Assembly (NCBI GenBank): GCA_964035545.1
Contig: OZ037768.1
Coordinates: forward strand, 17,343,875-17,407,874
Direction of reading: 5' to 3'
DNA from: Bugula neritina
Taxonomy: Eukaryota > Animalia > Bryozoa
Length of the DNA: 64,000 nucleotides
The notes under the pieces were generated by a model that did no database searches, was not told the DNA's origin, and saw nothing but the letters and a program-made list of their open reading frames with translations. Within the stretch, counting starts at the first letter, position 1, and each line of letters begins with the position of its first letter. This document shows, piece after piece, positions 1 to 64,000 of the stretch. A program made the position numbers and the translations under genes.

Positions 1-7264
<7,264 letters not shown>

Positions 7265-8990
7265 TTACCTTTTGCATCTCTGATAACAAGTTATCAACTT
7301 GATTATATAATAAAAAGCTTAGAACCTGTCAAAAGATTAAGAGAAGTTTTTTTTCCAAATAATCATTAATTTTAGCCTACAGTGTTCTAAGAAAAAAATA
7401 CAAGCAGAGTTCTATATCAGAATAAAAGTATCAGTAGCAGCATCAGGTTAAACTTTAAATTGCAATTTTTTTTAATAAAAAAACTCAATACTGGCATTTT
7501 AAATTGTTTTTGTAGACCATTCTCAAGCTTTTCCAAATACCAAATGCTGCTGTCAGCATTTCATTAAAATTCCATACCGGATCAACTACAGAAATTAATA
7601 TATTGTATAGTTGAAAACTATGAAAATGAATGAATTGATTACTAGTATATTGTCAGCTTGTTACAACTTATGAAAATTGAACTTCAATAAAGCATATATT
7701 AGTAAAATGAACAGAGTCAATCAGATTTTACATTTCAAAAAATTTTGTTTTTGAACGACTTTGTGGTGTTGTATTATTACAATTTGCCCTACCCTATGCT
7801 CAATCATTATAATTGTAAGAAATATAATAATAGTCCCTATGATTTACAACTTTCCAATTATGCATTTTGGTATTTTTTTTGTTTTTGATATTCCTCATCA
7901 CTCTAAATATTGCTCTATAGTATAGCTTTTGATAAAATTCAGTTTGGCAAGCAAATTGATCATGATATTTTGAAAAAAACAAAGTCGAACATATGTGCTG
8001 AGGCAGAGTATTTTCTCAAACAATCGTAGATGGCTTATCTTATTGCTTTTACCTTGTTACTTTAGACAATAAGATGCAAACAGTCATCATCCAATGTTGA
8101 CTGCTAAAAACAATAAATCTGCTACTGATGTGTTGCTGGACTTGCTAAGACTTTGCTTACAACATAACTGTTGAAATTATGTTTTCAAATTTATATTATT
8201 TTCCTGAGTGCCGAAATTAATTATACAGTTTACACTATGGTGCGCCATTCAGCAAACCTATTAGAGTTAGCAGCTTTGACGAACTTTAGAATTTTTATAA
8301 ATACAAATTGTTGAATTTAGAATCTAATTTTTAATTTCTTTTTCAATTTCTTATTGCTGAAACAAATACATTCTTTAAAATGGATACAAGCATAGTTAAA
8401 ATACATTGTGTTTTTTTAACAAAATTGTAACAGATTAACCAAAATGTTTGCTTTTATGCTAGCACCAAAAGATTTCAATTTATAAACGATCCATTAGTAT
8501 TCAAGTGACAGTTTGTTTTAGATTATCTGTGTCTCAAACTTTGTACAAACTACAGTTTTACCAAATCATCAACAACCAAGTTGAATGTGTACTTGCATGT
8601 GAGAGAATGAATGGTTTTTGATGTTGATTTTTCTTGTTAGAATGCTGAGAAGTGTCGAAAGTGTTTAATTCAAATTATTAATCAAATCAAATTCCTAATA
8701 TTAACGGGTTTGCTGAATTACTAATTGGTTATGAATAAAATTAATTGCAAGTCAACAGTTTGAGCAAAATATCTTACGCTGAGTGAGAACACATCCCAAT
8801 ATTTACTAAGTAAATTTTTTATTCCCGCACGTTTTGCTCGCCTTAAATCTATTTGCCTGCGAGCTTATCTTTATCTTATATAGTTTTGAGTTTGTCGACT
8901 ATTAACTTGTAATTAGAATAAGTTTATAATAATATAATTATAATTATGTAGTGATGTTATTAATAACTATAAGATTAAATTTATCACTTA

Positions 8991-9028
<38 letters not shown>

Positions 9029-9031
<3 letters not shown>

Positions 9032-9484
9032 GACCTCAAAGGAAAAATGGCATATGTCCAATTTTGCGAATTTTCACAAATTGAAAATTAAAATTTGGAA
9101 ACTTGCAACTGCTATCGATATGAATCAATTCTAACCAAATTTGATATTATGGTTTTTGAACATGTTTCAAACAACTAGACAAAAAGAAATTTGACCAAGT
9201 TTACATAAATACACAATTTGCTAGTCTAAAAATATTTCACATGCGCACCGTCATTGGTCAATTGTTATCACATGACTGGACATAAGTTATTTTTCTTTTG
9301 TGATGACTGGACATAGGTCTTTGTTGCTTTGAGGTGGGTTTCAAATCCAGCCTTAAAACCATGGACAAAATTTGTTTTTCTCTTTGATAATTTTATGACT
9401 AAAACTTTAATACTTGAGCTATCCAAGGGAAGAAAAATCTCATTTTTTTTGAAAATGGACAAATGTCGTTTTTCTTTTGAGGTC

Positions 9485-9487
<3 letters not shown>
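9029..9487. mobile_element. Non-autonomous TIR DNA transposon (MITE) inserted in (TA)n, possibly Sola1-type
   Basis: ~32-bp imperfect TIRs: gaagacctcaaaggaaaaatggcatatgtcca versus the reverse complement of tggacaaatgtcgtttttcttttgaggtcttc. Both flanks are (AT)n, consistent with an ATAT (AWWT) TSD. Confidence 0.8.
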
Positions 9488-9560
<73 letters not shown>

Positions 9561-9616
9561 AACTCATGCACACGCATATGCATATAAACTCACGCAATTA
9601 CGCAAGTTTATGGTCA

Positions 9617-9740
9617 CCATCCCTGTGAGGAAACCATTGATGGAAGGAGTTTTTGTTAAATCGGCTAAGAACTTATTCAGATGGGGTACAGGAGCAATTA
9701 TGACTGGATGCTCTTCCATCCAATGGTCTTTGCCGGGCTA
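9617..9740 (-). mobile_element. SINE family A, 3' portion
   Basis: ccatccctgtg...ggctaagaacttattcagatggggtacaggagcaattatgactggatg is nearly identical to 23157-23240. Confidence 0.75.
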
Positions 9741-9789
9741 TGTGGTACCTGAACTTCATCACTGATTGTAGTATCCCTCCTAGATATTT

Positions 9790-10560
9790 GCAGTAATCTG
9801 TGTGCTCTAGTAGAGTATTATTTATTGTATACTGTGGGACTGTGCTCTGAGACTAGAAAGCAACTATCTTACACTTTTTGGCATTAAAACACATCTCTGC
9901 CCACATATTTAGTGAACCAAGGTTGGCTTAGAAATTTATCTCGTCAGTTGGGCTGGTAACAATTTGGTACATCAGGGTATTATCGGCAAAGAGGCCAACA
10001 AAGCAGTCGACATGGCTTGGGAGATCGTTGATATACACTGGAAATAATACAGGGCCCAGCACTGAGCCTTGTGGGACTCCAGAAATTCATGGGAAGTAAA
10101 TTAGATTTGGCACCATCCAGCACCACTGTTTGAGACCTGTTACATAAGAAGTAATAAATGATAAATCCAGTCGAGCAGGTAACCGTATATTTCAGCGATG
10201 CTTGACAGTTTTTGTATTAGCAATGTGTGAGGTAATCTATCAAAGGCCTTTGACAGGTCTAGAAGTGCAGCGTGTAGTTAGATTTCTTATCCGTTGCTCT
10301 TATTATAATCCATGTAAGGTAGCACAGATCCGGGTTTCACATGAGAGCCCTTTTCTAAAACCATGTTGTCAATTGTGAAGCCAATTGTAAACTTTTTCCA
10401 ATATATTTCTGAGCACTATGTGTTCCAGTAGCTTGCAGGGGATACTAGTTAGACTGTTAGGGAGATTGGTTGGTGGTTGTTGGCATCTGTCTACGCCCGA
10501 CTTGTGGATGGGAGAAATATGGGCAGTTTTCCACTTGGCTGGCAGTTTCCCAAGTTTGAA
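9790..10560 (-). pseudogene. Decayed LINE reverse transcriptase fragment
   Basis: The minus strand gives frameshifted RT motifs: PISLTSIPCKLLEH (~10410-10470), QHGFRKGLSCET (~10330-10370), SGVPQGSVLGP (~10050-10083) and FADNT (~9978-9992). Confidence 0.85.
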
Positions 10561-10621
10561 TTCGAGTGATTTGTTATTAATTTTAGAATTGATCTCAAAT
10601 TATCTAATTTAAATTATCATT

Positions 10622-13600
10622 TTGATCTTGATCTTGATTGGGTCAAGTCCCAAGACCTCTCGAAGAGAGTAATTGTGGGACCCTCGGATCTATCCAGGCT
10701 CAGAAATCCGCTACTATCTCCCCCATACGGAGCTCCCGGACAGTGCGCAACAGGAAACCCTGCAGGTACAGGCTCGAATCGCAGGCTATAGCATTGAAAG
10801 TGTTAATACGGGTATTCATGTTATGGGTTGAGGATTTCATAGATTTAAGTGTGTAATTTAAGGTTGGAAATAAATCATTATTTGCAGCAATATGACACAA
10901 CAAAGAAATTCTCTGTGACTGTCTGCGCTTTCTTAATGTTTCTAGTCCTAGGTCAATTTTGGCATCTGTTACCGATACCTCTCTACCCTTTAAATTTTTA
11001 ATGAACCGTACAGCCCTATTTTGGGTAACTTCTAATTTTGTTATTAGATGTTTATTGCATGGGTCCCATACTTCAGCAGCATATTCTAGGAGAGGTCTAC
11101 AAAGAGTTTTATACGCAAGAATTTTAACATTTTCTGGGGCATTTCCTAGTGTGAGCTTGATTAAACCTAGTACTCTGTATGCCTTTGATATGATATTTTC
11201 GACATGCTTATTCCATTTCAAATCTGCTGATAGCAATATTCCAAGGTATTTTACAACTCCAACTCTATTCAGGGGATCTTCTCCTAATTTATAAGTGAAG
11301 ACATTTCCCATATTTTCTGTTTTCTTACCAAAAGTGATGACATTACTTTTCTTTGAGTTGAACTTCATATTGTTTTCTTTTGCCCACCTATAAAGTCTAG
11401 AAAGATTTCCCTGTAGTTTATGATGATCATTTGGATCAGTAATGGGTAGATAAACAAGAGTGTCATCAGCAAAAAGCCTGATTGTACTATGTGTAACACA
11501 GTTTACAATGTCATTAATAAACAAAACGAATAATGTTGGACCCAGCACACTTCCTTGTGGAACCCCGAAAGTCACTGGTGCTAAGTCCGAAGACACCCTG
11601 TCAATGACCACTCGCTGTGAGCGTCCAGTTAAGAATGATGAAACCCATCGAATAATGCAGGGATTTATTTTTAACAATATCAATTTCTTTACAAGAATAT
11701 GATGGTCAATTACATCAAAGGCTTTAGAAAAATCTAGCACAACTGCATCTACAAAATGTCCTTTATCTATATGCCTTAATATATCGTGGTTGACAGTAGC
11801 AAGCTGAGTAACACATGAAAAGTTGCGGCGAAAACCATGTTGGTTTTCATGTATCAAATTTTCCAATTGTGTGTTTAAATGATGCAGAACTACATGTTCA
11901 AGAATTTTACAGCAAATGCACGTTAATGATACTGGACGATAGTTGGAAGCTAGAGTGCGGTTGCCCTGTTTAAACACAGGTGTTACATTTGCAGTCTTCC
12001 AGTCATCTGGCACTATTCCTGTATTGAGTGAATGATTGAAAATACACACCAGTATTTCTGCTGTTCGATCTAAGTCTACTGTGAGATAGTTCTTTGTGAA
12101 TCCATCTACTCCAGGAGCTTTACCTTGTACAAGTTGTCTCAGCAGGTTCACAACTCCTTCTTTAGTTACCACTATATTATCTTTCTCAGTGACTGATGGT
12201 AATTCTGGTAGAGGTGATGGAGTGGTAAATACACTGTAGAAGAAACCATTCAGAGTGTTAGATATCTTAGTTTTATCATACGTCAAGATACCATCGTTGT
12301 TTTCTATGGAAGTAATCTCATTATCATTCCCTTTTAGATCTTTAACATATTTGTAAAACGGTTTTGTGTAGCCACTGGAAAGAGGTTGGTATAGACGATT
12401 CACCAGAAAAGATGCTTTTAGTTTTTTGAATAATTTTTTATTATGGCGACGTAATTCTTTATATTTAGCCAAGTGATCAGCATCACCAGTCGTTTGAAAG
12501 CGGTTGTAAAACTTTCGCTGTTTCTTACATGCCCGTCTGGCTTCATCATTAAACCAGAGAGGCTCATGTAGATTTCTAGGCTTACGTTGTTTAGTTGGGA
12601 CATATGAATCAACAAGTCTATGTAATTCAGTCTTAAATGTATTCCATATAACATTAATATCATATTTCAACATCACTTTGTTTTTAATAGTATGAAGCAA
12701 CTCATCTAGACCAGTTGTAAACCCGCCGAGTTCGATTTTGTGAAATAGCTTGATTGGGGGGATAGATGGTTTCTTTTTCTGTTCTACTTTACCAGTCAAG
12801 ACCGTTTCTATCATGAAATGGTCGCTAATACCCGGTGTTATTACATTTGTGCTTTGAACTTTATATGACAAGTCAGTACAGATGAGATCTAATATATTGC
12901 CTGCTATGTGCGTAGATTTATGAACAAGTTGTTCCAAATTATTATCATTTAGAAAATTACAAGTCAGTATAGTATGTCCTCCAACAAGTTGAAAGGCCAG
13001 TATCTTCCCAATTGATTCTTGGAAGGTTAAAATCACCGGTTATGAGTTTTCTATTTGTTGGGTATTTAGTGTGAATATTTTTCATGTACTCAAAGAATGA
13101 GTTCATGTCACGTGAAGAAGGGGGTCTATAATAGCAAGTAAGATTGCAATATTCCTTGCTATCCAGTCTAAAACATACTGTGATTGCTTCTGCTTCTGTT
13201 TCACACCTGATTAGCTTATGGGGAATTTCTACATTTATGGCAATCAATACACCACCTCCGTGCGAATCACGATCTTTTCTATATACTACTTTGTCTTTGG
13301 GAGAAAACAATTGAGAATTCAAAAATGCATTATCTAGGTGTGTTTCAGTAATACAAATGATATCGTATTCAACGGAGAGGGTTTGAATCTCCAATATTTT
13401 CCCCCTTATTGATCTCGCATTTACTGTTAATATTCTCCGATTATCATGTGTTACTGTCTTACTTTTATTATCTTCCCGTTTGTTATCTTGTACTTGTTTT
13501 CTGGATTTTTCTGCCTCAATTCCCTCAGCTCGCTTCTCAGTTGAAAATCCTTTTCTTGTCCCTCTTTATTCAAGTCAAGACGAGCAAAGACTCCTTCTAT

Positions 13601-13720
13601 TTTCTGAGCGTTGATGCGTTTTAGAAATTCCCATTTTTGAACTTCTGAAGCTAGTGTTAGTCTCATGGGTCTAATCTTGTCAACTTTTTTTTGTCCTAAT
13701 CTTGTGGCATTATCTCTTGA
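10622..13720 (-). mobile_element. Non-LTR retrotransposon (CR1/L2-group-like LINE), 5'-truncated: ORF1 C-terminus + APE + RT
   Basis: ORF1 tail at 13451-13700. APE endonuclease motifs ILTVNARSI, ICITETHL, DRDSHGGGVLI and YYRPP, ITGDFNLP at 12957-13440. A frameshift lies near 12960-13030. The RT ORF 10700-13036 has NYRPVSLT, QHGFRR, LDFSKAFD, GVPQGSVLGP, LFADD and KYLG. A short 3' UTR ends in (CAAGAT)n-like repeats at ~10622-10640. Confidence 0.95.
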
Positions 13721-13739
13721 TGCGTGAATTTAATTGTTA

Positions 13740-15720
13740 TTTATTTATATTATAATTAATATTTATCAGTTATTAATTAAATTTTATTACCACTGTGACT
13801 GTCATTACGACTATCATAATCAATTAATGAATTTATTATAATTAGAAATAAGTTTAATTTCATTAAAAACTATTTATTAGTATTACTATAACTATTACTA
13901 TTAGTATTACACTCAGTTTGAGTTACTAACTGGCTTACATTTGGTCTAATTCCACGTTAGAGTTAGGCTCTTAGACTGAGTTAGTCTTGCAGTTACACTG
14001 CTGCAGTAAGTCATAAGTGTAACAGTTGTGAGTTAATTTTTACTAAAAATTAAAAGTTAACTTTTACTTTAAACTTATAATTATTCATTATTGATTCTTT
14101 AACTTCAACTTTAAGTTTTATATAAACAACTTCAATTAAGTTAACAATTATCTCAGAATAAGAATCAGAATCAGTTACTGTTACTGTTAGTACTACTAAC
14201 AGTAACAGTAACTCTAACTTAGTAAGTAAAAGTTAGTAGTGTTACTGTTAGTGTTACACTTACAAGTTACAATGTTAGCAATTAGCTAAAAAATGAAAAT
14301 CGCTCCCAGCTTTTTCTTAAATGTCGAATTAATTACAATATCAGAATGAGTGATGTCATTATTATAGTTATATTAAATTTAATAATAATATTAATATATA
14401 TTTTATTTTTACATTTGATGAAAAATCGGTAATTCCCCCAAGGTAATTCCTTAGAAAGTAAAAAGTTCTAACCGCTAATTCACGGACTCGCGATTTGAGC
14501 TACATTGGCCAATATCATCGGCTTTATATTACGGCCTAATTGCGTTTATAGAGTTATTTTCGTGATGATGATAGAAATTCAGATAACCGTCTAAGTCTAT
14601 AACCTTACAAACTTAAACTAACTTCAACTTCCATTCCGTTCTAGTTTCTACGCTCATAAAAGTTCATTCTTACCCTACTAGTTAGTGTTATTGTTATAAT
14701 TTAAACTTGAAGTTAAAGTTATTCAGTACACACTGATACTACGCCTCCCGGACTTTTGCGTCTAATGTAAGTGTATATTAATATTGTATAATAATATTAA
14801 TGATAATAAATAAATAATAAATAATAATACTACAGTAATAGTAATACTAATAGTAATAGTATGAATATGATTACTAATGCCAATGGCAATGCTAAGCCTA
14901 ATGCTATGGTTATTGATAGTGATACTCTAAGTCTAACTGATGGTCATTACATATTGATGATGATTTTGATATTTTATTATTTATATTCAATATTGATATT
15001 GCCTGTTGCCAATTGGCATTCATTTTGTTTTTATTTTTCATAGTAATACTCATACTCATACTGATACTGATACTCATACTCATAGTCATGGTCACACTCT
15101 GATACTGATAGTGATACTGATACTCAATCTCATACTGATAGGCTACTGATAGTGATACTCATACTCATACTCATAGATGATAGTCTTACACTATCATACT
15201 AATACTAATAGTGATACTGAGTCTGATAGTGATACTCATACTGATGATCGTCACAAACTGATAGTAAGTAATACTCAGAGTCAGTGACACTGACAGTCTC
15301 ATGCTGATAGTGACACTGACTGTGATGCTGATGCGGATACTGATAGTGAGAGTCATAACATTAACTCATGAGTGATAAGTCAAAACTCATGCGATGGCTG
15401 ATTCTGAAAGTTGAGTAAAAGTTGAAATAGACAAGGTTAAAATAATTGTAATCATGTTCATATTGATATTGTATTTGTTATAATATGAATATTAATTATA
15501 ATTTCCTAATTTTCAAATTGAGACTAATAATAAGTATCATAGTATGACTATGAGATTTGTTCAATCATAGTGGTCCTAATGCTGATAGTAATAGTCGTAC
15601 TCATGCTGTCAGTGTCACCGTGATAGTGTCAGTGTTAATATGAAAACAGAGAGGAAATTATCAATAGCAACAGTTAACAAACGATATGAATATCAAATTC
15701 AATATGAACACAGAACACGA
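13740..15720. repeat. Hexamer-periodic low-complexity field (5-bp direct repeat + single C/G) around the USP40/KIAA0319-like divergent promoter
   Basis: Examples: taata-g-taata-c-taata-g-taata-g (14836-14859), atact-c-atact-c-atact-g-atact-g-atact-c-atact-c-atagt-c (15046-15087) and caatg-g-caatg-c (14881-14892). Confidence 0.85.
14470..14660. promoter_or_regulatory. Candidate bidirectional promoter core
   Basis: A CpG-rich, non-periodic island lies between divergent genes. It contains a palindromic double CCAAT box ATTGGCCAAT (14504-14513) and TCGCGA (14488-14493). Confidence 0.4.
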
Positions 15721-17958
15721 TGATTATATTATTCCAACCTTTTAAGTTTGGGCTAGGCATTTCGTTTTCTCTCAAACTAAAGTTTTAACTATTGTTCAAG
15801 TTAGTTACAGGGTCACTGTGAGTTTCAGGTTGTCTTTTACTTTTACCATAACTAAAAACATATGTAATACTAATACTATTAGTTATAATAATAGTAATTT
15901 CTTGTTATGTGATTGTATAAGTATAAACTTGAACATAACATTATTGATTAAACTTAATTTGTATAGAATAAACTATTTTTTCACAGCTTTTCAGTGATTT
16001 ATGCTCGAACTAAAAATTAAGATGACATTAGTGCTGAAATTGTTGTATTATATTAAATATTATTGTAATGGTGAATGCTACATTGATGAGGAGTTTCCCA
16101 CTTATTTATTAAATGGAAAGTGTTTTTTTTTCTCAAAATAAAAATCACTACTGGCAAATTTCGTAGCCCAATTGTATGATAACTCGATTACTCATTTGCC
16201 GAGAGTTGATAATAAGTTTTTTGCTCTAAAGTTTCTCCTTTCACTGCAGTCGTTTAGGAATATAGGTGTGTGCTGAGATGTTGATACTCACCACGATTTT
16301 GAATTGACACCTTCGAGTAAGACATATCATTACCATGTTAGTGAAAACAGTTGATATTTAAATCTATAATTGTTCAGGTATTTCTAAACACTTGTAAAAA
16401 TCCAATATAGGATAATTTTGCACAGATACTTTTTTATCTTGGGGAAATATAAAATTTAAATAATGAAAAATTTGATAGTTTTATCAAGTTACAATGTTTT
16501 GGAATGCTAAGAAACTTAGCCTTCAACATACGAAAATGTGAACAGTAAGCATCATGTTTTTATTGTGTAAATTTGCTGTACATATTCCTTTTGCTGCATG
16601 CTAATGCAAGTAATGCAGCTGTGTTTTTGAGTTGGTCATAATTTGGATCGTATTATCATGTGTAGAAGCTAATTCAGACCCTTCAGTAACGCCAGACTTA
16701 GTTTTTTATCATACATTCTATACCCATGTTTACAATGTGAAGTAGTGTCTATATTTTTAGCAATCTGTAGTAAATATTTAGTACCAGAGCAGAAAATGCT
16801 TGCCTATACTCACGAGCCTCCTAAGCTCTAGTTTTTTTATTGCCCCAAGCAGTAGCTCATGTAATCTAAATAAGAGTTGATAACTATAATAAAAGCTATA
16901 ATTACTAAATTAAGAACCTAATTAGGTGAGATATGTCTAATTTATTCAACTAAGATCTACTCTGTTAATCAGTATAATTATCAGCTGTTATTGTAAAAGA
17001 GGAGACCAAACTATTTTCTTTTATAAGTTGAGTATTACACCAACTTGTAGTTATTTAATTGAAGTTGCAGATAGATAATCCTAGAAATATTACCTTCAAG
17101 TTGTTTATCTTGTAATTATTCAAATAATTCGTCCTTTACTAACATACATATATTTTCAAGTATATTTCTCCATTATTTTATTCAGTTTATTTTAACCTTT
17201 AATTTACTCTTTCATAGCCTAAGCCCTCCAGTACATGGGCGTTATCACATTTAAGTTATCTTACTCTGTGTTTGTCTTGCATTTAAATGTTTTAGGTTTA
17301 CTGGTCATTAGACTATTTGGTCGAACTATGTTGGTGGCACTCAAATTGAAGGTGTAACTGTTTTAGTCTTTTGGGATACACTATCAGCATATATCATCAG
17401 TGAATATGCTACTTCACTGCATAATAGTAATAGTTGGACTTGTCTTGGGTAAGTAGTATTAGCAGCTGTGTAGAATACAGTCTCTAGCACACTTACTTAC
17501 AGTGTGAACCTCTTGAAAATACCTGTATCTGTGGTGAGAGTTTGCACACCTGTAACGTTGCTATACTGGACTGCAGAGGGCATAAAAAATGACTATTCAC
17601 TTTGTCTTTTCACCATATGGCATCAGTAAACAACTGACAATTGTTGAATTTTAAAGTATAAGTTTGAATTTGTGCATGCTACTAAACACTTTTAAATAAT
17701 TTCTACTAGTGGCTATTTATAGTTTGTACAAATCAATTATTGATGCTCCATAAGACTTGTTACTGCACATGAATGCAACTTATACAGTCTAATTTGAGTT
17801 TCCCTGTCATTATAGCAAACTAATGTTACTGAAAAGTGGTAATTAATTTGATTAATGACATAATTCATGGAAATAAACTATCTCAAATAATATAATTAAT
17901 TTTAGAAAGAATCATTAACAGTATTTATTGTATATCATATCTTGTATATATTATCCAG

Positions 17959-20900
17959 GTGCTACTGAAGGGGACATATGTATAAGCACTACCACCTCAG
18001 CCTTGGAGAGTCACGTGAGCTCAAACTATCCACCCAAGGCGTCAACTGAAGCTGGAAATTTTACTCAAATAAATGGCAAGACTTATTTCCTCACATCATT
18101 TGTGTCACGTCTGTTTGTTTCAAGTCTTCAGCCGTTTGAGTGAGGACTGAGGGCTGCCTCTCACTATTCTGGTGACATGGCTTGAGGTCTTTCAAAGATG
18201 CTTTTCCCAATAGCCCTGTTGGGATTTGAACCCATTACTTTGTGCTTACTTGACCAGCTGCTCCCTTTGTCTAGTGTACATGCAGTAAGGAATGACATTG
18301 TAACCCAGTTTCTTCACTGAAAAATATATTGTTAAATTTTTTTCTTTAGGTGTAGAGAACTTTAGTGAGTGTGTGAAGGCATGCTGTGATGACCCAACAT
18401 GCAATGCTGCTTTCTTCTCCAAAAGTAAATGTTTGAACATAGAGTGTGTAACTGATGACGGTTGCTCGCCGGACCATGGCAAGACACTCCCAAAGGCAAT
18501 CCTTGTCAATGTGCGAACAGTTGGTATGTTGTAACTAGATTGTTGTAATATGCTGCATGCCACGTCTCTGTGTTGGATGAGATGCAACTGAAACTGCATG
18601 TTTGTTTTATAACTACCAGCATGTTTTAAAATATTATAAATTCAATAAATGGGAAATGTGCTCATCTACACAAAACCGCTTGATAATCACAGCCTTCATG
18701 AACACAAGCCAATGTAGGTTATTTAGCTAATTTCTGACTTTATTTAAATAAACTATAGCAACTAGGCAGGTTTTTTGCTTTATTCTTCACTGGTGTCTCA
18801 TGTTATTGTGTTTTCAAATTACACCACATCATTCCACACCAAACTGACACCTGTCAAGATAATGTCCCTATATAACAACCTGTTCACTAGCTTATGTTTT
18901 TGCGAAGTCACTGTATGTGAGAGTTGGGACTGCTCTGCAGCCACAGCCTGTCTGCATACGATAAATGTGTAGGCTATAGCTTAACGTGAAGGCTTTGCTA
19001 CTGACTATTAACACACCTCTACTATAGTACTTGGCAGTTTTGATAAAATTACTGTTTATGCATTTTATATTTTCATTTTGTGCTCTGTACTATGTTTTTG
19101 CTAGATTAGGATTTATGTTTCAATTCATGTTGTTTAATAGACGCACTCTACTTTAAACATTGCCATAATAAAATATATGTTAGAGTTACGTTGTTACTCT
19201 CAGTATTTACTATTAAATACATGGTGCAATATGTAGCTCTGCTTACATTAGAAAAATCATCCACTCTGTTCTGCTTGTTTTGATTGCAATTATTATACAG
19301 TAAGCCCTGCAACATTGCAGTTACATTCTCGAACTTAGTTTCCCTTACTTAGTTCTGTTAGTAGAACTGCTAGTTTGGGATTGTGGGATATGGGTAAAAG
19401 CCAATAAGTTGTCTGCAACTTGTCCTCTAGTGTAATATACTGTGTGACTGTACATCTACTTTCTACTTCAGCTGAAACCGCAGCCCTGCATACACCACAA
19501 AGTGTCAGTGCAGATAAGCCCACAGTTGCGCCCCCTAGTGTCCAACCTCTGAAGAATGTAACTTGCGAGTTTGGTTTACACGAATGTGGTGAGAATGAAG
19601 AGTGCAAAGTGGCGGAGGAGGAAACTCGAAGGGCTAACGGCATCTGCGTGTGCCAAGAGAGTTATTCCAGAGACTCGTCTGGAAAGTGTGTGCAGCATGA
19701 CGCCGGTATGAGTGTTACGTTACCGTGTATATTAGATCAATTTCATAGACATTTGCAGCCAGTTGTATATACTTGTAAAGATGACTTTTATATGTATATT
19801 TATATGTTATAATTGTTTTATTTACACTGCATTTTAAAATACAAAAATAAATTATAATATGTGTATATTCTATTAGCTAAACTTTGAACAGTGTGGTGCC
19901 GATTGCATGATTCATATTATAGTTATCTAAGCCTTATCTTTGTCTTTGATTATCAAATAAGACTAAAGGTTTGTTGGTCACATGATGTTTGTATGGCACT
20001 AGTTATATACTGGTTAAACTGACACGATTCTTGCCTCAGGCATTAATCAAGGAATAAAATATACTTTGTAATGTGACAATCTAAACATGTCTCTAATAGT
20101 AATTATGATGCCAGTGACACAAATTTAATTGATATGCTGACTTTTTTCAAATGGTAATTGACTTATTGCTCCATCTTGTATTGTAATGTTGTACAAGATG
20201 GGAATTTGTTACGTATAGTGTAGAGTGTGAACTGTTTAGGGTAGCAGTGGAGTATTATGGCCATGCCTTTAAATACAACTTCTAACTCTCATTCATTTCC
20301 ATCTTCAATCAGAGCACATTCGAAACTATATAGAAAGCAGCATTTTTTTGAAAATATGTGACAACTGAACCTACTATTTAATTGATTTGTTTATTTTTTA
20401 AATAATATCTAATTTTATATCTGCAGTTACATTGACTTCTGCTGAAAAGAAGAGTTCTGTTGTACCAACACAGTTGCCTGCACACACCACTACTGCCAAA
20501 AGTCCTCCTACAACACCGAGTGTGTAACATTATCCCATTTTTTGAATAATTTCAATTAGTTTTATTTCACTGTAGAACTAATGATAGTTGAGCTAATAGA
20601 TATCGCATGAATGCATAGCCTAGTTACATGGAAATGCTTGATGGCGATATTCTACAAATAAAGTCCTTCTTATTTTCATTTTGAAGTTAAACTAGTGTAG
20701 TTAGCTAACTTTAATGCTTTCTAGATTTTCATGGTCCTATGTATGCAGTGCTGTGAGCTCTAATTACATAGTGTATATATTGTAGAGCCTAAAGTTATAC
20801 CTTTAGCTGTATCGGCGGGTGATAGTAAGATACTGGAGTACCCTGAAGACTCTACAAAGCTTTCGGCATATGTTATTCCAGAGCCTCAACCAGGTGAGTT

Positions 20901-23900
20901 AGCCTAAAGAGAGCTCCATACTTCCCTAACTAAGTAGATGACTATGACATGACATGACATGACAAGTGACTATGACATCTGATTGCAGGTGAGACGTACA
21001 CTTACCAGTGGTCGTTGGTGCAAGCACCTGACGGCGATGAGAAAGGGCAGACCAGTGGCATGGATTCTCCTACGTTGATATTAACAAAGGTAAGTTCTCA
21101 CCTGTACATAGTTTTCATGTGGAACTAAATCTATGTTCATTTAAGTTTAGCAACGCTTCCAGGAATTACTAATATAGCAAAGTCTATGTGAATTCATTAA
21201 CTACACAATTTTATGTTTGCACTGTATTGTATTATTATGCACTTGTATATAGGAAGTCTTCAGAGCTTTAATTGTTCCGGTCTTAACTTGGATGCAATGA
21301 GGTGTTTTGGAATCTAGTGTAACATTCACTGCAATTAGGCTATGCTATATTTGCGTAATACAAGCATGTGATGTGGTTATAGTTGGTGCCAGGCGTGTAT
21401 GTGCTTACTGTGGATGTGAAAGGAGACAACAAGCAGGGCTCAGCTACTGTTAATGTAACAGTAATGCCAGGTTTGTATTTCGGTGTTCTAATTTTTTTGT
21501 AGTTAAATTGATACATTTTATTTGGAAAACTGAAAAGTATCGTTTCCAATGGTGCCCCATTGTAGATGCAGTTGCACAATGCATACATGTAGTAAACTCC
21601 ACGTCAGATATTGAATTTTTCGCTAGAAATGCTGGGTAACCGGTGGACTGTTTGCCAAAACATTGCCTATTAAAGAAAGGCAGTTTTCAGCATGCTAATA
21701 ACAGCGTAGCTGTGTTGATTTACTGCTACACTTTATTAAGTTATTTTCTTCATCATGTTAAATATCTGCACATTTGATTGCAGAACCAAAAGCTCACACA
21801 CCACCAGTTGCTGTTATAAAACCATCTGTGTTGAATATAAAGGAGGGTACAACAGGAATATTGGATGGCGCAGGTATGTGTTTCAGCTGTATCCCTCTAG
21901 CAGACAGGGAAGTAGTCTCTCCTATCTCATAACATTCTCTAGGTTGGCTCAGCTATTGTACGGCTGCATACCAGCTATTCAATGACTGCTAATCTGTTCT
22001 GTGCATCTAGTTTAGTTTATTTTTATATTTTATATATAAATTGTTCCTTATCTGCATGATCTATTTTTCTTTTTTCATCTGATTGTTTAAATCTCTTGCG
22101 TTTAAGAGAAGGTCTATTTATGTTCATATTGTGACTGAATACTCAAAGCTTTATATATATTCATTCTTTAATTTCACAGTATCTGCTGTGTGAAAGGTTA
22201 GTTTAGTCTGAGGCAAAGATTACATAAGCTTCAAATGTACTGAAGTCTTAGTAAGACCATTATTTAGAATACTGCTTTGTGGTTTAGAAGGTTCTAATAA
22301 ATGGGTTGCGTGTCTAATTTCACTCACTTTCAACTTCCTTTTAATTGATAGCTCAGATGCTATTATTGCTCCTTTTAGAAGTTGGGTCGTTTTACTTAAT
22401 TTTTTAGTACACACTATATATCTCTAGTTTTTAACTGTTTTTTACAGTTCAGCTGCTAATGTATGTATATGTTTTCCTGCATTAAACTGATAAGATGTCA
22501 ACAAATACAGTGAAATAGGTATGCAAAGTTTTTTTTTAATTTTTAGTGTGTGGGAATAATGCTTTTCTCATCTCGTTAGCACACCCAAATTTACTAAAAA
22601 ACTAGGATAAAACATAGAAAAACATGCAAAATTAGAAGAAAAAAGAACTGCCTTAGTTTATTGCAAGAAAGTATATACATTAGCAGCTAAACAGTGAAAA
22701 ATAGCTAAAAACTGGAGATATATAGTGTGTTCTAAATTAAGTAAAATGATTCAGTTTTTATTTAGTTCTTATTATGCAGACAGCACGGTGGATGGCGAGA
22801 CAAAGTCCTACCTCTGGGAGATAGTTAGTGCTCCTATAAATGATGACTATAAGCTGGTGAATGGTAAGGCATCAATACTCCGACTGACAGGGCTGTCACA
22901 TGGTACGTATTCCATCAGACTCACTGTCACTGATGCTGCCGGTCTCAAGAATTCAACAATGGCTGCTGTCAATGTGGAAGAAGTGAGTGCTACTAGTTTA
23001 GTCACTTTGGACTTTAGTATTTGATGTAGTGGCTGTAGTATAGTTGATTGATTCTGAAACGAAAAGATTATTATAGTTATGAGCCCTGAGAAGTTAGCGC
23101 ATTTCATAATGAAAAATACAACTTTTTAAAAGTACTCTTACAAAAGTTTAGAGTCGCCATCCCTGTGAAAAACCCCTTTTTGTTCAACCGGGCTAAGGAC
23201 TTATTCAGATGGGGCACAAGAGCAATTATGACTGGATGTCCTTCCTAACATCACCAATGGCCTTTGTCGGGGCTCGAACCCATGACTTCATGCTTACTTG
23301 GCAAACGCTCTAACCCCTAGACCACGGCTGCTCCCTACTATTGTTGTAATATTTATATATCAGATATCAATAATGTCAACGTAATAAACAGTTGTACTTT
23401 TTTTATAGATAAACTCTATTTTTATAGTACTCTATGTCAGATAGACTAAGTCTATCTTTAGCTTCTAGCTAAAGTTATGAGATTCAAAGTATCTAGTGTT
23501 ATTGAAGACTTTTTGGCAGTTGTATTGTGTACATGTAAATGATTAGATATGTTAAATATTGATTTAGACATGATCTACAGTTGGTTGTCATTTAGCTGCT
23601 CCAGGTGTGTTCTGATATGTTGTTACAACGCGCCCCTGTATAAACTTACTAGCAAATGACTTGTATTCTGTAGGAAGTAGATTATCCCCCCACGGCGAAT
23701 GCAGGCGACGACATTGTTGTAAATCTACCAGTTAACTATGTAACTCTATACGGTAATACCAGCACTGATGATAAGGGCATACACAGTTATGAGTGGAAGG
23801 CTACGGATACAGACTCAACCACTGATCTAGAGGTTAGCTTGTTCTTTGTGTGTTGTTTCTATGGTTACGAGAAACTTGTATTATATTTAGCCAGTTATAC

Positions 23901-26900
23901 CATTGCGAAATATGAGTTGTATCCTCCTTCATATTATCATATTGCAATTAGACTATATTACATTATGGTCAAAATATGTTATTATATTATGGTTATACTG
24001 TATTGTGGTTATAATGTATTCTTACATTATGGTGGTCTGCTGCCTATTATATTATATACTTGAGATATGTAGAATAGTATATAAGCACTTGCACTTCCTT
24101 GAATATAATTACACAATATTTCCCATGCTTCTGTCTTTACCTTACAACCACTACTTCATACTTCAACTACATCAATGCCCCAACACCTTAATCTACATGT
24201 GCATGGTAGTGGCTTATAACTGCCTTTTCTCTAGCATGTGTTCCCTACTTGCAGGGTGTCCACGAGCCATTCCTTCGACTCAAACACTTAACAGAAGGAG
24301 TCTATACATTTGAACTCCTAGTCACCGACACTAAAGGTCAAACCTCAAAAGATGAAGTTCGTGTTTTTGTCCAAACTTCACCAGATAAACCACCCGTGGC
24401 CATGGTTACACACAACTACACAACTGCAAAGCCACAAGACGTTGTCTTATTAGATGGCAGTCCGAGCTCTGATGACCAGGGTATCGTGCAGTACAGGTGG
24501 ACACAACTCAGGTATTTGAAGAGGAATTATATTATGTATATAATATATTCCTATATCACATACCATGCCTATTATCTAAAGTTCAGTAAAGCTGTTGTAA
24601 CTATATTGTGTTTCATAGTCTGTTAAAGATAGCTCTATGCCTTCTACCTCAGGTTTACTGAATGTTTTTCAGTGGGCCAAACCAGGCTAAAATGGACAAC
24701 AGTGACCGAGTGAAGGCTAGTGTAGAAAATCTTATAGAAGGCGAATATGTGTTCAAGCTGACAGTTTCAGATGCTGAAAGTCTGCACGATTCTGCCACAG
24801 TGACTGTTCAAGTCAAATCTCGTGAGTTGAAAATATTGCAATAAATTAGAAATTATTAGAGACATTACTTGCCAAAAATATGCGTGCATCTATGTTCTAT
24901 ATCAGTTTTATAGATTCGTTATGCTGATAATATTTTGCACTGCTTTTAGTTTATTTTTAAGTAAAATTATTAATGCAACTATTGAATAATAATTATGCAT
25001 TTTGCTTTCATACAGTAACTTTGTTTATTGTAAAGGGCGAGTTTATTGAGATGTTTTGCCATCACAATTTGTGACTATTTTCAATTCAAAGTTATTATTG
25101 ATGTTTTGAAATTTAATTAAACCGAAGCTGTGCACAACATTTTACAACTTCTTGTAATTAACAGTTATTTATTAAGACTGGTGTATGCTAATGTCACTGC
25201 GACAACATAGTATGTTCTCCATTGCTTTATCCAGTTAGACGTAATATAGTACACACTAACGTTCTGGGTTTATTTGTGTTAATATTTAAATGGGCGTATT
25301 CTATTTTTAGTTAGCAGTGAAAAGCCAGTGGCTGCAGTGAAAGCACCTCGGACAGTAGAACTGCCTGTCGATATTCTCCGAGTTGATGGCTCCGCCTCCA
25401 CAGTGAATTCTGGGAAGGTAGCGTACAAGTGGAGTAAAAGCGATGACTCGCCAGGCGCTGGCAGTATGGTAAACGGAACCGATACTGCTGCCGTACTACT
25501 TGTTACGGATATGATCTCAGGGGTTTACATATTCACCTTGCAAGTTACGGATGAGGAGGGTAGACAAGACTCTAGCTCTGTTACTATTGATGTGCAGCCA
25601 GGTGAGTGAATACCAGGAGACACATGCCAAAGTATTAGCAAGTGCTTGATTTTCTGCACTCTTCTGTAAAAACTAGTTTCTTTGGTGTCCGGTAAAAATG
25701 GCAGAGGTAATAATGGCACAGGTAATAACAGCACAAATAGCAAAGTACATGTAGGTAAAAATGGCACATTTTTAATATTAAGGTTTGGGGTGGAGGTTAA
25801 GGGTTTGGGAAAATTTAATATCAGTATACCATTTTTACCTACTTTTCCATTTGTGCCATTACTACCTGTGCCATTTTTACTTAAAATCAGTTTCTTTATA
25901 TAATGGTTTTTCATTCAGTCTTGTGATGCTCTTGTTATACCTGAAATAATGTTTACTTGCATCAAATATTAGTGTTTCATATTGTAACATCTGCAAATAA
26001 CTACCTTGTTTTGTATTGTAAACATTCATGTCTGTGGTACACAGGTTTATCTATATTTAGATCCACAAAGCCTAAATTTAGTGGAGATATCTTTAGATGC
26101 ATCTATTGAGTCTTTCACAGAAAAGCATAAAGTAAGTTGTTACTGATCATGTCTAAAAGTAAGTCATCTATTTGTATAGCTTTGTTCACGTCTATGTAAG
26201 TCACCTATTTTTAAAATACAATAATTACTCTGAAATTTGGCTTCAAGCAAATATATCTCAGAAAACTTTGGCTTCAGCATTTTTTTCTTAGTAGGCTGGA
26301 TGTCTACTTATAGTCTTGATTAGCAAAGTCTGATATGTGTAAACATCATTGTGTGTTTATGTTAAATTGAACTTATACAAATTTATTTTGTGTAATTGTT
26401 TTGCCCTCTGGTAAGATTACCTTTGCACTACTGAGGTGTTCCTCATTCTATGGTGTAATAATGTGTATCGTAGAAAGATATGATGACCCAATTGGTTTTA
26501 CTGCTGCCACCACCTTCCATAGGTGCTGCTGAGACTAAGGTGGAGATAACTGGTGTATACCCTGACTATCACAGTGGCAAGTAAGTTTCGTTGCCTCTAT
26601 ATCCTAACTTATTTTCAACAGTATTTTTGTATTTCAATGATTCTACTTTTAGTCTGCAAAGCCTGGTAACCTGAGAATTGATTCAAGCTGAATACATATT
26701 TTATTCTAATGTTTTCTTCAGACGTTACGTTCAGCCAACAATATTTCTATAATCTGTGGTGTCAAAATCTGCATGGTGATGATTTGATTGTTACCAATTA
26801 TATTTGTAGTATGACTGATCTATACATATTAGTAAACATAGACGATTATGAGAAATTTTTATCCTATAAACTAGAATAGAATTTCCTCATTTTAATTGTA

Positions 26901-29900
26901 TAACCATTTCTTAATCTAAAATGTAAACTCAAATATTTCGTTGTAGTTTTAGAACTATCATTTTTTGGTATTAACTTGTTTGAATCGTGTGAAAATATGT
27001 ATTTTGGTTTTTGCATTCTTATTTATAAGTTATATTACAAATTGCCTGTATCAGTAATTCTCGGTGTATAAGAGGGGTCACTGCTTTGATATCTGTGGAG
27101 TTGCCTTTCCTATTATATAAGTAGTTGTTAAAAGTACCGATTCAAGCTTTGCCTGGTATAGTAAAATGATATGATCAGTTAACATGTAACTCCTCCTTGA
27201 AAGATTTTTTATAGCGTATTTTATTCACTGCATCTGATATTTTAGTATTTGTCTCTTACAAGATTCTAATCGGCAACTCTTTAGTATTGATGTGCAGCAT
27301 CTACATTTTCTCTACAGGTCAACAGTGTCTATATTTTCTGTATAGGTTAACACTGTCTACCTTCTCTCTACAGGTCAACAATGTTTACATTTTCTCTACA
27401 GGTTAACCGTGCTGTTCCTGGTTAAAGACTACACCTCACACAATCACTACTCAGTTAGAAATGGAACTGTAGTTGAAGATCAACTCAAACAGAAATTGCA
27501 GAAAGATAACGAGCTGCTGGGCTTCACAGTTTCTCAAATCGACACTGTTGGTTAGTTTATCTTCAAGTGAATAATTGTGCAGAGTTATACTAGTACTCAG
27601 TAGCTGCTGATGGGATTATTTCAACAAAAACATAATTAACTTTTTGTATTTTACTTACAAGTTGGAAATTTATTGGTACTAGTCTTTTATAAAGGAATAA
27701 CAACGGTCAACTGTGGCAATTGGAATTAAGATTATATGTTTTATTGATGTAGTTGAAAAAAATATTCATCTCTTTGAGATATTCGTTTTAAGTTTTAAGA
27801 TCTTTCAAAATATGAGATAAGTTTTGTTTACATGATTTCACTTACTATTAGCTCAGGTACCAAGGTCTTCTGATGTACACTTTTTATATAATTAAAGTTT
27901 GAGATTTACTAAATTCATCTTGTATAAAGATATGTTCATCAGGACACAAATTCTATGCTCCAGGAAGACACATATGTGTTGTGAATGGTTTACATAATCT
28001 TAAGCATTTTTTTCCTCCCGCATTGTATAATGTACTTTTAAGCATGCAAGATGCTATATTAGAATAAGTTAGTTTTAAGCTTCCTAATTAGAAAAAAAAT
28101 GTCATGAACTCTTTATTCTCCAACTCTGCAGCTTGGGTAGCATAATGTGATTTCAAACTGTATTGTAATTGTAACTGTTGTTGGTGATTATATAGTGTGT
28201 CAAAATGATTGTTCTGGACACGGGTATTGTGATCAATTCTCCAAGGAGTGCGTATGTGAACCTTTCTGGATGCCCAACTACGCTCGGGCCACCTGGCAGG
28301 GAGAAAGTAATTGTGGTAAGTTGAACCATTTACTTGTTACTTAGTTAAATCTAATACATTGTGTTTTATTTGTAAGATTTCTGATTAAAATGTTTAGTTT
28401 AAAATCTCAAAGTAAGATACAATTATACGTGCGATGTCTTCTCACAATTGCTATTTAACTCTAGCACTGATGTCAGTGTTTAACTTTTAAACTTATTTTA
28501 TACATAGCACAGGCATTTTATTCCCTGCCTGTAATAAAGTATTTTACATTAGAGTACCGTTTGTATCACTGCCATCATTAAATACATTTTCAGATTATTA
28601 TGTGATGTTGAAACAGTAGGATATTCTAAGTATGCAAACATGTAGCCTGATGAAGAAAATTCTGTGTGGGTTTGCATAGAGCAAGTGTTGTGTTGCTGTT
28701 TTAGATTGGAGTATACTCTACGTGGTGGTGATAACCATAGCCTCCTTGATTGCTCTCATGGCTATTATCTGGATGTGTGTCTGCTGTACTAGAAGGTGTG
28801 TATCTAACTCTTCATTTAACTCTATGAATAAATGACATGTGCATATAACATAATACGCAAGACATTGCATGTGCAAAGGAATGCGAAAGTTTATCGCTCA
28901 ATGCCCATGATTCTTTAACTTTCAATTATTGCCATTTTTGGTAACAAATATTCATGAAGATTTCACATTCCTTGTGTATCTGTTTCACTCACATCCTTTA
29001 TTGCCTTCTGATGTGGGTGAATTGTACATGTTATGTTATATGCACTGAAAACTGTACCAGGCATTTGCACTGTCTGTTACAGGCGTGTATATGCAATGTC
29101 TGATATTTCTGGTATAGTTGTTGTAGAATCGTTGTAATTCTTTGCAGGTTTACATTTCAATACAACTATAATAACAGGTTCGAGTCACTTCATTTTGTGC
29201 ATACATCAGTACTGTTATTGTTCTTCCTGTCAGTGTGTTTGTTTCACAGATATTAAATAGTGTTTATTGTAAACTGTAGTTATCTCCTCTGTACTACGGC
29301 CATGCTTCTACCAGCGCATGTACTTATGTGGTTGTCTCTGTTAGAATTATGTTATTGCATCATGCTGTGAAATAGATTTCTGTTTACAAATAGGATGTAA
29401 CATGATTATAAACATAGATTTTTAGCTTTAAGATTGAATGGTTCAGTGAGTTGTGGGTGGTTATAACATCTTGTAAAAGACTACTTTGGAGGAAATATAA
29501 TATATATCTACTAACCTTGCAATCTCTATCTTTTTACTGTTGTTTGTTTCATTCACAAATCGTTCTCTCTTGTCGCACATTAACATTTCAGATTTGGTCA
29601 CCCAGTTTTAACTTGTGATTGTAATTGGTAAGTGGCAACTGCTTTGCAAATATTCGATATTAGTTGTTGACATGTATGTAGATAGCCAAATGGCTATCTA
29701 CATACATGTCAACAACTAATATCGAATATTTGCAAAGCAGTTGCCACTTACCAATTTAATGTACAAACAAAAAATACTACAAAGTCTTATCAAGTAGTAC
29801 AGTTGATTATTGGGAAGAAAGTCATTTTACCTTCAAAAACTGTTAAGGTTTCAATTATGTGCATTTGATTTAATTCTAAATATAGGTTTTATAATTTATA

Positions 29901-30837
29901 TTGAGCTGTTAACTTGCAAAAGATGACAATTGCAGGTGTAAACGCTCAAGGGGGCGTAGGAAGCACACTTACAAGCTACTGCAAGACATTGAGCAAATGG
30001 AGAATGAGGAGAAATTAGCTAAGAAAAAACGTAAGACCACAGATTTTTAGTAATCTGTTGCTTCTATTTTCTTGTAGATATACGTGCATCAAAATTGATT
30101 CTGGTAACATTTGATTATTAAAACATGAAGTAACTGTATGTACTTTTTAAATGGTTTAGTTTTTCAAGTCAAGTGCCTAATTTGCAATTTCTCTACCTTA
30201 TGTTAGTTTTTATTACGTTTTAGTTGCAAGTATTCCTAGCGTTTGAATTGTACACAGTGCATGTTCCGCATTAATTTTATTTTTTATTTTCGATTTGAAA
30301 TTGAACTGTCAATTCTTACGTTGTATGCTACCTCTCCAATCTTACTTATCAACCATATTTGTGTTGGTAACCAAGTTTTGTACTAAACTTTCGTTTTGGT
30401 AATGGTAAATAACCATATTTTGACCTATCAAAAATAATATTCAAATAAATTTTGGATAGCTGTTGTTGTGCACTGAATAAAGCATATTTCCTGCTATGTA
30501 GATTTTTGGCAACTCAGCTTATTTGTCAACAAATAGATATTATTAGTACAAATCACTTATGGGGCTTGCAGGTTTCTAAATGCAGTTACTATTAAATATT
30601 TATGCATCTTACATAAAAAAGTGGTTCAGCAATGACTAAATATTTAGAATTGTGTTGTTGTTTGTAGGCAACAATATCACGGCAGGTTCAGGCAGCATAT
30701 TCCTCTCCGAGACAGATATGTCTAGCGAAGAAGATACCTTATTTGCTAATGGGGGTAAACTCAATAGCAACAATTTCAATAGTTCTACAGATAACTTTGT
30801 CAAAGCAAATAATTTAAAAAATAAACTGCGTGCCTAG
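17959..30837 (+). CDS. KIAA0319: KIAA0319/KIAA0319L (AAVR)-like type I membrane protein: MANEC, Cys-rich, multiple PKD domains, EGF-like, TM, cytoplasmic tail; first (signal peptide) exon not resolved
   Basis: MANEC exon CVKACCDDPTCNAAFF...CLNIEC at 18350-18523. PKD exons are at about 20787-21089, 21383-21471, 21784-21873, 22781-22982, 23674-23832, 24255-24511, 24673-24821 and 25311-25601, with LDGSxSxDD, YxW and GxYxFxLxVTD motifs. EGF CQNDCSGHGYCD...CVCEPFWMPN...GESNC is at 28196-28315 and TM WSILYVVVITIASLIALMAIIWMCVCC at 28705-28795. The stop codon ends at 30837. Confidence 0.9.
18197..18265 (-). mobile_element. SINE family A head, degenerate
   Basis: The reverse complement begins gggagcagc...caagtaagcacaaagtaatgggttcaaatccc, matching the head of the 23157-23335 copy. 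Confidence 0.55.
22384..22752. mobile_element. MITE family B (TIR ggtca.tttacttaatttagtacacac), intronic copy
   Basis: Long imperfect TIRs gggtcgtttacttaattttttagtacacactatatatctctagtttttaactg / tagctaaaaactggagatatatagtgtgttctaaattaagtaaaatga. The termini match 33558-33978. Confidence 0.7.
23157..23335 (-). mobile_element. tRNA-derived SINE family A, best-preserved copy
   Basis: The minus strand reads gggagcagccgtggtctaggggttagagcg (A box)...gggttcgagccc (B box), then a central domain ggccattggtgatgttaggaaggacatccag. Three other copies occur in the window. Confidence 0.8.
25690..25880. mobile_element. Foldback/MITE-like element with inverted arrays of ggtaaaaatggcac
   Basis: Repeated ggtaa(a/t)aatggca units on the left, inverted gtgccatt(t/a)(t/c)tacc units on the right, and a central ggtttggggtggaggttaagggtttggg tract. 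Confidence 0.6.
27298..27408 (+). repeat. Four tandem 28-bp units each containing a 3' splice site
   Basis: Unit ~tctacattttctctacaggtcaacagtg. The AG dinucleotides end at 27317, 27345, 27373 and 27401. Confidence 0.9.
29623..29756. repeat. Perfect 66-bp inverted repeat with 2-nt spacer
   Basis: 29623-29688 is the exact reverse complement of 29691-29756. The spacer is AA. Confidence 0.95.
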
Positions 30838-31519
30838 TGCAAAATAAGTGCATTGTGATTGCAGTAATCTCTTTGTACCATTCCATTATAAATATTTTTG
30901 ATTCTTCATTGACATAATGTCTATCTGTTGTAGTTTGCATTATATTTTAGTATCATTGTATTGTATGTTTAATGCCTGTTATTTTTTAAACATAATGAAA
31001 ATGATATTCTGAAAAAAAATGTAATCAAAAGATTTTCTAGTCATATTTATATTAACAATCTAATTTTTCCAAAATAAGCTAATAAACTAACTTTTATTAT
31101 ATAAAATTAATAATAAAAATAACAAGGTTATGCAGATAAAAATATTTAAATGATGAAAAATAGAGTGCAATAATAACAGTTGATGTAGTTGTATAAAATT
31201 TAATCAAACAAATACTAAAAACATGTAATAAATAATGTATTGCCAAGATTAACTTGTTAAATTAGAACTGGAGTTACCACAGTTACACACATCTTACAAG
31301 AAATTAGATGCATTTAATAAATATAAATAGTTTCAAGTATACATGCAATAATAACCTATGCATATGGTGGTGTTTGATTTCTAGTGACAAACCTCCTATA
31401 GCTTGCCTTATTATACCAGTATAGTTTCTTTCAATATAATTTAATTGGCTGTTGCAGCTCCAAAATAATATCTTTGCATACATGTTTGAATAGGAAAATA
31501 TTTCTATTGATTGTATAGA

Positions 31520-33501
31520 TCACACCTCATAGTTTCTGAATTTACGAAGAAGGTCATTTCCTTGATGTCTTTCCCAAACAATGTTCCCCATTACATATGA
31601 GGGGGCAGGTTTTGATGCTGGTAACTGCTCTGACGATTGTGTTTCCGTTTCTGGTGCAATCATTGGTTTAGTTTTTGGTTTTGATGCCCAGTGCATAGTC
31701 TGAAATTGCAAGAGAATCAGATTACTGTCCGCCATTAATATTCAAAATCATTATTATAATACAACTTTTAGCAGTGCTGTTAATACACAGTTACTAATAA
31801 TGCTAGTTGAATCACAGCTTATGTTAGGCCAAAATATAAGTTATAAATAGTAAATGTCAGCACATCGTGAACACATTCAATCAACAAGCAAAGATGGAAT
31901 ATAAAATATATAATAAACTTACAGCACGAGTTGATTCACCAAGTTCTTTCCATTTGTTATATGATACAGCCATTCCACTTCTGCGCCATCTATCATATTC
32001 CTCTCGTTTTATTGGATCGGTGAGGACATCTCTAGCGACTTGCAGCTTTTTAAACAACTCTCCTAATAATGACAACAAAATGTAAATAATAGATCATTTG
32101 CACATGCCGATAAGGAATTTGTGGCTATTGTATTAAATTATGTTGTAAATGAAAATACAAAAAACCTCAAATTTAAAGTTTTAAGCTATTGGTCACGACA
32201 ACAAGAAAATCAATGTAACATTAACTGTGCTCCCTACCTGCATGGTGCTGGTTATCGAGATTTTTATCAGGATGGTTTTTTATGGCTTTTAATCTGAACT
32301 CTGTATTGATCTGTTCGACCTGTGTGAGTAATCCAGGAAGTTGTACAAGAAGTATAACACACTGGTTCTTGAAGTTGAAACAAAGAGAGCTGATAGGAGT
32401 AAAATAAACTCAATACCTGTCATTATGGTACTCAAAAATGAAAGGAAATAGAGAAAATTACAAAAAGGTTATAATTATTCATAAAAACACACTAACATAA
32501 AATTGGCTACCAACAATCAAACTAAATGCTGCTTTGAGATAAGATATTTGTAGTCAATGTTGCTATTGTCTCTTGTATAGTAATAATGATAATAATAACA
32601 ATAACCAAATTAGGCCTTCTTCAATGAAACACTAGTTTATTAAAAAAGTAGCCACAAATTTATGGCATACTAAGAAAATAATTTTGTTTGTTGTTGAAAT
32701 CACTGTGAGAACCTGATGAAGGCTTTTAGGATCATGACCTTCTGTCCTGAACCACGCAAGCAACATGACCAAGCTTAACTAAATGCTCTATCTAAGTGCA
32801 TTAATGGTTATTGTAGAAATGGAACCACCAGCCTAACACAGCATGCGCCACGTTAGACAAGAAAAACTTCAATTCACCAGACCACGACTATTAAATGTCA
32901 GATAGTTTTAAAAAACTCAATTTTGAAAAAATTCCAATGAAACAATGTAACCTACAAACTAGTCAAGCTAACAAAACTCATGTGAAAATAAATCATAACT
33001 AGTCCGATTCAAATTGACAAATAGCAGACAAGTTTTTTGTGACAGGTTGCGACAAAAAAGTGTAAGTAATTGCAACACACCCAATGTTAGTTAAATAAAA
33101 GGGTTCCTGTCGTTTCATACACGAGTAGTTTCGTAGACAAGATGGTCGTTACTTACACAAATTGGTGTACACAAAATGAATAACGAATTAACCTCAAACC
33201 CTAAACCTAAATAAATATTAAAAAATATGTATTCTAGTTAATTTATATTGATTTGCACAAAACTACAGGAAAAAGTAGGTATGACCTGCACCCAGGTATG
33301 AAACAACCTGTGTACCAGGTGAACTGCACCCAAATAAAAGCAGGGATAGATGCAGTAGCAAAATATACATATGATTAGGATTGGGCTATATGGCATTGAA
33401 TCATTGATACAACCACTTACATTTGATGTTTCATGGCAACCTAAAATGCTGTAGTAATCTTCATCTTCACAAGGTTCGTAAGACAAAATTGAATCAACCA
33501 T
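31520..33501 (-). CDS. DNAJC12: DnaJ homolog subfamily C member 12 (J-domain protein), 4 coding exons
   Basis: Exons at ~33501-33421 (MVDSILSYEPCEDEDYYSILGCHETSN), ~32319-32238 (EQINTEFRLKAIKNHPDKN, HPD motif), ~32063-31923 (FKKLQVARDVLTDP..REEYDRWRRSG) and ~31699-31520 (MHWA...LLRKFRNYEV*). The last is the diagnostic DNAJC12 C-terminus. Confidence 0.93.
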
Positions 33502-33557
33502 TCTGACCAGTATAACTATAATGATATAATTGAATGCTTACTAAAACAATTTATAAT

Positions 33558-33978
33558 GGGTCAGTTTACTTCATTTAGTACACACCAGCAAATTATGACC
33601 TAACATTAAAGTTTGCTCCAAATCCATTGAAATTTACTATACATGGTATTTTTATGTGCTGGTTTTAATTACGCATAACAGCAAAGGCTGGGAGGGGATT
33701 CCCCAGCATTAAAGCACAGGTCATTGTCATATGCACTTAATATTCTATATGCACGGACCGTTACGAAAAAACCGTAACGGTCCGTAACCAAAACTAGCTG
33801 AATAATTAGGGAAAACGTGGGAAATGAAACAAAATTAAAAAGAACTTTGATTATTTAGGTGTATTTATTGGTGCTTAACTAGTTTTGGCCAAAAAACCAT
33901 GCTCATTACCAGCTAAATTGTGAAAAATAGCTAAAAACTGAAGATTTCGAGTGTGTACTAAATTAAGTAAAATGACCT
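33558..33978. mobile_element. MITE family B copy just upstream of the DNAJC12 ATG (possibly Kolobok-like)
   Basis: TIRs gggtcagtttacttcatttagtacacac / gtgtgtactaaattaagtaaaatgacct, with the right end overlapping a TTAA. There is an internal 13-bp perfect hairpin at 33753-33785. Confidence 0.7.
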
Positions 33979-34199
33979 TAATAATCAATAACAAATTTAT
34001 CAATTAAAAGTTTAAATCTATAGGCTTAACTATATTAAAACAATATTATTATAGACATTAATGTATTTATTGATATTTATAACATAAATATACAAATGGT
34101 GAAATGACTAGATGTTATTTTCGTTAAACAACTTGAACTTAACTCAGAAGTTTACCCAAGTTTTACTAAAAAAGAAAACAAAATAATTCAAACTATAAT

Positions 34200-35100
34200 T
34201 ATTTCACTCTTCACTCAATATCACTATGATTATTAGTATTAATCTTACTATTGTCTATTGCTATTAGACTTAGTACTACTACTACTATTACTACTACCAC
34301 TAGTATTTACTAGTATTACTACAAGTACAAGTATAACATTATAAAAATTTAAGAAAATGCAAAATTTGTGTTTTCGACTTCAACTTGAAGGGACGGGTCA
34401 GTTTTTCTCAACTTTGGATCCAGACCAATTTTGATTTCTTAGCCGAACGTAGGAAACAGAGAAAATTAAATTTTTATGCTAGGGCAATAAAGCGGTATTG
34501 AGGTTCCTCAATTTAATACAATTGAATGACAATAACACCAGACATGGATCTAACCTATTTATTCCACAAATCAAAACTAATGCCTATATTATTATTATCA
34601 TCATTATTATTATCTATATTTACTCTTTTTGGCCACGAAAAACCCGCAAGATGTGAAATGAAATTTCGCAGTCTTGAGTTTTCAACATATTTACCTTCCA
34701 TAAAAGGTTTCAGTGGGAAAAATTGATTTAATTAGTAATAGTATTGCTGTTAGAAAAACCAACGGTAACTGTAAATGTAACTGTGACAGTTGAGTTTCAT
34801 CCTGATCTTGATCAACCCAAACCGATATGAATACCTATAAGTGAAAATCAGTATGAAAATCTAATTCTAACTCAGAGTTAGTAGCACTAAGTCTAACGTC
34901 CAACAATAACTGCTGCTACTGTTACTGTTAGAGTTTCAGGTTTAAATTGAAAATCGAAATAAATTTTACAAACTAGTAATTCACTAAATTACTAACAGTA
35001 ACTAGTAACTACTAGTACTAGTAATACTATAGTAATATTACTATTAGTATCAGTATGACTATTACTAATACTAATAGTATTACTATAGTATTAGTATTAC
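34200..35100. repeat. 5+1 periodic field, DNAJC12 side of the divergent promoter
   Basis: Contains tgtta-c-tgtta-g, tagta-c-tagta and taata-c-taata-g type units, plus agtat-c-agtat-g (~35046-35057). Confidence 0.75.
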
Positions 35101-36925
35101 ACAAACAGAATATATCGTCCACTAAAAAGAGGGAACTCAAAGCCTTTCTTCAAACTGCTTAAAGCAGACAAAAACAAAAGACAAGAGCTATTGGTACTGA
35201 AGGACGATCAAAATATAGTGACGGGAGATCCTGTCCAATGCGCTGAGTTGTTGAACACTTTTTTCCAGAGTCAGTTCCAGCTGGGCTTTATGGCAGAAGA
35301 CTTCTCAAGGATCGAAACCGATGCCCAAGATTCTAGTGATGTTACACCAGAAGGGGTTGCCAAACTTATCCAAAATTTGCCAAATGGAAAATCGCCAGGA
35401 CCTGATGGAATTCGAAAGCCTGACATGCTCATAGACTTGGAGGGTACTGCAAGATGTCTCGCTCTGATCTACAAAAGTTCCTTAGACACAGGTAAACTGC
35501 CAAAACAGTGGAAACTTGCAAATGTCACACCAATACATAAAGGCGGGGACAGTGAATCTCCAAACAACTTTAGGCCCGTATCCCTGACAAGTATTCCCTG
35601 TAAAATGATGGAGCACATCGTGCTTCATCACCTCAATGAAAAGCTTGACAGTGTGCTTCACCATCGACAGCATGGTTTTAGGAAAGGACTGTCCTGCCAA
35701 ACTCAACTGTGTGTTACCTACCATGACCTAGTAAAAGCAGCCAATGAAGGACATACTACCCATGCAGTAGTTATGGATTTCAAAAAGGCTTTTGACAAGG
35801 TACCTCACCTTATGTTGCTCCAAAAATTACAAGAGATACCGGGTATAAATGGATACCTCCTTAACTGGATACTCGATTTTCTTTCCGACCGACAGCAGTC
35901 TGTTGTACTTAGAGGGGCAAGCTCTCAAAATTGCCGAGTAACCTCAGGAGTGCCGCAGGGATCTGTGCTAGGCCCAATTCTGTTTTTGTGTTTTATAAAT
36001 GATCTTCCTGATTTGTTGTCATGTAAAGTCAGCCTCTATGCTGATGACACTCTACTTTACCAAACTGTGAACACCACTAAGGATGTAGAACTATTCCAAA
36101 CTAACATTAACGCTGTATGAGTGGTCTCTAAAATGGAAAATGCCCTTCAATGAACAGAAATGCCAAGCAATTAATTTTGGTAAGGTAACCCCTATATCAC
36201 ACTACAAACTCGGTACCACATGCCTTGCGTGGGTACAAAGCACTAAATACCTTGGGGTAACCATCCAGTCAAACCTAAATTTTGATCAACACATAAATAA
36301 CAAGTGTACCAAGTCCCGGAAAATTCTTGGCGGCATCAAGCACTTGATGTATGATGCCCCAAAAGATGCTAAGCTATTGGCTTATAAAAGTCTATGTAGG
36401 CCTATACTCGATTATGCGGATGTGGTTTGGGATCCTGCGGCTAGGAGTAAAGTGCATGATATAGAGCTGGTCCAGAACAGTGCCATACGATTTATAAGCA
36501 ATATGAAGGGACGTGCTGACAGTGTTTCTGAGGCGAGGGATGAGTTAGGACTCCGGTCGCTGGAAGACAGACGAAAAAATCATCGACTGTGTTTGCTGAC
36601 CCGAATTCTTTAAAATGAGGATCAACACCAATCTCTATCCAGAGCCTATGACGAAATAATTGAAGGCAGGGAACTTGTAACTGTAACCACTCGAGCGGCT
36701 GCCAGAGGAGAGTTTATCTCTATATCATCTAGGAAAAACTTATTCCACACTAGTTTTCTACCACGAACAATTCGTGAAATGCGCGGAGAATATAATAACT
36801 AATTACAAAACAGCAAATGCTGTAACTAGTGCTAACCCTGGTCCACTGTAAGTTTTCACTAGAGGCTTCCCTATAGACTTTCCAGTTGCTGCGGAAGTCC
36901 TACCTCAACTGAGGTAATAAACTGA
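35101..36925 (+). mobile_element. 5'-truncated LINE (RT only), same broad clade as the 10.6-13.7 kb element
   Basis: ORF 35191-36120 has KSPGPDG, NFRPVSLTS, QHGFRKG, DFKKAFD, SGVPQGSVLGP and LYADD. A frameshift at ~36115 continues into 36140-36613 (KYLG, YKSLCRPILDY). After a nonsense codon at 36611 the frame resumes to SFLPRTIREMR. The 3' end carries an actgaggtaat duplication. Confidence 0.93.
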
Positions 36926-38520
36926 GGTAATTACAGTATTAGATTTAGTATTACTATTACTATTAGTACTAGTAGTATTTATTAGTCTTAGTGAAATATT
37001 ACTAGTAGTAACTAACTACATTTAATTTTAAAAATTATAGTTTGAATTTCAGTTTTCACTTTCAGGCTTTACTTTTATTTTTAGCCTTTTAAATTTAGGC
37101 ATGAGTTTCAAGTTGAAGTTTCATATCTTTTTAGTTTTTTATTTTATCAACTTTCGATGAACTAGAATATAATATTAATTATAATATAATAATAATGATA
37201 ATCACTTTTATTGAAAATCAAAACATTGATTTTCAATGAACAATGAATTTAAAAAATGATAGAACTATTAGTATTTTAAGAACACAAAGATGACTATAAC
37301 TATAAGTATATCAGTTTCAGTTTGAGTATGAGTATCAGTTTGAGTATGGAATACGAATAACATCAGCGCGGTTTTAGTAATCCGCGTGACGCAAAGGGTT
37401 AAAGGGCATATAATATTATAATAATATTAGATGTTAGAAGCCGTGGGCCAGTTGAATGTGATCCTATTGAGACCCGCTATGGTCGTAATATTTGGAAGCT
37501 ACGCGTCTTCCGAACAGTTGAAGATGGGTCAAAATGTCTAGAGCCGTAGTGTCTTAGTTATCGCAGTTGCATCTCTTGTTTCAGTTATTTCGATGTCACA
37601 TAGTGATAATCACAATCATATTGAATTTGATACTCGATAGTCATGCTGATACTCATAGTCATGGTGATCAATTTTGGTTAATAATACTTTTAATAAAAGT
37701 ATAATCACAATGCGAAGTGATCATAGTTTTAATTGCGGCAAATGAGAGTGGTGATCTATTTATCTGTGGCTTTATAATAATAATTATTAATTTATTCACT
37801 TTTAGTTTTAGTTTTACTTTTAGTTTTACTTTTACTAAATTAATTTACCTTTATCCCACTTTTCTTGACGTGAAAGAGTGGGCTAAGGGAGAAAGCCAGT
37901 GGTTTATTTAACCCCAATAATGTAGCATGCAAAGCCAAATGTATCACTATCTTATGAGTATCTATAATTTATAATTATATATTTTTATTAAAATACTTGG
38001 TACTGACTACTGAGAGTGAGACAATTTGAATTTCTATTTTCACTTGGTTTGATTAAGATTGCATTTCAATTTGAATTTGCCTTTGTCTTTGCAGTTTCAG
38101 TTTGTTATACACGGGGAGGGGTGCTCACACTTTGTTTGATGATTTAATTTAAACTGCGAAACTTGCTCAAAAGTCATACCCGGACCGTAGTCTGTAGTCA
38201 GTAGACCGTAGTGAGTTTTAGTTTTTTGATAGTAATGTTGATTGCCATGGTGATGGGTACGTTATTTCACCTATTGTTGATGTTTAGTCTAATTTTAAAG
38301 CATCAGACTAATGGTGATCATTATCATTATGATTATATTTGATAATTTGATAATGATCTTGATTATTATTATGGTAAAGGTAAAATACAATCTGACTTTG
38401 AGTTAGTCAATGACAATCACAGTATGAATGTGAGTGCGTGGACTTGGAGATGGTGATGCACTTGCTTTCATATCCACAATGACAATCACCAACTGAGTTT
38501 ATATAAGTATAAAAACTAAA
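36926..38520. repeat. 5+1 periodic field, COPS6 side of the divergent promoter
   Basis: agttt-c-agttt-g-agtat-g-agtat-c-agttt-g-agtat-g (37313-37348) and tttta-g-tttta-g-tttta-c-tttta-g-tttta-c-tttta-c (37800-37835). Confidence 0.85.
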
Positions 38521-38691
38521 AGTGGTAGCCGTTGGGTACTGATATCACTTTAGATCCACAACTTCTGGCTCTAACTAAGTAAATTCAGAAAATGTCAAAT
38601 TAGTTTCTCTATCTTTAATCTTTTCCTTAGCATCTAGTTTTCTAATATAGGCTTTAGGATTAACTAACACCGAATTGATAAAGCTCGGATA

Positions 38692-41600
38692 ATGGCTGGT
38701 AGCAGTAGCGTTGCCAGTACTAGTATCATGGACATTGATGGCTACAAAAAGTCAGTGTTAGCTCCACCTGGAACTGTCCCCTCTGTACATGTCAATGCTC
38801 ATCCTTTAGTTTTATTGAATATATCTGAGCATTGGACTAGAACAAGGGCACAAAATGGAAGGCCGCAAGCAGGTAAGTCTTACATAATGTTCCGCGAAAA
38901 GTTAGTGTATACCTATGATTGGTATTTAAAATGTTTTGGACACTATTTTAATATGTAAGACACCTCAATCCTATTTAGTTCAAATTGAATAATGTTTAAA
39001 ATGATAGCTTGAGTTCTGAAATTTGACATGACCGAAATGTTGGAAAGTATTTTAATAGTTTTAATTCAATTTATTAGTTATAGCATAAGATATTTCAAGC
39101 TGAATACAAACTTTTTATGCTGTACCTATTTTCATTATTAAAAAATGATTTTGTTGTCATTTAATGTATAAATAAGCCTGATTTATTTATTAAACTAATA
39201 GTCCTTGACACAGGAAGCGTATTTTATCACAATATAAAGTTTCTAAAACTAAGAAAGGTTTTTTTGAAAAGCATTCAGATGGGTTAAATAACAAAACATG
39301 ACTACTACACTCAACCATTAATAAAATTGATTTTGTAAAAGGTCCATAAAGTTCCCAGTCGATAACTTGACCCATGAAACTAAGCAGTCAACATATAATT
39401 TCAAGAATGCGTCTGTTTTTGTGGTTTCAACAACAACCTCTGGTCACAGATAAGACCAGTTTCAGAGACTCAGACTCTAATATTTTATTCTAGTGCCATA
39501 GGCACCACCTGTGTCAGCCATAAATATACCAATGTGCTGTGATTGGAAACTGAGAGCTTCTCAATTTTTACCAAGTATAATATATGTTTATATGCAAAAT
39601 TTCTAATTATTTCTTTAGTGTTTGGAGCTGTAATTGGTAAGCAGACAGGACGGCTGGTTGAGTTATTGAATTCATATGAGTTAGTCACATGTGAGGTTGG
39701 GGGCTCAGTGATCATCGATGATGCCTATTATCAGATGAAGTCTGAACAATGTAAGTACTTAAAAATGTAATGGTAGAAGCAAGTAGAAGTACTCAGTTAA
39801 TGAATAGGCCATTGCTAAACGCAAATTTTCTCCATTCCATATGTTGAATTCTGGACGCGTTATATGTTGGTCTAAAATTTCTCAGTTGTTGCTGTAATCT
39901 GAACAGCTTGTTACATGATTGTTGGTATATTTTATTTTATATTGTATTTATTATTAATTGTAGTTAAGCAAGTTTTCCCCGACTTCGATATGCTGGGTTG
40001 GTATTCAACCGGAGAAGATCCTACAGATGCGGATATAAAAGTAACTTTTCTGAGTTTTTCCGACTATTCTTTTTTCACTTTATTTCCAGATTATTTTTTT
40101 TTGTAATTTTTTTGTAGCTGTGAGCACCATTTAACTTCTGGTTTACCCGCCGGCCTAACAATTTCAAACTGGTTATTTCTGATTAATTGATTAAATAGAA
40201 TATATTGAAACCAATAAAGTTATCTCGTGTCACAATCATACCTTAAATTTAACATTTTTTTATATATAGCATGCAATATTTTTTGTGGTGGCCTATATGC
40301 TAATTGTTTCTTATTGTACTATTCTATTAAAATGATTTTCTAGTATTGATTAGCATGTCCTTCGTTTTTCGTGTTGTTTATTTTAGATCCACAAACAAAT
40401 ATGTCAATTTAATGAAAGTCCGATACTGTTTAGAATGGATCCACTGTTGAGAAAATCAGAGACCGTGCCAATCAAGTGCTATGAGTCAGTGATTGACATT
40501 ATAGAGGGAGAGGCAGTCATGTTATTTGTAGAGTTAAACTACTCTTTAGTTACTGAGGTAGTATTAGTACAGTCAAATTATTTAATTGACTTTAATTAGA
40601 AATTTTCAAACATGCCATGTAAATCTTGTAACTTGTGAGCGATAATTCTCAACACTCATCTAGAATTAGTGCATGTTTATGCAGTTAGTGACTATGAGAG
40701 AGCCTAATATTTTTGCCGTGATGTGTTGTACTAAAACAAGTGTGGTTATCAGGATGCCGAAAGGATTGGTGTTGATCATGTTGCCAGAATCTCCAATGTC
40801 GAGTCTTCTAGTGCCGAGGGGGAAGACTCCGTAGTCACACAGAATCTAACTGCACAGCATAGTGCTATAAAGATGCTAGCTAGCAGGTTAAACATTCTAA
40901 AGGCATACTTACAAGGTATTTATGAAAGTTTAATTGTTTTAATTGACTTGCCGGTGATTCCATTCATCTCAAATACCTACTAAAGTCTCTAGTTTTAAAA
41001 AATTTGACTGCATTTGATTAACTGTAGATTTTATATATAAGACTTTTGCAAATAATATTCAAATTTTCTATTATAACTAACTGCTCAAATTAAAAGTTAA
41101 GCTCTTATTCAGAGTAGTTTTATAATATACTTTCAATCATAAAAGTGATTTCTAGTAATTGGATTTATGTTTCAAAAGTTTTGTTTGGTAATGTAATTTG
41201 CATTTAGAGATGAGTTTAAAATTAAAAAAGTAGATCAGAATTAAATGTGACCCGCCATCACAAAACCAGGAACGTTGGTGAATTTATGAAAATTGATTTT
41301 ATTGTTTTAATGTATAGAAAAATTTCTTCTGAACAATTTGGTGTTGGTTTTATGCTTGTAGCTTAAATAGAACTCAAGTTATCATCTATTTTTGTTAAGC
41401 CCTTCTGAAATTTTCTGAAACCGCGATTCCGAGAAAATGGCTTTTGAAGCAAGCATTTAAGTTTTTCAGCTATAAATTTCAATTTATTTTTATTGAATCA
41501 ATTTTAAGCCAAACAATTATTAAAAGTTTTAAAAACTAATATTACATCAAACTTTATGTTACAATAACTGAAAAATAGTTTTAAAAAATAAATAACTAAT

Positions 41601-44020
41601 AATCTCTAAAGAGGCAACAACTCCGCAAAAACATCGGCCATAAGCCACCATCTTGAAAAAATAAATCTTCTTAGTTACCAAACTTCGATAGCAATTTTAG
41701 AGGTGAAGGAGATAACAAGGTACTGCAAAACCTACTTTTTTGGAATCCTTGCATTTTTTTGTACTAGAAAAGTTAGTTTTCTAAAATAAGCTTTTTAACT
41801 TTGAATTTGACAAAATGAAATTCATCATTCAATTACGGTCTTATACAAATGCCGCCAAGTTCCTGGTTTTGTCGTGGGGAGTCACAAATGGTCAGATCAA
41901 AATTTTCAAGTAAGCATGATTAGATTACAACTATGACTATCATTTATGTACATGTATACCATGATATACACTCCGATGTTTCATTTTGGGTAAAAATGAT
42001 TGTTACATCTTGATCACAATTTTGATTTTTATTTTACACAGGTTAGCTTTAAATGATGTGTTGAATGGTGATGTTAATAATTCTTTGTAAAAACTATGTA
42101 ATTATTTTTATTGTGAAACTACTAAAGGCTAATACTTTGATACCATATGAAGTGTTCCGTTTGTGAAATATGTTCAAGAAGTTTCCCAAGTTTATCTAAA
42201 ATTCTTTCAATTTCATCAAGTTATTTGTGTTAATTGCTGATGGTCTGTTTAGGTGAGAATTTGTAGTGTACAACTTTGAGCTTTTACTAATTTGTTGCTT
42301 TTATTTATTCTTTTTCTTTTGGAGAGCAGAGGTAGTTAAAGCAGTGCTACTGACATTTTAAAACAAAATTCACTTGAAAAACCTAATTCTTTTAATCCTA
42401 ACAAGTTTTTTTTAGGATTATTGGTGGAGTGATATTTTGGTTAGTTATTTAGAAAACAAAATATTTTTGTGGGTTCTCAGGGTTTTTTCTCAATAGTTGA
42501 CTTTGAAATAAGTAATTAATATTGTTGGAGTTGTGACCCATACAATCTGTGAAACTATAAAATCTGATGAAGCTTTGTATTATTTTACAGCTATATCAGA
42601 TGGTGAAGTGGAGCCAAATCATGCTATTCTCAGAGAGTGTAACAGTATATGTCATCGTCTTCCAATATTGAATACAAAATCATTTCAAGAGCAATTTTTC
42701 AATGTATGTGTTACTCTATATAGTATAATATATTACCATAGACCTACATTGATTTGCTTACTCCTTTATTTATTAACTTTGATTGTTTAGCACATTAGAA
42801 CTTTTAGTTTCTAAAAATAATATTTTGTAGAGCAATTCTCTTTTAAAATTTGCTCTGTGTATACAGTGACATGTTTATACACTGTACACCTGACCATTTT
42901 TATGAACTGTAGCCAGTAATGCTGTGTTATAGTAGCATCATTTTCATATTCTCACCTCAGTGGTGACCTTTAGCAGTTTTGATGCTTATTTATTCTGTTC
43001 AATGTAGTATTTTCTTATTGCAGCAATGCAATGATGTGGAACTTATGGCATATCTAGGAATAATTACACAGGGATGTCAAGTTATGAACCAAGTATGTAT
43101 TCTTTTTCAAAATTCTTTTAACCTTTTAGCATAAAAATACATGGATGGATTTTTAATACCACCTGTTTCGATTTTGTAATAAGATTTTGCTGGAAAATGA
43201 TAGCTCCAACACCTCAAAGTTTTTTGAAAACATTTTTGCACTTTTCTCTTCGATAAATTTATTATCTCAGGTTTCTGAATTTGCTTCATTGTAAAAAATT
43301 AATGAAACAGAAAGTTAATGAGATTGAATGGAACTTTGTTCGACTTTCAAAAAATTTAAATCTGTTTCAATTAAGCAGGGTTAATTTGTGGATTTGGGTA
43401 GTTTTTTCTTCAGTTTTATTGCTAAAATGTTTGTTTTGGCTAGAAACTACTTTTTTATAAGTTCAGTATTTTGTAGCGATAACTCGATAATTAGCAAATT
43501 TAATGTGCTGTTTTGATTTATGGACTTATTGACAAAAGAATTATAGGCGAAATATTATATTAGTCAATGAATTGACTGTTTTTTTATAAATCAGCTATCA
43601 GACATTTGAGCTGTTGTTGTATCTCTTGCAAAGAATTGTTACTTGAAAAAGGCAAAATAAAAATCTTTAGATATTAGTGAAGGCGACTGTTACAGAATTT
43701 AATTTAGAAGAATAAGTAGTAAATTTGTATGCTGCAAATTTACAACCCTCAATGTTTCAAAGGCACTTAGTTTGTGAGGCAACCTACAAATTGTGTTTTT
43801 GTTTTAAATATTTTGTTGTTAACATTCCGTCTTATCACACTAATATTGATTGTCAGTACCCTCGTTATTTGTTCTACTCCAAACTGTGAAATTAAGCTAT
43901 TGCTTGTTAATGCTTTATTAAAATGTTTTGTAGTTTGTGTCCAAGTTCAATGTGCTGTATGACAGAGTGGGACCTGGGGGAGGGCGCCGAGGCCGAAGTC
44001 TTGCTTTTGTTGGTCTCTAG
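38692..44020 (+). CDS. COPS6: COP9 signalosome subunit 6 (MPN- domain), ~8 coding exons
   Basis: HPLVLLNISEHWTR (exon 38692-38872), GAVIGKQTGRLVELLNSYEL (~39619-39750), KQVFPDFDMLGWYSTG (~39964-40040), AERIGVDHVAR (~40753), HAILRECNSICHRLP (~42591-42703), QCNDVELMAYLG (~43024-43092) and FVSKFNVLYDR...* (43934-44020). Confidence 0.95.
41247..41885. mobile_element. Non-autonomous TIR transposon with 4-bp AAAT TSD (Sola1-like) in COPS6 intron
   Basis: aaat|gtgacccgccatcacaaaaccaggaac ... gttcctggttttgtcgtggggagtcac|aaat. Confidence 0.78.
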
Positions 44021-45699
44021 GTTATGTCTACATGTAAATTGATACAAATTTATTGCAAAGTATGTTTCTGGTTGTTGTCAATATTTTCTAATTTATGTGG
44101 TTTCAGTTTTTAAGCATTTCGAAAATATTAGCAAACCAATAAATTTTGCGTTTTTCAGACTTCAGAGTAAAAATTCTTCTAAATAAGTCTCACCAGTCAC
44201 GAAATACTAGGAAAATAGATTTTATAAAAAATATGTCCAACTTTTCTGTTTATTGTAAATTTCTTAAATTCCTAAGCAATTTATATTTGTTGGTTACATT
44301 GATTATGTATGCTCTTGAAAGTTAATGTTTTCGGGCATATTATAAGTTTGTATTAATACAAAGTTATAGTTTTGTATAGTTGCATTGTTCTTGGTTTTTT
44401 AATAAATTATCACACTAATATTCTTATTGACTCAATTAATCCTTTTGCAGTGCAATGCTGTGTGCAAATAGGGATAAAAATTAATTTGCTATGTAATTAG
44501 TTTCTGTTTTGGCTTCAAATGCACAAGTTATCAGGATCAGTAAGCATTAAGAGTTTTCTGTGTACATCGCATTATACTATTATAAAAAGCAACAAACTCC
44601 AGTGCAAAATGTTAACAAATTGCAGAGTCACATCTAAAACTAGTTGTTGGTGCTTATATAACTAATTTTTTGTTGCCACACAGTTTCTTATCATTGTGTT
44701 GTGCATGTAATTGTATAATAGTCAAATAGTTTCAATGAAGCGTATGAAAAACTACTCATACTATGTCAGCCCTAGAACTCGCCCTGTTAAATTTTGCTAC
44801 AAGTTACCATGATGGGAGCTGAAATGTTGCACAACATTGAAATTTAGTTTGGTAATATTTTATCTGGGCATTTTTACTTTACTTTACTACTGTTGTCAAT
44901 TGCAAATAAGGCATATAATTTATTAGATCTCCAAACATATGAGCGTTAATAATTCAGGGTTTCAATCATCTTTAAGCATTTTCAAGCATATTATATGAAT
45001 GCAAATATTATATTTATAGGACTTGGAATTTTAAAAAATATGTAAGCTCATATACTGCAAATAGTATTTATAATTTCTAAATAAAAGCAGCTAGAGTCAT
45101 CATAAAATAAAATAACACGAGATATATTTTTAGCAGTCAATACTGAGTTTGCATGAAGTTTCTCTATTGAAATCTGCATGGACAGAAGAACTTCATGGTT
45201 ATTATAAGTGCTGGAATATATTATGTATAGCATTTATACTCCAATTTATACTCCAATAATATACACAATTAATATGTTTATGTTGTAGCCTGCATAGTAA
45301 ATGGTCCAGCCTTTAATCTGAATCTCTCATCTATTTAGTATGATTATAGAAACATAATTATTTTGCTATGTGTGTTAATATGAATGTAGTACCTTAAGGA
45401 AACTTGAATACGACCTTGAATAAGACCTTACGCTTAAAGTTTGTGAACGAGAGTTATCTTTTCCTGGAAAACCCCATGGTTTCCAATAGAAACTGTCACA
45501 TTGATTGCTTATGCTTCACGCAATCTACCGCCAGTCTAAATGCGACTTTACCAAATTTTACCAATGACTATAGTGTTCAACGTTATTGTATGGCCTCGCA
45601 CTAGCCCTGTATATGAGAATCACAATGACTTCATTCTTTTTTAAATATGTTTTCTTCACCATTTGATAAATTAGCATTCTAACTGATATTATAATAACA

Positions 45700-47080
45700 A
45701 AACAAATAGCGTTACTGATGGTGATTAAATTTAGTGATTTACAATACTCAATCATACTGATAATTATAATGATTATGATAATCTTTATCTTATACTTAAG
45801 TTATAATAATAATTATATCATTATGATTATCAATACTTCTATTTATACTTATAGTTATACTGATAGACCGTAAAACTAATAGACGATGGTGATAGTCAAA
45901 CTCAATGTCATAGTGATAGTATCACTATCAGTATCTGCATAACTATTACTATAACATTAACTGATACTCTTAGTCATACTGATAGTCAGTATGAGATGCT
46001 ATTGGTAATCTAAATCATAGTCATAGTGAAACTGATGCTTATAGTTAATATTAATCAGTTAATGTTATACTTATAGTTATAGTGGTAGTAATAGTCGTAC
46101 TGATGGCGATAGTGATACTCATACTCATAGTCATACCGATCCTGCAACTACAAGTACTAGTAGTCAAGTACAACTCGTAAGTCTATAGACTATAAGTATA
46201 AGTATTGGTATTACTATTACTATTACTAATAGTGTTAGTATTACTATTAGTATTACTATTACTAATAGTAATACTATTAGTATTACTACTAATACTAATA
46301 GTAATACTCAGTGAATGAGAATCAGAATGATTGTCATGTTATGATGCTCATAATCTATAAGTATATGGGTATTACTATTACTATTAGGTATTACTTATTT
46401 CCTATAAGTATAACTATAACTATAAGTAATACTAATAGTATATTAGCGCAGTCAGTATGTGTATGGATATTAAAATGATTCATCAAATTTAATATACTTA
46501 TTCATTTATTGTAAAACTAAAATAAATATGATACTCATACTCATAGTCACACTGTTAAAAATTAAATTAACAACAAAATTTAATAAAATTATTTAAATTA
46601 TTATTTTTTAATTTTATGTTATTAATATTCAATTATATTTACATTAAATTTGATAATCTAAATGAAAAAGTCTGGCATAGACTAACCTAAGGCTGCTACT
46701 CGAAGTGGAGAATCTAAATCACAACATAAATCATAAATGTAATAATAATCATAGTGAATTTCAATGTAGTACTAATAGTAAATTCACTTTATAGCAATAC
46801 TTATACTAAAGAATTGTACTGACAATGAACGTGAAGTCGACAGAACACGGCACCGCCAAGGTCCAAAGCCAATCCTGATACATGCCAATCTTGCACATAG
46901 TCTAAGGCTTATACTCATATTATTAGTTATACTGATCTTAAGTTACTGTGAGTATGACTAACAGTTATGACAAAACACAAACTGAAAATTAAATTCCAAA
47001 CTCCTAAAGGGAAAGTGAAGATCAGAATTATATCACCATCAGTCTCGCAATCAATCGTGACACTGACACCTTGATTTCAC
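45700..47080. repeat. 5+1 periodic field upstream of the zinc-finger gene
   Basis: ttata-c-ttata-g-ttata-c (45843-45860), tataa-g-tataa-c-tataa-c-tataa-g (46403-46426) and tatta-c-tatta-c runs at ~46209-46300. Confidence 0.85.
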
Positions 47081-47388
47081 TACACAAACTGCCCCCAGAC
47101 TCGCATAAAGCAACCTGTAATTTTATCTTTTTTTGCACTGATATATTATATGCTTAGTAAGTTGACAATACTATTTTAAAATGCTTTCTGGTGCGAATGC
47201 CTAAAATTTTAAGGCACATACTGACTAATATTAATCTCTAGTGGTCAAAGCTCTCAAAGTTCAACTGAGCCTAAACAAACTCATCAAAATTGATTTCTGT
47301 GATAGTATTTTTAGATGATACGGTAACTGCAGTAGTTCTTTTAAATTTGTTGTTTCTGCTGTACAAGTTTTATAAATTATTACAACAG

Positions 47389-53052
<5,664 letters not shown>

Positions 53053-53958
53053 TATGCATCTCTGTAGCAGAAGTAACTTCCATCATTGTTTCATATTTAT
53101 GTAATTTTAAATACAATGTCTTTAAATTGTATTATTTCTTTTTTTTCATGATTCTACATAATTTATTCTTTAAAAGTATTGGAATTATCAAATGAATTTC
53201 TTCTTCGACTTTCAAGAATTGTCTCCTTTTGCATGACTGCATCTAGCTTTGAATATGTGATTATAATAATATAAGACTCAAGCGCATATTTTTGGCTTTT
53301 TAAAATGTTACCATTTTACGATGAGATAATTGAGCAGATCTTTTTCTATTTTATTTATGGAATTATAAAAAAGGTAATTTATAGCATTTGGTATTTGTTG
53401 TCCCACTACCTGAACAGAACAGAGCTGAGATAGGCGAGGATCTGATATTTGTTGTACTGTTACCAGTGAGTTCTTCTTGATTTATATTTTCTCAAATGTG
53501 ATGAAATAACTTAAAACTGATATGTTTTGTTTTCACCAAATTTTTTGTTCACTCTCGTTGCTAACTCTTGCAAATTATGGTAATTGAAATATATCGTCAC
53601 AAATATCAAAGTTGAGAAGCTGCTTGTTTTTTGCAATAATTTTCTAATTATTTCATATTTTAGAGAAAAGTGTATAAATGATAACCACTTTGTAGTTTCA
53701 CAACTAAATCATAAAACAGTACCAGAGTCAAAGTAAATTCTTTGCCAATTTACCATGATTTACTAGTCTTTAAAATAACATACTAAGTTACATTAAAATT
53801 GTTTCATTAGCCCAAAAAACATTGTCACCATCATCAAGGATAATTTAGAAGCACAAAGTCTCAAATTTTTGAGCTGTGCTGAGGAAATATTTAACTTTGG
53901 TATATAACTGGTGACTAAAGATGTCAGCCATTGCCTGATCCATTCAGAAGTTGTCTTC

Positions 53959-56900
53959 TCAATCTGCTTTGGTCACTGGCCATTTCCAGAGTACTATCTG
54001 CTTCCCAATTTGATTATTTTCATCTAGCACAGGCGAACGTTGATAGCTTCTCAGAAACTTCCACATACACCAAATATTAATCCAGAAGAAAAGAAGTGAA
54101 GCAGTCCACACTAGGCCCAGTATGTCATAGTGATGATATTCATAATAGTAAGCCGGCAAAAACCACACGCCCTAAAACGGTTAACAAAAAAACCAGTTTA
54201 CTTGACCAAAATATTAAATCCCATATGACAAAAAATCTATCAACAACCTCTCTTCACTTTAAAATGACAAACGAATGTATAACAATTGCAAAGCAAATTT
54301 GAAATGACTAGGATAAATAAATTCTTATTACGATTCGTATTTTACTCAAGTAAACTTACGGTAAAAGTAAAAACTAAATATTACATATGCAGTATATTAT
54401 CCAGCTCACCTGTGCTGCAAGCCATAATACAAACATAAGAGATGCTTCTTTGATGGACAGTTTAAGACTTGGCAGTATCAGTGGAAGTAAGCATAAGTAC
54501 CATAGAAAATACTACAAAATATTTAGCAACATATATTATTTGTCTGTGCATATACAAATATTCTGCCTCTGACAGATGAAAGCCAACTGGTAGTAAATGT
54601 TTTAAGTAAAATATACATGCATAGAAAAGCATATTAGTTAGCCTTGAAACTTTCCGAGCTAAATCAGTGAGTAGCATACAGTCAGACATTGTTCACTACA
54701 AATACCTCATATTTCACACCCACTGCTGGTAGAAGTTTTCCAGCATATTATTGCAATAGGAACTTTGAACTTATTCAAAATGCATAAAATTAAACAAAAT
54801 CGTAGAGCATTTAGCTCAGTTGATGAACACTATTGTATACCATACCTGAGAGGTGCACACTTTGTTGAACGTGACAAACGCTAGTGTAATGATGAACCAG
54901 CAGAAAGGAAGATCTCTGTAATATTTGTATGTGAAGGTGAGGGTAGCGCCTAGCTGTGGAAGGAAGGCAGACAGCCCGATAATAGAAGAAAATATTGGCG
55001 CAAGCTGTTCCGAGATTCTCAAGGGATAAAAGTATATAGAAAAATTATGTTGAATGTCTTTCCTCGTAATGTGATACAGGTACGTTTCATCCAAGAAGAT
55101 CTGTCCATACCTGCAACCCACAATGCCAAGATAATTCTGTGATGCATATAATTGCCTTACTTTTCACAAATAAAATAAAATTTGTAGTTCTATCATTTTA
55201 GCTTCACGTTATAATATTATGGAGAAAAAAAGGGTTTGAATCCTTATAGCGTCAATCTGCTTTGCAGCGTAAAATAAGTTGTGATCTGCTACACTTGTTG
55301 GATGAAAAATAATTGCCCCCAATAGGAATCAAACCCGAGTCCTCTGGCTTGCAAGCATGTGTGCTACCATTACACTACGGGAGCCACTGGGTAAACTCAT
55401 CACTACATTGGACAACTGTAGGTTCGCCTTTTTAGGGGGGTAGAAGGAGTCAAACCTCCTCCCTAACTAAATTATGTAAATCATATCTACGTGTGCATGG
55501 CAACAAATCAATGTGGCCAACAACCCACAGCAAAAAATTAATCTTTACATCTGAAAAATGCGAGTGGTTCAGCTAATTTCATGATCTGGAGTTCGGGGTT
55601 CACTCTAAACTTCCCAACTCCAGACGCTAAATTGCAAAATGCGTTCAACCAAATGCATTCTTAGAACAGAACTATAATTTTTCTTCCATAAAAATGTGGT
55701 TTTACTATTATAGCAGCTACTTACATAATGTAAAACATGAAGCACAGTCCAATGGTAACGAATGCGCCAATAGCAGCAAAGATCATAGAGATGTCACTCG
55801 GCCATAACAATGTCAAAACATATTGTAATTTAGTTTTAGCTTTCGTTCTATATGATAGTCCATACTGTTCATTCATCAGCAAATATATAGATGGAGCATA
55901 AACTATGGGGTAGGTTTTAGTATGTACTGCTAAAGCAAAGAGCAAAGCTGCTAGTACATTTTGCTTCTTTAAAATCAAATACAGAGTTCCAACAACCATA
56001 CACGCCAAAACAGATTCTGCGTTGCCTACAAATATACAGGTATTCACTGAGTTCACATTTTAATTTACAATAATTTTGAAGTATTCATCATTCTAAAACG
56101 AAACTAGCTTCATACAAATTGCACTGCTTAATATTTTAGTAAAAATATTTTGTCATTAAAGTGAAACTGAAAACCTATGCCATACCTACATACAATTCTT
56201 GCAGTTGATTTATTTTTTAACAACAGTTAAAAATTACAAGCTCATACAAACAATTCATGAACTCGTTTTTTAAATAAAAAATCAAGTATTATAATATATA
56301 CATTGCAAAACTATTCTAGTACATAGTTTACCATACCTCTTGTTGACACAACCAGTGGTAAGGGGTTAAAGACCCATGCAGCAGTACAAATGCTTCCAAC
56401 AGCATGGCTCACACCTCTCAACTCCAAAATTTTGAATAACAAGAAGCCATGAAGTATATCTAGTAGGCTAAACAGCAACTTTCCAAAGCACGGGTGTATA
56501 AATACATTGGGTACTAGTAAGTAGGCAATAAGTGGTGTGTAACGGAATGTTTCCCTTTCGTAAGGTGAGCCACCCTAAAAATATAGGAGTGCACATACTA
56601 GTGAAAAGAATTTTATAGTATTTTAATCACATACACTTCACAATACGCAATAAGATTTTTAACCATTTTATTAGAATTTAGATTAAAGTTGTCCCCCACA
56701 GCATTTATGACCACCAGAATTGAAGGTTAACTTTCATTGTAGCACTACAACCAGTTGCATAGTCAGCAAAAAGTACGGTTGCTGCCTTGCAATAAAATTC
56801 CACCAAGTCAACTCAGGTCAATGGCTAATCAGGTCAAATCAAATTATGGTTCAAACAGAAAATTTCAAGTGAAGTCTTGGTCAAGCCAATCAATGTAAAA

Positions 56901-59900
56901 AAAATTCACAAAGAATATCAAAAATACTTAATAAAACTCAAAATGGTAAATAGCTACACAAACGTGGAAGTTTAAACAAAATGTAGCTTCAGTTAAGCCA
57001 TATTCAATCAATAACAATAGAATTTTAAATAACTTCTGTAATAATGGCTACAAGTTACTAAATTTCTGCACCCTATATAACTTTTTAACGGCACCGAAAT
57101 TGCTACAACTTTCATGATAAAGCTATGAAATAAAGATAATGGGATCAATCTATCTGAATGCTTGCTATAAGTTTAAGTCCTCAAAACTAAACTATCACTT
57201 AACTTTTGAACATTCAAGATCTATTGTTTGATATCTCTACTATATATTATAGTACTGAAAATAGATAAAACTCTAATAGAGCAAAACAATAATAAATATT
57301 GCAACATTGCCATAAATTTTTATGCCTTTTATCATGTATTTAATAAAATATTTTCTCCTAGCTATTTTTATTATTTACTTTTGTGGGTTAAGTATAAAAA
57401 ATATTTTTTTCATTCAAAGTTAATTCATTCATTCATCTCTTTTATAAGAAAGTATAGCAACACAACAAAAACTATAAACAACGTAACTTAAATGGTAGCA
57501 TAAAAAGAACCTAATACTAAAATATATATGTTTATCAGATACTAACTTAAATATTGTTGTTTTCCTGATATTGGCTTCACACTAATCCAAAGAAAATTTA
57601 TCGTAGGAGTTAATAAATTAAAATATGATCTTCCTAGCCAGAATCAGAATAGCTAAATTCTTAGGAGTAATAATGTAATAAGTTGTGGATTTTTGAATGT
57701 AATCAGGCAGAGAACATAACTCCTTGCAAGTGATAAGAGAGTTCTTGTAGAGTGTGCTAAGTAAGCTTTCTTGGTAAGAGTAGTTTCTTCCAGTGTGAGC
57801 TCCTGTCTTCAACTGCCTGGGAGCTCAAAATGGGCCTTCTTTTATACTAGTCAAACAAAAGGAGTCTAGAACCTTCGACCTACAATAGGCCAAATTTCGG
57901 AATGACAGGTTTTGGTGTGCCGACATTCGGAATGTCGGTTGGTTGACAAGCCGAACTTCGGTCGAGATCGATTTACATTGAGTAAGCAAAAATGAAACAA
58001 AGTTAAGGGGGCTAAGTATCGCTATTTAACATGAATAATTATAAGAATGTGTATTGAGAGAGATAACTCTATAAAATACCACAATACTACTAGAAAATTT
58101 GAAATTAGATTCACATATTAAAAAGTTTCATTTAATATTTCCAACAAAGGTACAATTTTACCATATAAAACTCTAGAAATATTTTTTACTTAAAGATGCT
58201 GCTGATACATGAGATCCATGTATTAACACGTTAAAAACTAAATTAAGTATTAGACATAGTTTGTTTTACTAAAAATCTAAAGGGTAGAAATTTTCAGTAA
58301 CTGGTGCTAAAATTAAGACTCTTATAGAATCCTTGCACAAATATAGAAAATTTAGTACGAATGTTATGTTGCACCATGACCACTCTAAACCAATCATGAT
58401 ATTTCTTAAATCCGTGTGAATTTTTACATACAGCAGTTACACTAATTTGAACTTTGTCAATGCTAGATCGTGCAACTTCAGCTTATACCTAAAAAAACTT
58501 AAGCCTTTTGCTTCCCACTGTTTAAGGGAGGCTCTGGGTTTCTGAATCTAGGTAAGAGAATGGTAGTTTAAAGCCTAGTCAATTTAAAAAATATGATATT
58601 ACTCTTTCCAAAACATTAAGAGACTGATAAAGAGCACCTGGTTTTGCCCCTTGCAGTTTCCATAAGTTGGCTCTTGCAGAATGAGGTTGGGTTTTTAAGG
58701 CTCTCTGTCATCCAGCACTCAACTTTAATAGTTTTACTGTAAGCATTGTGGCACAGCTTTTGCAGCCTTTGTTTATGCTGGCTTATAACTACCCTCATCT
58801 ACAAGTCTAGAAGGGTGAAAAGCCTAGAACATATGGATCATCAATGTCTGTTGGATATTTCTATAAACCAACATCAGTTTAAACAAAGTTGGAAAACTAA
58901 TTACAAACACTTGGTAAAAATTACTGATCCAGGACTTCTACGATCTCGAAAGAGGGGCAAGCGTGGCGGAGTTAGAGTAACTCGAAGTAATAAAACTGGC
59001 AAAGTGCCTCTACCTGCAGTTTTTCTCCCTAATGCACAAGCCGTAAAAATGCTCAGTGAATGGGCTCATTAGGACCAACTAACTCAACAACCAATCTCAG
59101 CTCATTTGCATAACCAAATTCTGGCTTACTCCAGAAGTGCTCCATTTAAGAACCGAGCTTGAAGGTTCTGAACAGTTCTGAAGGGACAGACTCCTAGATG
59201 CTAGCGGTAAAACCTGTGAAGGTGGCATTTTGGTCTATATTAAGAGCAAATGGTTAACAAATAATAGCATTATATTTAACTATACGGCAATTACTGTGAA
59301 ATTCTGACAATTGAATCAATACCTTACTGGCCCCCAAGAAAGTTTACCTCAATTATCTCTGTTTCATGTTATACTCTTTTCGCCGGCGCTTCCAGACTAA
59401 AACAAAATGTTTCATCCACAGGTATCAACACTTGTCAAAGAACTAGAGAAAAAAACACCCAGATTCATGCATTTTTGTGATTGTGGATTTTATTCAGCTT
59501 CCTTTTAAACTTGATGAATAATATCAGTCAAGACACCTACACAGAACAATAAAAGTCTTGATAAGTGCTAAATCCTTTATCTTGAACAGAATTACTGGTG
59601 AGCTCTATGCACCGTGAGCTGGCTCAATCAGGTCCCGGTCAAGAAGGTCTTGCACTTGCTGGCTCACCTTCTCCGGGCCCAGTCATCGAGTAGGCTGCCT
59701 GATAAAGATGGTGCCGGCTACTGGGGGTATTTCGTAACAGACGACGTCGGTCAGCCCTATGTTGTCGTTTCCACATCTGAATACATCACCGTATTCCAAG
59801 AGCAGTTGAGCCAGCTCTTGGCGCCACGAAATATTCCTACAGCTTCCACAAGCTCCTTCGTACAGTTCAGTCACATACTCCGGAATGGCTCCTTGTCTGG

Positions 59901-62077
59901 TCTGAGGGCCCTGAGTTACAGTGCCGGTCCGACATCTCCTTTTTGGATAGAGTGGCACTTCCCCACCAATGCACTAGCCTGCAGCTTGAAGGACTTCTTG
60001 AATGGGTTGATGCATTGCACGAGGAGCTCTCCCCAGACAGTCTAGCTGATTCAGGCTGTTTGCCAGTTGGATCCTACTGTGCATCTTCTCCACCACTCCC
60101 AGCTTCGCAATCCTCCTGCAGTTGTCCCTGCAGCGTAGGGTGACTTTGGACCGCTCTGGTGCCGTAAAGTCCTGTACTACCTAGATTCCGCCCACCAAAG
60201 GCCTGCCAAACTTGCTAATACAGACAAGTTCTTTTCCAGCCATAACTACCGCCGACCTCTGGAAGTCCATGCAACACTGGTGTTTCTCCAGGTGGCTGAC
60301 AATGAAAGTCTTGTGAATCACTTGATCATGGACTCTTCCAGGTAGTGTGATGATGACGTAGATAGGAATGCATGATCTGTCCAACAACGTACCATACGTA
60401 CCTTCGTATGGCTCGAGGCCCGCCCGCTCTTGAGTACCAAGAATGTCGAAGAGACGCCGACTCAGCAGGCCCGTAGTACACCCAGTGTATAGTAGGAAAT
60501 TGGCAGCTTTACCCACAATCTTCCTGGGTAGGAAGTAGCTGCTTCCATACGACTGGGTGCTCCTGGTCAGTCTCTGAGGGAGATACTTCTTGGGTCCAGA
60601 ACATACCGTGATAATAACTGCCAAAATCTCCTACGCTATATATTAAATCAATCAATCAAGTCTTAGTATGCATAATGATGATCCCAAAATGCTAGCTGAT
60701 TCTCATGGCAAAACACCAGTAAATTTTCAGATCTGGTAGACACATAGTTGTTGTTTGGAATCCCGAAGCCCCTGTAGCGCAATTGGTTAGCGCACCTGTT
60801 TGCAAGCCGGAGGTCTGTGGTTCGAATCCCGGTGGGAGCAATTATTTTACAAGTTATTTTGACCTTGTCTGGTGGAAGTACTCTCAGGGAGTTGAGTAGC
60901 GAGTGGAGCCCATAAACTGACAGAGTATGTGGGGGCCAGTGCAGTTCTGGAGAGAACTGGGTGGGATGTTGCTTGGAATCTCAAAGCCCCTGTAGCGTAA
61001 TTGGTTAGCGCGCCTGCTTGCAAGCCGGAGGTCTGTAGTTCAAATCCCGGTGGAGGCAATTATTTTACAATAGGCTTAACTGTATTAGAACTTAGATTCA
61101 TAGGGATAGCCAACATCAAGCTCAACACCAATTTGAAACACCCATTGGTCCTTAATATTAACCACTACTATTACAATTAGTATTGCAATCAAGTAACTCC
61201 AATCAAAATTAATCACTTTTTGACATTTTGGCTTTTGAAATTAGTGTTTACTATTCATTACAGCTCTCACTATCACTATGATCATACTGATAATGCTGCA
61301 ATAGTAGGCCTAATACTAATTATTTCTAATAGTATTCTACTAGCCTATAATTTATTATCAATAAGAATATCATCAAAATGATAATAATTATAACTATTAT
61401 TATTTGATGATGATTCCCTTGCAATCAAATGAAAACGTTAATAATTATCTAGTTAAACCTACAAATAAAAATTTAGTGAATGTATAGCTACTAGTATTAC
61501 TATAAGTATAGGTATATGAAGAAATTGAAATTGACTCTTTATAAGTTATTATTTTAAGCCTAAGGGTAAGTTAAAGTGTTAAAGTATAACTATGACATAA
61601 TGATTAACTTAAAGTTTATCATAATGTTTTACTTATAGTTATACTAATAGTAATAGTAATAGTCATACTTCAACTTGCACTTCTGTCATCAAGACTCAAG
61701 TATAGTCATCTACTTCTAGTAATTGACTTTTATGTAATTAAAGTGCAAATAACGATAAGCTCTAGCTACTTGCACTTCTGTCATCAAGACTCAAGTATGC
61801 TGTATAGTCATCTTGATCTAGTAATTGACTTTTAGTTTTATGTAATTAAACTTAAAGTAAAAGTGCAAATAACGATAAGCTCTAGTTAGTAAAATAAAAA
61901 CTCTCTGATGTTAAAGCTTACTTTATATACATGTGCTGCAGCATCGGAAAATACTGAATAATCGATGTCTGTGTATTGAAGATCGAATGCTTTATCTTGC
62001 CATTCTCCATAACCTATCAATAGGAGCCGTAGTAGTACGCCACCAAAAAGTATGGCCCATAAACTGCCAAAAGGCAT
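53959..62077 (-). CDS. PIGM: GPI mannosyltransferase 1 (PIG-M), ~6 coding exons
   Basis: Exon 1 (62077-61922) has the YTDIDYSVFSDAA DXD motif. Exon 2 (~56574-56338) reads SPYERETFRYTPL...FNPLPLVVSTR and exon 3 GNAESV...HTKTYPIVY. Exon 4 has YLYHITRKDIQHNFSIYFY...FVTFNKVCTSQ, exon 5 YF..YLCLLP, and exon 6 WFLPAYYYEY...*. Confidence 0.93.
55309..55384 (-). mobile_element. tRNA-like SINE head (family C)
   Basis: The minus strand reads gctcccgtagtgtaatggtagcacacatgcttgcaagccagaggactcgggtttgattcc...gggggcaattatt. It is related to the 60768 and 60986 units. Confidence 0.6.
58770..59575 (+). pseudogene. Decayed LINE 5'/APE endonuclease fragment in PIGM intron 1
   Basis: LRSRKRGKRGGVR...PLPAVFLPNAQ leader, followed by frameshifted APE motifs (ICITKFWL; RDR..SGK..GGILVYI). 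Confidence 0.65.
59580..60624 (-). pseudogene. Ty3/Gypsy LTR-retrotransposon pol fragment (aspartic protease to RT N-terminus)
   Basis: FLLYTGCTTGLLS is a mutated D-T-G protease motif. ELAQLLLEYGDVF...IGLTDVVCYEIP...IRQP is the pre-RT region. The fragment is markedly GC-richer than its flanks. Confidence 0.75.
60768..60840 (+). pseudogene. tRNA-like unit (TGC anticodon-like), SINE head / pseudo-tRNA, copy 1
   Basis: A box tagcgcaattgg and B box ggttcgaatcc are present, but the acceptor, anticodon and T stems are mismatched. Confidence 0.6.
60986..61058 (+). pseudogene. tRNA-like unit, copy 2 (218 bp downstream)
   Basis: Near-identical to copy 1, including the flanks ttggaatc..aag and attattttacaa. 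Confidence 0.6.
61673..61885. repeat. Tandem duplication (93 vs 118 bp) within a 5+1 periodic field in PIGM intron 1
   Basis: Copy 1 is 61673-61765 and copy 2 is 61768-61885. They differ by +7, +6, +6 and +6 nt indels. Confidence 0.9.
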
Positions 62078-62753
62078 TGTGTTGTTTTTAAAATAAATTA
62101 TTAATAAGACTAAAACATATACACGCTGTAAATAATAAATATTTTAGCGGGCAATACTACATTCATCGATTGGATTCCGTAAAAATACTTTAATATTAAT
62201 AATTAATTTATAATTATACAGATATTATAAATACAGATTTAAAAGTTGGGGGAATGGGAAGTTTGAACGTAGCCTTACCCGCACAGTGAATTTGTAACTT
62301 GCCGTCTTTTGGACCCCTCACCAAGCTTTTTACTGTAGAGGTTTGCTATATTGAGAAAACTTTCAGCTGAAGTTTAAAGTGAGAGGCTAACTCCAACAAT
62401 TCAAAATTATTATTTGTTTTTTCATTCAGATAGTTGTTGTAAATTGCGCATGTTGTGATAAATTATGGGTTTTGTAAAAACTCAACTAGAGAACATAACC
62501 CATTGTTAGCAAAAGAAAGAAGGCAATTATAGGTATAAGATGTCTTTATTGGCATGCTCCCAAGAACAGTATAATAACCTGTATATAGGTAGCTCCAGCA
62601 GCAGACTGAATCTAAGCTGGCGAGCTCGCCCTTTCAAATTCTAAGCTCCAGAGTCTAGAATATTTCATCAAAATCCGGCCGATTGCCCAAATTTAGTCAC
62701 ATAAGATTTTTTAAAAGAAAATAGGTATATACGTATTACTTTCACAATCTGAA

Positions 62754-62818
<65 letters not shown>

Positions 62819-62853
62819 TATATATATATATTGCGAAGGTGTGGGCCATGGTA

Positions 62854-62908
62854 CTCTGTTCTGTGCTGATGAGGGGACAAATCCCGAAACAGCTGCTGTC
62901 CACAGATT

Positions 62909-62911
<3 letters not shown>
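62854..62911 (+). ncRNA. Type I hammerhead ribozyme
   Basis: Stem I tctgtg/cacaga; CTGATGA 62866-72; stem II gggg-acaaa-tccc; GAAA 62886-89; stem III (a)cag-ctg-ctg(t); GTC cleavage triplet 62898-62900. The motif is flanked by (TA)n on both sides. Confidence 0.88.
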
Positions 62912-62990
<79 letters not shown>

Positions 62991-63330
62991 TAGCCGAAGC
63001 TCTCTACATTAAACAAATAAAACCGCAACTCAATAAACAAAATTACTCCATACCACTAAAACTATATCAATAGCTCCACACTACCCAACTCTCATATAGT
63101 TTCACTAATTCTTGCTTTTTTTATATTTGGATATCTATTTTTTTCTTTTTGTCAACTATTTAATTTATTTTTATGCAAAAAAAAATTCAGTATAATTTTT
63201 GACCTGCGTAATATATAAAATAAGATTATCTCGCTAAGTTTCAATAATTTACAATAACTGCCACTCTCTATTCTTTGTGTCATGCATAACGTCTTACGTA
63301 ACATAATAATTTTTGAATTTCATTCATTGC

Positions 63331-63370
63331 TACTCTGAAGATGGGTACAGTGGTACCCGTAATATCAGTA
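63331..63370 (+). ncRNA. Minimal/degenerate type I hammerhead motif
   Basis: tact-CTGAAGA-t-gggtac-agtg-gtaccc-GTAA-ta-TC-agta. The core GAAA is mutated to GTAA and stem III is essentially absent. It is followed by AATAAA and (TA)n. Confidence 0.55.
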
Positions 63371-63423
63371 TAATTACTTTGCCTAATAAAGTAATAAATC
63401 AACAATGTTTCTCGTATACTTAT

Positions 63424-63517
<94 letters not shown>

Positions 63518-63568
63518 GTAGTGTGTTCAGATTGTTAATGATACATATATATTTTTTTATTTAAAAAA

Positions 63569-63621
63569 TCTCACACGACTATATAGTTTCGTACAGTGAA
63601 CTGCACTCGTCAGGTGTTAGA
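63569..63621 (-). ncRNA. Type I hammerhead ribozyme with palindromic stem-loop III
   Basis: The minus strand reads tctaacac-CTGACGA-gtgcag-ttca-ctgtac-GAAA-ctatatag-TC-gtgtgaga. AATAAA and (TA)n lie downstream. Confidence 0.88.
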
Positions 63622-64000
63622 CTAAAAATAAATAAAATCTATGAAGCATACCGATTATTCAAATTTTTACCTAAAGAAAATTATCATGCTAAACACAACG
63701 TAAAACGAAATGCAAACATAGTAGTGGATTTGGTGTTATCTATTAATTAATTAAATTGCTCTTTTTCTAAAGGATTAGACTATAAAAGCTAGATGTTTGA
63801 TGGAAAGGCTAATTTATAATAGGTAGTACTATGGTTGAAAGTTGTTAGTATTGTTATGTGATGTTGCCCAGGTAGTGCTTACGTGCATGTCTGCATGTGG
63901 ATAGAATCTCATTTCTGTTATTAAGGGAAGATTTGCTGGGCTGGTATATTATGAAATATTTTTCCCATAGGCAGAGGTTGCACCTTTTAGTGACTTTGTT

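Follow-up and report, generated by a model that had tools for sequence, protein, structure and literature searches.

The low-complexity fields that lie beside presumed gene starts in Bugula neritina are written by one type of event, in which a seven-base target, X1 to X7, becomes X1 X2 X3 X4 X5 X2' X1' X2 X3 X4 X5 X6 X7, where a prime denotes the complement and either strand may be used. In this target X1 is mostly C, less often G and seldom A or T, and X2 is A or T. Each event brings a net gain of 6 bp and leaves the joint X2' X1' X2, a three-base palindrome around the complement of X1; where X6 already equals X2', the product reads as a 5-mer directly repeated after a single spacer base (5+1). 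Every event also makes fresh targets, nesting builds fields of 1-2 kb, and point mutation and deletion erode them. The likeliest source is a DNA break-and-repair process close to gene starts, and the best explanation, with a probability of about 0.45, is that a hAT-like cut-and-paste element, one that forms hairpins, duplicates 7 bp and prefers C-W-N-N-N-W-G targets, left the fields behind as stacked excision footprints. The window is the whole stretch of 64,000 nucleotides analysed here, C4:17,343,875-17,407,874 of the B. neritina assembly (216 Mb); positions are given within it, and gene start sites were placed from the sequence.

The region 13740-15720 holds 116 (5-mer)N(5-mer) matches, against a mean of 4.3 and a maximum of 16 in 300 dinucleotide shuffles. 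The comparison of such repeats with shuffled controls that the initial annotation had proposed gives a clear excess, and its description of many 5-mers repeated around one spacer base, as opposed to one microsatellite, is borne out. A single satellite was rejected because TRF reports many short arrays of differing hexamers. The same annotation had the spacer as almost always C or G, which the counts contradict (64 of the 116 spacers are A/T, as are 26 of the 73 between symmetric 5-mers); its end-complementary 5-mers make up 73 of the 116 matches, but the CnnnG type that it included is rare. Identity at lag 6 reaches 0.48, against about 0.28 at other lags, and the matching runs show sharp peaks at exactly 5 and 11 bases, in agreement with the +6 unit and the nested events that had been suggested. 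At this lag, the bases flanking a C/G mismatch are complementary in all 25 cases in the window and in 17 of 20 in an independent, unrelated 200-kb block (C1), and at other lags there are almost no such cases. Of the 453 matches in the fields, 409 involve hexamers in which a C/G has complementary flanks. One triple pattern has 9,490 matches across the genome, against about 250 expected from composition, and about 5,700 contigs per sequencing run fit 13740-15720, in four runs matched at 80% likeness that all behave as DNA and in which the matches are swamped by other fields. The 5+1 pattern is real and genome-wide, and no published description of it was found in the literature.

The order of the spacers, which the initial annotation had called irregular, favours alternation. 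Three genome-wide searches, with 100 matches each tallied by hand, gave 38 alternating and 8 identical C/G spacer triples, 32 and 5, and 30 and 9, or 100 against 22 when pooled (p = 5e-13), among the matches listed; the local triples are 52 alternating, 19 identical and 80 mixed. In simulations, a spacer that is the complement of its neighbour leads to proportions of 41:51:8 and a random spacer to 25:50:25, while slippage produces no alternation. The excess of alternating triples is therefore incompatible both with slippage and with element ends fixed as C...G. The source first suggested for the fields was a 5-bp duplication plus one base from an element with C...G ends, the resulting C:C mismatch being resolved at random. 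Such an element would account for the exact +6 unit, the C/G spacers and the promoter proximity; however, it predicts alternating and identical triples in equal numbers, as well as many C/G spacers between A/T neighbours, whereas a spacer with A/T on both sides is C/G in 22 of 100 cases among the matches listed, which is under composition. Neither does it place X2' on non-symmetric targets, and a search of about 330 kb revealed no element that combines C...G ends with a 5-bp duplication, so that this reading is hardly credible. Its variant with a 3-bp duplication and an ACT/TCA footprint falls to the same alternation test, and a plain 5-nt staggered cut leaves the obligatory extra complemented base unexplained.

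The alternation also has a polarity, since triples of the form C..G number 116, against 44 of the form G..C. When an event in which C adds G on either strand is simulated, the eight triple classes come out as 25/25/8/8/14/14/3/3, and those observed are 22/25/10/6/18/14/3/2. After C, the spacer is G in 32 cases, C in 17, the complement of the right A/T neighbour in 24 and a copy of that neighbour in 27. Most A/T spacers are copies (44 identical against 8 alternating); A/T flips do not clearly belong to the rule, and a minority of events produce exact copies. Of 80 metagenome loci with the same hexamer, 60 have spacers that are identical, as slippage predicts, and this difference upholds the earlier view that the unit in the fields is not made by slippage. 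Four contigs that look fungal by eye are rich in the same hexamer families, but as exact copies, and offer a useful slippage control.

The form of the joint was obtained from a relaxed search (a 4-mer, two bases and the same 4-mer). Where the second base is X1', the first is X2' in 242 cases, 191 of them symmetric and 51 non-symmetric, and another base in 21; among the non-symmetric targets, X2' precedes the flip 51 times, against 8 for the mirror case, and the order X1..X5 X2' X1' X2..X7 follows from these counts. The copy class is less skewed (69/65 against 107/47 in 264 kb; Fisher p = 0.002, and p = 0.06 in the fields alone). End-complementarity is thus both preferred and created by the event. 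Forward simulation of the rule with point mutation yields a lag-6 identity of 0.47, triples of 48/61/25/10 (observed, 50/45/25/12) and run lengths distributed much as in the sequence; since its parameters were set by hand, the model indicates that the rule would be sufficient, and sufficiency only. Palindromes centred on a single base, with arms of at least 5, occur at 4-6 times background, against 2 times for even-centred ones and likewise 2 times for those with a 3-base loop. Flips show no strand bias relative to transcription (12 left, 10 right), while some hexamers are orientation-biased; no preference for GNA triloops was detected, and the period-7 analogue expected of an 8-bp duplication is unconvincing (15 against 9 in the control).

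The length-changing process is still visible between sister types. The assembly GCA_010799875.2, in which the gene order around the window is kept, and one JGI contig represent a sister type that is about 8-10% diverged. Between the two types, six-bp indels, whose direction is unpolarised without an outgroup, number 6 per 1.69 kb in fields and 6 per 14.9 kb elsewhere (9-fold, p = 0.0006), in line with the +6 excess near gene starts that the initial annotation had anticipated. All four interpretable cases fit a change from C-u to C-u-G-u. At the cleanest of these sites (38150-38165, plus strand, with the indel at 38155), the sister type reads C, a 5-mer, G, the same 5-mer and A, and the window holds one slightly mutated copy; the spacer is unlike either neighbour and equals the complement of the left one, hence the insertion there cannot be slippage. 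Polymorphic indels in the form of exact slippage copies, the outcome named beforehand as contrary to the footprint idea, are therefore not what this site presents. Length alleles of 0, +4 and +6 occur over 15344-15608. A combination of hexamer slippage with a separate, context-specific C-to-G mutation between complementary flanks, perfect runs being contracted, would draw on the exact copies that do exist, on the mostly copied A/T spacers and on the somewhat higher rate of C/G swaps at symmetric field sites (7/226 against 11/1265 between sister types). Point flips, however, can at most randomise spacers and not anti-correlate them, the spacer at 38155 matches neither neighbour, there is no C/G swap among the 16 best-supported SNPs of 13740-15930, and the same hexamer elsewhere keeps its identical spacers. 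This combination is improbable.

Regarding their position, the fields flank a core. The exon-by-exon protein search identified USP40-like, KIAA0319-like, BCL11-like and PIGM proteins in the window, together with two LINEs, and the first exon of COPS6 is a 98% match with a Bugula neritina protein. The left field (13720-14400) consists of drifting hexamers on what is presumed to be the 5' intron/UTR side of the minus-strand USP40-like gene, to which it would belong across a stack of inserted elements, and holds 13 symmetric C/G matches (19 per kb). It includes two odd palindromes, one at 14033-14053 with 10-bp arms around one C and one at 14173-14213 with 20-bp perfect arms around the C at 14193, whose arms contain 5+1 units. 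A non-periodic, CpG-richer segment follows at 14400-14610, with 0 matches, 5 CpG per 100 bp and CCAAT on both strands at 14504-14513, and is presumed to be a bidirectional core promoter. The right field (14610-15930, plus strand) has 37 matches (28 per kb) and contains the densest array, at 15038-15242, where 34 copies of a hexamer with two C/G bases agree at 70%; a donor-like GTAAGT at 14767, a motif match, suggests that intron 1 of the KIAA0319-like gene makes up most of this field. Coding and known-RNA explanations of the field were dropped, there being no ORF of at least 70 aa in 13740-15720 and no Rfam match for the field.

Symmetric C/G matches, at 19 and 28 per kb in the two arms, fall to 0.2 in the body of the KIAA0319-like gene and to 0 in both the USP40 body and the LINE. 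The pattern had been described as promoter-restricted; the near absence from gene bodies agrees with this, but the presumed core has no matches, and the fields flank it. Further fields were confirmed where they had been announced. The DNAJC12/COPS6 spacer has a field with 5+1 matches at 33980-35100, towards DNAJC12. At 36940-38520, fields with polymorphic 6-bp indels at 37110, 37287, 37658, 37707 and 38155 flank a CpG-rich core (about 37330-37600) that is conserved in the sister type, so that the arms-around-core layout is seen here as well. Upstream of the BCL11-like zinc-finger gene, the field at 45640-47000 has odd palindromes with arms of up to 14 bp. A weaker field with 5+1 matches (61100-61900) lies about 4.5 kb upstream of the last located PIGM exon and is taken to be tied to that gene. 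The main field of the C1 block, positioned where AT skew changes sign, has the same layout, as do most fields found by BLAST. The statement that fields stand at every gene 5' end goes too far, as this block of 200 kb contains just two field loci; in these 200 kb, partly read by eye, kinase-receptor, Ig/FN3-like and lectin-like genes have no field at their apparent starts. Two large tandem paralogous genes at 110-175 kb of the block read as C-type lectin/discoidin multidomain proteins, and the second has no field at its start.

Selection for a regulatory or chromatin code, either phased ACT/AGT/TCA/TGA words or nucleosome exclusion beside promoters, would suit the location of the fields beside CpG-rich cores, at broadly used genes, and the occurrence of a similar field in another animal. 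The fields, however, diverge as fast as introns or faster (10% against 7.5% in one comparison, about 7% in both in another) and lose or differ by blocks of 390-440 bp between sister types, whereas the core is conserved; moreover, selection on words cannot tie a spacer to the base six positions off. A code is accordingly a highly improbable origin.

Several inserted elements neighbour the fields. A minus-strand LINE with RVT_1 (10700-13700), free of 5+1 matches, adjoins the left field. It lies within the stacked insertions at 8990-13720, which separate the first coding exon of USP40 from its presumed promoter and comprise a LINE that is nearly intact, a LINE fragment and, at about 9025-9490, a TIR element flanked by TA. 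Small remnants of field survive at 8800-8975 and 10570-10640, and the sister type has a different insert in place of the stack. Another LINE (35100-36940) sits within the DNAJC12/COPS6 field and is missing in the sister type, as are two TIR elements with 4-bp duplications, possibly Sola-like, at 33558-33974 (TAAT) and 41247-41885 (AAAT). The perfect palindrome with 64-bp arms at 29623-29756 lacks 60 bp in the sister type, which points to a recent inverted duplication or loss. A 378-bp TIR element with GGCC ends occupies 51744-52121, within an intron of the zinc-finger gene. Two tRNA-like SINE heads lie in tandem at 60750-61070, beside a Gypsy-like fragment, and this SINE is also present upstream of USP40 in the sister type.

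The preferred reading, excision footprints of a hAT-like element, builds on the known chemistry of this superfamily: with a 7-bp duplication, flank hairpins that are opened one base past the tip give two 3-base overhangs, and their joining gives a 13-base product. In the fields, excision would seal each flank as a hairpin, with the complement of the element-adjacent base at the tip; the host would open the hairpins one base beyond the tip and join the two 3-base overhangs, best if X6 = X2'. The element would target open chromatin at germline-active promoters, and selection would remove events from the core and the exons, with a pile-up just beside them; the fields would then be a by-product and not a code. 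Ac/Ds footprints show palindromic additions around the complement of the element-adjacent base and are mostly joined by microhomology (PMC5873905), and TcBuster, a hAT element, prefers start sites (PMC3499496). Two of these features are found in the fields, namely a joint that is palindromic around the complement of the flanking base (X2' X1' X2, 242 against 21) and, indirectly, joins favoured by microhomology, as end-complementary targets (191 of 242) are partly self-reinforcing. Long odd palindromes are enriched, that at 14173-14213 being an example. The genome encodes hAT transposase frames of 470-563 aa, and three matches with identical score (C1:30462367, C3:28905230 and C5:1593917), each a 563-aa open frame, are likely copies of a recently active family. 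Families of hAT elements with a 7-bp duplication are reported only for fungi in the literature found (PMC12730594). A de novo search of about 330 kb (0.15% of the genome) yielded no TIR element whose duplication measures 7 bp or 5 bp; in the two TIR inserts seen to be polymorphic it measures 4 bp. The two-tip product (5-mer, two bases, 5-mer) has 134 matches, against 86 by chance and 9,490 for 5+1, and its predicted spacer is not in excess; its 6-bp version is also absent, and longer palindromic additions at position 5 of period-6 units are not in excess (11 against 14). A/T tips are not kept above copies (24 against 27), so a C/G repair bias must be assumed under the hAT reading. The fields behave like a hAT footprint; given that the two-tip product is almost absent and that about 330 kb yielded no matching element, membership is not established.

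The identical sequence rule would result from an element-free snap-back, in which a promoter-proximal break or a stalled fork provides a 3' end that folds back on itself with a 3-base loop, uses its own strand as template for one or two bases (X2', X1') and rejoins 5 bases back; a short template switch of fixed geometry, polymerase-theta-like repair and a host hairpin-forming nuclease are variants of it. Being one-ended, snap-back accounts for the missing two-tip product and for the absence of an element, the new C-G pair would stabilise the fold, and the enrichment of odd palindromes fits it. Short template switches are indeed known to make inverted repeats (PMC7954356). Realignment would need the base before X1 to equal X2', but this is so in 26 of 47 flips against 14 of 30 copies, and locally in 24 of 45, which shows that homology at the return point is not required. 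In addition, non-symmetric targets, which lack the priming pair, still receive X2', palindromes with a 3-base loop are at 2 times background only, and to our knowledge no enzyme yields such a fixed +6. Snap-back and its variants, taken together, are the strongest competing reading, with a lower probability than the hAT-like one.

Beyond B. neritina, a single locus from a different host animal, the metagenome contig Ga0224511_10094461, carries an alternating 5+1 field (1-830) on one side of a CpG-rich core, with 13 matches against 0.2 after shuffling, and a field of 3+1 units in intron 1 (1285-1985; 24 against 1.3). From its translated exons, the gene reads as PIN1-like, its short exon being without a Pfam match, and no orthologous match was found in B. 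neritina. The 3+1 unit would be the result expected of a 5-bp duplication under the same geometry. Its tract matches at least 20 places in B. neritina at about 78%, and period-4 tracts therefore exist there too. Three short COPS6 contigs from other animals contain no field. In a further, rather unlikely scenario, there is no transposon, and a host process of the lineage, either a nuclease that forms hairpins and has been domesticated or a dedicated repair route for breaks near promoters, writes flip-duplications of fixed geometry beside germline-active promoters; its version would be +6 in some animals and +4 in others, and the kilobase fields would have been adopted into promoter architecture.

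New in these data are the anti-correlation of the spacers, their C polarity, a joint that carries X2', the near-absence of a two-tip product and the 3+1 variant. The fields record germline mutation under an exact rule, which gives a sharp test on population data, and the process has built roughly 1 kb of DNA beside thousands of gene starts. If transposon-made, the fields would mean that cycles of insertion and excision can build a class of low-complexity promoter DNA that counts past visits, and would predict that animals harbour a so far unknown element duplicating 7 bp; a host origin would point to an undescribed repair route. Either way, they could map germline-active promoters from sequence alone.

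Compared with known systems, the fields share with hexanucleotide microsatellites and cryptically simple sequence a 6-bp period, drifting units and a location near gene 5' ends. Slippage, however, copies the spacer, as in the metagenome control loci, whereas the fields alternate, and new units are not exact copies of their neighbour apart from the minority mentioned above. Sleeping Beauty/Tc1 elements leave TA-CAG/CTG-TA footprints, in which the added bases come from the element ends and the flank is ignored. The net insertion and a central base that varies between complements are common to both, but here the added bases depend on the flank, and the independence of spacer and flanking bases that marks such footprints is absent (100 alternating against 22 identical among the matches listed). 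Short-range template switching likewise copies a few bases in reverse complement and leaves short inverted repeats (PMC7954356), although the known events are variable in length and scattered, while the fields have a fixed geometry and lie beside promoters. From the hAT elements Ac/Ds, Tam3, Hermes and TcBuster the fields differ in needing a 7-bp duplication and not one of 8, in showing one dominant product without the two-tip product, in their strong C bias and in having accumulated at thousands of loci, Ac footprints being far more varied. With these same elements they share a duplication whose joint is palindromic around the complement of the flanking base, joins at microhomology and occasional long palindromes centred on one base (PMC5873905), as well as the preference for start sites (PMC3499496).

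Follow-up and report, generated by a model that had tools for sequence, protein, structure and literature searches.

Six-nucleotide differences in a tandem duplication of PIGM intron 1 in Bugula neritina and their probable origin as insertion scars

How do two adjacent copies of one short sequence come to differ by steps of six nucleotides, and which of the two has kept the older form? This question is raised by a tandem duplication in a region of 64,000 nt of AT-rich eukaryotic DNA (G000:C4:17343875-17407874), which lies within a 216-Mb assembly. We call the whole of this region the window, and the positions given below are positions in it. A first-pass annotation of the sequence had described the duplication, and had proposed that scar fields beside the first exon of a gene grow by discrete events of 6 nt with a non-templated middle base.

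The tandem duplication and the gene beside it

The duplication was confirmed in the assembly sequence, although the ends previously given to its copies (61765 and 61885) each fell 2 nt short. Copy 1 (61673-61767) has a length of 95 nt, which corresponds to an 89-nt ancestral unit with one event of +6. Copy 2 (61768-61887) has a length of 120 nt, which corresponds to the same unit with one event of +7, four events of +6, and one change of C to T. When the copies are compared directly, they differ by +7, +6, and +12. The duplicated unit is unique across the 216-Mb assembly, and the junction of the duplication has a microhomology of 1 nt.

The three 6-nt differences that the first-pass annotation had reported were located exactly as stated, and its 7-nt indel was found at 61794-61806 (AGTAT-gct-GTATA). 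Two further differences had been missed. One is a block of three bases, ACT at 61713-61715 against TGA at 61815-61817, in which all three bases are complementary. The other is a single C/T difference between 61766 and 61886.

The tandem duplication is located 35-249 nt inside the first intron of PIGM. Exon 1 of this gene occupies 62077-61922 on the minus strand and contains 52 codons, and the donor GT of intron 1 is at 61921-61920. We used exon 1 alone as the query, without joining the exons, and it matched the solved GPI mannosyltransferase 1 chains with an E value of 3.9e-6, residues 9-49 being aligned to residues 9-49. Exons of the Pfam domain PF05007 (Mannosyl_trans) are present at about 54816-56026, also on the minus strand and about 6 kb downstream of exon 1. 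The N-terminal match and the downstream domain on the same strand together confirm the predicted identity of the gene as PIGM.

A copy-and-complement rule for the insertion events

One rule fits five of the six length changes that are specific to one copy. That is, a 6-bp target X1..X6 is replaced by X1..X5, then X6 or its complement, then X1 or its complement, and then X2..X6. Since the rule duplicates the 6-bp target with the end bases either kept or complemented, the gain is constant at +6. When one of the two joint bases is complemented (a single flip), the product is a 5+1 pattern; when both are complemented (a double flip), it is a 4+2 pattern; and when neither is, a perfect 6-mer repeat results.

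Copy 1 bears one event, a double flip at 61708-61719 (ATCTA-ct-TCTAG), in which both inner bases of the target ATCTAG are complemented. Copy 2 bears a double flip at 61809-61820 (CATCT-tg-ATCTA), and its target CATCTA is only 1 nt off the target in copy 1. Three single flips are also specific to copy 2, namely 61829-61840 (CTTTTA-gTTTTA), 61846-61857 (TTAAAc-TTAAAG), and 61853-61864 (TAAAGT-aAAAGT), the last of which overlaps the event at 61846-61857. The remaining copy-2 event is the irregular +7 at 61794-61806, which is lacking in copy 1. One of its joint bases, t, complements the first A of the target, and the bases gc are left over. The only ordinary substitution between the copies is at 61886.

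The rule also accounts for the three-base block that had been missed. The block of ACT and TGA consists of an independent +6 insertion in either copy, the two targets being 1 nt apart. Both copies can be derived from an ancestor containing ...GTCATCTAGTAATTG..., which is shorter by 6 nt. Since each copy gained 6 nt at one place, the alignment became gapless there and mimics three complementary substitutions. We rebuilt both copies from the 89-nt ancestor with a script. Copy 1 was reproduced exactly after one operation, and copy 2 was reproduced exactly after four +6 operations, the irregular +7, and one change of C to T. The whole reconstruction thus comprises the irregular +7, the single change of C to T, and five +6 operations that follow the rule. 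That is, six copy-specific length changes stand against one ordinary substitution since the duplication, in 178 nt compared.

We then considered whether the middle base is templated. Among the five regular events, 7 of the 10 joint bases are complemented, and none of the five new units is an exact copy of its neighbour. In the two double flips, all four joint bases are complements of the end bases of the target. The three 5+1 events are each flanked by one C/G and one A/T base, so that any middle base would be equal either to a neighbour or to its complement; such mixed flanks are uninformative on templating, either way. Further informative cases are found in the window as a whole. Where the two flanks of a 5+1 pattern are the same, the middle base was their complement in 54 of 92 cases, against an expectation of one third (p 5e-7). 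Where the flanks are mixed, the complemented flank was C/G in 31 cases and A/T in 33, which indicates that flipping is independent of base identity. Exact 4-nt matches at an offset of 6 numbered 317 against 199 expected, and both joints were complementary in 80 of the 317 (25%), as compared with 13-17% at control offsets (p 5e-5). The idea of a non-templated middle base is therefore not supported, and the informative cases point to templating.

Perfect, single-flip, and double-flip patterns were in excess in a ratio of about 75:118:47, a figure from rough arithmetic in which the longer matches include ordinary hexamer repeats. This ratio is close to what would be given by independent flipping of either end with a probability of about 0.44. 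Two results count against the rule. We estimate that about one third of the same-flank 5+1 patterns that are not due to chance lack the complement, and two +7 events fit the rule only partially. The proposal that all 5-mers obey TnnnA or AnnnT describes only a tendency, with which 108 of 177 five-mers comply.

These 177 five-mers are the exact 5-nt matches at an offset of 6 in the window, against 59 in shuffles that preserve dinucleotides, while other offsets gave only 1.1-1.7 times the expectation. The offset-6 pattern exceeds chance. Five fields totalling about 6 kb hold 97 of the matches, and the density is 16 per kb in the fields, 1.4 per kb outside them, and 0.92 per kb in the shuffles. 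One of these fields (61300-61900) covers the first 600 nt or so of PIGM intron 1. The probability of three events within 35 nt is about 5e-6 at the shuffled density and 0.02 at the field density, in agreement with the high local density already noted beside exon 1. A self-BLAST of the window gave no further before-and-after pairs. An array with a 13-nt period at 5000-5440 (…atgcTATATaTATATgcta…) adds several counts to the 5+1 patterns; we do not regard it as a scar field, and it is instead an ordinary tandem repeat adjoining (TA)n.

These results bear on slippage of a hexanucleotide followed by point mutation, which we regard as very unlikely. Slippage could draw on the fact that perfect 6-mer repeats are likewise in excess, and on one perfect ATCATA repeat that is a +6 change in the outgroup described below. 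But the five regular events are changed solely at their joints, and 7 of 7 changed bases complement a neighbouring base, while the remaining unit has one substitution in 89 nt. In addition, the excess peaks for 5-nt matches at offset 6, and complemented joints are enriched.

Three other schemes were rejected. A 7-bp target with an overlap of 1 nt yields 5+1 patterns and never 4+2 patterns, and offset 7 shows no enrichment of double flips (13 of 99). A P-nucleotide model of the Transib/RAG type needs a middle base complementary to the end of the 5-mer itself, which was not observed. The 8-bp footprints of hAT elements predict a gain of 6 only for unflipped joints.

The same intron in a related lineage

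The duplicated unit is single-copy, and there is no outgroup copy of it within the same genome. An exact look-up of the exon-1 ORF gave no match. A homology search with this 63-aa ORF found a 75-aa ORF with 94% identity, which is encoded on six independent contigs (L067-L072) from samples labelled Bugula neritina. Two of the contigs are from JGI 3300003318 and 3300002729, and four are from SRR4020080, -82, -83, and -84; none of the contigs resembled human DNA. The names of the JGI records contain AY690838, under which the mitochondrial genome of B. neritina is deposited. The longest of these loci is colinear with 58014-62769 of the window, with about 8% substitutions. We infer that the outgroup probably belongs to the B. 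neritina complex as a sister lineage.

In all six contigs the unit is single and the tandem duplication is absent. All six also have the short form at the three +6 single-flip sites and at the +7 site, the same as copy 1, and carry GTCATCTAG uninterrupted where the double flip of copy 1 is placed, and C at the site of 61886. Since the outgroup is short at all four sites, the long forms of copy 2 are derived. These short forms, taken together with the uninterrupted GTCATCTAG, indicate that six of six copy-specific length changes are insertions. In the same manner, the C of the outgroup, which is shared by copy 1 at 61766, indicates that the T at 61886 is derived. The uninterrupted GTCATCTAG ancestor had been deduced from the double-flip rule before the outgroup came to light.

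The first-pass annotation had suggested that polarity be checked with the orthologous intron, and had named an ancestral long form as the finding that would speak against it. The sister lineage contradicts such an ancestral long form, and with its single unit, short at four sites, it supports growth by discrete insertions. It is hardly credible, in our judgment, that copy 1 was instead shortened by microhomology-mediated deletions. Every long form does hold short direct repeats that such deletions could use, but the short forms are common to the outgroup and copy 1, so that the same deletion would have had to happen two times over at each of four sites. Besides, the double-flip inserts are unlike between the copies, and both of them are missing from the outgroup. 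Slippage and microhomology-mediated deletion resemble the present case in their short direct repeats and in the 6-nt period, but neither predicts complemented joints, and the outgroup indicates insertions. The differences between the copies are thus best explained as insertion scars, rather than as deletions or products of slippage.

The comparison also gives an order to the events. Another double-flip scar, TACTT-ca-ACTTG at 61666-61677, abuts the left edge of copy 1. Because it is common to the outgroup, it predates both the split of the lineages and the duplication; it was ruled out as a seventh event after the duplication on the same ground. A 7-nt difference, TCAAG-ac-TCAAG, occurs at 61689-61700 and again at 61784-61795, that is, in both copies, and is absent from the outgroup. 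This difference accordingly predates the tandem duplication. The copies themselves differ by one substitution across 89 ancestral positions, which indicates that the duplication is much younger than the split of the lineages.

The outgroup has changes of its own. Adjoining the ATCTAG site, it carries an extra 12 nt, which include the 5+1 pattern TGGCA-g-TGGCAC. A few bases at this site were thus struck in three independent lineages or copies, which marks the site as a hotspot. An outgroup-specific change of +5, in which AGTAG became AGTA-ct-GTAG (L067 at about 3420-3445; window at about 61490-61510), has both joints complemented, so that steps of anything from 5 to 7 nt may occur in this process. 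Indels of 5-17 nt between the window and the outgroup cluster at 61085-61767. The listed indels of at least 4 nt in the promoter, the deeper intron, and a retroelement fragment were not scar-like. In the lattice at about 61600-61665, a length difference of 15 nt from the outgroup could not be decoded.

With six events and a single substitution in 178 nt, the locus is much richer in events than the fields are on average. Such a density points to a burst or a hotspot, which a transposon model alone does not predict. One alternative is a single error-prone repair event that produced both the duplication and most of the small insertions. Synthesis with template switching, as in end joining by polymerase theta or in microhomology-mediated break-induced replication, would then have left an inaccurate new copy. 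Copy 2 holds five of the six events, four of them packed into 61809-61864, and the single substitution between the copies and the 1-nt microhomology at the junction are also in keeping with one event. Nevertheless, we consider this alternative improbable. Copy 1 bears its own event at the same hotspot, and the same types of scar occur singly throughout the window and at the same spot in the outgroup. Moreover, repair with templated insertions copies nearby sequence and does not predict the exact complementing of joint bases.

The agent of the insertions

Excision by hAT transposons keeps the target duplication and turns the joint bases into complements of the bases next to the element, through hairpins on the flanking DNA, their opening at the tip or beside it, and subsequent end joining (PMC5873905), and excision of TcBuster behaves similarly (PMC3499496). 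Groups of hAT elements with target duplications of 5, 6, and 7 bp exist (PMC12730594). We think it reasonably probable that the scars are stacked excision footprints of a hAT-like transposon with 6-bp target duplications. The descriptive rule and the polarity are much firmer than this reading, in which the agent itself is deduced from its traces.

In this proposed process, a cut-and-paste transposon similar to hAT6 would insert and make a 6-bp target duplication. The element would then excise, with hairpins being formed on the flanking DNA in the hAT fashion. A hairpin opened at its tip would restore the end base, whereas a hairpin opened one base off would replace the end base by its complement, and the opened ends would then be joined. 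A 6-bp target combined with opening close to the tip would always give +6, with the two ends flipping independently and with a field period of 6 bp. Successive rounds of insertion and excision close to the promoter, perhaps of one element that hops locally, would stack such scars into a 6-bp-periodic field.

Two of the expected traces were observed. The target duplication is retained, since the target of each of the five +6 events occurs only once in the outgroup and in the copy that lacks the event. The joints are complemented, as seen in 4 of 4 double-flip joints, in the 54 of 92, and in the 80 of 317; the single flips are uninformative in this respect. A donor with a 6-bp target duplication was not found in a shallow search of about 0.1% of the genome. 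Our confidence in a transposon is limited by the lack of a 6-bp element, by the two irregular +7 events, and by the burst-like density.

We compared the scars with known systems. The footprints of Ac/Ds, Tam3, hobo/Hermes, and TcBuster agree with the present scars in the kept target duplication and the complemented joint bases. They differ in that the step here is 6 bp and not 8 bp, that the outcomes here are unusually uniform and nearly always +6, and that the scars here are stacked by dozens in promoter-proximal introns with the donor not found. As to the hAT5, hAT6, and hAT7 groups, the +5 double flip of the outgroup would suit a relative with a 5-bp duplication, whereas the bounded hAT elements of this genome all have 8-bp duplications. 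In V(D)J joining, opening of a hairpin away from its tip places complementary bases, called P-nucleotides, at the repaired joint. P-nucleotides extend an end palindromically, whereas the end base is replaced here, and V(D)J joining makes no target duplication. Chemistry of the Hermes type, with a nick in one strand 1 nt inside the flank, would replace the end base.

Matches to the hAT dimerisation domain led to three families whose ends could be bounded, all with 8-bp target duplications. The first is a young family of 3.05 kb with a 563-aa ORF and three copies (L044:2372-5422, L045:2335-5385, and L046:2422-5472), which are 99.8-99.97% identical. Its ends are CAGGGTTGGGG...CCCCAACCCTG, and its target duplications are ACCTACAC, GTATCTAG, and CTTACTAC. 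Judged by eye, the L046 copy is inserted in ACT/AGT lattice DNA. The second family has two copies at 99.8% (L047:3091-5662 and L048:3028-5599), and the third is represented by L066:4011-6257. Of these two further families, one has the 8-bp duplications ACCTAGGA and GTTTAAAC, and the other has GTGGTATG, with ends TAGGCCTGCACG. This genome has recently active hAT elements, and their young copies count in favour of a transposon.

A scan for terminal inverted repeats and target duplications over 245 kb gave no convincing 6-bp donor, and its output was dominated by palindromes and by the pseudo-palindromic lattice. Two candidates within the window were rejected as donors. The candidate at 42927-46045 has no ORF. 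The candidate at 62450-62643, upstream of PIGM, is an old dispersed repeat of about 190 bp with undefined ends, of which there are at least 13 copies with 69-79% identity.

Two intact hAT-like ORFs of 492 and 470 aa were also found (G000:C3:4214841-4215047 and G000:C3:17496141-17496299; L049 and L050). Both are single-copy, terminal repeats and target duplications were not detected for them, and they are candidates for domesticated transposases. They are of concern for another possibility, in which a host enzyme writes the scars without any mobile element, for example a domesticated hAT-type transposase acting on open DNA near promoters. Apart from these two ORFs, the search among the three bounded families and the 245 kb, which gave no 6-bp-duplicating element, is in favour of a host enzyme, as is the restriction of the scars to the start of intron 1. 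On the other hand, no target is duplicated unless something is inserted into it by staggered strand transfer, and a 6-bp duplication is not known to us as the outcome of hairpin-forming cleavage at one site. We therefore consider a host enzyme rather unlikely.

If the reading of stacked transposon footprints holds, the locus is a natural time series, in which the duplicate and the outgroup give the direction, the order of magnitude, and the junction chemistry of the mutation process by which the first introns of many Bugula neritina genes are shaped. DNA of 6-bp period at gene starts that looks like "low-complexity" sequence can then be the scars of breakage and repair, rather than a code or a microsatellite, and such scars can locally build up faster than point substitutions. 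Which enzyme cuts at promoters becomes a testable question, and the rule predicts each new allele. This locus contributes the direction of change, read from the outgroup, and a case in which what the rule predicted was later confirmed. It also gives evidence of recurrent hits at a hotspot, and of insertions that locally outpace point substitution. In a limited keyword search of the literature, work on the footprint chemistry came up, but none that describes 6-bp scars stacked at promoters. We also speculate, with considerable doubt, that gene starts might be continually rewritten by 6-bp copy-and-complement insertion that locally outruns point mutation, perhaps through a hairpin-forming transposase retained by the host, and that promoter-proximal introns might be built de novo in this manner.

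Other differences from the outgroup concern neighbouring elements. A tRNA-derived, SINE-like element of 322 bp with two tRNA-like halves lies at 60749-61070, and it has hundreds of candidate copies in the genome. It is missing from the outgroup, which indicates that it was inserted in the lineage of the window. A long, imperfect target duplication of the kind left by retroposition seems to flank it. No +6 flip events were seen in 29 copies of this element, the one at 60749-61070 included, and these copies serve only as a negative control outside the fields. A stretch of 388 nt at 58452-58839 is also missing from the outgroup, and its ends are not clean. Finally, a mini-element of about 80 nt between (TA)n tracts (window 62829-62904; L067:2044-2119) has the opposite orientation in the outgroup relative to the colinear flanks, as would be explained by an inversion across palindromic (TA)n or by an independent insertion.
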